Translations under genes and position numbers: made by a program
The notes under the pieces: model-generated
Database searches by the model: none
The model's input: the letters and a program-made list of their open reading frames with translations, nothing else
What the model was told of the DNA's origin: nothing
In this document: piece after piece, positions 1 through 32,000 of the stretch
Position numbering within the stretch: position 1 is the first letter of the stretch
How the letters are laid out: the number at the start of each line of letters is the position of its first letter
DNA from: Cupriavidus necator
GTDB taxonomy: Bacteria > Pseudomonadota > Gammaproteobacteria > Burkholderiales > Burkholderiaceae
Direction of reading: 5' to 3'
Length of the DNA stretch: 32,000 bases
Assembly: GCF_016127575.1 (NCBI RefSeq)
Contig: NZ_CP066018.1
Location: 2,850,001 to 2,882,000, forward strand

Positions 1-170
1 CGGTCAATGCCAAGCCCATCGTCGCCACCATGACGCGCACGGTGTCGGCATCGGGCATGGACTGGGGCGTGCTGGCCGCGGCCGGCGTGCTGACCATCGT
101 GCCCGGCGGCATCGTGATCTGGTTCGTGCGGCATTACATCGCGAAGGGCTTCGCGATGGGTCGCGTGTAA
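1..170 (+). CDS. ABC transporter permease, C-terminal fragment (5' end outside window)
   Basis: Frame 3 reads ...GVLTIVPGGIVIWFVRHYIAKGFAMGRV and stops at TAA 168-170. The hydrophobic C-terminal helix is typical of MalG/UgpE-type permeases. It is followed by the DUF2160-like and solute-binding genes. Confidence 0.6.
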   Translation, partial: VNAKPIVATMTRTVSASGMDWGVLAAAGVLTIVPGGIVIWFVRHYIAKGFAMGRV

Positions 171-212
171 GCGCGCGGCGCAACCCTGATCACAACACAA
201 GGAGACGGCGCA

Positions 213-521
213 ATGCTGAGCTGGATGGTCTGGACGATACCGGTGGCGGTGTTCTTCGGCTGCATCGTAGTCATGCTGATCACCATGACTATCTGGGAAA
301 TACGCGCGCCGTCGGTGCTGCGCAAGGGCTTCCTGCCGATCGCGACCACGCGTGGCGACCGCTTGTTTATCGGGCTGATGTGCGCCGCCTGGGTCAACCT
401 GGCGTGGGTGGGACTGGGCGAGAAAGTCACCGCTTGGCTGTCGCTGCCCGAAGAGCCGTCGGTCTGGATCAGCTTCGGGGTATCGATGCTGGTGCTGGCG
501 CTGATCATGCGCAAGGGCTAG
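213..521 (+). CDS. small integral membrane protein, DUF2160-like
   Basis: 102-aa ORF with about 3 hydrophobic helices. It sits between the permease and the binding protein, as DUF2160 genes do in sugar/glycerol-type ABC loci. The family call is from memory, not a search. Confidence 0.6.
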   Translation: MLSWMVWTIPVAVFFGCIVVMLITMTIWEIRAPSVLRKGFLPIATTRGDRLFIGLMCAAWVNLAWVGLGEKVTAWLSLPEEPSVWISFGVSMLVLALIMRKG

Positions 522-629
522 CCGTTTATTCGCAGGCATCAGGGTTAAATGGAAGGTTTGCGGCTTATCCCTGCCCCGGGGCCGCCACCACGACCACAGC
601 CGGGGAGGGGAAATCTTGAGGAGACACTG

Positions 630-2369
630 ATGAATGTGCACGTGAAGTTGGGGATGTCAGCCCTTGCCTGCGCGGCTGCGCTGGCTTGTGGGTCCGCCTC
701 GGCGGGCGAGGCTGAGGCCAAGAAGTGGATCGACAATGAGTTCCAGCCCTCGTCGCTGGCCAAGGACAAGCAGCAGGCCGAAATGAAGTGGTTCATCGAC
801 GCCGCCGCCAAGCTCAAGGCCAGGGGGGTCACGCAGATCAGCGTCGTGTCCGAAACCATTACCACGCACGAGTACGAGTCCAAGACGCTGGCCAAGGCGT
901 TCGAGGAGATCACCGGCATCAAGGTCAAGCACGACCTGATCCAGGAAGGCGATGTGGTCGAGAAGCTGCAGACCTCGATGCAGTCCGGCAAGTCGATCTA
1001 CGACGGCTGGATCTCTGACTCGGACCTGATCGGCACGCACTACCGCTACGGCTCGATCTTGCCGCTGACCGACTATATGAACGGCGCCGGCAAGGAGTGG
1101 ACCAACCCCGGGCTGGATGTGAAGGACTTTATCGGCACCAAGTTCACCACCGCGCCGGACGGCAAGCTGTACCAGCTGCCCGACCAGCAGTTTGCCAACC
1201 TGTACTGGTTCCGCGCCGACTGGTTCGCGCGCAAGGACCTGCAGGACAAGTTCAAGGCCAAGTACGGCTACGACCTGGGTGTGCCGACCAACTGGTCAGC
1301 CTATGAGGACATCGCCAACTTCTTCACCAACGACGTGAAGGAGCTCGACGGCAAGAAGGTCTACGGGCACATGGACTACGGCAAGAAGGATCCGTCGCTG
1401 GGCTGGCGCTTCACCGACGCCTGGCTGTCGATGGCCGGCACCGCCGACAAGGGCCTTCCCAACGGCATGCCGGTGGACGAGTGGGGCATCCGCGTGGCCG
1501 AGGACAAGTGCACGCCGGTCGGCGCCTCGGTGTCGCGCGGCGGTGCCACCAACAGCCCGGCGGCGGTCTATGCGCTGACCAAGTACATCGACTGGATGAA
1601 GAAGTACGCGCCGCCGCAGGCGATGGGCATGACCTTCTCCGAGGCCGGCCCGGTCCCCGCGCAAGGCCAGGTGGCGCAGCAGATCTTCTGGTACACCGCC
1701 TTCACCGCGGACATGACCAGGAAGGGCCTGCCGGTGGTCAACGCCGACGGCTCGCCCAAGTGGCGCATGGCGCCGTCGCCGTACGGCCCGTACTGGAAGC
1801 AGGGCATGCAGAACGGCTACCAGGACGTGGGCTCCTGGACCTTCTTCAAGAACACCGATCCCAACAAGCTGGCGGGCGCCTGGCTGTATGCGCAGTTCGT
1901 GACATCCAAGACGGTCTCGCTGAAGAAGTCGCTGACCGGGCTGACCTTTATCCGCGACAGCGACATCCACCACGACTACCTGACCAGGAACGCGGCCAAG
2001 TACGGTGGGCTGATCGAGTTCTACCGCAGCCCCGCGCGCGTGGCGTGGACGCCGACCGGCACCAACGTCCCCGACTATCCGAAGCTGGCCCAGCTGTGGT
2101 GGAAGAACGTGGCCACCGCGGTGACCGGCGAGAAGACGCCGCAAGCCGCCATGGACACGCTGGCCGAAGAGATGGACCAGGTCATGGCGCGGCTGCAACG
2201 CGCCGGCATGAGCAACTGCGCGCCCAGGCTCAACCCGAAGGGAGACCCGGGCAAGTGGCTGTCGAACGACCATGCGCCGTGGCAGAAGCTGGCCAACGAA
2301 AAGCCGAAGGGCGAGACCATTCCTTACGACAAGCTGCTGCAGGCGTGGAAGGAGGGGAAGGTGCGCTGA
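630..2369 (+). CDS. ABC transporter extracellular solute-binding protein (large, about 580 aa)
   Basis: The ORF runs 549..2369. The preferred start is ATG 630, preceded by GAGGAGA. The N-terminus MNVHVKLGMSALACAAALACGSASA looks like a Sec signal peptide. The W/Y/K-rich periplasmic-binding-protein composition and high GC3 support a real gene. Confidence 0.85.
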   Translation: MNVHVKLGMSALACAAALACGSASAGEAEAKKWIDNEFQPSSLAKDKQQAEMKWFIDAAAKLKARGVTQISVVSETITTHEYESKTLAKAFEEITGIKVKHDLIQEGDVVEKLQTSMQSGKSIYDGWISDSDLIGTHYRYGSILPLTDYMNGAGKEWTNPGLDVKDFIGTKFTTAPDGKLYQLPDQQFANLYWFRADWFARKDLQDKFKAKYGYDLGVPTNWSAYEDIANFFTNDVKELDGKKVYGHMDYGKKDPSLGWRFTDAWLSMAGTADKGLPNGMPVDEWGIRVAEDKCTPVGASVSRGGATNSPAAVYALTKYIDWMKKYAPPQAMGMTFSEAGPVPAQGQVAQQIFWYTAFTADMTRKGLPVVNADGSPKWRMAPSPYGPYWKQGMQNGYQDVGSWTFFKNTDPNKLAGAWLYAQFVTSKTVSLKKSLTGLTFIRDSDIHHDYLTRNAAKYGGLIEFYRSPARVAWTPTGTNVPDYPKLAQLWWKNVATAVTGEKTPQAAMDTLAEEMDQVMARLQRAGMSNCAPRLNPKGDPGKWLSNDHAPWQKLANEKPKGETIPYDKLLQAWKEGKVR

Positions 2370-2409
2370 GGCGCCGAGGCGTTGATGCTGCCGGCGACGG
2401 TTGAATGCC

Positions 2410-4407
2410 TTACGTGGTCAAGTCCGATGTTTCCGATTGGGCCTCTGCCGCCGCCTGCACCGCATAACGCGCCTTGCCGTGCCGCTTGGCCTCGTACAGC
2501 GCCATGTCGGCGTGCATGAACAACTCGCTCGCGGTCATGGTGTGGCGCGCGTCATGGATGGCCGAGCCGACGCTGGCCGAGGCCGCCAGCGTGTGGCCAT
2601 CGATCACGAAGGGCATGCGCGCGGCCTGCACGATGGTGTTGGCGATGGATGCCATGGCCTGGCGGTCGGCAACGCCGTCCAGGATCACCGCAAACTCATC
2701 GCCGCCGATGCGCGCGACCGCGTCGCCCTTGCGCACGCAGGCGCGCAGCCGCTGCGCAAAGGCGACCAGCAACTGGTCGCCCACCGGATGGCCAAAGCTG
2801 TCGTTGACGCCCTTGAAGTCGTCCAGGTCCACCAGCAGCAGCGCCAGCGAGCGCCCGTCGGCGCTGGCGCGGGCCATGCATTCGGCCAGGCGCCGGTCGA
2901 AACCCTTGCGGTTGAGCAGGCCGGTGAGGTAGTCGGAGATGGTCTGTGCTTCCAGGCTGCGCAGTTTTTCGCGCTCATGGGTGACATTGCGCCCGAACAT
3001 GTGCAGGCCGATGACGGTATCCTGCACATCGTTCCAGGCCGGCTGGCAGGTGATCTCCATGCATTCGGTGCCATCAGCGCTTTCACGGGTGAACGTCACC
3101 GCGCGCCCGGCGCAGGCCTGCTCCAGGTACGGCTGGCAGGCCAGGTATTCCTGCGTGCCCCACAGTTCGCGCAGCGACAGCCCCACGATCTGCTGCGCCG
3201 GCACGCCATAGCGCTGCGCATAGGCCTGGTTGACGAAGACGTAGCGCTGCTGCATGTCGATGAACGAGACAAAGTCCGGCACATGGTTGGCGATCGCCTC
3301 GATGCGCTTCTCGCTTTCGGCGGCGCGGTCCTTGGCCGCTTTCAGCGCGGCTTCGCGCTCCGACAGCTGCGCCACCACCTCGGCGAAGGTCGCGGCCAGT
3401 TCGCCGATCTCGTCGGCGCGGCCGACGGGCAGGTCCGCCACCGCGGCCGGGTTGGTGCCGATCTGGCGCACAGCGCGGTGCAGCCGCTGCAGCGGTTCAA
3501 GCAGGCGGCGCATGACCAGCCACATCATCGCGGCGGCAAGCAGCATGGTGATGGCGCCGATGACCAGGGTCCGTTGGCGCACCGCGAGCAGCGGCGCGTA
3601 GGCTTCGGCTGCCGGCAGGACCGCCACCAACTCCCAGCCGTTGGATGCCAGCAGATGGCGCGCCACGATCGGCTGCGTCGGCGTCAGGACTTCCAGGAAG
3701 GCGGGGGCGTGATCGGCGCCGCAGGCTTCGCCGATCGCGCGTGCGGGGCTCAGCACGCGGGCAGCGTCCGGGTGCATTGCATAGCGGGGATTGGTGCCGG
3801 AGGAAACCAGGCAGAAGCTGCCGGTAGTGCCCACGCGGCTGTGCGCAAGCTCGCGCAGGAAGTTGCTGTCCGCGAGGTTCAGGACGCCCCCGACCACGCC
3901 GCGCAGCTCGCCACCCGGTCCGTGCAGCGGCACTGCCAGCACTACGCCGGGGGCATTGGTCTGCTTGCCCTGGATCAGGTCCGACACCGCGAACGCCTGG
4001 CCCTGCTGGATATCGCGGAAATAGTCGCGGTCGTCCACGCGCAGGCGCACGCCATCCGGCACGGCGGTGCTGAACACCAGGTGTCCGTCGGGCGCGGCCA
4101 GGAAGACGGCGTTGAAAGTCTCGGGCATTTCCACCATGCCCTCCACGGCCCGGCGCAGTTCGGCCGGCTTTACCGAAAGCATGGGGGAGAGCTGGCTTGC
4201 CACGCGCCGCAGGACGGTGGCGCGGCCCTGCAGCTTTTCATCGAGCTGCTCGGCCACCATCTTGACCAGCGTGTCCTGCTGCGTCTGCTGCAAGTTCTTC
4301 AGGCCGTCGTAGGCGTAGTACTGCGCGTAGAGCGCGCGCAGCACGATGATCAGCGTCACCACACCCGCCGTGGCGAACGCCATCCGGTACTTCAAAGAGT
4401 GCTGCAT
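2410..4407 (-). CDS. membrane sensor diguanylate cyclase (TM - periplasmic Cache-like - TM - HAMP - PAS - GGDEF)
   Basis: Contains RIGGDEFAVIL with an RxxD I-site (RKGD) 5 residues upstream, DYLTGLLNRKGF, a PAS-like block (VPDFVSFIDMQQRYVFVNQAY), and two TM segments flanking a periplasmic region of about 250 aa. ATG at 4407 is preferred over the GTG at 4431 used in the track. Confidence 0.9.
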   Translation of the reverse strand: MQHSLKYRMAFATAGVVTLIIVLRALYAQYYAYDGLKNLQQTQQDTLVKMVAEQLDEKLQGRATVLRRVASQLSPMLSVKPAELRRAVEGMVEMPETFNAVFLAAPDGHLVFSTAVPDGVRLRVDDRDYFRDIQQGQAFAVSDLIQGKQTNAPGVVLAVPLHGPGGELRGVVGGVLNLADSNFLRELAHSRVGTTGSFCLVSSGTNPRYAMHPDAARVLSPARAIGEACGADHAPAFLEVLTPTQPIVARHLLASNGWELVAVLPAAEAYAPLLAVRQRTLVIGAITMLLAAAMMWLVMRRLLEPLQRLHRAVRQIGTNPAAVADLPVGRADEIGELAATFAEVVAQLSEREAALKAAKDRAAESEKRIEAIANHVPDFVSFIDMQQRYVFVNQAYAQRYGVPAQQIVGLSLRELWGTQEYLACQPYLEQACAGRAVTFTRESADGTECMEITCQPAWNDVQDTVIGLHMFGRNVTHEREKLRSLEAQTISDYLTGLLNRKGFDRRLAECMARASADGRSLALLLVDLDDFKGVNDSFGHPVGDQLLVAFAQRLRACVRKGDAVARIGGDEFAVILDGVADRQAMASIANTIVQAARMPFVIDGHTLAASASVGSAIHDARHTMTASELFMHADMALYEAKRHGKARYAVQAAAEAQSETSDLTT

Positions 4408-4729
4408 GATTGACTTATTTCTTGTGCGCACTGACCCGTATCCTCGTCCCGGCGCATTGTGTTGCCGACCCGAGATCCTGTCCGGGACGTGAAATCAAGA
4501 TTAGCAGATGTCAAGATGAAATTCGCAACTGTTTGCAACAGCGCGCCAGGGTGCCAGCGCAACGTGCCGGCCGCGCTACAGGGAAGGGCCTGGCCGGTGG
4601 CGAGATCGCCACGCGCACTCATGCACCGATTCCGTCTTGGCAGTAGCATGCGGGATGGCCCGCGATGTGGCGGGCCCGTCTCGCGGTTCCTGATTGCCCG
4701 TTCCTGATTCCTTTCCAGCCCAAACGCCA

Positions 4730-5335
4730 ATGACTACACCGACTACGCTGCTCGACCTGGCCGGCGCCAGCCGCACCCCTTCCGCCTGGGAAGCCGCCGT
4801 CCTGATCCTGATCGACCATCAACGCGAATACGTCGACGGCCGCCTGCCGCTGGCCGGCATGCCCGCGGCCGTGGCTGCCTGCGCGCAGCTGCTGGCGCTG
4901 GCGCGCCGCCACGGCACGCCGGTAATCCATGTCGCGCACCACGGCCGGCCGGGCAGCATGGCGTTCGATCCGACCGGGCCGTATGCCGCCTTCATTGAAG
5001 GGGTGGGGCCGCAGGCCGGTGAGATTACCGTCACCAAGGGCTTGCCCAACAGCTTCGCCGGCACCACCCTGGCCGACGAACTGGCCAGGCTCGGCCGCAA
5101 GGAGCTGATCGTGGCCGGCTTCCAGACGCATATGTGCGTAAGCGCCACGGTGCGCTCGGCGCTCGACCACGGCTATCGCAGCACCGTCGTGGCCGCGGCC
5201 TGCGCCACGCGCGACCTGCCTGACCCGCTGGGCGGCCCCGCCGTACCTGCGGCCGATCTCCACCGCAGCACGCTGGCCGCGTTGAACGACCGCTTCGCCA
5301 CGGTCGTCGCGGACGCAGGGGCCTGGCACGGCTAA
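4730..5335 (+). CDS. isochorismatase-family cysteine hydrolase
   Basis: Shows LILIDHQREY..., GRKELIVAGFQTHMCVSATVRSALDHGY (catalytic Cys context) and a conserved Lys region. The track ORF starts at TTG 4694, so the ATG 4730 start is uncertain. Confidence 0.8.
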   Translation: MTTPTTLLDLAGASRTPSAWEAAVLILIDHQREYVDGRLPLAGMPAAVAACAQLLALARRHGTPVIHVAHHGRPGSMAFDPTGPYAAFIEGVGPQAGEITVTKGLPNSFAGTTLADELARLGRKELIVAGFQTHMCVSATVRSALDHGYRSTVVAAACATRDLPDPLGGPAVPAADLHRSTLAALNDRFATVVADAGAWHG

Positions 5336-5961
5336 CCAGCGACAGGCCAGGTGCGCACGCGCAGCACGGTATGGTCGCGCGGGCGCAGCGTCAATTCCAG
5401 TGCGGTCGGCACGCCCCGCCTCGTGATCGGCGCGACAAAGCGTGCCATTTCCGCTGCTGCAGCGAGGCGCGTGCCGCAGCGCATCGCCAGCCGCAGGATA
5501 TGCAGCGGCACGAACCGCTCCGGCTCCTGCATGTCCGCCAGCGCGGCCAGCGTGAAATGCAGTGGCTGCCGAGCCAGTGCGATGAAGCGCCCGCGCAGCC
5601 GCGCCAGCGTCGCCGCGGGCGCCGCCAGTCCTTCGCCCTCGGCGCCGCTGCGCGTCATGCCGCGCGCACGCGGCTGCCACAGCGTGCCGGCAACCAGCAG
5701 CGATGCGCGCCCCGCGCCAGCTTCATCCACGCATGCATCCAGCGCCACGACATGGCCCGTCAGGTCATAGGTGGAAGCCACCGAGGCAAAGCTGCGGTGG
5801 TAGCCGATGATGCAATCCATGTCTTCGTCATAGACCGGCAGCGCATCACGCGGCACGCGCGCCGGACGCATCTCGAACCAGCCGGCACTGACCGGGTTGC
5901 GGCCGGTCCAGGGCAGGGCGAGTTCTGTTTCGGTCGCGGTGGGGAGGCAGGGGGACGGCAA
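5332..5961 (-). CDS. hypothetical protein (conserved-looking, no domain recognised)
   Basis: 209-aa ORF with high GC3 in this frame. It is convergent with the hydrolase gene and overlaps it by 4 nt. No motif was recognised by eye. Confidence 0.5.
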   Translation of the reverse strand: MPSPCLPTATETELALPWTGRNPVSAGWFEMRPARVPRDALPVYDEDMDCIIGYHRSFASVASTYDLTGHVVALDACVDEAGAGRASLLVAGTLWQPRARGMTRSGAEGEGLAAPAATLARLRGRFIALARQPLHFTLAALADMQEPERFVPLHILRLAMRCGTRLAAAAEMARFVAPITRRGVPTALELTLRPRDHTVLRVRTWPVAG

Positions 5962-6074
5962 GTCGTGCTCCGGTGCAGGTCGGAGCAGTCAAGGTAGCCG
6001 GCGAGTGAGTGGGCGGATATGAGATAAGCCTTGTCGCCGGCAACGGAAAGGTTGCGTCGCGACGTGGCTGGGGC

Positions 6075-6719
6075 CTAGAAGCTCACGCCCAGCGAAAGGA
6101 TCGCGACCTGGTCCGTCGAGCCCGGGTTGAACCAGTAGAAGCCCGCCGTGAACCTGCGCACCGTGACCTGGAAAAAGCCGCCTCGCTGGAGTTCGCGGCC
6201 TCCCCCGTAGATCCGGGTACGTTGCGCGACCAGGCCCAGCCTCAGCCATTCGACCGGGCGGAAGCCAAGTTCGCTCCAGGCGTAGAGATAGCCCGGCTCT
6301 TCGCCGCGCGCATCCAGGTATTCGGCTTCGATGTAGTAGTCGAACTTGCTCACTGCGACGCTGGCCTCGATTCCGCCGATCAGGCCGTGGGTGGAGCCTC
6401 CCACGAAGCCAACGATGGGGGTCGCCTTGAACTGGATGGTTTCGCCGCCCGAGAAAGTCCAGCCGATGAAGGCTGACTGCGAGTGGACTGCCTCGTAGTT
6501 GCTTCTTGCCTCGAGGTGAAGCTGCTTCCTTTCGGCGATGAAGATGCCGGAGAGGTAGTCGCCGCTCTGGCGCGGCATGTTCCAGTAGCCTGTTGCCGAG
6601 AAGGTCCAGGGCGAGCCGGCCGCCTGCCCGGCGGCATCCGGCGCGGGCTGGGGCGGCTCCTGTGCCTGGACCGTGCCCGCGCCAAGGGCGGCGGCAAGCA
6701 GCAGGATCGCGCCTCGCAT
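6075..6719 (-). CDS. secreted protein, putative small outer-membrane beta-barrel
   Basis: Signal peptide MRGAILLLAAALGAGTVQAQ. The sequence is rich in alternating aromatic/Gly residues and ends in a C-terminal Phe (…LSLGVSF). Its start lies 1 nt downstream of the stop of the preceding gene, suggesting an operon. Confidence 0.55.
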   Translation of the reverse strand: MRGAILLLAAALGAGTVQAQEPPQPAPDAAGQAAGSPWTFSATGYWNMPRQSGDYLSGIFIAERKQLHLEARSNYEAVHSQSAFIGWTFSGGETIQFKATPIVGFVGGSTHGLIGGIEASVAVSKFDYYIEAEYLDARGEEPGYLYAWSELGFRPVEWLRLGLVAQRTRIYGGGRELQRGGFFQVTVRRFTAGFYWFNPGSTDQVAILSLGVSF

Positions 6720-6720
6720 C

Positions 6721-7425
6721 TCAGCCGCCCAGCGCGATAATGGCGATGGTCATGACCACGCCCAGCGCAGTCATGGCTGCGCCAGTGACCCAGCCGCCAA
6801 AGCCGGCATAGTGGCCCAGCGCCCACCCGGCGGCGAACAGCATGGCCAGGGTCAGCCCGCGCGAGATCAGTAGCGCCAGTTTGACATCGTCCAGCAGTAC
6901 GAACGGCAGTGCGACCGGAAACGTGGCCAGTACAACGATAAAGAAGATGTGCACGGCACCGATCAGGTCGGCCATGTTCAGGCGGGGGCGGGGCGGCAGT
7001 GCCGGGGCGGCGGCAAGCCGTGCCCGCATGGCTTCCAGTTCCTTGTCGGTGACCAGCGACTTCGTTGCGCGAGGCAGCGCATCGCGAATCAGGCCGATCG
7101 CCGTGGCCTGGTCGTTAGCATTCCTGACGGCAAGTGCCAGGGAGATCCGCTGGCCGCGGTTCGCCAGCGTACGGATCAGGAACATGACCGCGTCCACCAT
7201 GCCCCAGGCCAGGTTGCAGCCCAGCGCGGCATGCATCATGGTGCGGCTGGCATCCGGGCCACCCGTGCCGCTCGACACCGCGCCGACAAAAGTGAGCGCC
7301 ATGAACAGGCCGAAGCACATCTCGGAGACGCGATCCACGACGTCCAGCACCGGCTCCCGTGTCTGAGCATCCTCCGGCGGCACGGTCGCGCCGGCATGGA
7401 TCGTCGTCCTGGGTGAATCGGGCAT
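6721..7425 (-). CDS. VIT1/CCC1-like integral membrane protein (putative)
   Basis: The internal ATG at 7425 (MPDSPRTT...) was chosen; the 62 upstream codons of the track ORF look non-coding. The C-terminal triple-TM region resembles the VIT family. The family call is from memory. Confidence 0.5.
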   Translation of the reverse strand: MPDSPRTTIHAGATVPPEDAQTREPVLDVVDRVSEMCFGLFMALTFVGAVSSGTGGPDASRTMMHAALGCNLAWGMVDAVMFLIRTLANRGQRISLALAVRNANDQATAIGLIRDALPRATKSLVTDKELEAMRARLAAAPALPPRPRLNMADLIGAVHIFFIVVLATFPVALPFVLLDDVKLALLISRGLTLAMLFAAGWALGHYAGFGGWVTGAAMTALGVVMTIAIIALGG

Positions 7426-7620
7426 GGCGGACTCCCGAAAGCTGCGTCGATGATCGGATAGGCGATAGGGGCTGTGCTCGTGGGGGCTGTGCCTGCCTGG
7501 CCCGTCGTCCTGTGGACAAGTATGCGCGCCAGCCGCAAATATGCCAGGCGAGCATTCCTTGATTGGCGTGATGAACCACGGTTTTCCGGGGAGGGTAGAA
7601 AACGTGGGCAAACGCCGGGC

Positions 7621-7656
7621 AACAAAAAACCCAGAGAGCTTGCGCTGTCTGGGTTT
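7621..7656 (-). terminator. rho-independent terminator, probably the ancestral terminator of tRNA-Val
   Basis: The minus strand reads AAACCCAGACAGCGCAAGCTCTCTGGGTTTTTTGTT: a GC stem (CCCAGA/TCTGGG plus an inner AGC/GCT) followed by T6. It lies about 30 nt beyond the displaced tRNA 3' fragment. Confidence 0.6.
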
Positions 7657-7687
7657 CCTGGCAACTTAGGCAGTTGCTGGCCATTTG

Positions 7688-7733
7688 TCTGGTGGTGGTA
7701 CAGGGATTGAACCTGTGACCCCTGCCGTGTGAA
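7688..7733 (-). repeat. island-distal att repeat: displaced 3' half of tRNA-Val (anticodon loop through CCA plus 2 nt)
   Basis: tctggtggtggtacagggattgaacctgtgacccctgccgtgtgaa matches 26572-26618 except for one missing g (tggtggg vs tggtgg). Confidence 0.9.
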
Positions 7734-8234
7734 TCAGAAGAAGGCCCAGCTATGTGCATACAGTTTTCCTGTATGTGCTTGAGTTTACGGGATTTTAGAT
7801 GCGTTGAGTATCGCCCGTGCGCCTTCAATTGCGCTCCGCGCTGCGCCCATTTTGCGCCGCATGCCGTGGTGAGTTACGACCTTCCGGAGTACTTCGCGAA
7901 GGACGGTGAAGTACGCCTGGATTGATTCGCAGTGCTGGAGCTATCCGCTGTCGGCCCGGCAGTGGCGGGCGCCGCGCGCTGCGAAATCTAGCGTGGGCTG
8001 AGGGGGCGAAAGGGACTGAAGCAGGATTATTGCGCCCGGACGGCGTCCCAGACGACTAGGTGAGGCGGCTTCGGGGTCGGAAGCAGCCTTTCGTCAGGCC
8101 TGAGCCGGTCGTCTGGTTCTTGGCCGAAGCTAAGCCCAAAGTGAGGCGCTGAGTCGGGAAGAAACAACGAAACCAATATCATCCTGAGCGAGTCGTCCTG
8201 GGAGACCGTTGCAAGGGCTAGTGAGAGGAGAGCT

Positions 8235-9104
8235 TCACCCGGCTCTTGCCGTGACCTGGGTGTCTTGTTCATTACGACACAGTGTCGCCGCAAACACGCT
8301 AGAAACACTGGAAAGGGCGGCGGCCAGAACGTCGAGAAACGCAATATACTTTCGAACGACTTCGGTATCCGGCCATACGATCGAGGTGGACGGATGTGCG
8401 ATCGAGTTTCTATCGTCCATTAGCGCTGTCAATTTTTGCTTCGCAAGCGATTCAGCATTTGTGGGATCTTGCGTCATAAAGTAGGCTTGAATCGAGGCCT
8501 GTTGTCCTAATTTCTTCCATATTTCCTTCGCGCCGATACGGTCATAAAGATCCGTAAGGGTGTCAGGCTTCATATTTGTTTCAGTAATCGAAAGGCACTG
8601 ATAATTGATATTATCGATCGTGGCTTCGGCTGATAGATTGGCTGCCAAGTTTTTGGTGAAAGAAGCAACTGCGCCGTCGCCATGTTGATACTTCCTTGGT
8701 GATTGCATCACGATCGCAGTGAACACGACTAAGCTATCCTGCATCTTCTTTGGCAACGCCCTAAATGATGATGCCCGCTGAGCCAATCGTTGGCAAAGGT
8801 CCTCAAACGAAGTACGTGTGTACTCTTCGAATCGTCCTGCAATGTAGAGGATCATCGTACCGCTAACGACAGGCAACCCCTGGTGTGAATTCCGGGTGCA
8901 TTGATGTAAGGTATTTGCTTGGCGGAGATACTTGCGGATTTCTGTGCTTGCACTCGACTTTCGCTCCCTGTCGATCGTTGATGATCGGACATATCTCTCC
9001 GATAACTCAGAGGTCGCCGAGAATTTCTTGATTTCGTCGAGTAAGTCCAATTGCCGGGAAATGGTCACAAGGTCTCGCTGAAACTCGGAAAGGATAAGGT
9101 CCAT
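8235..9104 (-). CDS. HEPN-domain protein (RiboL-PSP / MAE_28990-like), putative RNase effector
   Basis: The Rx4H motif DDRNSIAH is encoded at 8394-8411 near the C-terminus of a helical protein. ATG 9104 has GAGG 6 nt upstream and lies 7 nt after the DUF262 stop. GC is low. Confidence 0.7.
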   Translation of the reverse strand: MDLILSEFQRDLVTISRQLDLLDEIKKFSATSELSERYVRSSTIDRERKSSASTEIRKYLRQANTLHQCTRNSHQGLPVVSGTMILYIAGRFEEYTRTSFEDLCQRLAQRASSFRALPKKMQDSLVVFTAIVMQSPRKYQHGDGAVASFTKNLAANLSAEATIDNINYQCLSITETNMKPDTLTDLYDRIGAKEIWKKLGQQASIQAYFMTQDPTNAESLAKQKLTALMDDRNSIAHPSTSIVWPDTEVVRKYIAFLDVLAAALSSVSSVFAATLCRNEQDTQVTARAG

Positions 9105-9111
9105 GCGCGCC

Positions 9112-10323
9112 TCAGGCCGAAAGGATCGTTCTTGCAAGCGCCACGCGAGCCTTGATTGCTTCTACAGTGTTCCCGCGGCCCACGAGAATATCGTAATCCT
9201 CCTTTGTGCTGAGGGCTTTGGTAAGCCTGTCCTTTACAGTGAGAGGCTCTGCGAACTGCGGTGGCGGTGAGGAATCGGACAGGGTACTAGCTGCGACCAT
9301 AAGGGCGTCGTACAAGGGGCGACTGGGCCGCTTGGTCCCTGGAAGAACGATGAAATCGGGGCCAATCAGTCGGATGAGAGTGTTGATACTTGAGGTGAAT
9401 AGTGCCCCAAGTTTGTCGGCATCATCATTGGAAATATTCCTGTATTTCCTCATTGTCCGATCGAGGATGTGACGTAGCGAACCCTTTGTCTCTCCCGAGA
9501 TAGTCTCACGAATCGCAAAAAATCGTAAAACGAGTTCGCAATCCATCATCGATTGATAGAGAATATTCTTTGTGAGTTCGGGAGCGGGTTCTTTTTCCTC
9601 ATTTTCTGTTCTGCGAGGGATGCCCCATACATTGGCAAAGCTGTCTTCTCGAGACAGGCGCTTGATCATCGCATTGAAGGTGCCTGGAAATGCTGCATTT
9701 CTTAATTCTTGAGGATTTAATTTTACTCCTCCGGTATTAAGTCGTCTGAAGAGCACCATTCTAATATCAAAATCGCCATCGCCACGAGCAGTTTCTGCAA
9801 GTAATACCACGGCACCTATTGTGCGTCGTAGTAGTCCGCGTCTAACTGCCTCGGGGAGATCACGAAACCGCTTCGAGTTGATTTCTGGCCAATATTCCAG
9901 GCCGGTTAGCGCAAAATCATTGTCTAGAAAATCGGTGATTGTCTCTAGTCGCTGCCGGCCATCCATCACTTCGTATTGATTATAGTTTGCCTCGAACAGG
10001 AAGAGTGATGGGATGGGTACATTCAAAAGAATGGATTCAATTAGTAGCGACTTCTTTTTTCGGTCCCAGCGGGCACGCCGTTGATATCCGGGAGCCATGT
10101 TTATGTAGTTTGATTCGCGTAGGGATGCCTGGAGTTGATGCAGGGTGAAATCCATTGTGGAACGGACGACTCTCAGTTGAGTTTCCGCGTATTTCCTTTC
10201 AATGTCGTCCGAGGTACTTGACACTGAAACATCGGTTTGATCGTCCTCGGACTCATACCATTCGTCAACTTGGTCTTCGTTGATGTCGAGGGGCTGGTCC
10301 AATGAAGCTGATATGGCGGTCAT
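9112..10323 (-). CDS. DUF262 (ParB/Srx-like) domain protein
   Basis: Carries the YQRRARW...LIESILLNVPIPSLFLF...EVMDGRQRLETI signature; DGRQR is encoded at 9949-9963. The N-terminus is acidic. No DUF1524/HNH tail was seen. Start ATG 10323 (MTAISASL) was chosen; the 107 upstream codons of the track ORF look non-coding. One sampled line in this gene is 38% GC. Confidence 0.8.
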   Translation of the reverse strand: MTAISASLDQPLDINEDQVDEWYESEDDQTDVSVSSTSDDIERKYAETQLRVVRSTMDFTLHQLQASLRESNYINMAPGYQRRARWDRKKKSLLIESILLNVPIPSLFLFEANYNQYEVMDGRQRLETITDFLDNDFALTGLEYWPEINSKRFRDLPEAVRRGLLRRTIGAVVLLAETARGDGDFDIRMVLFRRLNTGGVKLNPQELRNAAFPGTFNAMIKRLSREDSFANVWGIPRRTENEEKEPAPELTKNILYQSMMDCELVLRFFAIRETISGETKGSLRHILDRTMRKYRNISNDDADKLGALFTSSINTLIRLIGPDFIVLPGTKRPSRPLYDALMVAASTLSDSSPPPQFAEPLTVKDRLTKALSTKEDYDILVGRGNTVEAIKARVALARTILSA

Positions 10324-10766
10324 AAATAACCCTTTGTTTTGGGAGTGGTGCGTGTTCAGCAGTCTATTACAAGAGTGCTGTGCATGGACAAGCCAGATCC
10401 TGCGGGGCGCAAGCAAATATTTGGCTCCGCCGCGATCCGTGATCGGTCCGGGCGAGCCGTATTGGGGCTGTTTAACCGTGGCTAGTAGCGCCGGGGGCTC
10501 CGAGGGGGCGGCCATATCTCGGCTCGATCCGTTGCGGCCAGCTACTACGACAATAGGCGGCCCAGGACCTGCACCGCCGATCTCCAGGTATTGGTCAACA
10601 GGCCATTGAATTGTTGGCTCACCTTGGCCGGCTGCCAACAGCACCGGTGAGCGATGGCCGGTCGCTCGCTGGTGCAGGCGCGGCTGGGGTGGCGCGGCTG
10701 GGGTGGCGTTTGCGAAAAGATGAGCACTGCCGATAGTCAGGCAAACGCCTGCCCATTAGCCAATAC

Positions 10767-11085
10767 TGGCAAACGGTTCGTCAGCTGCGAGTTGAGTTGC
10801 GTGCTCATCTTCGGGTAGGCGTCGAATAGGGCGTGGGAGCGCTGGGCCTTCAATTCGCACTCGGCGCGGATCTGCTTAATCGTCTTGAAGCCCCATCTCA
10901 TAGCCTTGCACGCAGCTGCAGGTCCAGACCATGGTGTTACTCCGCACGGCCCGTTCCTCTGCCTGCCTGCGGGCTTCGAGGGCGGCTTCAGCAGCTTGCC
11001 CAGCCCGCGGGATGTCTGCCACGATCTCGGCCCTTGCCGGGCGGGCTCCGGCCAAGTCGGCGGCCAGCAATGGTGCGCGCCGCAT
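10767..11085 (-). pseudogene. frameshifted paralog of the secreted small protein 24708..25052
   Basis: Hand alignment to 24711-25052 gives about 87% identity over a counted 60-nt stretch. The reading frame is split between two track ORFs, with a 2-nt deletion near 10891-10897. There is also a 21-nt deletion near 10936-10941. Confidence 0.7.
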
Positions 11086-11086
11086 G

Positions 11087-11260
11087 TCAGGCTCCCCCCG
11101 GCGTAGATAACGGCCCGGCGCATGTCCCACAGGCCGTAGAGATAGACTCTGATCTCGCCCGCGGCTGGGCCGTGATCAGCCCTTCCAGCCGCTCCAAGGT
11201 CTCGTAGAAGGGGTTCTCCAGGTCGAGCACGCAGGATAGGTCGCTATCCTGACTCGGATT
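11087..11260 (-). pseudogene. truncated and frameshifted paralog of small protein 25054..25263
   Basis: SQDSDLSCVLDLENPFYETLERLEGLI matches SQDSTLSCVLDLEDPFRMTLERLEGLI. A 1-nt deletion near 11160-11170 shifts the frame. There is no start codon at the equivalent position. Homology ends around 11250-11266. Confidence 0.6.
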
Positions 11261-11280
11261 GAATGAAAAATGGCTTCCGC

Positions 11281-11486
11281 CCAGCCGATTCGAGTCACGC
11301 GCGCACGATTGGTCACTTCGGAAAGGGTGGCATGTCCCAAGGAGGGGCACTGCGGCGGAAAATCGGGGGGAAGAGAGGAGGAATCTACGCCCTGTGTGGC
11401 GGCCCATTGACATGGGCACGCCACACAAGTAGATCAGACGGCCTAGAGGCCAGCCTATGTGACTGGAGCTACTCCTAGTCGGCTGG
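11281..11486 (+). ncRNA. candidate structured ncRNA upstream of the RT (retron msr/msd-like), speculative
   Basis: Terminal complementarity ccagccga (11281-88) / tcggctgg (11479-86), plus gagt (11292-95) / actc (11471-74). These enclose a 15-bp hairpin at 11393-11427 (tgtgtggcggcccat-tgac-atgggc-a-cgccacaca). No convincing ORF is present. Confidence 0.25.
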
Positions 11487-11519
11487 CATTTTGCTAGTAT
11501 ATACGAGGCGATAGGTCGC

Positions 11520-12512
11520 GTGCATCGATGGGTAGCCCAGAAGGTAATTGTGAATAAAAAGCCACTTGAGACGCTTTTCGAGGCTATGTACCACAGCAAG
11601 CGTTCGTTCGACGATTTCGCGCGTGGTCCAGTGGCCCAGAAGTACGTCCGCCACCGCTTCTGCAAGCAGGGCAAGACGAGGGAGGTTCTCAGTCCCGACG
11701 ACAAGCTGCGTGCCTACCACGAGTTCCTGAGGCTCTTCCTGCTCGACTTTCTACCGCAGAATGAGGAAGTGGTTTTCTCGTATCGAAAAGGCGTGAGCGC
11801 CTACGACGCGGTGAGCAGGCATGCGCAAAGCAAGTTTTTCTTCGTTTGCGACATTGCCGATTTCTTCCCCAGCCTCAAACGCCATCGCATCCGACAAACC
11901 ATTCTTTCTGGGAAAGACTCATCTCCCGTCGCCGATTTAGATCAGTGGTTGGAGCGTATCCTTGACCTGGTGAGCGTCGACGATTGCTTGCCCATGGGCT
12001 TTTCCACGTCGCCGACAATAAGCAATGCCGCGCTATTGCCGTTCGACAATGCGGTACAGTGGTATTGCGCCTCGAGGGGGTTGATCTACACGCGTTACTC
12101 CGACGACATGGTGGTATCCGCCAAGGAGTTCGCCTCGCTAGATGGCATCGAGGAAACACTCGGGGCATTCTTCGTCGAATACATGGACGGCGACCTGGCC
12201 CTGCATCCTGGAAAATCCAAGCTGCTTCGAACTGGCAGCAAGATCAGGCTCCTGGGGATGGTACTGTTGCCCAATGGGACCATTTCGGTGGACGCGAGTA
12301 TCAAATCTGAGATCGAGGTACTAATCCACTTCTATATCAAGGACAGGGCGAAATTTGCGGATCGCGCAGATGGAGATGCGCAGAAGGTCGAGGCACGGTT
12401 GGCTGGCCTTCTGAATTACGCGAACACCGTGGACCAATCCTATCTGCAGAAGCTGCGCAAGAAGTTCGGCGCGGCTGTGGTGGATCTATTCCTGCACCGC
12501 TCCTTTGGCTAG
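11520..12512 (+). CDS. reverse transcriptase, retron/Abi-like (about 320-330 aa)
   Basis: RT motifs occur in order: KQGKTREVLSP, SYRKGVSAYDAVSRHA, FVCDIADFFPSL, LPMGFSTSPTISNAAL, YTRYSDDMVV (YSDD at 12096-12107), HPGKSKLL, IRLLGMVLLPNG. The track start is GTG 11520. An alternative is GTG 11550, preceded by AGAAGG. Confidence 0.9.
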   Translation: MHRWVAQKVIVNKKPLETLFEAMYHSKRSFDDFARGPVAQKYVRHRFCKQGKTREVLSPDDKLRAYHEFLRLFLLDFLPQNEEVVFSYRKGVSAYDAVSRHAQSKFFFVCDIADFFPSLKRHRIRQTILSGKDSSPVADLDQWLERILDLVSVDDCLPMGFSTSPTISNAALLPFDNAVQWYCASRGLIYTRYSDDMVVSAKEFASLDGIEETLGAFFVEYMDGDLALHPGKSKLLRTGSKIRLLGMVLLPNGTISVDASIKSEIEVLIHFYIKDRAKFADRADGDAQKVEARLAGLLNYANTVDQSYLQKLRKKFGAAVVDLFLHRSFG

Positions 12513-12515
12513 GGT

Positions 12516-13844
12516 ATGCACTTCTCAGTCGAGCTGGCGGAAATCCGCCCAATAAAAGCGCTCAGCTTCGAGATCGATCTTGCGCGAAACCAACTGCTCT
12601 GCATTGTGGGTAAGAATGGCTCGGGGAAAACTACGCTAGCCAAGGCGATTCTCAACTTCACGTTGGCCGACACCTTTACCCGCACATCATCGGATGGCAT
12701 TTTTCATCATGGCAGCAAGATTTGCTACCGTTTTGGCGCCCAAGAATTCCTGTTCTGGTATGACGACAACCTGCGCATGCTCAACTGTAAGGCGCCTATT
12801 CCAGAAGCGTTGAAGGCGCAGATATCGGTTGAGCTGCCGATGCCCCATGGGCATCGGTTCAATTTCTTCCGAGCGCTTAGCGAGTCCGATCACGAGATCC
12901 GGCGGGCGACCATCTTGGGGGATTACCGAAAACCCGAGGAGCTCATAGAGTTCTTGTCGCGCATCTATGGCGAACGACGATTCGACGATCTGATCGAGGT
13001 ACGATTGCGTACAGGATCGTGCTGCTGCATCACCCTTCCGGGCGGCCGCTATCTGCGTGAGGATTATTTCAGCTCTGGCGAATACTTCCTTATTAATCTT
13101 TATCGCAGGGTACGTAAGGGCCAACGGCTCGTCGTAATCGACGAGATCGACATTTCACTGGACGCCGCAGCCCAGGCTCGCCTCACCGCGGAGCTTCGGA
13201 CACTCTGCACTGAATACCACGTGAATATCGTCTTCACGAGCCATTCTCTAGCAATGATGCAGACGCTGCAGAGCAACGAACTGCTTTATATGGAACGGAA
13301 CGCCGAAGGTGCAACGCTCGTACCGGTATCTTTCAGCTATGTGAAGAGCTTGATGTTCGGGTTCACAGGCCGTGACAGATATATTCTCACCGAGGATGAG
13401 GTGCTCAAGGAGTTTCTGTCGTTTGTAATCCGTCACTACTGCCCACCTACCTTTTATAGCTATTATTTAATTGAAGTTGGTGGGGCGGGTCAGGTCGTCG
13501 ATCTCATGGCGCGTAATGATCGCGATGGATTCCTTGGCCCGACGGAAGACGTTATTTCCATCCTGGACGGCGACCAAAAACACGCCAAGCACGCCCAAGG
13601 GCCGAAGACCTACTGCATGCCGCTAGAGAGTGTCGAGAAGGCCTTCTGGGAAGAACATCAATGCCCAGATTTCCAGCCGCGCATTTCGGCGGAGCAGCAA
13701 GGCCCCAAGGCCCTATACAAGTACGTAACTCGCAACAAGATTTTCTCGCAGGAAGAGATCTTCAAGCTCCTTTGCGATCGCCATCATGAGGTCATTCAGG
13801 AGTTTGCCAGCACCTTGCAAGCCTTTCTTTGCCGGCCCACATGA
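12516..13844 (+). CDS. ABC-type ATPase fused to a TOPRIM-like (OLD / DUF4435-like) domain
   Basis: Walker A GKNGSGKT (12609-12632), signature-like FSSGE, Walker B LVVIDEIDISLD, and H-loop FTSHS. The C-terminal half has YILTEDEV...IEVGGAGQVV...ILDGDQ, resembling the TOPRIM Glu / GG / DxD pattern. ATG lies 3 nt after the RT stop. Confidence 0.8.
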   Translation: MHFSVELAEIRPIKALSFEIDLARNQLLCIVGKNGSGKTTLAKAILNFTLADTFTRTSSDGIFHHGSKICYRFGAQEFLFWYDDNLRMLNCKAPIPEALKAQISVELPMPHGHRFNFFRALSESDHEIRRATILGDYRKPEELIEFLSRIYGERRFDDLIEVRLRTGSCCCITLPGGRYLREDYFSSGEYFLINLYRRVRKGQRLVVIDEIDISLDAAAQARLTAELRTLCTEYHVNIVFTSHSLAMMQTLQSNELLYMERNAEGATLVPVSFSYVKSLMFGFTGRDRYILTEDEVLKEFLSFVIRHYCPPTFYSYYLIEVGGAGQVVDLMARNDRDGFLGPTEDVISILDGDQKHAKHAQGPKTYCMPLESVEKAFWEEHQCPDFQPRISAEQQGPKALYKYVTRNKIFSQEEIFKLLCDRHHEVIQEFASTLQAFLCRPT

Positions 13845-13886
13845 AGAGGGAGCGAGATGCGGCCGCGCGGCGGGAGTCCGCTGCGG

Positions 13887-14753
13887 TCAGTTGTCCGCAG
13901 TTGACTTTCTGGACGCTTGGTCGATATTTTCCTGAAAGCTCTCGAAGAATAGGTCAATCTCCTCATCCGTTGCCGGCCATATGTCAAAAGAAGGCTGGGG
14001 CAAGCCGGGCAGCCGCTTGTCGTCGGGTAGCCACGGCTGATCTAATTGGCCGAAGGAGAAACGTATTCGGAGGCGATTCAATGCGCCGCCGTTTGGGCGC
14101 ACGGGATCGAATGGCCGTATCCAGTCTGGCAGGCCGTCATAGTCTACAGCCGTGACTAGGCGGCCTTCCTGCTGGGCTTGATCTCTAAGTGTTCGCTCTT
14201 GCTCTTCGATTTCCGCTCGGTCTTCAAACACCTCGCATCCGAGCTCTTGAATCTTCGCAGTCCACTCCTGATACGTAACCGCGGCTTCAGACGCGCAGCG
14301 CGGAGGTCGCGGTCTCCCACCTTTCGAACCACCAGGCGGTAAAGGCAGCTTGCCATGGGCCAGATTCATCAATCCGCGTCGAAATAGCTTCAGTGCAGCT
14401 CGCTCGCTGTCGAGGCGGGCACCAAGGGCATCGGCGGAAGCAAGGTCCACGAGGCCTAAAGGCAGCAGCTCGTCTTCTGTAACGTAGCCAAGCTCGTGGG
14501 CAAGGGTAGCAACATCAAACAGCTTGGCTATGGACAAGGCCTGGCCCGACTTGCTGTAGGTCCCCTCCATGTGCCTGTAGCGCAGCCATTCCTGGCCAGT
14601 CTCCTGGTCAAACATGTCCCGCAACCCCAACCCGAACTTGGCCTCCAGTTGTGCTGGAGATAGCCCGGAACGTTTCTCGATCAGGCAAAGCAGGGCAACT
14701 GTGGCGCCCTTCATTCGCTGCTGACCGTACTTACCGTCTCGATGTCGCCCCAT
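13887..14753 (-). CDS. hypothetical protein, possible N-terminal HTH
   Basis: The internal ATG 14753 was chosen because the longer track ORF would overlap the divergent AlpA-like gene. LLCLIEKRSGLSPAQLEAKFGL resembles an HTH. It is divergent from the AlpA-like gene and convergent with the ATPase gene. Confidence 0.45.
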   Translation of the reverse strand: MGRHRDGKYGQQRMKGATVALLCLIEKRSGLSPAQLEAKFGLGLRDMFDQETGQEWLRYRHMEGTYSKSGQALSIAKLFDVATLAHELGYVTEDELLPLGLVDLASADALGARLDSERAALKLFRRGLMNLAHGKLPLPPGGSKGGRPRPPRCASEAAVTYQEWTAKIQELGCEVFEDRAEIEEQERTLRDQAQQEGRLVTAVDYDGLPDWIRPFDPVRPNGGALNRLRIRFSFGQLDQPWLPDDKRLPGLPQPSFDIWPATDEEIDLFFESFQENIDQASRKSTADN

Positions 14754-14837
14754 TCGAAACCTCGTGGAATTCCCTTTTGCTGGCAGATGTGACTCAAAGC
14801 ATCCTATCAGCACTTGGATAGCGAGGAAACATGACAG

Positions 14838-15230
14838 ATGAAGACCGCCGACAAATCGAGAGTGGATTTCCGCGTGGCGTTCGCAAACATGGATAGATGC
14901 GCGCTTTTGTCGCCCGAAGAACTTGCCGAATTGCTTGGCAAGAGCCGAAACGCTATCTACCACATGCTTCGGCGAGACGAGGATTCATTTCCTCAACCGG
15001 TCCTTCGCCAGAACCGATGCATTCGCTGGCGTGCCGGTGATGTCCGAGATTGGATAGACAGCCTGTCGAGCGCGAAGCCGCGTGAGATAGAGACTGCAAG
15101 GAGGCGGGGTCGGCCTCGCCAGGGCGATTTGCAGAGGTCCCCTTCTGATAGCGCACCTCTTGCTAACGATCATTCGACGGCGCTCGGACAAGCGCGTGCA
15201 CGCAAACTTGTGCGTTTTACCTTGGGGTGA
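14838..15230 (+). CDS. AlpA/MerR-type HTH DNA-binding protein (excisionase/regulator-like)
   Basis: LLSPEELAELLGKSRNAIYHMLRRDEDSFPQPVLRQNRCIRWRAGDVRDWI fits the AlpA-family pattern. GAGGAA lies upstream of ATG 14838. An alternative start is ATG 14889. Confidence 0.7.
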   Translation: MKTADKSRVDFRVAFANMDRCALLSPEELAELLGKSRNAIYHMLRRDEDSFPQPVLRQNRCIRWRAGDVRDWIDSLSSAKPREIETARRRGRPRQGDLQRSPSDSAPLANDHSTALGQARARKLVRFTLG

Positions 15231-15240
15231 TCTGGTCGCG
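15226..15240 (+). repeat. 15-bp motif GGTGATYTRGTCGCG, copy 1
   Basis: ggtgatctggtcgcg. It overlaps the TGA of the AlpA-like gene and lies 58 nt before the Rep-like start. Confidence 0.8.
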
Positions 15241-15297
15241 CCCCTCTTGTAGTGCTGATCCGAAGTCCTGCAGCCGCAACCAACCATAAGGGCCTTA

Positions 15298-16224
15298 ATG
15301 GCTGACGATCGTTTTCAGAACCACAGTGGCGGCGTAGTTCACGTTCACTACGATGTGCGCTACGGCTCCGTACCTGAGGCGTTGCTGGAAGACAGCCGCC
15401 TGGGGCTGGATACTAGGGCTGTTGCTGCCTGGCTGGCCGTGAAGCCTGCCGGCTGGCAGATTCTAGTCGGAGTTCTTCAGTCGCGACTAGAGCTTGGAAA
15501 GGACCGTTGGGGGCGGATCTCTCGCGAGCTGGAGGCGGCAGGATACTTAAGACGTCGAAGAGCTCATGGGCCGAGGGGTCAATGGCTCTGGAACATCGTC
15601 TTCAATCCCGTCCCAATGAGCCGACCTTCGACCATGGGCGGCTTTCCCGGAGATGGTGCTCACGGATCCGGGCAGCGCAACCCCGGTCGATCCGGAACTG
15701 GGACCTCCGACTCCGGCTTACCCGAGGCCGGTTCTGCCGGCAATATAGAAGTACCAGACAAGAAAAAACATCTAAGTAAAAAACAATCAACTACGACCCA
15801 GGCGCCCATCGCTGCCGCGGGCAGTTGCACTGCCTCCCGCTACCGGGAGCTGTTTTGGGCTCGAGCCGTTGAGCCTCACAAAGATGTAGTGGTTGCTTGT
15901 CTTGATCGAAGTGAAATGGACATGCCTACTGCGCAGAAGATTGTCGACGAGCTGGCAGGTTGCCTGGAGGCGGCCGCGTTGGGAAAGCGTGACGGGATCG
16001 CAAGTATCCAGGGTTGGGTTGCAGCGGTCGTCCGTCGCTGCAAGAAGGGTAGCTTCGTCATCGATCTGGGGCGGGTCGTGGCCCGTCGGCGTGATCAAGC
16101 GACGACGGATTCAGTTGTGCATGGATCATCGGTACACCAGTCCCATACCAGCCGGGAGAAGGGGCGAGAAAATCTGCGGACGCTCCTTCAGACACGGGAC
16201 GGCACTGGCAGACTAAATCCGTAG
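15298..16224 (+). CDS. winged-HTH (HTH_36-like) protein, possible replication initiator of the island
   Basis: The N-terminal LLEDSRLGLDTRAVAAWLAVKPAGWQILVGVLQSRLELGKDRWGRISRELEAAGYLRRRR resembles replication-initiator-type wHTH domains. A low-complexity linker follows. The gene lies directly upstream of the repeat-rich gene-free region. Confidence 0.5.
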   Translation: MADDRFQNHSGGVVHVHYDVRYGSVPEALLEDSRLGLDTRAVAAWLAVKPAGWQILVGVLQSRLELGKDRWGRISRELEAAGYLRRRRAHGPRGQWLWNIVFNPVPMSRPSTMGGFPGDGAHGSGQRNPGRSGTGTSDSGLPEAGSAGNIEVPDKKKHLSKKQSTTTQAPIAAAGSCTASRYRELFWARAVEPHKDVVVACLDRSEMDMPTAQKIVDELAGCLEAAALGKRDGIASIQGWVAAVVRRCKKGSFVIDLGRVVARRRDQATTDSVVHGSSVHQSHTSREKGRENLRTLLQTRDGTGRLNP

Positions 16225-16296
16225 CCAATTGCCGAGCTATAAGCGCCGGCGTGGATTGCCGGCTCATGCTAAGGGTGCCGGAACTAAGGCCGGCGA

Positions 16297-16311
16297 GGTG
16301 ATTTGGTCGCG
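16297..16311 (+). repeat. 15-bp motif GGTGATYTRGTCGCG, copy 2
   Basis: ggtgatttggtcgcg, 73 nt after the Rep-like stop. Confidence 0.8.
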
Positions 16312-16560
16312 CATCCACTCAAACCGGTAGCCAGCTGCACCAGTAGACGATTTGCTTATGCAGTCTCTCAAGAGCCAAGTCCATTTGAATCGGCAGTGTC
16401 GGATCGCCCCTTCGGGTCGCCGCTCTCCCTTGCGCCTAGCGGCGCGGGGACCCGTGCGCCTCGATCCGGGCGCGCGGCGCGCGCGAGACGTGGCCAGTCA
16501 TCGCCGGTTTGGCTTGCAGAACAGGGGCAGGTTCTCACCTCGGTTAGCCCTTGCCGTCGC

Positions 16561-16681
16561 GTGGCAGACCGCTGGCTGTTGTGGGCGGGCGGTGGGCTGT
16601 GTGTGGGCAACCCGGAAGGGTTGTTCATCCGCCGCGTCATGGTCGGTCCCTAAGGTGGTGCGGGTGGACCATGTCCACAGC
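16561..16681 (+). repeat. imperfect direct repeat of about 125 bp, copy A
   Basis: Aligns by hand with 16921-17049. The shared core is caaccc-gg(a/t)a-gggttg (hairpin 16608-16623), followed by gt(t/c)catc and a terminal catgtccac(a/g)gc. Confidence 0.7.
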
Positions 16682-16705
16682 TTGGCTGAAGCGGTTCGAA
16701 TGAGG

Positions 16706-16858
16706 GTGCAGGGCAAGCGCACTGAACATGCAGTGTACCTGCCGGTTTCATGCCCTGATATTGCAGTGATAGTGCAGTCAGGGTGCAGTGAGCGTGCACT
16801 GAGGGTGCAGCAAAAGTGCAGCAAGGTGCCGTGAGGGCGCAGTGATAGTGGCGGGAAA
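16706..16858 (+). repeat. array of 14 phased ~11-bp repeats (consensus about GTGCAGTGAGG), iteron- or centromere-like
   Basis: NTGC cores start at 16706, 16717, 16728, 16739, 16750, 16761, 16772, 16783, 16794, 16805, 16816, 16826, 16837 and 16848. Spacing is 11 bp except one 10-bp step. The central units are near-perfect: gtgcagtcagg, gtgcagtgagc, gtgcactgagg, gtgcagcaaaa. Confidence 0.85.
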
Positions 16859-16920
16859 CAGAGTCATCAGCAAGGTGTGAACGCCGGCGTTATTTCTTCT
16901 TGGTCAGCTCGTGCCTACGC

Positions 16921-17049
16921 ATGGCAAACCAGCAGCTGCGGTGGGCAAGTGGGGGCAAGCGGTGGGCGGCGCGTGGTCAACCCGGTAGGGTTGTCCATCG
17001 CCGTCCACGGTTTGTCCACACGCTGGCGCGTCAGCGCCATGTCCACGGC
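16921..17049 (+). repeat. imperfect direct repeat of about 125 bp, copy B
   Basis: Partner of 16561-16681, with hairpin caaccc-ggta-gggttg at 16978-16993. It contains ttgtccaca (17012-17020), one mismatch from the DnaA-box consensus TTATCCACA. Confidence 0.7.
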
Positions 17050-17158
17050 AGGCTCCCCCAAAAAAACCGTGCTCACCCTGGTGGTGCCCCGATTTATGCG
17101 TTCATGTATGCCGCATACCCATCGCGCGGATGCACGTTACCAAGTAGAGGTCTCGTGG

Positions 17159-17173
17159 GGTGATTTAGTCGCG
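17159..17173 (+). repeat. 15-bp motif GGTGATYTRGTCGCG, copy 3
   Basis: ggtgatttagtcgcg. A degenerate fourth copy, gggatgctggtcgcg, lies at 17185-17199. The site is about 250 nt upstream of the relaxase start. Confidence 0.8.
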
Positions 17174-17289
17174 GTGGCTGGCCGGGGATGCTGGTCGCGG
17201 AGAAAGACGGCATCGGTCCGCCGGCGGAAGTCGTTGGCGCGCGCGGAGGCGAAGGAGGTTGCATGCTGATGGTGGTTGTCGGGAGGGTC

Positions 17290-17358
17290 CTTGGGAGGGT
17301 GCCCCTCCCAAGCGCGATTCCTCGTTTGAATGGCTTGCTTCGCACTCCATTCAAACGA
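17290..17358 (+). promoter_or_regulatory. candidate oriT region: two strong inverted repeats just upstream of the relaxase gene
   Basis: IR-1 is cttgggaggg (17290-99) / ccctcccaag (17303-12). IR-2 is tcgtttgaatgg (17322-33) / ccattcaaacga (17347-58) with a 13-nt loop. MOBQ oriTs usually lie next to the relaxase gene and carry an IR beside nic. Confidence 0.35.
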
Positions 17359-17422
17359 CCGCGGTCAGGGCCATGCCCCGACACCCCGATACATGTCTTC
17401 CTCCCACGCGCTCTGACAGAAC

Positions 17423-18898
17423 ATGGCATCCCCTCACGTATCCTTTAAGCGTGGCAAAGTTGGCAACGGTGCCGCGCACGCCGCCTACGTGAGGGGTGAG
17501 GGAAAGTATGCCGACCGCGACGATGTGCGGGCAGTGGTCGATGGCAACCTGCCTGCCTGGGCGTGCGGCGACGCATATAAGTTCTTCGCGGCGGCGGACG
17601 CCAATGAGCGCAAGAACGGGCGCGCATATCTCGAGGTCGAGGCCGCCATCCCGCGCGAAGCCGCGGATCCGATTGCCTGGGCGCGCGAGTTCACCCAATC
17701 GCTGCTGGGTGACCGCTTTGCCTACCGGCTCGCCGTGCATGACCGGCAGGCCGGCGACGGCGGGCGGAATGTCCACCTGCACCTGATGTTTTCGGACCGC
17801 CCGACCGATGGCGAGCACTTCGACGCGAAGCGTTTTTTCAAACGGAACGGCTCCATGAAGGACCGCAGCTGGAACAAGCGTGACATGGTGCTCGAGGTGC
17901 GGTGGCTATTTGCCAAGCACGTTCGTGAAGTTGTGCCTGGCTGGGAGCCGCCCGCGCCGGCGAAGCCGGAACCGAAGATTGGTCCCGCCTTGCCCAAGGC
18001 CGGCACGCTGTACCACCAGGTCCGCACGGCGCGCCTGGCGGAGGTGGAGCAGATCCGCATTGAGCGTCGGCAGGAGGCCGAGCGCGAGAAGATCCGAGAC
18101 GACCTCGCCGAAGCCACCAAGGATCTGTGCATCCCGTGGGAAGTGGATTTGCCCCAGCTCGAACGTCGGCTCAATGCCCTGCTGACGATGCCGCTGCAGC
18201 TTGGCCAGCAGGCCGAGCTGCAGGAGCTGCGCCGCAAGGCTGAGCTGGAGCGTCGTCGCAGGGAGGCGCGGGCGCGCCAGAAGGCCCGGGAATTGGAAAA
18301 TGCGGCCCAGCACGGCTGCGTCAGGGACCTGCTGAAGATCGCGCTGTACGCCCGCTATTGCGAGCTGGAGGGGGATTCGGCGGGTGGAAAGCGACTACGT
18401 GCTGAAGTCCAGCGTGAGATGCGCAACACCCCGGCGACTCGGAAGCGCGCGGACTACACGCAGGCGCTGGTCGTTCGCCTGGCAGCAGAGGAATTGCTGC
18501 GCGACGGCTTGATCGGCGAGGGCGTGGCTCACGCCCTTGGTGTCAACGCGAAGCTGGCAAAGTCTCTGGGCCCCAACGGGCTGGCCAAGGAAACCAGCGA
18601 GCACCTTATGGCGTCCATCAAGGCAGCGGAAGTCTCCAATGCTGCCGTGGGCAAGCAGGTCAGGGAGGTGAATCTGGCGCTGAACGCAGCTGCCGCGACA
18701 ATCATGCAGACCATGCCTGGCGACTACAGTGCTGCTGCCAATGCGGCCGGAATCGTTGCGAGTGTGGCAACACAGTTCCGATCGTTCTCTGCCGTCCCGG
18801 CATCAAAGGCTGACGGGCAGCCGGTGGTGAAGGCCTCTGCTGCCGACAAAGGCGCTGGAGCGGCCACCGTGCCGAAACTGCGTGCGTCCAAGCCGTGA
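17423..18898 (+). CDS. mobA: MOBQ-family relaxase (MobA/MobL-like) with coiled-coil C-terminal region
   Basis: The N-terminus AAYVRGEGKYADRDD parallels RSF1010 MobA ADYIQREGKYA (catalytic Tyr context). The histidine triad region is LAVHDRQAGDGGRNVHLHLMFSDR. No primase domain is apparent. Confidence 0.9.
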   Translation: MASPHVSFKRGKVGNGAAHAAYVRGEGKYADRDDVRAVVDGNLPAWACGDAYKFFAAADANERKNGRAYLEVEAAIPREAADPIAWAREFTQSLLGDRFAYRLAVHDRQAGDGGRNVHLHLMFSDRPTDGEHFDAKRFFKRNGSMKDRSWNKRDMVLEVRWLFAKHVREVVPGWEPPAPAKPEPKIGPALPKAGTLYHQVRTARLAEVEQIRIERRQEAEREKIRDDLAEATKDLCIPWEVDLPQLERRLNALLTMPLQLGQQAELQELRRKAELERRRREARARQKARELENAAQHGCVRDLLKIALYARYCELEGDSAGGKRLRAEVQREMRNTPATRKRADYTQALVVRLAAEELLRDGLIGEGVAHALGVNAKLAKSLGPNGLAKETSEHLMASIKAAEVSNAAVGKQVREVNLALNAAAATIMQTMPGDYSAAANAAGIVASVATQFRSFSAVPASKADGQPVVKASAADKGAGAATVPKLRASKP

Positions 18899-19048
18899 TA
18901 CCCGCATGAGCAAATGCAAGTGGCGAAAGCGGAGTATCGGCCCGGGGGAGTGCGACCTCACGTCGATTTCGCGTCGGGCCACTGCGAGTCGGTCATTGCG
19001 ACGCTCCCACGGGCCATTCGTCAAGTTCAAACTACTTCCTACTAATCT

Positions 19049-19756
19049 ATGCAAGTAAGCAGCCCGGTAAAGGCTCTACGCCAAGCCGAAGTGACACCCC
19101 CGCCAGCGCTGGCTGCGGCGATGCCCACGCACCTGTTCGAACGCTTGCGCATGAACCCTATACCGGTCTTGGTCATGGACAGCCCTTCAGCCCACACTCT
19201 GTGGGCCGGGTTCTGCGCTGCGAGCGAATATACCGAGCAAGGCGAAATCGCAATTGGCCGATGCCTTGTGGAGCCAACTGTGCGACAACCACGGCGTTCA
19301 GCGATCCTCAGCACTTATCTCCATGAGGCCGCACACCGTCTTTTGCCTGACCAGCACCATCACAACGCCGCCTTTGGTGCCATGATGCTCGTGTTATATC
19401 TCCGTGCCGGCTCCATTGATGGCGCGGATCTGTGGCAGTCTTCTGGCCTATATGACTACCAGGACGAAGCTGAAAACCTGCCGCAAGGCTTCAATTGGGC
19501 GTGGCGGACGGCAAACGAGCTGGCGACAACAGAACTACCTGCGGAAGAGTGCGCGGAAATCATCGCGCAGCGATATGGCAAATGGCAGGAGTGGTTGGCC
19601 GGCGCGGCGGAACGGAAGCAGGCCCGTTTGGCAAAGGCGCAGGCCAATGCGCAGTACATCGAGAGCCTTAAAGAAACCAGATTCTTGTTGGCCGGCTTGG
19701 GCTTTATGGCTGGGATGTTGGCAGGGGCAATGATCGCCCTGCAGTTTGTCGCATGA
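19049..19756 (+). CDS. HExxH-motif protein with C-terminal TM anchor (putative minimal Zn-metallopeptidase, SprT-like pattern)
   Basis: ILSTYLHEAAHRLLPDQHHHNAAF (HExxH plus downstream His). The C-terminal hydrophobic helix is FLLAGLGFMAGMLAGAMIALQFV. The start codon is uncertain because no clear RBS is present. Confidence 0.45.
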   Translation: MQVSSPVKALRQAEVTPPPALAAAMPTHLFERLRMNPIPVLVMDSPSAHTLWAGFCAASEYTEQGEIAIGRCLVEPTVRQPRRSAILSTYLHEAAHRLLPDQHHHNAAFGAMMLVLYLRAGSIDGADLWQSSGLYDYQDEAENLPQGFNWAWRTANELATTELPAEECAEIIAQRYGKWQEWLAGAAERKQARLAKAQANAQYIESLKETRFLLAGLGFMAGMLAGAMIALQFVA

Positions 19757-19852
19757 AATTGCTTGCGTGGTCTTTTGCATTTCGGGAAGAATTGAGATGC
19801 GTCGATTTCGGGCGAGATCGACTCACCCTATCAAAGTTCAACTTTCGCATGT

Positions 19853-20509
19853 ATGGCCATGTACGAGTCAGTTGGGGCGGTCGATTTTCTTGGCACCGCG
19901 TTGGGTGTTGTCGCACTAAGCGGCACTATTGCCGATGTTTCAGTGGAGACGTCGCATCGAACCCGCGCCACGCGCAATCTGAATCAGCAACTGCGTGACG
20001 TTCAGATAGATACCTATCACACATATTCAGTATGGCTGCGCCTGCGCGACGGTAAGTCTGCAGTACTCAGGCTTGTCAATCCAGGCTTCCCGATTCGTGT
20101 CGGCAATATGGTGACAGCGTACTACGCTGGTCAGGACGGCCAAGATCTGGCAAGTCTGGAACTCGTGGGCTTTGAAGATCGGACGATGGGTAAGGTGTTT
20201 GACATGGCTGGACGAGCCCGACTGCCCCAATCTTCCGGATCGTACATGTTGCGCTTTGCGGTCGTTTCGGCTTTTGGTGCGATCGCGCTGCACTGGCTTG
20301 CGGTTCATGTATTCGTGTTTGTGCTAAGCGCGCCGTTGGCACTGTTTTTAATGAATGGCTGGGTCGACTGGTGGGTCTGTGCAATCCCTGCTGGCATCTG
20401 GTACATGAGCAAGACCGTGCTCCGGGACAAGCGGGTTGCCGAGGGCCGGCGGCGTCTTTTCGACCTGATACGTGGTCAACGCACTTCGCTGGCTGCGCCG
20501 GAGTTCTGA
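19853..20509 (+). CDS. hypothetical multi-pass membrane protein
   Basis: One N-terminal TM and about 3 C-terminal TM helices flank a soluble segment of about 100 aa. No motif was recognised. Confidence 0.45.
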   Translation: MAMYESVGAVDFLGTALGVVALSGTIADVSVETSHRTRATRNLNQQLRDVQIDTYHTYSVWLRLRDGKSAVLRLVNPGFPIRVGNMVTAYYAGQDGQDLASLELVGFEDRTMGKVFDMAGRARLPQSSGSYMLRFAVVSAFGAIALHWLAVHVFVFVLSAPLALFLMNGWVDWWVCAIPAGIWYMSKTVLRDKRVAEGRRRLFDLIRGQRTSLAAPEF

Positions 20510-20541
20510 GGTTGGTAGACTAGGAGGAAAGGAGTACCAGC

Positions 20542-20733
20542 ATGGCAACGAAACTCACCCAATACATCATGAGCGAGCGGTTCCAAGAGGACGTTGGCCG
20601 CGGCATTGAGAAGGCGATTGCGCAGGCCAAGGCTGCTGGATTGCCTCCCGCCGGTGACCAGGTCCTTGCCACGCCGAAGAAGCGGCGCGCTACCATTGTC
20701 TATCTTCCTCCGAGGCCCTCGAGGAAGGAGTAG
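20542..20733 (+). CDS. hypothetical small protein (63 aa)
   Basis: A strong RBS, AGGAGGAAAGGAG, ends 7 nt before the ATG. The C-terminus is basic. No motif was recognised. Confidence 0.45.
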   Translation: MATKLTQYIMSERFQEDVGRGIEKAIAQAKAAGLPPAGDQVLATPKKRRATIVYLPPRPSRKE

Positions 20734-20806
20734 AGGGGGCCTGCCGCAGACTCGAACTGACGGGGTGCGATTCCCGGGTGAGTGCTGCATGGAGCGCATA
20801 GCGAAC

Positions 20807-20825
20807 CTTTCACCCAATCTGGAAT
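20807..20825 (+). repeat. 19-bp perfect direct repeat, copy 1
   Basis: ctttcacccaatctggaat, identical to 21166-21184. Confidence 0.9.
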
Positions 20826-21222
20826 GGCAGTTCACCCAGCTTTGAGGAAGGCATTAGCCGTGGAAAACGGAAGGGATGTCGAGGACGAACTGCTGCTCCG
20901 CTGCGCTGCAACCGGACGCGGACAGGTGACCGTGGCACGCGACCAACGGGAAGCGAACATTTTTCGCCTCGCCGCGGTGGTTATCCAATCTCGCTTTCCC
21001 CTTGAAGCTGAAGGCATCGTTCACGCCAGTGAGCGCTACTTTGCGCGGCATCCCGAGGATATGGTTCCCTCTCCCGAGGTGATGCGGAAGTGCTGGGTTT
21101 CGAGCATGCCTCGGCTGCAGGATATGCTCAGCCGTAAGCTTGGTTGGAGCTGGAATGTTGGAGAGCTTTCACCCAATCTGGAATCGTCGCGGCGGGGGTC
21201 GGCGGGTTCACCCCCCGCCTGA
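20824..21222 (+). CDS. hypothetical protein (132 aa)
   Basis: The ATG 20824 (MAVHPALRK...) within track ORF 20782..21222 was chosen. Its 3' end overlaps the convergent HNH gene by 15 nt. No motif was recognised. Confidence 0.4.
   Translation: MAVHPALRKALAVENGRDVEDELLLRCAATGRGQVTVARDQREANIFRLAAVVIQSRFPLEAEGIVHASERYFARHPEDMVPSPEVMRKCWVSSMPRLQDMLSRKLGWSWNVGELSPNLESSRRGSAGSPPA
21166..21184 (+). repeat. 19-bp perfect direct repeat, copy 2
   Basis: ctttcacccaatctggaat, identical to 20807-20825. Confidence 0.9.
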
Positions 21223-21573
21223 ACGCAGCAGCCTTTCGAAGACCCAGGGGTGGTGCCACCGTCTCCGGCGCATGAGCCGCTCTACATATTCCTTGTGATG
21301 GGCGGCGTCCCGCGCTGCTTTACCTTGGTGTCGGCGGGCATTGCAAAGCCGGCAGGCGGCCACGATGTTGCTTTGGGAGTCCCCACCGCCATCGACTCGG
21401 GCATGTAGATGCTCGGCCGTGCATTGAAGGTGTCGAGCCTGCCGACTGGAGAGATGGAAGGTCGCTGCGAACGCTTCCATGGATTGCTCCCACATGGGGC
21501 AGCAGCAATAGAAGCAACGGCCGGATTGACGATGGAAGGCGCGGGCGCGCAGACGCGCGAGAGTCGAGGGCAT
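21208..21573 (-). CDS. small HNH endonuclease
   Basis: GRCFYCCCPM...CTAEHLHARVDGGGDSQSNIVAACRLCNARRH fits the CxxC...H...N...CxxC HNH zinc-finger pattern. Confidence 0.75.
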   Translation of the reverse strand: MPSTLARLRARAFHRQSGRCFYCCCPMWEQSMEAFAATFHLSSRQARHLQCTAEHLHARVDGGGDSQSNIVAACRLCNARRHQGKAARDAAHHKEYVERLMRRRRWHHPWVFERLLRSGGG

Positions 21574-22100
21574 GAGCGATCCTGTGTACAGGAAGATTTC
21601 GGATACTTCGAAACCCGCTCGCCCTTAACAAGGCATACACGGGAACCAGCCAAGTAGCTCGTGCTGGCACCTCTTCAGCTCCTAGCGAAGACTGACGGGG
21701 AAGAGTGTAGCCTCACATTTTCCTGAGACACAAGGGGAAGGCGCGCCGGCCTTACAAAATCGCAACAATGCGCCCAGTGCGACCGCGCCGCCGCAAACTT
21801 TAATGGCTCTGGGAGGGACGTTGACGCGTCGACAAATGCCGCTCTGTCCAGTCTAAGGCGTCTGAACGCAGGGAAGTCTGATCGCACCCTTGGAACACTA
21901 GGTGGAAACGACGCTAAGTGGGTCGCCACAAGCCAACGAGGAGCTGACCAGTGGAGGTCCCTTGCCGGCCAGAAAGCGACGGCCGGGCCCTCTGACTGAA
22001 TGGCCGAAGCTCTGACACAGCGGACGGGTTCACTATGTGGAGCTTGCCGGACTATCGATAGCGGGTTTCTGTTTCGATTGCTCCAGTCCCGCCCTTCAAG

Positions 22101-22718
22101 TCAACCCAACCTCACCAGATTCAGCGCGGCCAGCGGTCCTCCAGGAAACTGATGCTGTCTTCCGCCCCCGTCGAGCGAACCGAGATCGATGCCGAAGAAC
22201 CCGAGGCGATCGATCAACTTGGCCACCTCGGCTTTGGCGTTCGCATCGTCACCCGACATGAACATCACGCGGCGGCCACCTTCAGCTTGCGGATCGCCGG
22301 CGACCAGCGCGGGCTGCAGGTGATTGAACGCCTTCACGACACGCGCGCCGGGCACCAGGTCTGCAAACACTGCGCTCGACGAGCGGCCATGCAGGTCCGC
22401 GGGGCGAAACAGCGGCGCCTCGATCGGGTTGTTGGCATCGATGACAATGCGCCCGCCAAAGTCCGGCAACCCGGCCAGCGCCTGCGGCAGCTTCGACCAG
22501 TTGACGGCCACCAGCACGATGTCTTGCGCCGCGGCTTGCTCGCGCGTGCCCGGGCGGATCGAAGGCCCGATGGCTTGCACGGCATCCTGCAGCGTTTCAG
22601 GCCCACGGCTGTTGGCCAGCACCGCCTGGATGCCGTGGCGTGCCAGCGCCGTGGCAAACGCCGTGCCGATTGCGCCCGCGCCGATGATGCCAATGGTCTT
22701 TCCGTAGCTTGCTTGCAT
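22101..22718 (-). CDS. NADP-dependent oxidoreductase, F420-reductase (NADP oxidoreductase coenzyme F420-dependent)-like Rossmann protein
   Basis: KTIGIIGAGAIGTAFATALARHG dinucleotide-binding fold; about 205 aa; host-like high GC. Confidence 0.8.
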   Translation of the reverse strand: MQASYGKTIGIIGAGAIGTAFATALARHGIQAVLANSRGPETLQDAVQAIGPSIRPGTREQAAAQDIVLVAVNWSKLPQALAGLPDFGGRIVIDANNPIEAPLFRPADLHGRSSSAVFADLVPGARVVKAFNHLQPALVAGDPQAEGGRRVMFMSGDDANAKAEVAKLIDRLGFFGIDLGSLDGGGRQHQFPGGPLAALNLVRLG

Positions 22719-22732
22719 GACGGTCTCCCGGT

Positions 22733-23485
22733 TCAGGCGGTGAAGCCGCCATCGGCAACGATCTCGGCACCGGTGACGAAGGCTGCGTCCGGACCGGCGA
22801 GGAACGCCACCACGCCGGCAATCTCATGCGGCTGCCCGTATCGTCCCAGGGCAATGCCGGGTCCCACGATCTCGCTGACCGGGCCGCCGGCGGGATTCAT
22901 ATCGGTGTCGGTCGGGCCGGGGTGGACGGTGTTGACCGTGATGCCTTTCGGCCCCAGGTCGCGCACCAGGCTGCGATTGAAGCCTGCGATCGCGCCCTTG
23001 GTCAGCGTGTAGAGCGATGCCGTTGGAAACGCCGCGTAGCGCGCCATCGATGAACCGATGTGAATCACCCGCCCGCCCGTCTTCATATGGCGCACCGCTT
23101 CCTGCGTGGCCACGAATACGCCGGTCACGTTCACCGCAATCATGCGCTCGTAGGTGTCGAACGCGATGTCCTCGATGGCACCGCCCAAGCTCAGGCCGGC
23201 GTTGTTGACGAGGATGTCGAGGCCGCCGAAGGCGTCGACCGTCGCTGCCACGGCCCGGCGCACCGCGGCCGCATCGCCGGCGTCCGCGGCGAGCGCGATG
23301 GCGCGGCCGCCGGCTGCTTCGATCTCGCGCACTACCGTGGCGGCCTTGTCCGCTGAGGCACTGTAGGTCAGCGCTACGGCCGCGCCGTCGGCGGCCAGGC
23401 GGCGGGCGATGGCGGCGCCGATGGAGCGCGATCCGCCGGTAACGAGGGCGATCTTGCCGGCCAGGGGAAGGGTCTGTTGAGTCAT
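22733..23485 (-). CDS. short-chain dehydrogenase/reductase (SDR)
   Basis: LAGKIALVTGGSRSIGAAIARRLA (TGxxxxxG), NNAG, and the YTLTKGAI catalytic YxxxK. Confidence 0.9.
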   Translation of the reverse strand: MTQQTLPLAGKIALVTGGSRSIGAAIARRLAADGAAVALTYSASADKAATVVREIEAAGGRAIALAADAGDAAAVRRAVAATVDAFGGLDILVNNAGLSLGGAIEDIAFDTYERMIAVNVTGVFVATQEAVRHMKTGGRVIHIGSSMARYAAFPTASLYTLTKGAIAGFNRSLVRDLGPKGITVNTVHPGPTDTDMNPAGGPVSEIVGPGIALGRYGQPHEIAGVVAFLAGPDAAFVTGAEIVADGGFTA

Positions 23486-23601
23486 TTCTTTCTCCGTTGG
23501 GGTGAATCACAAGGTGTGAACGGAGTATGGGTGTTCGATTGCGCGATGATTAGTAATGAATGACTGGAATCATCTTCAAGCAATCGTGTAAGCTGAGCCG
23601 G

Positions 23602-24534
23602 ATGGAAACCCTCGCCAACCTCGAATCCTTTGTGCGCAGCGCCGAAACCGGCAGCTTTTCGGCGGCGGGTCGCCGACTGGCCCTGACCCCCGCGGCCGTC
23701 AGCCGCAACGTGGCAATGCTCGAGCGCAATCTGGGCGTGCGACTGTTCCAGCGCTCGACGCGCAAGCTGACGCTTACCGAGGCTGGCGAACGCTTCCTTG
23801 CCTCCATTGGCGGCAACCTGGACGCGCTGCAAGCCGCCATCGCCGCCATGTCGAACGACCACGGCGAACCGGCCGGCGTGCTGAAAGTCAGCCTGGCGCC
23901 GTCGTTCGGCGTGGCTTACGTGATGCCGTTGCTCCCTGATTTCCTGCAGCGTTACCCCGCGATCCGCCCGGAATGGCATTTCGAGAATCGCGCCATCGAC
24001 TTGATTGCCGAGGGCTTCGACGCAGCCATAGGCGGAGGCTTCGAACTGGCGCCGGGTCTTGTGTCGCGCCCACTGGCACCCGCGCATATCGTCGCGGTGG
24101 CGTCGCCTGCGTATCTGCGGGAACGCACGCTGCCTGCCGATCCGGCCATGCTGAACGTCATGGACGGCATCGTCATGCGCTCCGGGCGCACCGGACGCAC
24201 GCGCCACTGGACTATGCGCGATGCCGCCGGCAACGAGGTTGCCACGACCATGCGCGAACGCATTGTCGTCAGCGACCCGGCCGCCATGCGGGAAGCCGCG
24301 CTGCTGGGTCTGGGCGTGGCACTGCTGGCGGTACCCGATGTGCTGCCATGGATCGAACGTGGCGAACTCGTACGCGTACTTCCGCGCTGGTACGCCGACG
24401 CCGGCGCCATTTCGTTGTACTACCCTACGCGCACCCTGATGCCCGGCAAGACACGCGCATTCATCGACCACGTTGTGGAAGCCTTCCGCCGCGATGGACT
24501 AGCGCAGCGACTGGCAGGCAGCCTCGGCCTTTAG
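23602..24534 (+). CDS. LysR-family transcriptional regulator
   Basis: METLANLESFVRSAETGSFSAAGRRLALTPAAVSRNVAMLERNLGVRLFQRSTRKLTLTEAGERF is a canonical LysR HTH. It is divergent from the SDR gene. ATG 23602 is preferred to the track start. Confidence 0.9.
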   Translation: METLANLESFVRSAETGSFSAAGRRLALTPAAVSRNVAMLERNLGVRLFQRSTRKLTLTEAGERFLASIGGNLDALQAAIAAMSNDHGEPAGVLKVSLAPSFGVAYVMPLLPDFLQRYPAIRPEWHFENRAIDLIAEGFDAAIGGGFELAPGLVSRPLAPAHIVAVASPAYLRERTLPADPAMLNVMDGIVMRSGRTGRTRHWTMRDAAGNEVATTMRERIVVSDPAAMREAALLGLGVALLAVPDVLPWIERGELVRVLPRWYADAGAISLYYPTRTLMPGKTRAFIDHVVEAFRRDGLAQRLAGSLGL

Positions 24535-24707
24535 CGTTGTCTACCGAGGCACGCCGTTTCGACGACCGCTCTGGCCCAAACTTGAGTCACTCGCCAAGCT
24601 TTAACGAAGGGCAGGAGTGGGTCGGCAGGAGACAGTGAGCAGCTGGTGCAGGGCAGTCCAACGAATTCGTGCTTCATGGCGAGCGACATGAAGCCTGCCA
24701 TAGACCG

Positions 24708-25052
24708 TTATTGGCAACGGTTGGTCAGCTGCGCGTTGAGCTGTGTGCTCATCTGCGGGTAGGCGTTGAATAGGGCCTGCGAGCGTTCGGTTCTGACCCC
24801 GCTCTCGGCTCGTATCTGCCTGACGGTCTTGAAGCTCCAGATATCCTGACCATTTACACAGGTGCACGTCCACACCAGGGTGTTGTCGATGGCCTCCTCG
24901 TTGGCCTTCCACACAGCCCGTTCCTCTACCTGCCGCTGGGCTTCAAGCGCTGCCTCGGCGGCTTGGCCAGCCCGCAGGATATCCGCCACAGTCTGGGCCC
25001 CTGCTGGGCAAGCTCCGGTCAGGGCAGCGGTAAGCAATAGCGCGCGCCGCAT
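24708..25052 (-). CDS. small secreted protein of unknown function (integrase-proximal island module)
   Basis: Signal peptide MRRALLLTAALTGACPAGAQ. This is the intact counterpart of pseudogene 10767-11085. Confidence 0.6.
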   Translation of the reverse strand: MRRALLLTAALTGACPAGAQTVADILRAGQAAEAALEAQRQVEERAVWKANEEAIDNTLVWTCTCVNGQDIWSFKTVRQIRAESGVRTERSQALFNAYPQMSTQLNAQLTNRCQ

Positions 25053-25053
25053 G

Positions 25054-25263
25054 TCAGGCTCCCCCGGCGTAGACGGCGGCCCGGCGCATGTCGTACAGGC
25101 CGAAAAGATATGCGCGGATCTCGCCCTCTGGCTCTGCCGCGATCAGGCCCTCCAGACGCTCCAGCGTCATACGGAACGGATCCTCCAAGTCCAGCACGCA
25201 AGACAAGGTGCTGTCCTGGGACAGGGCTCGCAAAGGGTGAATAGATTGAATGGTGTCAGCCAT
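25054..25263 (-). CDS. small protein of unknown function (integrase-proximal island module)
   Basis: 69-aa ORF. Its stop lies 1 nt before the next start (TGA-C-ATG). This is the intact counterpart of pseudogene 11087-11260. Confidence 0.55.
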   Translation of the reverse strand: MADTIQSIHPLRALSQDSTLSCVLDLEDPFRMTLERLEGLIAAEPEGEIRAYLFGLYDMRRAAVYAGGA

Positions 25264-25373
25264 AGCAAGACCTCTATAGGTTTGTTGTGGTCAGCGGATG
25301 CGGCGGGGTGCAACCACCGCATTCGTCCCCGTTCGTAATTGCGGAACTCGATTAAGGGATCTATAAGGCGCTT

Positions 25374-26420
25374 CTAGCCGAGCTTTAATGCGAGATCCTT
25401 GGCTCGGGGGTGGTAGTAACGTCGAAGCATTTGAAGTGTCTTGTGGCCCGTGACCGCCGACAGTTCCAGGACGTTGTCCAAGCGTTCGGCTATTCGCGAC
25501 GTTCCCTCATGCCGGAGGTCGTGAAACCGAAAGTTCTCGATGCCAGCCCGTTCGCAGGCGCGCGTAAAGGCCTTTTTAACGGCGTCAGCAGATGTTGGAA
25601 ACACTCTGTCCGAGGCCGATGTCGCGAGCTCTGCCAGCGGGGCGAGGGTGCTCACAGCCTTGGTTGAAAGGGGGACATCCCTCGACTCACCATTTTTCGA
25701 GTCGTGCAAGCGTACAAAGCGATCTTCAAGGAATACGTCCGACCACCGCAGGCTTAGTAGCTCGCCGCGGCGCATGGCTGTTTCCAATGCGAGGATCGTC
25801 AACGGCAAGATGCTCGGGTTCCGCGAACCGCCTTTGTCATAGTGGCCACGCCCATTGCGTGGGCTGGCAGATAGTTCGGCAAACAGACGGGCCTCTTCTG
25901 CAGCCCCGAGCCTGCGGGTGCGACCGCGGCTTTCGCGGGGCCGCCTGATCGTCGAGACTGGGTTGATAGCCAGGTGTATGTCCCATTCCTTGTTGGCGAC
26001 ATTCAAGACATGGCTGATGAGGGTTAGCTCCCGATTTACTGTTGATCCGGAAACCGGGCGTCGCTCGCCGTCGCCCTTGAGGCGACGGTCTCGGTATGCC
26101 GCCAGGACCTTGCCAGTGAGGGCGGCAATCTTGTAGTGGGCAATAGGGTCAGAACGTAGCTTGCGAATTCGAAGGACTTCTTGCTCACCACCTTTCTTGT
26201 GGGGCGAGATCTCTTCGCTGTACCGGAGGAGAAGGTCTCCAAGAGTGTTCCGCTCAGCCTCCCGGCGGTCGACGAAGGACCCTCGATCCATTTCGACCTC
26301 CACCTGGCGAGCCCAGCTCTCAGCGTCAGCTTTTGTATCGAAGGTGCGCGCTTGGGGTGGGTAACCGCGCTTACGGATCGCGACGCGCCAATAGTCGCCT
26401 CGTTTCCAGATCGATGCCAT
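25374..26420 (-). CDS. int: tyrosine site-specific integrase
   Basis: ETAMRRGELLSL (Arg I), FRFHDLRHEGTS (HxxR), VTGHKT, and LRRYYH (catalytic Tyr). The N-terminal SAM-like arm is MASIWKRGDYWRV. It is the first gene inside the island next to the tRNA. Confidence 0.9.
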   Translation of the reverse strand: MASIWKRGDYWRVAIRKRGYPPQARTFDTKADAESWARQVEVEMDRGSFVDRREAERNTLGDLLLRYSEEISPHKKGGEQEVLRIRKLRSDPIAHYKIAALTGKVLAAYRDRRLKGDGERRPVSGSTVNRELTLISHVLNVANKEWDIHLAINPVSTIRRPRESRGRTRRLGAAEEARLFAELSASPRNGRGHYDKGGSRNPSILPLTILALETAMRRGELLSLRWSDVFLEDRFVRLHDSKNGESRDVPLSTKAVSTLAPLAELATSASDRVFPTSADAVKKAFTRACERAGIENFRFHDLRHEGTSRIAERLDNVLELSAVTGHKTLQMLRRYYHPRAKDLALKLG

Positions 26421-26516
26421 TCCTGCTCCAGACAAGTGATTGGTCGTGTCCGGGCCGATTGTCTGACTGCGCCACTTTTGCGCCAAAAGGGCATTCCGCG
26501 AGGTTTTGCGGCAATG

Positions 26517-26549
26517 AAAAAAGGCCCTCGACTTTCGTCTGAGGGCCTT
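26517..26549 (-). terminator. rho-independent terminator downstream of tRNA-Val, supplied by the island
   Basis: The minus strand reads GAAGGCCCTCAGACGAAAGTCGAGGGCCTTTTTTCA: a 7-bp GC stem plus T6. It lies about 25 nt past the tRNA 3' end, inside the att repeat boundary. Confidence 0.6.
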
Positions 26550-26571
26550 CTTCCATGCGGCTTCCCGCGAA

Positions 26572-26618
26572 TCTGGTGGGTGGTACAGGGATTGAACCTG
26601 TGACCCCTGCCGTGTGAA
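26572..26618 (-). repeat. island-proximal att repeat (within the functional tRNA-Val)
   Basis: The 47 nt tctggtgggtggtacagggattgaacctgtgacccctgccgtgtgaa pair with 7688-7733. Confidence 0.9.
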
Positions 26619-26648
26619 GGCAGTGCTCTACCGCTGAGCTAACCACCC
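26574..26648 (-). tRNA. tRNA-Val (anticodon CAC), 75 nt with encoded CCA
   Basis: The minus strand GGGTGGTTAGCTCAGCGGTAGAGCACTGCCTTCACACGGCAGGGGTCACAGGTTCAATCCCTGTACCACCCACCA folds as a cloverleaf by hand. The stems are acceptor GGGTGGT/ACCACCC, D GCTC/GAGC, anticodon CTGCC/GGCAG with loop TTCACAC, and T ACAGG/CCTGT with loop TTCAATC. Confidence 0.95.
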
Positions 26649-26689
26649 CTTACTGCGCCGTCGTTGCCGTCGTGCAGCGGAGAAATGAG

Positions 26690-26718
26690 ATTATGCAGAG
26701 GTTCTTGTATCTTGTAAA
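26690..26718 (-). promoter_or_regulatory. sigma70-like promoter for tRNA-Val
   Basis: The minus strand has TTTACA (26718-26713), a 17-nt spacer, and CATAAT (26695-26690), about 40 nt upstream of the mature tRNA 5' end. Confidence 0.5.
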
Positions 26719-26736
26719 GCCCTTTTTTGATTTTTG

Positions 26737-27477
26737 TCAGGCGGCCAGGCTTCCGGGTTCTGCCGCGGGGGCTTCCTGCCACACCGTCTTGCCGCCGCTG
26801 GCCTTGTCCAGGCCCTTGAGCAGGGCGAGATGGGCCTGCTGCTCTTCGTCCGTGGCGCGCAGCACGGGCAGGGCCAGGCGCGACAGGTCGGCCGCGGCAA
26901 CCGCGCCGCCGTGGCCTGCGGTGCTGTCGTGCATGTCGATCACCAGCGAATCCTGGCCGCGCGTCATGGCCAGGTAGACCTCGGCCAGCAGCTCGGCATC
27001 CAGCAGGGCGCCGTGCAGCGTGCGGTGGGCGTTGCTGATGCCCAGGCGGTCGCACAGGGCGTCGAGCGAGTTGCGCTTGCCGGGGAACATCTGGCGGGCT
27101 TCGCGCAGGGTGTCGATCACATTGCCGGCATGCTGGCGGAACGGCGGCAGGCCCAGCAGCTGGAATTCCATGTCGAGGAAGCCCAGGTCGAACGGCGCGT
27201 TGTGGATGATCAGCTCGGCATCCTGGATGAACTCGCGGATGTCGTTGACGACTTCGGCAAAGCGGGGCTTGTCGGCCAGGAACTCGACCGTGATGCCGTG
27301 CACGGCGATCGCGCCCTCGTCGATATCGCGTTCCGGGTTGACGTAGAAGTGCAGGTGGCGCCCCGTCAGGCGGCGGTTCATCAGCTCGACGCAGCCGATT
27401 TCGATCAGGCGGTCGCCGGTGGCGGCACTCAGGCCGGTGGTTTCGGTGTCGAGAACGATTTGTCGCATGGCGGGCAT
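26737..27477 (-). CDS. dnaQ: DNA polymerase III epsilon subunit (3'-5' exonuclease)
   Basis: Shows IVLDTETTGL (Exo I), HNAPFDLGFL (Exo II) and HGALLDAELLAEVY (Exo III). The start is ATG 27477 or 27468. Confidence 0.9.
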   Translation of the reverse strand: MPAMRQIVLDTETTGLSAATGDRLIEIGCVELMNRRLTGRHLHFYVNPERDIDEGAIAVHGITVEFLADKPRFAEVVNDIREFIQDAELIIHNAPFDLGFLDMEFQLLGLPPFRQHAGNVIDTLREARQMFPGKRNSLDALCDRLGISNAHRTLHGALLDAELLAEVYLAMTRGQDSLVIDMHDSTAGHGGAVAAADLSRLALPVLRATDEEQQAHLALLKGLDKASGGKTVWQEAPAAEPGSLAA

Positions 27478-27526
27478 TCTAGCGGAGCTGCGTGGGCGCC
27501 CCGCGGTTTCTTGTTAGCGAGAGGGA

Positions 27527-27964
27527 TCAGCGGCCGATCGATTCGACGCCGCGGTTGGCCAGCGCGTCGGCGCGCTCATTGCCGGGGTGGCCGTTGTGGC
27601 CGCGCACCCAGTGCCAGGAGATCTGGTGCGGCTGCGCCAGGGTGTCCAGTTCCTGCCACAGGTCGGCGTTCTTGACAGGCTTCTTGTCGGCGGTCTTCCA
27701 CCCGCGGGCCTTCCAGCCGGGCAGCCATTCGCTGATGCCCTTCTGGACATACTGCGAGTCGGTATAGACACGCACGACGCAGGGACGCTTGAGCGCGCGC
27801 AATGCTTCGATCACGGCGGTCATTTCCATGCGGTTGTTGGTAGTGTTGGGCTCGCCGCCGAACATTTCTTTCTCGCTGGCGCCGGCGACGAGCACCGCGC
27901 CCCAGCCGCCGCGGCCGGGATTGCCCTTGCAGGCGCCGTCGGAGTAGATCGTGACTTCTTGCAT
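27527..27964 (-). CDS. rnhA: ribonuclease HI
   Basis: [25 protein letters not shown]...[14 protein letters not shown]...VYTDSQYV...[20 protein letters not shown] is the canonical RNase H1 pattern. Confidence 0.92.
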
Positions 27965-28042
27965 GTGATTCCAAGGTGGCCACCCGCCGGGCAGGTGGCG
28001 CTTTGAGGGCGAATCGGGTGAGAGCGCGGGCGCGCGCCGGCG

Positions 28043-28843
28043 TCAGCGCTCTTCGCCGGGGGTCTTGCCGTGGGTGCCGGTAGGCGTGGCCACGGGCGAT
28101 GACACCGGAGCCAGCGCCGGCTTGCTCTTCCAGGCCGGGCCGACCAGGCGGATATTGCGCACGCGCTTGATCGCCGAGATCATATAGACCGCGCCGAAGA
28201 TCGGCCACCAGCGGTCACCGGCCTTTTCCATGAAGGCGGCGCGCTGCAGCCAGCGGTCGGTGCGGTAGGGCGGGCAGTAGCAGCCGAAGCGGCCGCGGAT
28301 GATATCGAAGCCCAGCAGCTTGAGCCAGTCCTTGATGCGCACGAAGCCGATCTGCTGCGCGTCCGTCGGCAGGAAGGGCGTGGCGCCGAGCCGGTTCATG
28401 CCCTGGCGCGCGCCCCACAGGCTCATCGGGTTGAAGCAGGTGACCACCACGCGCCCCTCGGGCATCAGCACCCGCGAGACCTCGCGCAGCACTTCATGCG
28501 GGTCTTCGGCGAATTCCAGGATGTGGGGCAGGGTGACCAGGTCGATGCTCTGGGTGTCGAACGGCAGCTCGTCGAAGCGGCACAGCAACTGGCGCGCGTC
28601 GGGATGTGCGGCGCGCGGCCCGTGCGGTCCACTGGAAGGGTCCAGCGCCAGCGCCGAGAACGGCATCCGGTTCTCGCGCAGGGTGTCGATAAAGGGCAGG
28701 CCCAACTGGACGGCGTGGTAGCCGAAGATGTCGGTCACGATCCGGTCGTACTGCTGCGCCTCCCAGCGCAGCATGTACTCACCGGGCGGCGAGGCCAGCC
28801 AGTCTTCCCAGCTTACAATCGGATGATTGGGACGATTGGACAT
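28043..28843 (-). CDS. class I SAM-dependent methyltransferase (YafS-like position)
   Basis: The Methyltransf_11-like block is [50 protein letters not shown] 28843 (MSNRPNHP) was chosen. It sits between rnhA and gloB, as yafS does in E. coli. Confidence 0.75.
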
Positions 28844-28855
28844 AGGAGCATGCGC

Positions 28856-29656
28856 ATGTTGAAGGTTGAGCCGATCCCGGCGTTCCAGGATAACTATATC
28901 TGGGCCATCCACGACGGTCATAGCGCCGCCGTGGTCGATCCCGGCGAGGCCGCGCCGGTGGAGCGCTTCCTGGCGCAAAGCGGTCTGGCTCTGGGCGCTA
29001 TTGTAATCACCCATCACCACGGCGATCACCAGGGCGGGGTAGCCGAGTTGCTGGCGGCGCACCCGCGCACGTCGTCGGGCGCGCCGATGCCGGTGCTGGG
29101 GCCCGCCGGCGAACGCATTGGCGGGCGCACCCGGGCCCTGCGCGAAGGCGATGTCGTGACGCTAGAGACGCCGGCGCTGACGCTGCGCGTGCTGGACGTG
29201 CCCGGGCACACCGCCGGCCATATCGCCTATGTGGGCGACCTGGGCGAAGCCGGCCCGGCGGTCTTCTGTGGCGATACGCTGTTTGCCAGTGGCTGCGGGC
29301 GTCTGTTCGAAGGCACGCCGGCACAGATGCTGGACTCGCTCGACAAGCTGGCGGCACTGCCGGGCGATACCCGCGTCTATTGCGCGCACGAATATACGCG
29401 CAGCAATGTGCGCTTTGCACGGGCGGTGGAACCGGCCAATGCCGCGCTGGCGGCATGGGAGCAGCGGGTCGACGCGCTGCGCGCGGCGGACCAGCCGACG
29501 CTGCCGACCACCATCGCTCATGAGCGCGAGGTCAATCCCTTCCTGCGCTCGCGCGAGCCCGCGGTGCGCGCGGCGGTGGCGGCGCAGGGCGGGGCCGCCA
29601 CGGGCGATGCGCAGGCCTTCGGTGCGCTGCGCGGCTGGAAGGACAATTTCCGCTGA
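28856..29656 (+). CDS. gloB: hydroxyacylglutathione hydrolase (glyoxalase II)
   Basis: [18 protein letters not shown]...[11 protein letters not shown] (THxHxDH metallo-beta-lactamase motif)...CAHEYT. AGGAG lies 7 nt before ATG 28856. Confidence 0.9.
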
Positions 29657-29789
29657 ACCCTGCCGGGCCTTGCGCCGCAAGGCTTTCCGGCTGCCCGGCG
29701 GATACTGGCCATATGGAAAATCTGATTGACGCGATACGCGGTTTTTTTTAGCATCACGCATCCTTTTGGCGTCACGATTCGAGAACTTA

Positions 29790-31481
29790 ATGAAAATTGG
29801 TCGATTACTGGCGGTGGTCGCGTGCGCCGCGCTGCTTGCAGCGTGCGCCAGCACCCCAACGCCGCCTGATGGCGCCAACGGCGCCGCGACCGCCCAGACC
29901 GCCAAGCGCCAGGACCCGCTCAACTCGCTCAGCGACAAATCGGCGCTTTCTTCCGCATCCACGATCAATGTCGACCAGGGTGGCCTGGACTGGCTGCGCG
30001 GCCCGTCCAACGACATCTGGGATCGCATCCGGCGCGGCTTTGCCATGCAGGACCTGGAGGGCACGCTGGTCGATGACCGCACCCAGTGGTATGCGCAGCG
30101 GCCGGAATACATGGAACGGATGGTCGGGCGCTCAAGCCGCTACCTGTACCACATCGTAGAAGAGCTGGAACGGCGCAAGATGCCGACCGAGCTGGCGCTG
30201 CTGCCGTTCGTCGAGAGCGCGTTCAACCCGCAGGCGCAGTCCACCGCCAAGGCGGCGGGCATGTGGCAGTTCATCCCGAGTACCGGCAAGTCGTACAACC
30301 TGAAGCAGAACATGTTCCGTGACGAGCGCCGCGACGTGCTGGCCTCGACCGACGCCGCGCTGGACTACCTGGCGCGGCTCTACGATATGTTCGGCGACTG
30401 GCACCTGGCGCTGGCGGCTTACAACTGGGGCGAGGGCGCGGTGTCGCGCGCGATCGCACGCAACCAGGCGCGCGGGCTGCCGACCGACTACGCCAGCCTG
30501 CCCATGCCCAACGAGACGCGCTACTACGTGCCGAAGCTGCAGGCGGTCAAGAACATCATCGCCAACCCGGCTGCGTATGGCGTCAAGCTGCCCGAGATCC
30601 CGGACCACCCGTACTTTGTCACGGTGACCACCTCGCGCGATATCGACGTGAACCTGGCGGCCAAGCTGGCGGACATGTCGGTAGAGGAATTCAAGGCGCT
30701 CAATCCGTCGTTCAACCGGCCGGTGATCCTGGGCGCGTCCAACCCGCAGATCCTGCTGCCGTTCGATAACGCCGAGCGCTTCCAGTACAACCTGAACACC
30801 TACCGCGGCGGGTTGTCGAGCTGGTCGGCGGTGACGGTGGACAGCCGCGAGCGTATCGAAGCGCTGGCGGCACGGCTGAACGTCGACGCCGATACGCTGC
30901 GCGAGATCAACAGCATCCCGAAAGGCATGCGCCTGAAGGCCGGCTCGACCGTGATGATCCCGCGCTCGGGCCGCCACGACCAGGATATCAGCGCGACCCT
31001 GGCCGACAGTGCCATGCTGGCGATGGAGCCTGATTTGCCGGATGCGCGCCGCGTGGTGGTGCGTGCCGGGCGGCGCGACACCGTGGCCTCGGTGGCGCGG
31101 CGCTATGGCGTCTCGGCGGGGCAGGTGCAATCGTGGAACAAGCTCTCCGGCACCAAGTTGGTCGCCGGGCAGAGCCTGGTGCTGATGGTGCCGGTGCGCG
31201 GCGCCGGCGCGGTGCGGGCGGCGCGGGCCGAACAGGCCGACCGTGCCGAGCGCGCCGACCGTGCAGAGCGTTCCGAGCGAAGCAGCAAGGGCGGCATCGT
31301 GCGGGTCTCGGCCAAGGGCAAGGCGGGCAAGGCGGAGCCGCGCAAGCGCGTCACCGTCGAGGCGGCCTCGCGGCGCACGGCAGTCAAGGCGACGCCGGCG
31401 CGCGTGGTGCGCGAGTCCAAGCCGGGGCCGAACGTCAAGGCGTCGGCCAAGGCCGGCGCCAAGGGGGCCAAGGCCCGCTGA
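29790..31481 (+). CDS. mltD: lipoprotein lytic murein transglycosylase with LysM repeats (MltD-like)
   Basis: Lipobox MKIGRLLAVVACAALLAAC. The SLT domain shows LPFVESAFNPQAQSTAKAAGMWQFIPSTG and AYNWGEGAV. There are at least two LysM-like segments and a basic low-complexity tail. Confidence 0.85.
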   Translation: MKIGRLLAVVACAALLAACASTPTPPDGANGAATAQTAKRQDPLNSLSDKSALSSASTINVDQGGLDWLRGPSNDIWDRIRRGFAMQDLEGTLVDDRTQWYAQRPEYMERMVGRSSRYLYHIVEELERRKMPTELALLPFVESAFNPQAQSTAKAAGMWQFIPSTGKSYNLKQNMFRDERRDVLASTDAALDYLARLYDMFGDWHLALAAYNWGEGAVSRAIARNQARGLPTDYASLPMPNETRYYVPKLQAVKNIIANPAAYGVKLPEIPDHPYFVTVTTSRDIDVNLAAKLADMSVEEFKALNPSFNRPVILGASNPQILLPFDNAERFQYNLNTYRGGLSSWSAVTVDSRERIEALAARLNVDADTLREINSIPKGMRLKAGSTVMIPRSGRHDQDISATLADSAMLAMEPDLPDARRVVVRAGRRDTVASVARRYGVSAGQVQSWNKLSGTKLVAGQSLVLMVPVRGAGAVRAARAEQADRAERADRAERSERSSKGGIVRVSAKGKAGKAEPRKRVTVEAASRRTAVKATPARVVRESKPGPNVKASAKAGAKGAKAR

Positions 31482-31519
31482 CGAATGCGGGCGCCGGCTG
31501 GTCCGCCGCATGGCGCAAG

Positions 31520-31552
31520 AAGGGGCGATGCCGTCGGCACGCCCCTTTTTTT
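31520..31552 (+). terminator. rho-independent terminator after the mltD-like gene
   Basis: aaggggcg-a-tgcc-gtc-ggca-cgcccctt forms a stem of about 12 bp, followed by a T7 run (31546-31552). Confidence 0.7.
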
Positions 31553-31668
31553 CATGTGCCGGCCCCCGGGGCCCGCGCGCCCCTCTCCGAATCTGTGTCC
31601 ACGCGCACCCGCGCCGGTGGCAAACTACGGTCATCATCACAATGACCGCAGACGCGGAGGAGACAGAC

Positions 31669-32000
31669 ATGACGGCAAGCCATGCCGTGCATGCCCGTTC
31701 GCTGGCCGACCCCGAGGGGTTCTGGGCCGAACAGGCGGCGCGCATCGACTGGGAAACCCCGTTCGGCCAGGTGCTCGACAACAGCCGCGCGCCCTTTACG
31801 CGCTGGTTCGTCGGCGGGCGCACCAACCTGTGCCACAACGCGGTCGACCGCCACCTGGCGGCCCGCGCCAGCCAGCCGGCGCTGCACTGGGTCTCGACCG
31901 AGACCGACCAGGCCCGCACCTTTACCTACGCCGAGCTGCACGACGAAGTCAGCCGCATGGCCGCGATCCTGCAGGGCCTGGACGTGCAGAAGGGCGACCG
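31669..32000 (+). CDS. acyl-CoA synthetase, propionate--CoA ligase-like, N-terminal fragment (3' end outside window)
   Basis: ATG 31669 follows GGAGGAGACA. The translation MTASHAVHARSLADPEGFWAEQAARIDWETPFGQVLDNSRAPFTRWFVGGRTNLCHNAVDRHL matches the Acs/PrpE N-terminal pattern. It is absent from the ORF track because no stop falls in the window. Confidence 0.75.
   Translation, partial: MTASHAVHARSLADPEGFWAEQAARIDWETPFGQVLDNSRAPFTRWFVGGRTNLCHNAVDRHLAARASQPALHWVSTETDQARTFTYAELHDEVSRMAAILQGLDVQKGD

Follow-up and report, generated by a model that had tools for sequence, protein, structure and literature searches.

Among the closest described systems, PD-T4-2 of Escherichia coli ECOR65, which PADLOC and DefenseFinder list, joins a DUF262 protein to a RiboL-PSP HEPN protein—selection for T4 resistance brought it to light, and T4 plaquing returned once it was deleted from ECOR65, its native strain (Vassallo 2022, PMC9519451). 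HHpred assigned its two domains at 99.7% (DUF262) and 97.8% (HEPN; Table S3 of that paper), and the system acts on T-even phages, whose DNA is modified. PD-T4-2A is deposited as RCO39066.1, its partner is unannotated, and the operon occupies positions 338334-339873 of QOYX01000002. Its mechanism has been called uncharacterised (PMC12065111), and our literature search returned no mechanistic paper on the system. Comparative genomics had also predicted this kind of linkage, described as "RiboL-PSP-HEPN in operon with ParB" and given no function or mechanism (Anantharaman 2013, Biol Direct 8:15, PMC3710099); that survey bears out the statement, in an earlier sequence-only reading of this DNA, that HEPN surveys had noted a ParB-HEPN association. 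In GmrSD, BrxU, and SspE, DUF262 serves as the sensor (PMC10952713, PMC12065111).

The locus described here, from Cupriavidus necator H16, is a divergent new member of this known kind of anti-phage system. Its two-gene architecture is itself not new, contrary to what the sequence-only reading implied, given that PD-T4-2 is already named and phage-tested. Assignment to an existing system is thus correct as far as architecture goes, but the mechanism of that system is uncharacterised and the second gene of our pair misses the PD-T4-2_B profile. By analogy with characterised relatives, we think it fairly likely that these two genes form a self-contained anti-phage module of the PD-T4-2 type that was acquired horizontally, and that within it a sensor controls an RNase. 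A two-component defence module had been proposed from the sequence—a DUF262 sensor or NTPase partnered with a HEPN RNase in place of the usual fused HNH—and both the profile searches and the co-occurrence survey agree with that proposal.

We analysed a 32-kb stretch of chromosome 1 (hereafter, the window), in which the gene pair lies on an 18.9-kb tRNA-Val island. The island is bounded by a tyrosine integrase (25374-26486) and an exact 40-nt direct repeat, the proximal copy of which (26579-26618) forms the 3' part of tRNA-Val (26574-26648) and the distal copy of which is the distal att repeat (7694-7733). The downstream gene, B, ends roughly 500 bp from the distal repeat on the island side, placing the pair at the far end of the island, as had been proposed. 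GC content is 0.491 in the pair, 0.602 in the rest of the island, and 0.669 outside it. The suggestion that the pair has the lowest GC of the window holds at the scale of 1-kb segments, for which those over the pair are lowest (0.486-0.516), but not for the single lowest 60-nt stretch, which falls at 15741 (0.317, versus a minimum of 0.333 in the pair). With 49% GC, below both island and host, and a position on an integrative island, the pair is horizontally acquired, in line with the foreign origin previously suggested. A type I-B retron adjoins it (reverse transcriptase, 3.7e-118; ATPase-Toprim, 7.6e-186), and the ABC-type ATPase at 12516-13844, on the strand opposite to the pair, belongs to this retron (616 bits to ATPase-Toprim_I-B). 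We rejected a functional link between pair and retron—the two are on opposite strands, the retron is a complete type I-B system, and it never recurs beside the pair elsewhere.

Both genes of the pair, with all of their features given below, are encoded on the minus strand. Gene A (9112-10323, 403 aa) is followed by gene B (8235-9104, 289 aa), with 7 nt (GGCGCGC) between the TGA of A (9112-9114) and the ATG of B (9102-9104). A ribosome-binding site for B, GAGG (9110-9113), overlaps the TGA of A, with 5 nt separating it from the ATG of B, so that the tight spacing and the separate GAGG reported from the letters can both be read in the sequence. The gap between the genes ranges from -29 to +13 nt across 23 related loci, and translation of the two is coupled. 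Homologues of 389-403 aa, whose alignment begins at residue 1, support the ATG at 10323 as the start of A; a 467-aa version in the protein collection has an extra, unconserved N-terminus. Promoter and terminator scans gave matches at chance level only.

Gene A encodes a ParB-like DUF262 NTPase whose C-terminal domain is helical; the protein resembles NsnA and PD-T4-2_A and is predicted to act as a DNA sensor. Pfam places GmrSD_N/DUF262 at residues 73-212 (9688-10107; E = 2.9e-27) and returns no other family at E <= 1, and hence no DUF1524/HNH; the profile and the presence of all three NTPase motifs thereby uphold the earlier identification of a DUF262 protein without the DUF1524/HNH half. The motifs (as defined in PMC12065111) are QRRARW (motif I, residues 81-86; 10066-10083), DGRQR (motif II, residues 121-125; 9949-9963; followed by LETI), and FRRLN (motif III, FxxxN, residues 192-196; 9736-9750; followed by TGG). 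In an alignment of 30 homologues, Q81, R82, R83, R85, and W86 of the first motif and D121, G122, R123, Q124, and R125 of the second are unchanged, as are F192, R194, L195, and N196 of the third. From the role described for this motif in DUF262 (PMC12065111; bioRxiv 2024.01.29.577857), DGRQR is predicted to form a nucleotide-binding and hydrolysis centre.

The C-terminal half of A (residues ~203-403; 9115-9717) was modelled by AF2 as entirely helical (pLDDT 80-95), and is probably, judging from this model, a ParBDB-type DNA-binding domain (for the concept, see PMC12065111). The DUF262 half was modelled poorly (pLDDT < 50 for residues 28-202). Foldseek searches with the A model, including its C-terminal domain, returned no meaningful match, and profile and single-sequence searches matched A to no PDB chain. 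NCBIfam holds no model for A or B. Among PADLOC models, A best matched NsnA (1e-60, 204 bits, full length over residues 23-400), followed by PD-T4-2_A (4.6e-34, 116 bits, model positions 46-309 of 363) and, weakly, 'REase_II' (5e-13); the SspE models gave nothing significant. More than 2500 homologues of A were found, with identity to A no lower than 52% in any of the best 120.

Gene B encodes a RiboL-PSP-family HEPN protein, for which the sequence predicts a role as RNase effector. HEPN_RiboL-PSP (PF18735) covers residues 55-265 (8310-8942; E = 2.8e-12) and, at 47.4 bits, clears its gathering cut-off of 28.4; the match to MAE_28990 is weak (18 bits). The HEPN assignment made from the letters therefore survives a profile search, down to its RiboL-PSP/MAE_28990-like kind and its C-terminal motif RNSIAH (Rx4H, residues 232-237; 8394-8411), in which R232, N233, A236, and H237 are unchanged in 18 homologues. 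N233, a polar residue after the motif arginine, matches the HEPN Rx4-6H pattern, and R[ND]xxxH was found in essentially all complete B partners of metagenome loci. A profile of the B family recovered 1087 cluster representatives at E <= 1e-3. AF2 gave an all-alpha model (pLDDT 88), for which Foldseek against the PDB found nothing better than E = 0.45, and profile and single-sequence PDB searches with B likewise found nothing. Because the model has no PDB fold match, it is the Pfam profile, together with the motif, that carries the HEPN assignment.

Ahead of the HEPN envelope given by Pfam, B begins with a helix (residues 1-30; 9015-9104) that AF2 models at 3-29 with pLDDT > 90. M1, D11, and L12 are conserved in the alignment, and I4 and F8 are nearly invariant; we infer that this helix is a candidate docking surface for A. 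PADLOC matched B to no family at E <= 1, PD-T4-2_B included, and neither Pfam nor PADLOC gave a PIN or NsnC match. Comparison of the B family by hhalign with the 180-aa HEPN protein of E. coli plasmids and with gp43 of P2_4B2 was not significant, although Pfam puts both of those proteins in the RiboL-PSP/MAE_28990 group; between clades, divergence of B is too great for pairwise tests.

The pairing of A and B is close to obligate. An A homologue lies directly upstream in all 12 loci of a survey seeded with B, a RiboL-PSP HEPN lies downstream in all seven loci of a survey seeded with A (53-69% identity), and B is present in 71 of the 72 metagenome loci with enough downstream sequence. Overall, the two genes occur together in about 100 of 101 related loci from several phyla, and their pairwise identities are correlated (r = 0.94), indicating co-divergence—the two families thus co-occur well beyond this locus, as the sequence-only reading required. 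Clustering of flanking genes across the 101 loci revealed no recurrent third gene. Relatives adjoin OLD/AAA_15 ATPases and an EcoEI fragment, and are also found in an integron, on plasmids (one of them a Tabrizicola plasmid in which a DNA methylase accompanies the pair), and at the hotspot that follows gpA in P2-like phages. The phyletic spread is patchy. Metagenome loci with A-like proteins number more than 552, and over 6800 matches come from a parallel clade carried by E. coli IncF plasmids; the pair therefore belongs to a very large, widely mobile family with one phage-tested representative.

Such tight coupling, together with a position at the edge of an integrative element here and on plasmids, in an integron, and in prophages elsewhere, would also fit an island-stabilising toxin-antitoxin or addiction module in which B is a toxin curbed by A and there is no dedicated phage sensing. 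HEPN RNases do act as toxins in HEPN-MNT and related systems (PMC3710099; bioRxiv 2026.02.22.705581). We nonetheless regard this explanation as unlikely. A is large (403 aa) and enzyme-like, with invariant NTPase motifs, and its mean pairwise identity exceeds that of B (44% versus 30%), the opposite of what is typical for a small, labile antitoxin. Moreover, the partner of B is a DUF262 protein and not an MNT antitoxin, with no nucleotidyltransferase domain found by Pfam, and the homologous architecture PD-T4-2 blocks phage. A toxin-antitoxin-like arrangement and a defence function are not mutually exclusive.

The invariance of the Rx4H motif over about 100 loci, which selection on a catalytic effector would predict, bears on a further explanation, namely that the pair acts as a DNA-targeting, type IV-like restriction system in which A is a ParB/Srx-type DNase on modified phage DNA and B is regulatory or a backup. 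Members of the ParB/Srx superfamily can be nucleases (PMC10853773), ParB was called a DNase domain in PMC3710099, A has its weak 'REase_II' match, and the T-even phages targeted by PD-T4-2 carry modified DNA. However, characterised DUF262 enzymes use DUF262 as NTPase and sensor and DUF1524 for cleavage, which, with the conservation of B, makes this arrangement quite improbable. A housekeeping or regulatory function outside defence, such as that of a DndB-like DNA-binding regulator paired with an RNA-processing enzyme, seems to us very improbable: a role in transcriptional regulation has been described for DndB, a DUF262 relative (PMC10853773), but the pair is patchy across phyla, has a GC content below that of island and host genome, resides on mobile elements, and is related to the validated defence system PD-T4-2. 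Finally, the best PADLOC match of A might suggest a Menshen (NsnABC) system, degenerate or minimal, from which NsnB and NsnC have been lost. Gene content effectively refutes this, given that neither here nor in any of 101 related loci is A followed by an ABC-ATPase/DUF3696 or inPIN-effector gene, that the nearby ABC-type ATPase is the retron's and on the other strand, and that every A protein of a DUF262-HEPN pair tested (those of E. coli plasmids and a P2-like phage included) scores best on NsnA, which is therefore a generic model for the DUF262+ParBDB architecture.

For the two-gene anti-phage module that we favour, a mechanism can be proposed by analogy with DUF262 in GmrSD, BrxU, and SspE and with HEPN RNases. 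A would bind DNA and read a feature separating phage from host DNA, most likely its modification state; the conformation of A would then switch as a nucleotide is bound or hydrolysed at the DGRQR centre, and the switch would release or activate a dimeric B. B, standing in for the fused DUF1524/HNH DNase of type IV enzymes, would cleave RNA—tRNA, rRNA, or mRNA—such that translation stops and the phage cycle is left incomplete, with abortive infection or growth arrest as the presumed outcome. We infer the sensed ligand, the RNA target, and the abortive rather than direct form of immunity alike.

A clue to the cue comes from a sister subclade, in at least six loci of which the pair directly follows sspB-sspC-sspD and so occupies the sspE slot, which normally holds the phosphorothioate sensor SspE; a locus of Aquimarina muelleri is one example of such an Ssp-linked homologue. 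This position supports the idea of a sensor of DNA or DNA modification that licenses an RNase. The clue may not transfer to the C. necator locus, because the surroundings of the pair in the 32-kb window are free of ssp and dnd genes and of methyltransferases, and tblastn with SspB, SspC, and SspD gave no match within that window. More tentatively, DUF262-HEPN pairs may couple the reading of DNA modification to RNA cleavage, with sspBCD-A-B as a third, undescribed class of Ssp restriction partner; we regard this possibility as less likely than not. Under such a scheme, phosphorothioate (PT) sensing would license an RNase and not a DNA nickase, and the C. necator pair would be the same switch responding to another DNA cue. 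If true, this would give the PD-T4-2 family a mechanism and would help explain the sspBCD clusters, about 84% of the total, that have no known restriction partner (PMC8092258). The sspBCD-A-B arrangement in relatives in any case provides a concrete, testable hypothesis for the cue of the DUF262 sensor.

The PADLOC 2023 models detect the clade of the window only partly, and since they miss B, such pairs are probably underrepresented in defence-system censuses based on them. For C. necator H16, which serves as an industrial chassis, an active RNase-based defence or abortive module on a tRNA-Val island would matter for phage robustness; the module is possibly relevant to DNA uptake in this strain as well.

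With respect to PD-T4-2, profile scores and the published description set the window pair apart as what appears to be a sister clade, not an orthologue, because A is no closer to PD-T4-2_A than are other DUF262 proteins and B is unmatched. On the PD-T4-2_A model, the 116 bits of A compare with 100-143 bits for DUF262 proteins of other clades (from E. coli plasmids and a P2-like phage), and three E. coli plasmid and phage loci matched by tblastn reach 118-143 bits with no PD-T4-2_B match. A homologue search seeded with the E. coli plasmid A protein returned its own clade alone. Homology to the tested system is thus at the superfamily level only, because PD-T4-2_B misses B and NsnA outscores PD-T4-2_A on A. 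The two pairs are alike in consisting of adjacent, co-oriented genes—DUF262 without DUF1524, then a HEPN of the RiboL-PSP/MAE_28990 kind—and in residing on mobile DNA. They differ in the size of the second protein: B of the window has 289 aa and its Rx4H motif at 232-237, far exceeding PD-T4-2B, whose HEPN alignment ends near residue 163 and whose entire operon spans 1540 bp. B of the window also finds no match to the PADLOC PD-T4-2_B model.

Compared with the families of Anantharaman 2013, the window pair is exactly the predicted RiboL-PSP-HEPN and ParB association, with B in PF18735 above the gathering score. The MAE_28990 operons of that survey, by contrast, often include a DNA methylase, and an operon of this type with a linked methyltransferase was rejected for our locus, as the window clade carries none. 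Menshen (Millman 2022; Li et al. 2025) is similar in NsnA, which likewise combines ParB-DUF262 with a helical C-terminal domain, and in the route proposed from sensor to RNase effector; unlike Menshen, the window pair has neither the NsnB ABC-ATPase transducer nor the NsnC inPIN-effector, and instead encodes a HEPN protein directly downstream. Finally, A shares with SspE, GmrSD, and BrxU an N-terminal DUF262 bearing QRxxxW, DGxQR, and FxxxN, followed by a helical middle domain, but lacks their DUF1524/HNH; its effector is encoded separately, as a HEPN protein predicted to be an RNase rather than a DNase.

Two minus-strand open reading frames make up the pair: gene A, encoding 403 aa, runs from an ATG at 10323 to a TGA at 9112-9114, and gene B, encoding 289 aa, runs from an ATG at 9104 to a stop at 8235-8237, with a spacer of 7 nt and a GAGG (9110-9113) that overlaps the TGA of A. 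Longer forms of A can be drawn—the longest ORF reaches an upstream GTG (510 aa), and the protein collection records 467 aa (P0024), with an added N-terminus (window 10324-10644) that is GC-rich and unconserved. Homologues of A are 389-403 aa long and alignable from residue 1 of the 403-aa form, which argues for the start at 10323 over the longer ones, as the sequence-only reading had placed it. Pfam assigned residues 73-212 of A to GmrSD_N/DUF262 (2.9e-27), the sole family at E <= 1, so a DUF1524/HNH domain is absent; B scored 47.4 bits on HEPN_RiboL-PSP (2.8e-12), above the cut-off of 28.4. Thus, both genes, both domain calls, and the missing DUF1524/HNH half of the sequence-only reading were upheld. 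The DUF262 motifs QRRARW (residues 81-86), DGRQR (121-125), and FRRLN (192-196) are invariant across 30 homologues of A, as is RNSIAH (residues 232-237) across 18 homologues of B. AlphaFold modeled B confidently as an all-helical protein (pLDDT 88), and confidence for A was limited to its helical C-terminal half. Fold and PDB searches with A and B gave no useful match, and an NCBIfam search with both proteins, profile comparisons between B clades, and promoter and terminator scans gave nothing useful.

The pairing of A and B is more than a local accident. All 12 loci reached through B carry an A homologue directly upstream, and all seven reached through A homologues (53-69% identity) carry a RiboL-PSP HEPN gene directly downstream. 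A metagenome scan queried with the A alignment recovered at least 552 relatives, from which 72 retained loci with 800 nt or more of downstream sequence were judged: a B-profile match adjoins A in 68, B was detected by tblastn in three more, and the sole true exception has a truncated A. With both genes in 71 of 72 metagenome loci, the co-occurrence that the sequence-only reading had set as a check holds well beyond this locus. Pairwise identity of A tracks that of B across 24 loci (r = 0.94), with B diverging faster than A (mean identity 30% vs 44%). Intergenic gaps in related loci range from -29 to +13 nt, and clustering of all flanking ORFs from 101 loci revealed no third recurrent gene. The pair occurs in Beta- and Gammaproteobacteria, Chloroflexota, and Bacteroidota, and the B profile matched 1087 cluster representatives (E <= 1e-3) among 1.84 billion proteins.

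The genes of more distant A-like proteins that we examined always had a RiboL-PSP/MAE_28990 HEPN gene directly after them. Such pairs were found on IncF plasmids of E. coli, Salmonella, and Klebsiella (related loci L020, 2887-4482, 350 aa + 180 aa, and L019, 2992-4692, 353 aa + 211 aa; coordinates internal to each locus), in the variable hotspot after gpA of the P2-like coliphage P2_4B2 (L023, 140-2015, 381 aa + 239 aa), and in a Ralstonia peduovirus (L024, 2887-4897, 413 aa + 258 aa), with further examples in a Shewanella integron and, beside a DNA methyltransferase, on a Tabrizicola plasmid. The IncF plasmid clade alone accounts for more than 6800 database matches. The DUF262-HEPN family is very large and widely mobile.

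An exact protein match places the window on chromosome 1 of Cupriavidus necator H16 (AM260479.1, about 2.70 Mb). In the window, an exact 40-nt att direct repeat (7694-7733 and 26579-26618), a copy of the 3' part of tRNA-Val (26574-26648, minus strand), delimits an 18.9-kb integrative island together with that tRNA gene and a tyrosine integrase (25374-26486, minus strand). The pair begins some 500 bp in from the distal repeat, at the far end of the island as had been described, and has a GC content of 0.491, compared with 0.602 for the remaining island and 0.669 outside it. A complete type I-B retron, divergent and on the opposite strand, is its closest neighbor and comprises a plus-strand RT (11520-12512, 330 aa, 3.7e-118) and ATPase-TOPRIM (12516-13844, plus strand, 442 aa, 7.6e-186); the msr/msd non-coding RNA is expected at about 11130-11519, upstream of the RT, where Rfam gave no msr/msd match at gathering thresholds. 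An imperfect 512-nt duplication at 74% identity links 10764-11251, between gene A and the retron, with 24709-25218, close to the integrase on its downstream side. Two small ORFs are encoded by the proximal copy, one of 69 aa (25054-25263) and one of 114 aa (24708-25052, with a signal-peptide-like N-terminus), and the distal copy is frameshifted. This suggests a composite island or a tandem arrangement of two related elements, in which the pair may have come in separately, on an element of its own, as cargo of the older, integrase-less part. The island also looks mobilizable, given a plus-strand MobA/MobL-like relaxase gene (17423-18898, 491 aa, 3.6e-08), the first 155 residues of whose product match the PADLOC "DpdH" model (2.4e-26). 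Upstream of this gene, at the end of a 160-aa ORF (16352-16834), a degenerate 24-nt unit (TGCnnTGAnnnTGCAGTGATAGTG-like) occurs four times within 16751-16850, at spacings of 11, 33, and 32 nt; these repeats may be iterons or may form a site of oriT/oriV type for the mobile element.

How might the pair act? In GmrSD, BrxU, and SspE, DUF262 is an NTPase/sensor that recognizes modified DNA and switches on an attached nuclease (PMC10952713, PMC12065111, bioRxiv 2024.01.29.577857), and HEPN proteins with Rx4-6H motifs are RNase effectors of many defense and toxin-antitoxin systems (PMC3710099, bioRxiv 2026.02.22.705581). By analogy, A is most likely a sensor and B an RNase, a model that fits the generic roles of both halves; the invariant catalytic motifs in each protein, the obligate pairing, the lack of a third component, and the association with mobile elements all fit this one scheme. 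Phage DNA would be sensed by A, a nucleotide-dependent switch in A would activate B, and RNA cleavage by B would halt infection.

The sensor reading of A is further supported by the most divergent subclade, whose A and B proteins share 41-45% and 35-41% identity, respectively, with those of the window. There, the pair is contiguous with sspB-sspC-sspD in at least six independent loci from Aquimarina muelleri, Flavobacteriaceae MAGs, a Limnohabitans MAG, and several metagenome contigs (L002, 4832-12429; L011, 4-6780; L012, 477-6783; L010, 389-6669; L072, L110, L058, and L057). PADLOC scored the Aquimarina genes at 318 (SspB), 1273 (SspC), and 293 bits (SspD). Most such loci have sspB, sspC, sspD, A, and B in that order on a single strand, sspD and A being about 30 nt apart, which places the pair where sspE, a DUF262-DUF1524 phosphorothioate (PT) sensor, is usually found. 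Other genes near ssp-linked pairs encode an SspA-like cysteine desulfurase, a 477-aa Mrr_cat endonuclease, and a protein of 811 aa that weakly matches GHKL-ATPase. Among 2678 sspBCD clusters, 83.9% lack both sspE and sspFGH, and more partners are expected (PMC8092258, the SspFGH paper); our literature search found no description of an sspBCD and DUF262-HEPN arrangement. In this sister subclade, the pair may serve Ssp phosphorothioation as a previously undescribed restriction partner, which yields a testable idea of what the DUF262 sensor reads. The 32-kb window holds no ssp genes, so the PT clue, applied to the H16 locus, bears on the kind of sensing and not on the ligand.

Among known systems, the GmrSD/SspE class is ruled out by the lack of DUF1524 in A, and Menshen by the absence of NsnB and NsnC. 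A comparative-genomic survey by Anantharaman et al. (2013, PMC3710099) had already recorded RiboL-PSP HEPN genes sharing operons with ParB. The two-component DUF262 plus HEPN defense proposed by the sequence-only reading was right in substance, with its novelty overstated: PD-T4-2 ("DUF262, HEPN"), selected from E. coli ECOR65, has the same architecture (by HHpred, its A is DUF262 at 99.7% and its B is HEPN_RiboL-PSP at 97.8%), and T4 again forms plaques on ECOR65 once it is deleted (Vassallo et al. 2022, PMC9519451), so the architecture is already named and phage-validated. The 2025 Menshen paper terms PD-T4-2 "largely uncharacterized" (PMC12065111), and our literature search found no mechanistic study of it. 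For window A, PADLOC gave a better match to NsnA (1e-60) than to PD-T4-2_A (4.6e-34, 116 bits); window B matches no PADLOC model and is far larger than PD-T4-2B (the entire PD-T4-2 operon is 1540 bp). Judged by these models and operon size, sequence-level membership of the window pair in PD-T4-2 appears only partial, and the PADLOC 2023 models catch its clade only in part. PD-T4-2_B was likewise unmatched by the B proteins of the plasmid, P2_4B2, and peduovirus clades. All other DUF262+HEPN A proteins tested gave the same PADLOC pattern as window A, indicating that the NsnA model is generic for the layout of DUF262 plus a helical domain and that PD-T4-2 proper represents one of several clades. 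The C. necator H16 tRNA-Val island locus is a divergent new member of this PD-T4-2-type DUF262-HEPN defense family.

Follow-up and report, generated by a model that had tools for sequence, protein, structure and literature searches.

Retrons of type I-B1 are defined by their gene order and by EDxxL and DxD motifs (PMC7736814, Table 1), and they unite a clade 1 reverse transcriptase (RT), the RNA family 'IB1' and the ATPase+TOPRIM cluster 22_2 (Mestre et al. 2020, PMC7736814). Their effectors are class 3B OLD proteins (PMC10568477). No record of a transcript or msDNA of any I-B1 retron was found in the literature. Two other described systems are also among the closest known. Retron-Eco7 (Ec78; type I-A, RT clade 1) has an ncRNA with short msr stem-loops, a linker and a ~60-nt msd hairpin, together with a clear a1:a2 stem ending in a branching G and an opposing G, and its ABC-type ATPase effector is restrained by RT-msDNA (PMC12673091). 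Retron-Eco8 (type I-B2) is composed of an ncRNA, an RT and an OLD-type ATPase-Toprim nuclease, with the effector located upstream of the RT (PMC10568477).

The window analysed here, a 32,000-nucleotide stretch of the Cupriavidus necator contig NZ_CP066018.1, carries an RT-effector pair that fits the I-B1 definition. The RT gene (11550–12512, plus strand) has a GTG start and codes for a YSDD active site; the protein matches the PADLOC model RT_I-B over its full length (9e-119), ahead of the other retron RT models, as well as Pfam RVT_1, and residues Y183, D185 and D186 of the catalytic YxDD motif are invariant. All 15 of its PDB sequence matches are retron RTs, including the homologous Ec78 RT (E 1e-13), and the nearest solved structures are likewise all retron RTs. 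The enzyme is thus a retron RT, a possibility on which the original prediction had made its reading of the upstream DNA depend. The effector gene (12516–13844, plus strand) lies downstream, starting 4 nt past the RT stop, and codes for an OLD-like (class 3B) protein of 442 aa that joins an ABC-ATPase to a Toprim domain. Positions 1–439 are covered by PADLOC ATPase-Toprim_I-B (7.6e-186), the other PADLOC model of this name reaching only 1.2e-6, and the translation shows Walker A GKNGSGKT, EDEVL and DGD motifs. Among PDB sequences the effector matches only generic ABC ATPases and PtuA, and OLD or Eco8 effector chains are not among the matches. Similar to Eco7, the effector is an ABC-type ATPase; however, the Toprim domain is fused to it, whereas Eco7 combines PtuA with the HNH nuclease PtuB. 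Similar to Eco8, an RT and an OLD-type ATPase-Toprim nuclease accompany an ncRNA, but the RT belongs to a different clade, and the effector is shorter and follows the RT. Judged by its genes, the system is a type I-B1 retron; the RNA helices described below were derived apart from the published IB1 RNA model.

The system is therefore of a known kind, and what is unusual is its layout, the ncRNA and promoter both facing the opposite way to the RT. The interval between 11266 and the RT is likely to hold the ncRNA gene of this I-B1 retron, turned around with its own promoter and consisting of a P1/P2 platform, a linker and a P4 template. The conserved element is a 106-nt core on the minus strand, from 11489 to 11384, in which P1 encloses P2 and is followed by the linker and P4. 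Its predicted transcription start is the A of a conserved AUG at 11489 (minus strand), placed by the spacing from the -10 box and by the conserved YAUG. The P1 5' strand, GCCAGCC (11481–11487, minus strand), pairs with the 3' strand, GGCUGGC (11449–11455, minus strand), around P2, a nearly invariant, putatively msr-like hairpin with one bulged A (GACUAGGAG-UAG-CUCCAGUC; 11461–11480, minus strand). An invariant G (11480) directly after the P1 5' strand forms the first pair of P2 and has no defined a2. The conserved single-stranded linker, CUCUAGGCCGUCUGA (11434–11448, minus strand), contains a C(U/A/C)CUA motif that is near-invariant across the family and a CGUCUG that is invariant in the window clade. 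P4 (11384–11433, minus strand) is a long, putatively msd-like hairpin in which a 5-bp base (UCUAC/GUAGA) is followed by a 3-nt bulge and then by 10+6 bp capped by a GUCA loop. Among loci its base stays conserved, and both the sequence and the length of its tip differ. It contains the hairpin previously noted at 11393–11427, which has 9-bp exact arms (11393–11401 with 11419–11427), six more pairs and one bulge as described, and which extends to the 50-nt P4. Parsing 48 loci returned a P4-type hairpin of 14–36 bp in 47; in the other, L027, it took a different, 8-bp hairpin. In the compact locus L026, the RT start follows P4 after only ~25 nt. We infer the msr-like role of P2 and the msd-like role of P4 from this pattern of an invariant hairpin and a variable tip and from the compact loci. 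An Rfam scan of both strands of 10500–12500, at E values up to 10, gave no relevant match.

Comparisons among related loci provide strong evidence for this structure. When 23 sequences are aligned by MAFFT alone, pairing in the core structure reaches 97.1%, compared with 37–41% for slid controls, and 10 pairs change on both sides, a number reached by none of 500 shuffles. With 54 sequences aligned to a covariance model built from the core, compensatory changes occur in 25 of 30 pairs; all seven P1 pairs show them, with 97% of cells paired, as do all 15 modelled pairs of P4, and the P1/P2 and P4 architecture is 96.8% paired. P2 is present in all related loci, with 100% of cells paired. Searched with the model, 54 of 55 I-B1 loci have a single full-length copy each, and 17 outgroup RT loci have none; a metagenome scan for RNAs with the exact P1 and P2 of the window returned 0 matches. 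The window resembles other type I-B1 retrons in its matching RT and effector models, in the structured ncRNA that adjoins the RT and in sharing one RNA with 54 related loci; unlike them, its clade has the ncRNA and promoter inverted, so that RNA and RT are predicted to be divergently transcribed.

The original prediction had placed ~280 nt of structured non-coding DNA at 11266–11549, and its central idea, a retron RT with a cognate structured ncRNA immediately upstream, holds: the covarying core lies within that interval, and the 15-bp hairpin is the long msd-like one. Several of its observations are also borne out. Homology with the second island copy (24817–25260, ~79% identity) ends near 11255–11266, and the ORFs of 71, 57 and 82 aa have no Pfam match above noise and overlap covarying RNA structure. 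Strand, terminal pairing and extent turned out otherwise. Conservation is limited to 11384–11524, i.e., the core and its promoter, and breaks off sharply at 11384 even where a relative's RT is 87% identical. On folding, the plus strand of 11266–11549 only modestly beats shuffles (z = -3.0), versus z = -6.0 for the minus-strand core (0 of 200 shuffles as good), and it is on this smaller minus-strand core that the covariation anticipated at homologous loci is found. The left 115 nt of the interval are a lineage-specific C-rich tail. This C-rich, G-poor segment downstream of the core (11314–11383, minus strand) is the other strand of the purine-rich tract previously noted at 11341–11385, which is indeed 80% purine. 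In the first 70 nt of the tail C exceeds G in 42 of 43 loci (31 C versus 12 G in the window), and the bias is gone by 150 nt.

Three lines of evidence bear on the strand of the RNA. First, the core element has the canonical layout, upstream of the RT and on its strand, in 31 genome loci and 16 IMG/VR loci, and it occupies the opposite strand in the window, in 22 relatives (together 23 genome and metagenome loci) and in 2 IMG/VR loci. In the RT tree the 23 inverted loci form one monophyletic clade that includes the window. Second, paired positions contain 32 G-U cells versus 5 A-C cells, favouring the minus strand, and the better fold is on the sense strand in 21 of 23 loci. One P2 pair varies between U-A, C-G and U-G, the last of which would read C-A, a mismatch, on the plus strand, and U11428-G11392 in P4 forms a wobble only when read on the minus strand. 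G-T wobbles are tolerated in single-stranded DNA too, so a G-U excess in P4 alone would leave the RNA strand undecided; it is decided by the excess in P1/P2 together with the promoter. Third, a -10-like hexamer ends 14–16 nt before an invariant GAC in 39 of 44 loci of both orientation groups, and the promoter is found at a fixed distance upstream of the core in both. Promoter scores are mostly 8–11 of 12, with a mode of 6–7 for shuffled sequences. In the window, the predicted -10 box is TATACT (11496–11501, minus strand), and a -35-like box, TGCACG (11519–11524, minus strand), lies 17 nt upstream of it; the equivalent in relatives is TTGACA or TGGACA, and the window box matches at only 3 of 6 positions. 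Scanned strictly for promoters and terminators, the window gave no matches, and therefore the promoter call rests on family-wide positional conservation; the window's own predicted ncRNA promoter is weak. Neither an RT promoter nor an ncRNA terminator was identified, and inspection of the 60-nt gap by eye revealed nothing convincing for the former. On the basis of the orientation in 31 loci, the co-inverted sigma-70-type promoter and the G-U bias, the RNA appears to be encoded on the minus strand and to diverge from the RT.

The same comparisons weigh on two other explanations. The element might be no RNA gene at all but a coding remnant or a DNA-level site such as an operator, a recombination site or an invertible promoter segment; in favour stand the presence of palindromic sequence and the one inversion that the module has clearly undergone during its evolution. 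However, the compensatory pairs and strand-biased wobbles are an RNA signature, orientation is fixed within clades and does not vary between close relatives, no inverted repeats bound the promoter-plus-core unit, and the small ORFs belong to no protein family, which together leave this explanation with hardly any credibility. The edge of the cassette is not clarified by contigs with identical RTs because all of them share the same island context. Inverted retron ncRNAs are described in none of the papers searched, which did not include a 2026 preprint of possible relevance.

The second explanation is the arrangement of the original prediction, a canonical plus-strand msr-msd co-transcribed with the RT, with a1 at 11281–11288, a2 at 11479–11486 and the msd hairpin between them. 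It agrees with the general retron rule of an upstream ncRNA on the same strand (PMC7736814). The repeat itself is real: CCAGCCGA at 11281–11288 pairs exactly with TCGGCTGG at 11479–11486, and the outer extension is a 6-bp AAAATG/CATTTT pairing across an 8-nt bulge. On the minus strand the a1 arm reads UCGGCUGG (11281–11288), a distal complement of the P1 5' strand plus GA whose status is uncertain. The 8-bp match is marginally non-random in the window (p ~0.05 as an ungapped helix, 0.03 by duplex energy), and in L069, the closest relative, a similar complement, AGUCGGCU, stands at the same distance; it is weak or absent in L070–L074. The proposed a2 arm, however, already has a partner in the local covarying stem (11481–11487 with 11449–11455), and the segment holding a1 (11267–11383) is unconserved. 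Three positions pair on the minus strand only, the wobble count is 32 to 5 against the plus strand, the conserved promoter points the other way, and in the 31 other I-B1 genome loci it is the element's reverse complement that reads in the RT direction. With family-wide searches for a distal partner also null, the a1/a2-like pairing is not conserved, an outcome that the original prediction had itself named as counting against it, and a plus-strand msr-msd is very unlikely.

Returning to the minus-strand RNA, a1/a2-type terminal pairing, which in retrons spans ~7 bp or more and closes the ncRNA, is not detectable in the I-B1 family by these sequence comparisons. For a distal a2 to the P1 5' strand, duplex p-values within 200 nt, calibrated on shuffles, are uniform over 40 loci (Fisher 0.33, KS 0.74), so 11281–11288 has no family counterpart; self versus non-self ranks have a median of 0.45 across 44 loci. 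Ungapped helices against shuffles, duplex energies within 130 nt and comparison of close relatives are also null at the family level. Pairing of every 12-nt core window with the 150-nt tail is not enriched in 39–40 loci. These tests could miss short or lineage-specific a2 segments. Four specific candidates were rejected. In a dozen loci RNAfold draws an outer helix that joins the segment beyond CCUCUA to the sequence following P4; its median self versus non-self rank is 0.67. For an a2 in the CU-rich tail (a CUCCUAGUC-like motif) that would pair with the 5' strand of the invariant P2, 0 of 48 loci reached p<=0.05. CCUCUA as an a1 matched by UAGAGG beyond P4, with Gs opposing each other, occurs in some members of the window clade and in the window MFE structure, where G11443 stands opposite G11389 between UCUA:UAGA and GCC:GGC, and is absent from all loci of the canonical-orientation group. 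Finally, P1 as the a1:a2 stem with P2 as a tiny msd conflicts with an invariant, recognition-like P2 and a variable P4 tip, and there is no conserved opposing G. The ncRNA of the window is organised in a way similar to that of Eco7 and differs in having no detectable a1:a2 stem and in the position of its helices: stem-loops stand between the branching G and the msd in Eco7, whereas the only 5' stem here, P1, closes locally around P2.

The retron probably works as follows. The ncRNA would be transcribed leftwards on the minus strand from ~11489 by its own sigma-70-type promoter (-10 at 11501–11496), which would lie within the 60-nt gap upstream of the RT start codon. P1 around P2 would provide an msr-like platform for RT recognition, and P4, with its conserved base and variable tip, an msd-like template. 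By analogy with Retron-Eco1, Eco7 and Eco8, RT from a separate transcript would bind the P1/P2 platform in trans and copy P4 into a small hairpin DNA, roughly plus-strand 1139x–11438, and the resulting RT-RNA-DNA complex would keep the ATPase-Toprim nuclease inactive until phage infection disturbs the complex. The antitoxin-like role is inferred from work on Eco7 (PMC12673091) and a review of OLD proteins (PMC10568477). The C-rich tail may serve as the first part of the template or as a Rho-loading/termination region. Production of branched msDNA is an assumption because no a1/a2 duplex with a branching G was found.

The minus-strand RNA could instead be a structural or regulatory RNA of the scaffold or antitoxin type that is not classically branched, or one primed without an a1/a2 duplex. 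The absence of a terminal inverted repeat or core-to-tail complementarity in 39–40 loci is consistent with this, as is the exact end of conservation at the P4 base in three independent subgroups; the Ec86 ncRNA escapes the I-B1 model, and the literature offers no I-B1 retron with demonstrated msDNA. Nevertheless, the RT retains its catalytic motif and is closest to RTs that make msDNA, an invariant hairpin followed by a long hairpin with a variable tip has the typical look of an msr-msd, and a short or lineage-specific a2 would escape the searches, so that we regard such an RNA as unlikely. Within the retron reading, I-B1 ncRNAs may lack a1/a2, with P1/P2 and the linker setting the RT on a terminal msd hairpin; a flip of the whole clade to the divergent layout would then be possible because the RNA has its own promoter and works in trans. 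This is a tentative and rather unlikely idea, and it would imply priming that differs from the textbook branching-G geometry.

The inverted layout also has consequences for annotation. A retron census preprint describes an a1/a2 repeat >8 bp as an annotation requirement; pipelines limited to such repeats or to the RT strand would mis-annotate the whole inverted clade and could pick a chance repeat like the one in the original prediction. A divergent layout that is stable across a clade is natural evidence that this RT and ncRNA work in trans from separate promoters, and the undetectable a1/a2 pairing makes the set-up of priming a testable question. For a subtype with no characterised member, solved structure or msDNA, a covariation-backed ncRNA map that gives strand, start, helices and the point where conservation ends enables expression, testing and engineering.

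The Retron-Eco1 (Ec86) ncRNA offers a last comparison. Ec86 has a 12-bp a1/a2 and an ncRNA on the RT strand, unlike the window, and the I-B1 covariance model scores the verified Ec86 locus at only 1.1 bits (E 6.9), so the two RNAs are not one family by this test. Both RNAs nevertheless begin with AUGC, and both have a long msd hairpin (msd-like in the window) with a YUAC...GUAR base helix. Synthesis of Ec86 msDNA stops at the msr 3' end, and in the window clade the sequence just 5' of the hairpin, UCUGAUCUACU, resembles by eye the 3' end of the Ec86 msr, UCUGAGUUACU, a likeness to be taken as a lead only.

The ORF at 11550–12512 (plus strand) matches the PADLOC RT_I-B model over its full length (E 9e-119), and the gene at 12516–13844 (plus strand), which begins 4 nt past the RT stop, matches ATPase-Toprim_I-B (E 7.6e-186). 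This effector carries the Walker A, EDEVL and DGD motifs that Mestre et al. describe for type I-B1 (PMC7736814). Among solved structures, those nearest the RT are without exception retron RTs; no close relative of the effector was found there. The original placement of an msDNA template at this locus was conditional on a retron-like RT, and by these matches the RT is of this kind. The system belongs to a known yet uncharacterised retron subtype: I-B1 is defined by RT clade 1 and an RNA family, 'IB1', without an experimentally described member (PMC7736814), and a review of OLD nucleases places I-B1-type effectors in class 3B, uncharacterised (PMC10568477). Literature searches on I-B1 may be confused by a 2021 FEMS review that labels Retron-Sen2 (St85) as I-B1 and gives its effector (RcaT) a nucleoside deoxyribosyltransferase-like domain (PMC8632793), whereas in Table 1 of Mestre et al. 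such a domain belongs to II-A1, and the I-B1 effector is ATPase+TOPRIM (PMC7736814).

The sequence features first described upstream of the RT are present. There is no credible gene from ~11266 to the RT start, the small ORFs having no Pfam family above noise; the hairpin lies at 11393–11427, the exact 8-bp inverted repeat at 11281–88/11479–86 has an outer AAAATG/CATTTT extension, and the tract at 11341–11385 is 80% purine. Relatives were drawn from 68 genome loci with related RTs and five metagenomic or SRA-derived loci with closer ones (RT 74–87% identical). Alignment of their upstream regions reveals a sharply bounded conserved block at 11384–11490 and two short boxes nearer the RT, and nothing aligns to the left of the block. 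The proposed location of a retron RNA thus holds, as a conserved, covarying element beside the RT, but the element occupies less than the proposed 11266–11549, and neither the plus strand nor the a1/a2 assignment is supported.

Four lines of evidence fix the predicted RNA strand as the minus strand. First, the block contains a minus-strand hairpin motif, GACYAGGAG...CUCCRGUC. Only the window and its closer relatives have it on the strand opposite the RT; 25 I-B1 loci that are less closely related carry it upstream of the RT and in the same direction as that gene. When the window clade, in minus-strand orientation, is used to build a covariance model, the model finds one full-length match in each of 54 of 55 I-B1 loci (all except L039; E 4e-12 to 3e-3), 31 on the RT strand (canonical) and 23 opposite to it (inverted), and none in 17 outgroup RT loci. 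In an RT tree, all 23 inverted loci group together as one clade, which branches from within the canonical ones. Second, both orientation groups have a sigma-70-type promoter at a constant spacing upstream of the element: in 39 of 44 loci the -10 box ends 14–16 nt ahead of the invariant GAC, and the scores are well above shuffles. In the window these are a TATACT -10 box (11501–11496, minus) and a weak TGCACG -35 box (11524–11519, minus), with transcription predicted to start at A11489; a strict promoter scan of the window does not call this promoter. Third, the modelled pairs include 32 G-U cells versus 5 A-C cells, and the sense strand outfolds the antisense in 21 of 23 loci. Fourth, the window's minus-strand core (11489–11384) folds exactly into the family structure at z = -6.0, versus only -3.0 for the originally proposed interval folded as plus-strand RNA.

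The divergent layout predicted by these matches is unusual and common to the whole clade. No paper on an inverted retron ncRNA was found in the literature, and the inversion may be implicit in the tables of Mestre et al. A motif scan of IMG/VR yields 23 loci, 18 with an RT beside the motif; 16 of these are canonical, and two (L079, L085) are divergent, with full-length model matches and RTs ~59% identical to that of the window. On five further viral contigs (L077, L081, L087, L091, L094) the 20-nt P2 pattern is matched with no RT nearby; four have no covariance-model match and L094 matches the P1/P2 half only (E 3e-4); chance or orphan fragments may account for these five. In the window, the RT starts at GTG 11550, after a GAAGG, only ~25 nt from the ncRNA -35 box. 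Inspection of 11490–11549 gave no convincing promoter on the plus strand that could serve the RT and effector.

Read along the minus strand, the predicted RNA begins with AUG, followed by the 5' strand of helix P1 (11487–81), the P2 hairpin (11480–61), a 5-nt linker, the P1 3' strand (11455–49), a conserved linker CUCUAGGCCGUCUGA (11448–34) and P4 (11433–11384), built of a 5-bp base, 3-nt bulge, 10+6 bp and 4-nt loop. The conserved structure and covariation sought in homologous loci are found on this core: compensatory changes occur in 25 of 30 pairs, including all P1 and all modelled P4 pairs, among 54 sequences aligned to the model. The cleaner control is plain MAFFT on 23 sequences, since the model-based alignment was itself fitted to the structure; under MAFFT, 97.1% of cells are paired, versus 37–41% with slid partners, and ten pairs show two-sided changes. 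P2 is almost invariant across the family, which suggests a recognition element, and the conserved base and variable tip of P4 (14–36 bp, differing in sequence and length) suggest a template. Some loci, L026 among them, are compact and have room for no long hairpin other than P4 ahead of the RT start. From these three observations we infer that P1/P2 is msr-like and P4 msd-like. A Delftia locus (L007:2883–2912, minus strand) has ~11 nt extra between P2 and the P1 3' strand, containing AGUCACUGAC, similar to the P2/P1 junction; its remaining RNA is intact.

The 8-bp repeat had been read as retron a1/a2, the duplex that defines retron RNAs. The proposed a2 arm (11479–86) is instead the P1 5' strand, and its conserved partner is local (11449–55); this pairing covaries, with a dozen or more distinct variants of the helix. 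The distal arm (11281–88) is by itself marginal (p 0.03–0.05); the closest relative has a comparable complement equally far away, and the next four lack one. Family-wide tests are null: self versus non-self ranks have a median of 0.45, duplex-energy p-values are uniform over 40 loci, and no 12-nt core window pairs with the 150-nt tail more than expected. Sequence conservation ends exactly at the P4 3' base in each of three independent subgroups, even for a relative whose RT is 87% identical. An a1/a2 duplex is thus not detectable in the I-B1 RNA family; it would be either short and idiosyncratic, or priming would be organised differently. Further candidate partners were rejected on testing. 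One, from the window's own MFE fold, pairs linker UCUA-G-GCC with 3'-end GGC-G-UAGA, two Gs opposed; it looks retron-like and is impossible in the canonical group. The sole locus with a clear a1/a2-like pair is canonical L033 (2813–2994, a Granulosicoccaceae MAG), where a 14-nt inverted repeat, AGGCUUAUGCUAGC/GUUAGUAUAAGCCU, links the RNA 5' end with the first RT codons and begins upstream of the predicted transcription start.

Type I-A Eco7, of the same RT clade, is arranged as a1, branching G, SL1, SL2, linker, msd hairpin, opposing G and a2 (PMC12673091). The I-B1 RNA shares its logic of stem-loop, linker and long hairpin, but P1 closes locally, without a detectable a2. The sequence used for the Ec86 (Retron-Eco1) ncRNA was confirmed by a 100% match in 48 E. 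coli genomes. The I-B1 covariance model does not recognise it, so the predicted I-B1 RNA is a family of its own. In the window clade, the linker and P4 base at 11433–11443, UCUGAUCUACU, resemble UCUGAGUUACU at the Ec86 msr 3' end (L100:1570–1582), where msDNA synthesis ends, and hold the corresponding position next to the long hairpin; the likeness is absent from more distant I-B1 loci, and the covariance model shows no homology.

Read on the minus strand, the purine tract becomes a C-rich, G-poor tail of the predicted RNA, beyond the core. The tail is unconserved in sequence and recurrent in composition: C exceeds G over the first 70 nt past the core in 42 of 43 loci, with mean C 0.33–0.34 and G 0.14–0.22, the two becoming similar by 150–220 nt. 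Hypothetically, the tail could be the start of the template, giving a purine-rich 5' DNA tail, or a region where Rho loads and the ncRNA transcript is terminated.

Immediately left of the retron, two adjacent genes (8235–10644, minus) resemble another defence system; they encode a DUF262/GmrSD_N protein (PADLOC NsnA, 1.5e-60) and a RiboL-PSP HEPN protein, and the pair flanks the retron in every contig with an identical RT. An island module is duplicated at 10873–11255 and 24817–25260 (~79% identity), its homology stopping near 11255–11266 as first reported. The second copy holds an intact minus-strand ORF (114 aa, no Pfam match), which seems frameshifted in the retron-side copy. An AlpA/HTH_17 regulator is located at 14838–15230. 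A tyrosine integrase (25374–26648 region; Phage_integrase, 3.9e-25) adjoins tRNA-Val (26574–26648), probably marking the island's integration end.

Follow-up and report, generated by a model that had tools for sequence, protein, structure and literature searches.

Does the reverse transcriptase (RT) gene that directly precedes an ABC-ATPase/TOPRIM gene in Cupriavidus necator represent a novel defence module, or does it belong to a retron type that has already been defined? Both open reading frames, 11520-12512 (+) and 12516-13844 (+), are genuine, and they are cargo of an 18.9-kb integrative island at tRNA-Val. All positions refer to the window, i.e. the whole stretch of 32,000 nucleotides that was analysed. 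The initial annotation of this DNA described a retron-like module with a non-canonical RT, possibly a divergent retron subtype or an RT-effector pairing not yet characterised. Below, the two proteins are classified, the RNA that adjoins them is defined, and its unusual orientation is discussed.

The reverse transcriptase and the OLD-like effector

The RT has 330 residues if translation starts at the GTG at 11520 and 320 residues if it starts at the GTG at 11550. The latter is more likely the start; an AGAAGG Shine-Dalgarno sequence is found 6 nt 5' of it, and the 320-residue form is also the one in the NCBI annotation. The gene is then located at 11550..12512 (+) and, as first described, codes for a compact RT with YSDD. 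In the 330-residue numbering, YSDD is at 193-196, region X contains H101, and LLG at 244-246 replaces VTG; the protein contains YSDD together with IRLLGMVLLPNG.

The assignment to type I-B1, RT clade 1, is based on PADLOC, Pfam and the clade alignment. The PADLOC profile RT_I-B (PDLC02937) is matched over positions 2-314 of 316 with an E-value of 3.7e-118, i.e. over its full length, which contradicts the description of the RT as non-canonical. Pfam RVT_1 is also matched, and a C. necator protein shows 100% identity to the RT. The PADLOC matches that rank next are the RTs of types II-A and I-A, not that of Eco8. The NCBIfam St85 family is matched with 162 bits at a cut-off of 235, thus the RT is related to this family but not a member of it.

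It had also been pointed out that the RT reads LLG where retron RTs have VTG. The alignment agrees, as "rllGmvl" is aligned with "hvtGvtl" of a solved retron RT. However, this is not a departure from canonical retrons, as LLG is invariant in 32/32 aligned RTs and the G is kept. The literal motifs are absent in both regions: NAxxH of region X reads AVSRH, and VTG of region Y reads LLG. H101 and G246 are invariant in the RT clade alignment, and the H and the G are the most conserved residues of the retron region X/Y motifs (Mestre et al. 2020, NAR 48:12632).

The stop codon of the RT, TAG, ends at 12512, and the ATG of the effector follows 3 nt later at 12516, a gap so short that the two genes may be translationally coupled, as initially proposed. 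This OLD-family (Class 3B) effector of 442 residues extends to 13844 (+), in agreement with the initial description. All the motifs listed there are found in the ORF, namely GKNGSGKT, FSSGE, LVVIDEIDISLD, FTSHS, ILTEDEV, GGAGQVV and ILDGDQ. The N-terminal ABC ATPase contains the Walker A motif (G32-T39), the signature (S186-E189), Walker B (D209-E210) and H243, while the C-terminal TOPRIM-like domain contains E293-D294-x-x-L297 and D351-G-D353. E293, D294, L297, D351, G352 and D353 are invariant across 35 effector homologues, and the catalytic motifs are complete in both RT and effector.

The PADLOC profile ATPase-Toprim_I-B (PDLC02914) covers the effector from position 1 to 442 of 443 (E 7.6e-186), and a second I-B effector profile (PDLC02915) matches the Walker A region only (E 1.2e-6). 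The effector had been called unusually compact, but its 442 residues equal the length of the 443-position profile and fall within the range of 431-481 residues seen for 120 homologues among the matches listed.

Structurally, the best PDB fold match of the AlphaFold2 model of the full effector (pLDDT 88) is 6p74, the OLD nuclease of Thermus scotoductus (E 1.7e-12), and the fold also matches GajA and the retron PtuA. In this model E293 follows the strand 288-292, and D351-D353 follow the strand 346-350. Sequence and profile searches of PDB recovered ATPase domains only, and no TOPRIM family of Pfam was matched by the C-terminal domain. When this domain is modelled alone (pLDDT 91), its top match is weak, the TOPRIM domain of the Burkholderia pseudomallei OLD 6nk8 (E 0.069, TM 0.36, probability 0.66), and AriB is among the weak fold matches. 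The domain searched alone therefore points weakly to a predicted TOPRIM fold.

Type I-B1 is defined by RT clade 1 and effector cluster 22_2 with the TOPRIM motifs EDxxL and DxD (Mestre 2020 Table 1, NAR 48:12632). It is also named Class 3B OLD, in which the effector gene is 3' of the RT (Front Microbiol 2023, PMC10568477). Here, motif IV reads ILTEDEVL (EDxxL), motif V reads ILDGDQ (DxD), and the effector is downstream of the RT, as in the Class 3B layout. Genome contigs gave matches in an alignment-based scan but none in a single-sequence scan. The RT adjoins the OLD gene in 22/22 full-length genomic loci, and this adjacency is strict across more than 100 loci. The OLD gene is present in 113 loci, and the flanking genes are not conserved.

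The pairing of this RT with this effector is not new, as dedicated PADLOC I-B profiles match both proteins end to end, and the combination of EDxxL/DxD with the RT-then-OLD order is the published definition of I-B1, at variance with an uncharacterised pairing. The proposed check by profile classification placed the RT in the existing type I-B, so the reading as a divergent subtype is unsupported, while the initial recognition of a type I-B module, in which a retron-type RT is paired with an OLD-like ABC-ATPase/TOPRIM effector, holds. The RT also belongs to a defined retron clade that has an ncRNA family of its own, which the initial annotation had itself taken as the sign of a known system, and the system is thus known bioinformatically. 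No experimental characterisation of any I-B1 retron was found in the literature searched. Together with the structured ncRNA described below, the clade-1 RT and the OLD ATPase-TOPRIM nuclease most likely form a complete type I-B1 retron that would work in the manner of Eco8 and the I-A retrons.

Structure and covariation of the ncRNA

A retron ncRNA (msr/msd-like) of 106 nt is found at 11384..11489 (-), with the predicted start at 11489, from a covariance model, covariation and strand tests. The covariance model has one match in the window, 11372-11492 (-), and its 116.6 bits are the highest score of all loci. In the alignment of 101 sequences, 93.3% of the cells are paired compared with 78.6% in shuffles, and compensatory changes are seen at 22/27 pairs. 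No retron msr family of Rfam was found in the window, either at the gathering threshold or with E-values allowed up to 10.

All parts of the element are on the minus strand. Hairpin 1 (11449-11487) consists of a variable outer stem and a conserved inner hairpin, GACUAGGAG-UAG-CUCCAGUC (11461-11480). It is followed by a conserved linker, CUCUAGGCCGUCUGA (11434-11448), and by hairpin 2 (11384-11433), which has a base stem of 5 bp (UCUAC/GUAGA), a 3-nt bulge, a long stem and a variable top. The base stem of hairpin 2 covaries and is the only terminal stem. Hairpin 2 is presumed to be the msd template.

Two other pairings were considered and rejected. Pairing of 11281-88 with 11479-86 as a2/a1 was discarded, since 11479-86 forms a local pair in all loci and long-range 5'/3' duplexes did not outperform shuffled or cross-locus controls. 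A "canonical priming" fold, in which CUCUA-G* pairs with G-UAGA, has the minimum free energy (MFE) in the window and in one other locus (L002), but was not accepted as conserved. In its 5' column C is invariant, whereas the partner column (A:49 / G:46) covaries with a different one, and the "opposing G" is present in 40/101 sequences only.

It can be asked whether this RNA is a template at all. It could instead be regulatory, for instance as an antisense RNA that acts on the leader of the RT or as a decoy for a protein, in a clade without branched msDNA. Several features agree with this: classical long a1/a2 repeats flanking the RNA were not found, with long-range repeats no better than shuffled controls; no invariant unpaired (priming) G was found in the ncRNA alignment; and the conserved recognition hairpin is 5' of the only terminal stem, unlike in a textbook msr. 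Further, complete elements exist without any RT in three loci (L139, L142 and L093), and no defence or RT families were found among the neighbours in L139 and L142. However, the order seen here, in which a short conserved hairpin precedes a long one whose top is hypervariable, is the msr/msd layout described by Mestre et al. (2020, NAR 48:12632), who also list an "IB1" ncRNA family. Moreover, the element is directly upstream of the RT, at the canonical site, in 85 loci, and in most loci the 5' arm of the base stem is followed by a G (at 11426 in the window). We therefore find a purely regulatory role unlikely and continue to regard the RNA as the probable template.

Another possibility is that the locus is an inactive remnant carried as a passive passenger of the island. 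It is separated from a GmrSD-like gene by a GC-rich stretch of ~600 bp (GC 0.645) that contains frame-shifted ORF fragments only. For this spacer (10650-11270) the plasmid collection gave no match, and its ORF fragments matched no Pfam family. The initial placement of the module exactly at a recombination breakpoint found no confirmation. In the retron itself, however, neither ORF is disrupted and no catalytic residue is missing, no other locus has a better ncRNA score, and several C. necator assemblies carry the identical locus, so that decay is improbable. The module has a GC of 0.538 (RT 0.549, OLD 0.530; 0.465-0.60 in 200-nt segments), clearly lower than its flanks (0.66-0.68). The initial estimate was thus right in placing it below the host, while the range given, 45-52%, was not. 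The proposal of an anti-phage module fares well: on this mobile island the locus is very probably one.

Orientation of the ncRNA gene

The ncRNA and the RT diverge, the former being encoded on the minus strand and the latter on the plus strand. Across the loci only two arrangements exist: in 85 canonical loci the ncRNA is upstream on the RT strand, and in 19 it is divergent. The divergent loci correspond to one exclusive RT clade, 32 of 101 RTs with the window included. In the RT clade of the window, i.e. the window and 31 other members, the ncRNA is on the strand opposite the RT, under a promoter of its own.

In the window this promoter is sigma-70-like, with the -35 element TGCACG at 11519..11524 (-) and the -10 element TATACT at 11496..11501 (-), 17 nt between them and 6 nt from the -10 element to +1. 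The -35 element overlaps the alternative GTG start of the RT at 11520 on the other strand. Sigma-70 matches of at least 8/12 with A2 and T6 occur at the fixed position in 16/21 loci, compared with 0.9% of random control positions. No confident promoter was identified for the RT. TGcTAGTAT on the plus strand (11492-11500), which overlaps the -10 element of the ncRNA, may, judged from its sequence, be the divergent partner promoter for the RT.

Since the reverse complement of a hairpin also folds, the inversion could be an artefact, with the ncRNA in fact on the plus strand and co-transcribed with the RT. Descriptions of retrons have msr, msd and RT on one transcript, and the reverse complement of this element does form most of the helices. 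The two strands can, however, be told apart by their G.U pairs. In the element orientation hairpin 1 has 12 G.U cells and 2 A.C cells. For example, one pair of hairpin 1 is UA:11, UG:8, CG:2, where UG would read C.A on the other strand, and in 99 distinct sequences the same pair is UA:79, UG:13, CG:7. The element orientation is also the more stable one in 18/21 loci (p=0.004). The strand assignment follows from this asymmetry and energy difference, from the promoter, whose distance is fixed and which only the element strand carries, and from the 85 canonical loci, where the same element precedes the RT in the orientation of the RT itself. A plus-strand ncRNA is thus very unlikely.

No report of a retron ncRNA opposite to its RT was found in the literature searched, the supplementary "IB1" consensus of Mestre 2020 lying outside that search. 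It is possible, although we stop short of calling it probable, that this exclusive RT clade of I-B1 as a whole uses an inverted and divergently transcribed ncRNA, that its template is captured in trans, and that its RNA is permuted relative to textbook retrons.

As an I-B1 retron the locus adds nothing conceptually, since tools of the PADLOC type already recognise I-B1. An inverted, separately transcribed ncRNA, on the other hand, bears on both retron annotation and engineering. If the inversion is unreported, pipelines that restrict the ncRNA search to the RT strand, 5' of the RT, would mis-call the clade, and the inversion would account for failures to find or to express its ncRNAs. If true, the clade would be a natural two-promoter retron, with template and RT on separate transcripts, as retron editors are built. 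C. necator is well studied and genetically tractable, and the coordinates of the ncRNA, promoter and catalytic residues make the locus a ready test case for I-B1.

Proposed mechanism and relation to known systems

Retron-Eco8 is the best available mechanistic model for the locus. In Eco8 an autoinhibited 4:4:4 assembly, seen by cryo-EM, is described as being released when a phage protein binds the msDNA, followed by DNA degradation, and the trigger is reported to be a phage SSB (PMC13402713; bioRxiv 10.64898/2025.12.04.692459). By analogy with Eco8 (I-B2) and the I-A retrons, the RT would copy the long variable hairpin 2 of the ncRNA into an msDNA of ~40 nt. With the ncRNA on a separate, divergent transcript, the RT must work in trans. 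RT, RNA and msDNA would then bind the OLD nuclease and hold it inactive, until binding or modification of the msDNA by a phage factor frees the ATP-dependent nuclease. The freed nuclease would degrade phage and host DNA, i.e. cause abortive infection. The production of msDNA, the trigger and the nuclease activity are all extrapolated from these relatives.

With Eco8 (Class 3A OLD) the locus shares an RT, an ncRNA/msDNA and an OLD-family ATPase-TOPRIM nuclease. However, the RT of Eco8 belongs to clade 3 and not to clade 1, and it matches residues 70-205 only (E 1.3e-11). Its effector belongs to a different cluster, with EGxxE instead of EDxxL in motif IV, and is encoded upstream of the RT instead of downstream. 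The Eco8 effector is not among the PDB sequence matches of the I-B1 effector, i.e. there is no detectable sequence similarity. As RT clade, effector cluster and gene order all differ, Eco8 is an analogue and not the same subtype. The initial comparison with type I-B retrons such as Eco8 was thus correct about the type but not about the subtype, as Eco8 is I-B2 with the opposite gene order.

The I-A retrons Ec78/Eco7 and Ec83/Eco4 (RT, PtuA ATPase and PtuB HNH) have an RT of the same clade (E ~1e-13), the ATPase domain of the locus is structurally close to the retron PtuA, and the ATPases of I-A and I-B1 both belong to cluster 22 (Mestre et al. 2020, NAR 48:12632). In I-A the nuclease is a separate HNH protein, while here it is a fused C-terminal TOPRIM domain and a PtuB gene is absent. 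The OLD nucleases that are the best full-length fold matches of the effector (E 1.7e-12 and 2.2e-10) have the same ATPase-then-TOPRIM order. They differ in length, 512-626 residues compared with 442, and the effector is always paired with an RT, with no GajB helicase.

PARIS (AriA ATPase and AriB DUF4435/TOPRIM), to which the locus had likewise been compared, also combines a TOPRIM-like nuclease with a distantly related ABC ATPase. PARIS consists of two genes and no RT, while the locus has a single fused protein beside an RT; AriA profiles reach only ~1e-11 against 7.6e-186 for ATPase-Toprim_I-B, and PARIS is thereby excluded. More generally, it is extremely unlikely that the RT is a non-retron defence RT (DRT/UG/Abi), or that a PARIS- or Gabija-like OLD system is merely beside it, as the weak matches to AriA, GajA and PtuA profiles (E 1e-9 to 1e-12) and to the NCBIfam families Drt2 and Drt3a (1e-7 to 1e-9, far under the curated cut-offs) are surpassed by the I-B profiles by more than 100 orders of magnitude, and the RT adjoins an OLD gene in every locus examined.

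The closest known system is I-B1 itself (Mestre 2020; PMC10568477), with which the locus shares the clade-1-type RT, the EDxxL/DxD effector downstream of it and a structured ncRNA adjoining the RT. From this type the window and its RT clade differ by the inverted ncRNA gene with its own promoter.

The reverse transcriptase and its OLD-family effector

Two adjacent ORFs on the plus strand, a reverse transcriptase (RT) followed by an effector, were confirmed by ORF listing, and their translations contain all motif strings quoted in the initial annotation. The RT ORF (11520-12512, +) encodes 330 aa from GTG 11520. The 320-aa NCBI version of the protein (100% identical, Cupriavidus necator) starts at GTG 11550, 6 nt downstream of an AGAAGG Shine-Dalgarno sequence, and this is the likely start. 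Profile classification, as had been proposed, gives PADLOC RT_I-B (PDLC02937) as the best match, with E 3.7e-118 over profile positions 2-314 of 316. The next-best relatives in the profile searches are II-A and I-A RTs; solved RTs of these types match at E 4e-17 to 1e-13, and the alignment to the Retron-Eco8 RT is confined to residues 70-205 (E 1.3e-11).

The stretch K-LLG-MVLLPNG does not vary among 32 aligned RTs (54-87% identity), and alignment with a solved retron RT places LLG on the VTG position. The LLG that was earlier taken as a departure from retrons is thus a family trait. Region X reads AVSRH, not NAxxH. The most conserved residues of the VTG and NAxxH motifs are G and H (Mestre et al. 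2020, PMC7736814), and both the G of LLG and the H of AVSRH are invariant in our alignment.

The effector ORF (12516-13844, +) encodes 442 aa, with its ATG 3 nt past the RT stop codon. It matches PADLOC ATPase-Toprim_I-B (PDLC02914) at E 7.6e-186 over positions 1-442 of 443, and the 120 listed homologues span 431-481 aa, so the protein is not unusually compact, contrary to the earlier claim. It carries the motifs ILT-ED-EV-L (EDxxL) and IL-D-G-D-Q (DxD). Residues E293, D294, L297, D351, G352 and D353 are invariant in 35 homologues, and likewise Walker A, the SSGE signature, Walker B and H243.

Family membership and motifs give good support to the predicted TOPRIM domain, and an independent fold search of the modelled domain gives weak support. 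In the AlphaFold2 model (35-sequence input, pLDDT 88), E293 comes right after strand 288-292 and D351-D353 right after strand 346-350, an arrangement reportedly expected of TOPRIM domains since the work of Aravind and colleagues in 1998. The best PDB fold match, aligned over the whole length, is the Thermus scotoductus OLD nuclease 6p74 (E 1.7e-12), a template also reported by Mestre et al. 2020 (PMC7736814), followed by Gabija GajA and the retron I-A PtuA ATPases. When the C-terminal 173 residues are modelled alone (pLDDT 91), the top match is weak, the Burkholderia pseudomallei OLD TOPRIM 6nk8 (E 0.069), with PARIS AriB further down. A Pfam search of the effector gave no TOPRIM family, and profile searches of PDB sequences reached the ATPase domain only.

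An RNA element encoded opposite the reverse transcriptase

An Rfam search gave no match for the ncRNA region. In 22 genomic loci gathered for their related RTs (35-67% identity), the OLD gene immediately follows the RT in 22/22, and a common element of ~110 nt lies just upstream of the RT. In RNA orientation it comprises AUG, a variable stem of 6-7 bp, the inner hairpin GACUAGGAG-NAU-CUCCRGUC and the linker CCUCUAGGCCGUCUGA, both conserved, and then a second hairpin. This has 5 bp at its base (UCUAC/GUAGA), a bulge of 3 nt, and a long stem that differs at its top in every locus. A covariance model finds one full-length match in nearly every locus and exactly one in the window (11372-11492, minus strand, 116.6 bits), where hairpin 1 occupies 11449-11487, the linker 11434-11448 and hairpin 2 11384-11433, all on the minus strand. 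In a 101-sequence alignment, paired cells amount to 93.3%, compared with 78.6% in shuffles and 29-45% with slid partners, and 22/27 pairs show compensatory changes; this alignment was fitted to the covariance model, and its covariation counts therefore lean towards the structure. The same helices come independently from a MAFFT-based RNAalifold run.

In the textbook retron layout the ncRNA lies upstream on the RT strand. Here the element is opposite to the RT strand in the window and in 17 of the 22 genomic loci (near-duplicates L011 and L022 included); in four distant loci, of which three are from Campylobacterota and one is from Catenovulum, it shares the RT strand. A pyrimidine-rich tract, UUCCUCCUCUCUUCCCCCC, follows hairpin 2 in the window (11360-11383, -), and such a tract is present at the equivalent position in most loci, canonical and inverted alike.

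That the RNA is read in the element orientation follows from four independent lines of evidence. First, hairpin 1 read in this orientation has 12 G.U cells versus 2 A.C; one of its pairs is UA in 11 sequences, UG in 8 and CG in 2, and on the other strand becomes C.A and is dropped by RNAalifold. Second, the element orientation is more stable in 18/21 loci, by a mean of 3.0 kcal/mol (Wilcoxon p 0.004). Third, a sigma-70-like promoter (-35, 17-18 nt, TAnnnT, 6 nt) lies 5' of the AUG on the element strand; at least 8/12 matches with A2 and T6 are found in 16/21 loci, versus 0.9% of random positions. Fourth, the RNA core alone, scanned against metagenome and viral contigs, identifies 136 loci, and the 104 with an RT match are either canonical (85) or divergent (19), with no third arrangement.

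In the window, transcription is predicted to start at 11489 (-), from a -10 element TATACT (11496-11501, -) and a -35 element TGCACG (11519-11524, -) that overlaps the alternative GTG start of the RT. An extended -10-like TGcTAGTAT on the plus strand (11492-11500) overlaps the minus-strand -10 with a 1-nt offset, and could be the divergent partner promoter of the RT-OLD operon. The overlapping -10s (11492-11501) suggest a symmetric bidirectional promoter, with ncRNA transcription in one direction and RT-OLD transcription in the opposite one.

A neighbour-joining tree of 101 unique RTs groups the 32 whose ncRNA is divergent in a single exclusive clade, which implies one inversion event. Retention of the inversion over RT divergence to ~45% identity is an argument that the inverted arrangement works. 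In the searchable literature we came across no description of a retron ncRNA gene running against its RT, though Mestre et al., who published an IB1 consensus, may already know of the inversion.

No long a1/a2 repeat, the terminal inverted repeat of textbook retron RNAs, was found around the element: 5'/3' duplex energies equal controls; a first candidate was dropped as chance on the same comparison. The textbook "a1-G / G-a2" geometry of the window MFE fold is contradicted by covariation. Hairpin 2 supplies the sole terminal stem, its 5-bp base, which covaries; the 5' strand of this stem is followed by a G in most loci (canonical UUUAC-G; UCUAC-UU-G in the window clade, window position 11426). 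With low confidence we suggest that, should G 11426 prime, a1 would come 3' of the conserved hairpin 1, and the RNA would be permuted relative to the textbook msr.

The island and other occurrences of the RNA

A perfect 40-bp direct repeat (7694-7733 and 26579-26618), corresponding to the 3' half of tRNA-Val(CAC) (26574-26648, -), marks the att sites bounding an 18.9-kb integrated island. From its tyrosine integrase (25374-26486, -), AlpA-like HTH gene (14838-15230, +) and MobA/MobL relaxase (17423-18898, +), it is probably an integrative mobilisable element. The GC of the retron module is 0.538, above the 45-52% first stated; it does lie far below the flanks (0.66-0.68). The identical retron locus is found in C. 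necator assemblies only.

Besides the retron, the cargo includes a GmrSD_N-domain protein (9112-10644, -; PADLOC NsnA, E 1.5e-60) and an overlapping HEPN RiboL-PSP protein (8235-9137, -). This pair (8235-10644), with the island's minimum GC of 0.505, is likely a second defence module adjoining the retron, and is not conserved beside other I-B1 retrons. Between it and the ncRNA, the only ORFs in 10650-11260 (GC 0.645) are frame-shifted minus-strand fragments; the stretch has no Pfam family and no match in the plasmid collection. This stretch may be a decayed gene or recombination scar, and is the sole support for the "breakpoint" remark of the initial annotation. A 358-aa ORF (13887-14963, -), convergent with the OLD gene, matches no Pfam, NCBIfam or PADLOC family; it is limited to C. 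necator island copies and is thus not part of the retron.

Three sampled loci carry a complete, high-scoring I-B1 element but lack any RT or OLD gene for several kb around it: L139 (4875-4989, 94.8 bits), adjoining an enoyl-CoA hydratase gene, L142 (1320-1446, 80.2 bits), at the start of a 1595-aa ORF without Pfam or PADLOC family, and L093 (3391-3504, 40.2 bits). These could be orphan ncRNAs, remnants, or partners of something unrecognised. Another locus, L115, has two copies (2125-2205 and 5550-5630). The RNA core also occurs in sixteen IMG/VR viral or proviral contigs (L146-L161), so this retron type is found on phage-like elements too.

Proposed mechanism and relation to known retrons

The RT-OLD-RNA association is obligate. 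OLD was found in 113 loci, in contrast to the flanking genes, which show no conservation. Catalytic residues are intact in the sequences of both RT and effector. By analogy with Retron-Eco8 and the I-A retrons, we suggest that hairpin 2 would be copied by the RT into a short msDNA, and that RT, RNA and msDNA together would keep the OLD nuclease inactive. ATP-dependent DNA degradation would then be set free by a phage factor that acts on the msDNA, and abortive infection would follow.

In Table 1 of Mestre et al. 2020 (PMC7736814), subtype I-B1 combines RT clade 1 with effector cluster 22_2, TOPRIM motif IV EDxxL and motif V DxD, while I-B2 combines RT clade 3 with cluster 159_1 and motif IV EGxxE. 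The next-best relatives of the window RT are consistent with clade 1. A review of OLD nucleases (PMC10568477) describes I-B1 as "Class 3B" OLD, with the gene downstream of the RT, and I-B2, to which Retron-Eco8 is assigned, as "Class 3A", with the gene upstream; the window has the Class 3B order. With both proteins matching PADLOC I-B profiles end to end, and with I-B1 motifs and gene order, the locus is, as judged from sequence, a further member of this known, bioinformatically defined subtype, and not the divergent subtype or uncharacterised pairing first considered.

Our searches of the literature turned up no I-B1 retron that has been characterised experimentally. A 2021 FEMS review (PMC8632793) labels Retron-Sen2 (St85) "type I-B1", but it is listed as II-A1 in Mestre Table 1 (PMC7736814), and the label is probably a slip that could mislead searches for characterised I-B1 systems. 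RcaT, the effector of Retron-Sen2, is NDT-like and does not belong to the OLD proteins. The ATPase of the window effector is nearer to PtuA of the I-A retrons than to the Eco8 effector; the analogy with Eco8 is therefore one of function, not of homology.

Follow-up and report, generated by a model that had tools for sequence, protein, structure and literature searches.

A lineage-specific 11-bp repeat array, possibly a protein-docking site, between two DnaA-box-like modules of a Cupriavidus necator integrative mobilizable element

Fourteen direct repeats of 11 bp lie head to tail in a non-coding part of a Cupriavidus necator genomic island, and they raise the question of what such an array serves. 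A sequence-only reading of the locus had leaned towards a plasmid-type centromere and had also named a Rep-associated iteron field. We followed up these proposals in the whole stretch of 32,000 nucleotides (hereafter the window), in the rest of the genome and in related islands and plasmids. The island and the genes next to the array are as follows.

7694..26618, no strand assigned: tRNA-Val island of ~19 kb with 40-bp identical direct repeats at both ends
7694-7733 and 26579-26618: the island direct repeats, the second copy lying inside tRNA-Val
25374-26486, minus strand: tyrosine integrase, at the tRNA end of the island
14838..15230, plus strand: AlpA/excisionase-type HTH_17 protein
15298..16224, plus strand: P0001, 308 aa, winged helix at the N terminus and helical domain at the C terminus
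17423..18898, plus strand: MOBQ (MobA/MobL) relaxase

The cargo consists of defence genes (GmrSD-like, HEPN, a retron RT with an ATPase, and HNH), and the gap between the P0001 and relaxase genes is a 1.2-kb non-coding stretch that contains the array. The element is most likely a tRNA-Val integrative mobilizable element, with the array in its replication and transfer control region.

The array was recovered with exactly the unit starts and steps given by the sequence-only reading.

16706..16858, plus strand: 11-bp direct-repeat array of 14 units, each a GTGCAGTGA core plus two variable bases

The units, arranged with one repeat per helical turn, start at 16706, 16717, 16728, 16739, 16750, 16761, 16772, 16783, 16794, 16805, 16816, 16826, 16837 and 16848, that is, with ten steps of 11 bp followed by steps of 10, 11 and 11 bp. 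The 'NTGC' core ascribed to every unit proved slightly generous: TGC occupies unit positions 2-4 in 11 of the 14 units, whereas two units have GCGC and the last has GTGG. A per-unit alignment agrees with the description of a near-identical centre and degenerate edges, the overall regularity being ~70%. Tandem Repeats Finder, which had been suggested as a check of the period, called period 11 at 16756-16850 (8.7 copies, 70% matches, score 50) and period 22 at the array as well, and the lag-11 autocorrelation of 0.69 at 16726 was the top value among lags 6-30 in the window. On the best strict 11-bp lattice, TGC was present at 10 of the 14 array sites, compared with a mean of 2.8 and a maximum of 5 in 500 dinucleotide-preserving shuffles and with only 3-4 sites elsewhere in the window.

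Within the unit, positions 1-9 form a 9-bp core (0.7-2.0 bits each), in which G3 (14/14 units), C4 (13/14) and T2 (12/14) are the most constant bases, and positions 10 and 11 are nearly free (0.42 and 0.44 bits). Mismatches are unevenly spread over the 11 unit positions (p ~0.004 by an approximate chi-square on counts), and only one 1-bp indel is present in the 153 bp despite ~28% substitutions, the phase being otherwise kept. The top strand is G-rich (57 G, 31 C). A 9-bp site followed by a 2-bp spacer in each unit would place all 14 sites on one face of the helix. For oriC, Rozgaja et al. (2011) reportedly described 9-mer sites with a 2-bp separation.

A tandem-array search of the entire 7.4-Mb genome, whose three replicons measure 4.05, 2.91 and 0.45 Mb, gave this as the sole Tandem Repeats Finder array of period 11 with at least 4 copies; the other arrays called at periods 10-12 or 21-23 with at least 3.5 copies are mostly of period 12 or 21, and two adjacent units occur nowhere in the genome but in the array. 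The gene-free setting also held. A coding function was rejected because the ORFs overlapping the array gave no match in a Pfam search, and a structured RNA because an Rfam search of 10500-22500 returned zero matches. An unwinding element seemed unlikely as well, since the array scored -1.516 kcal/mol per bp, where the region averages -1.556, and was judged no easier to melt than the DNA around it. A Chi, uptake-sequence or KOPS-like signal was rejected: the 7- and 8-mers of the unit occur at 0.5-1.45x the maximal-order Markov expectation in the host genome, so they are not over-represented, and their counts are equal on both strands as assembled. A promoter-like site was looked for at the array, and none was found.

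The array is flanked on both sides by copies of a module, which is referred to as module A, and the non-coding stretch contains several further elements.

16352..16361, plus strand: single TTGCTTATGC motif, matching the unit of a second 11-bp array in Comamonas plasmid pZM22-1 (see below)
16406..16500, plus strand: conserved ~90-bp non-coding element
16561..16700, plus strand: module A1, the upstream and more degenerate copy, with palindrome CAACCC-GGAA-GGGTTG
16682..16898, plus strand: 217-bp junction of the module duplication, as defined by plasmid alignment, with the array inside
16915..17050, plus strand: module A2, the well-conserved copy, with palindrome CAACCC-GGTA-GGGTTG
17159..17173, plus strand: 15-bp motif GGTGATTTAGTCGCG, with more copies at 15226 and 16297
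17283..17360, plus strand: probable oriT, consisting of inverted repeat CTTGGGAGGG/CCCTCCCAAG, then GCGCGATTCC, then a second inverted repeat

The ~140-bp module has a short palindrome between two helically phased rows of DnaA-box-like 9-mers. In A2, and likewise in the small MOBQ plasmids described below, the left row comprises four boxes G(T/G)GGGC with steps of 10, 11 and 11 bp, and the right row, after the palindrome, comprises three boxes GTCCA(C/T) with steps of 10 and 11 bp; the left boxes read as GCCCAC on the opposite strand, so that the two rows are opposed. The 9-mer TTGTCCACA at 17012 agrees with the DnaA box TTATCCACA at 8/9 positions, ATGTCCACA and TTGCCCACA in the flanking modules agree at 7/9, and each module (~150 bp) contains 1-6 DnaA-box-like 9-mers, compared with ~0.2 in shuffles. 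Boxes in related modules on IMG/VR contigs read TTATCCATG and ATATCCACG. To judge from these matches, the module boxes may be recognised by DnaA. The array units, compared by eye with TTGTCCACA and TTATCCACA, agree at 4-5/9 positions. Array unit 1 follows the last box of A1 (GTCCAC at 16673) at a distance of exactly 33 bp (3 x 11 bp), which puts the array in helical register with this box. As single-stranded DNA, A2 is predicted to form a long hairpin (z = -3.5, 0/200 shuffles as good). The least stable 40 bp of the intergenic spacer start at 16350 and include the TTGCTTATGC motif, and the three copies of the 15-bp motif sit at gene boundaries. Searching 400 genomes of the order for the pattern of the module palindrome yielded mostly 3-mismatch coding noise; one IMG/VR match to the palindrome was also coding.

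Upstream of this stretch, P0001 is assigned no family by a Pfam search. Its AlphaFold model (pLDDT 77.6) has a winged helix at the N terminus, and its best PDB folds were the Geobacillus primosome protein DnaB (DnaD-type), RctB domain 1 and RepA_N Rep-DNA complexes, all with Foldseek E-values of at least 0.01; weak profile matches were obtained to the STY4528 island replication protein and to the phrog_270 replication initiator. Some 73 homologues were found, mostly unnamed, the named ones being from Burkholderia and Paraburkholderia, and the family was essentially absent among the 72,556 plasmids searched. On these fold and profile matches we regard P0001, with moderate confidence, as a probable island replication initiator.

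The proposal of a Rep-associated iteron field stands in part. The array has an initiator-like winged-helix gene on its upstream side and is flanked by DnaA-box-like modules, but the repeats do not go with the initiator family: the 11-bp array was absent from 9/9 loci (7 different contigs) with P0001 homologues of 38-59% identity, and thus shows no co-variation with the family. The module or its box vocabulary sits downstream of most P0001-family genes, and in other islands of the family other repeats fill the place after the module (5 x CACATGTGACCCA in loci L145 and L192), as would be the case if every initiator had sites of its own. Classical Rep iterons measure 17-22 bp at a spacing of ~22 bp, and do not form 14 contiguous 11-mers.

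The closest relatives of the relaxase (69-82% identity) are encoded on 5.2-6.2-kb circular MOBQ plasmids from several sequencing runs, and the region upstream of mobA in three such plasmids is collinear with window positions 16400-17420. The order in the plasmids is the ~90-bp element, one module A, the 15-bp motif GGTGATYNRGTCGCG, an inverted repeat with GCGCGATTCC (likely oriT) and mobA; one copy of the 15-bp motif is kept between module A and oriT in each of them, and the oriT candidate is collinear and conserved. The ~90-bp element, which recurs upstream of module A in these plasmids, was also found downstream of two homologues of the P0001 gene and in unannotated Burkholderia/Paraburkholderia plasmid spacers. 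In a different C. necator assembly, the relaxase is 95% identical and the upstream region is unlike that of the window. Window segments 16400-16681 (75%) and 16899-17049 (87%) both align to the single plasmid module, indicating that module A was tandemly duplicated to give A1 and A2. At 128 plasmid-invariant columns, A2 differs at 10 and A1 is off at 32 (22 differences and 10 gap columns); A2 is the conserved copy, whereas A1 has drifted or taken on another role. The 217-bp junction between them, including the array, has no counterpart in 3/3 of the collinear plasmids. Conservation of the array in homologous islands, on which the sequence-only reading had placed weight, was thus not observed, either in the 9/9 P0001-homologue loci or in the 3/3 small plasmids that have the closest relaxase and a collinear upstream region. 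These absences indicate that the array is dispensable for replication or transfer in the relatives.

Among the matches listed, the Comamonas resistens plasmid pZM22-1 (NZ_CP125948.1) is the only other replicon with the array unit beside the module, and its region 3200-3940 resembles the window. The array there comprises 13.7 copies of GTGCAGTG(A/G)G(G/A), is 95% regular and contains block duplications, and the consensus unit GTGCAGTGAGG is identical between the window and pZM22-1. It is preceded in phase by 5 x CTGCTTTAGAG, and ~7 x TTGCTTATGTT/TTGCTGATCTT follow 200 bp further up, so that three arrays of unlike unit sequence all have an 11-bp period. The arrays carry no annotation; they adjoin a second copy of module A, which has diverged (82% to the one in the backbone), and lie between fragments of another copy. 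The features of pZM22-1 are ordered as TTGCTTATG motifs, module copy, GTGCAGTG array and module piece, and the window has the same order in the same strand orientation, with one TTGCTTATGC at 16352, A1, the array and A2; the DNA between the ordered features does not align, the module core apart. An identical unit and order amid DNA that cannot be aligned argues for constraint on the unit.

The backbone of pZM22-1 encodes a ColE2-like Rep, KfrA and ParA, plus a small RHH protein. No protein shared with the island was detected by tblastn (annotated CDS and stop-to-stop ORFs of at least 40 aa), a profile comparison with Rep and KfrA found nothing, and the AlpA-like protein was not found in the plasmid. 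The presence of unit and module without a shared protein argues against a simple cognate pairing of the array with the winged-helix protein or the AlpA-like protein. The sister plasmids p2_SCLZS63 and ZDHYF418 unnamed3 encode near-identical proteins (ParA 98%, small protein 92%, KfrA 97%) and have no array, indicating that the sites of those proteins lie elsewhere. The module is located ~200 bp downstream of the ColE2-like Rep gene (PF03090 + PriCT) in ZDHYF418 unnamed3 and between rep and kfrA in two sister plasmids of it; it also occurs on small viral-collection contigs, beside 114-bp tandem repeats. Two functions were rejected for module A itself: oriT, because in the Comamonas plasmids a classical MOBQ oriT is located at another place, between mobA and traD, and a ColE2-type origin, because a ColE2-like ATAATCAGATATCAGCCC repeat, which we take to resemble the ColE2 ori, is found at the rep 3' end instead.

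A wider search returned 11-bp arrays with a GTGCAGT core at more than 120 loci in many phyla (genome contigs) and at 40 loci (metagenome contigs), the core being imposed by the search pattern itself. Their neighbourhoods share no common protein and no module, and several resemble chromosomal or eukaryote-like minisatellites. A universal GTGCAGT-binding factor was rejected on this account, and these heterogeneous arrays, having no common context, were treated as unrelated.

Taken with the comparisons above, the most likely reading is a lineage-specific array for protein docking rather than a plasmid-type centromere. The uniqueness of the array in the genome, its phase and its 9+2 structure favour docking, whereas the drift of the adjacent A1 and the ~70% regularity with degenerate edges, as is typical of a decaying repeat, speak against it. 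We tentatively propose, at somewhat less than an even chance, an accessory, origin-associated (iteron-like) docking array for an oligomerising replication or copy-control protein. After excision of the island, a DNA-binding protein would nucleate at or beside the module and spread cooperatively along the array, one protomer per turn, forming a filament between the two DnaA-box modules; such a filament could tune the firing of the origin or the copy number, or act in incompatibility or in keeping the circular form. Since close relatives do without the array, its role would be that of an add-on regulator and not of the core origin. No single binder is favoured strongly. The island winged-helix protein P0001 is the first candidate, although an unlikely one; host DnaA or another host factor, for which the units would be weak phased sites, is rather less likely, and a factor supplied in trans is more doubtful again.

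The account that competes best with a docking array is that the array is a decaying by-product of the module duplication, in which an 11-bp seed at the junction expanded by slippage or unequal exchange and now drifts along with the redundant A1 without a sequence-specific function. We consider this somewhat unlikely, but several observations fit it well. None of the three collinear plasmids contains an equivalent of the junction, A1 is significantly more diverged than A2 at the conserved columns, and the array is regular in the centre and degenerate at the edges; the nearly perfect array of pZM22-1, with its block duplications, displays active expansion dynamics, and the array-less Comamonas modules end in a single GGGTAGTGAGGGT, a possible seed that agrees with the unit at 9/11 positions and aligns with the start of the window array. 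Neutral drift is nevertheless hard to square with the same consensus unit and four-feature order in two otherwise unalignable replicons, and the position-dependent 9+2 conservation, the single indel amid so many substitutions and the three independent 11-bp periods of pZM22-1 also argue against it.

A broader version of the docking proposal was considered for the module as such. The module occurs in small MOBQ plasmids, ColE2-like Comamonas plasmids and integrative islands alike, and its position beside unrelated initiators is most simply read as recognition by a host factor, most probably DnaA. It could thus be a portable origin accessory that is independent of any one initiator, the 11-bp arrays found at its edge in two of these replicons being an evolvable 'spreading track'; this generalisation is speculative and, in our view, quite unlikely. 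Once nucleated on the module, a host factor such as DnaA or a partner would polymerise with one protomer per turn, and tunable titration or recruitment of the host initiation machinery would lead to copy control, incompatibility or interference with the replication of the host.

A centromere or nucleoid-tethering site in the style of ParR-parC or StbA-stbDR, as preferred by the sequence-only reading, is improbable in our judgement. A small protein would coat the phased repeats and keep the excised island or plasmid in both daughters; a further role could be to balance stability with transfer at the neighbouring oriT. R1 parC is indeed built of 11-bp iterons (PMC2241845), and the stbDRs of R388 share the 9+2 geometry and lie next to oriT (PMC3098194), the end of the window array being ~430 bp from the candidate oriT. 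Partition-type genes (ParA, the small RHH protein and KfrA) are present on pZM22-1, and KfrA of RA3 binds 9-bp direct repeats; in addition, 4-5 x GTGCAGTACTA follow an Arthrobacter rep-parA-RHH locus, showing that arrays of this kind can be centromere-like in other settings. However, scans of the island ORFs with Pfam and NCBIfam detected no ParA, ParM or ParR, in agreement with the earlier statement that the island has no partition ATPase or actin gene; KfrA was not found on the island, and no island ORF was named StbA/TraK-like by Pfam, NCBIfam or PHROGs. The array is a single contiguous block without a promoter match and not two clusters around a promoter, the sister plasmids with near-identical ParA, small protein and KfrA do without it, and the genome has no further array of the unit that a helper system could share.

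Two further explanations are highly unlikely. One is that the array provides recombination-directionality or transcription-control sites for the AlpA-like protein, whose gene lies 1.5 kb upstream, in the manner of Xis, Cox or Apl, proteins of this type (P2 Cox, 186 Apl) being known to bind helically phased direct repeats; but directionality factors act beside att and ~9 kb separates the array from each att repeat, the 15-bp motif, with its three copies at gene boundaries, would make a better operator, the array has no promoter-like site, and pZM22-1 lacks such a protein. The other, equally remote, is that the array is architectural DNA, a superhelically curved spacer that sets module-module or origin-oriT geometry without a dedicated binder, as its strict period near the helical repeat, the flexible TG/CA steps in every unit and the strong curvature reported for R1 parC (PMC2241845) would allow, but the conserved 9-mer exceeds what curvature needs and the relatives manage with a single module and without a spacer.

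Should the array be a working docking track, the integrative mobilizable element would have added repeat-based control to a borrowed plasmid origin and oriT region, and the array would offer a simple cis element for manipulating the copy number or stability of the excised island in Cupriavidus and other Burkholderiales. If it is only a decaying duplication junction, it would be an ordinary non-coding tandem repeat, and the interest would lie mainly in the module, which, occurring beside three unrelated initiator types, is a testable candidate for a host-DnaA-dependent portable origin accessory.

How the array relates to known systems can be stated for each of them. Like iteron-type plasmid and satellite origins, it has an initiator-like gene directly upstream and DnaA-box-like clusters adjacent, and its direct repeats occupy non-coding DNA that separates the rep-like gene from the module that comes next on the island. 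Unlike those origins, it has 14 contiguous 11-bp units as against 17-22-bp iterons at ~22 bp, it does not go with the initiator family (0/9 loci), it does not appear easily melted, and its unit also occurs beside the unrelated ColE2-like Rep of pZM22-1. The ori of SaPIs has 6-12 short iterons just downstream of rep (PMC9371898).

In R1 parC, 11-bp direct repeats are each bound by one ParR dimer, and two sets of five repeats flank the par promoter directly upstream of parM-parR (PMC2241845); the window has, by contrast, one 14-unit block, no par genes and no promoter match. The array thus lacks defining features of parC/ParR, and it also fails to travel with an initiator as classical iterons do. 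The stbDRs of R388 (IncW) are 9-bp direct repeats with 2-bp spacing next to oriT and the relaxase operon, and StbA confers stability without a dedicated ATPase (PMC3098194). The window array resembles them in its 9-bp core and two free positions near oriT, and both units contain TGCA (TTGCATCAT and GTGCAGTGA). In R388, however, two sets of five repeats are placed around a promoter (PMC3098194), the units agree at only 4/9 positions, and no StbA/TraK-like gene was recognised on the island. With pZM22-1 the window shares the array unit, the feature order and the strand orientation, and differs in that the plasmid array is nearly perfect (95%) and has two further 11-bp arrays ahead of it.

In E. 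coli oriC, arrays of low-affinity DnaA sites are nucleated from high-affinity boxes (Rozgaja et al. 2011, reviewed in PMC4285127). Similarly, a strong box in the window is followed by same-face sites that could guide stepwise oligomerisation; the GTCCAC box at 16673 and the array share one register, and the flanking module is itself formed by two opposed phased rows of DnaA-box-like 9-mers. The window differs from oriC in that its units agree with the DnaA box at only 4-5/9 positions (by eye), in that it belongs to a mobile island and not to a chromosome origin, and in that it has 14 sites as against 3-5 per array in oriC. By analogy, the closest counterparts in setting would be the iteron origins of plasmids and satellites (PMC9371898), and the closest in mode of action would be the StbA-stbDR system of R388 and the low-affinity DnaA arrays of oriC (PMC3098194, PMC4285127).

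The transfer module of the island (window 16400-18898) consists of a 90-bp element, an origin-type module (module A), a candidate oriT and the MOBQ relaxase gene mobA, and was compared with the small MOBQ plasmids L233, L236 and L240, which carry the closest relaxases. It resembles a mobilizable plasmid of a 5-6 kb lineage that has become integrated; plasmids of this lineage also encode a ParE/PaaA2 toxin-antitoxin and an HTH_17 protein, and several runs yielded a 5755-bp contig in different rotations. The features compared are as follows.

Window 16406-16500: non-coding element of ~90 bp
Window 16561-16700 and 16915-17050; L233:2876-3021, L240:2904-3046 and L236:2737-2880: module A, ~140 bp
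Window 15226-15240, 16297-16311 and 17159-17173: 15-bp motif GGTGATYTRGTCGCG, three copies, at gene boundaries
L233:3085, L236:2883 and L240:3052: small-plasmid copies of the 15-bp motif
Window 17283-17360: candidate MOBQ oriT

The candidate oriT comprises an inverted repeat (CTTGGGAGGG/CCCTCCCAAG), followed by GCGCGATTCC and then by a second inverted repeat of 17 nt. The candidate oriT of the small plasmids is collinear with that of the window, and its first stem displays compensating changes (CATAGGGAGGG/CCCTCCCTATG); in the Comamonas plasmids, the oriT reads GTTTCTCC-TTT-AGGAGAAAC, then AACTAAGCGCGCC. One copy of the 15-bp motif is kept between module A and the oriT in all three small plasmids, and the motif is likely an operator or a relaxosome accessory site. 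The upstream region of the island is variable within C. necator, because the relaxase gene on another chromosome of this species, L231 (95% identity over 73% of the length of the relaxase), is preceded by different DNA: no module or array region was found upstream of it, and a 93-bp repeat (1.9 copies, L231:4384-4564) and different genes are present instead.

In module A, the palindrome CAACCC-GGTA-GGGTTG has a row of DnaA-box-like 9-mers on each side (4 x G(T/G)GGGC and 3 x GTCCA(C/T)); the rows are helically phased and opposed to each other. The module adjoins three unrelated initiator types, namely the winged-helix protein of the islands, the ColE2-like Rep of the Comamonas plasmids and the HTH_36 or RepL-like proteins of the small MOBQ plasmids. 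The winged-helix protein of the island, P0001 (encoded at window 15298-16224), defines an unnamed protein family with about 73 members, each roughly 300 aa long. The winged helix of these proteins is highly conserved, and a disordered linker connects it to a C-terminal domain that is helical. The family genes reside in small integrase-bearing islands, adjoining a short AlpA-like gene, and the family was essentially absent from the plasmids of PLSDB. Of all 40-bp stretches of the region, the richest in A+T (15743-15782) falls within the linker-coding part of the P0001 gene, and distant homologues contain intragenic 15-bp repeats (GCCATCCATGGCAGA, 2.5-3 copies).

Outside the island, the ~90-bp element precedes module A in the small MOBQ plasmids and follows the genes of two P0001 homologues, and unannotated spacers 80-90% identical to it were found in 14 plasmids of Burkholderia, Paraburkholderia and Caballeronia; in the two plasmids inspected, its neighbours are antirestriction, DUF3717 and XRE genes. 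Its predicted fold was no better than those of shuffled sequences. The element could serve in single-strand initiation or as a leading-region element.

Arrays of 11-bp or similarly phased units were also found in other organisms.

L117:3100-4570 (Arthrobacter terrae contig): 661-aa ORF, ParA gene and gene for a 134-aa protein, then 11-bp repeats
L081:~5000-5100 and L025:~1450-1550 (two betaproteobacterial MAGs): degenerate 11-bp arrays
L041, L049, L050, L059, L064 and L069 (Levilactobacillus), L092 and L103 (Limosilactobacillus): phased GCAGT runs

In the Arthrobacter contig, 4-5 copies of GTGCAGTACTA lie about 400 bp downstream of the three genes; the 661-aa ORF is taken, from its position, as a putative Rep, and the C-terminus of the 134-aa protein is RHH-like. 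This array is probably a type Ib centromere built on 11-bp repeats whose core is that of the island array. The arrays of the two MAGs have about 8 or more units, with the core TGCAGTC and spacers that vary. Each array is 0.5-1 kb away from a Phage_int_SAM_2/Integrase_1-type integrase gene, and its units may be arm-type or directionality-factor sites. The conserved run of the lactobacilli, with 4-5 phased GCAGT units (GCAGTTTTGAT GCAGTTTGAGT GCAGTTTTTGT GCAGTCGGACT), is flanked in six Levilactobacillus species by a tRNA gene on one side and, on the other, by the start of a divergent gene that is conserved; the divergent gene, with a similar array, is common to two Limosilactobacillus species, and the run looks like a regulatory array.

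Other repeats were found in related replicons.

L145:7230-7470 and L192:2440-2650 (related islands): (GAGT)CACATGTGACCCA repeats, five or six copies
L226:4017-4274, L227:3381-3859 and L229:4512-4991 (IMG/VR contigs of 5-6 kb): palindrome TGTCCACACC-N5-GGTGTGGGCA
L142:2740-2860 (Comamonas plasmids): direct repeat GCTGTCCCATCCCCATAATCAGATATCAGCCC, at and just past the 3' end of the PF03090 rep gene

The (GAGT)CACATGTGACCCA copies, spaced about 42-75 bp apart and some of them inverted, occupy the interval that separates the DnaA-box-like module from the next gene, and look like iterons. On the three IMG/VR contigs, which lack homologues of the island or pZM22-1 proteins, the palindrome is accompanied by canonical-looking DnaA boxes and adjoined by a 114-bp repeat, present 2-4 times in tandem. 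The GCTGTCCCATCCCCATAATCAGATATCAGCCC repeat is likely the primary origin of the Comamonas plasmids, because it resembles the ColE2 origin core (ATCAGATAACAGC).
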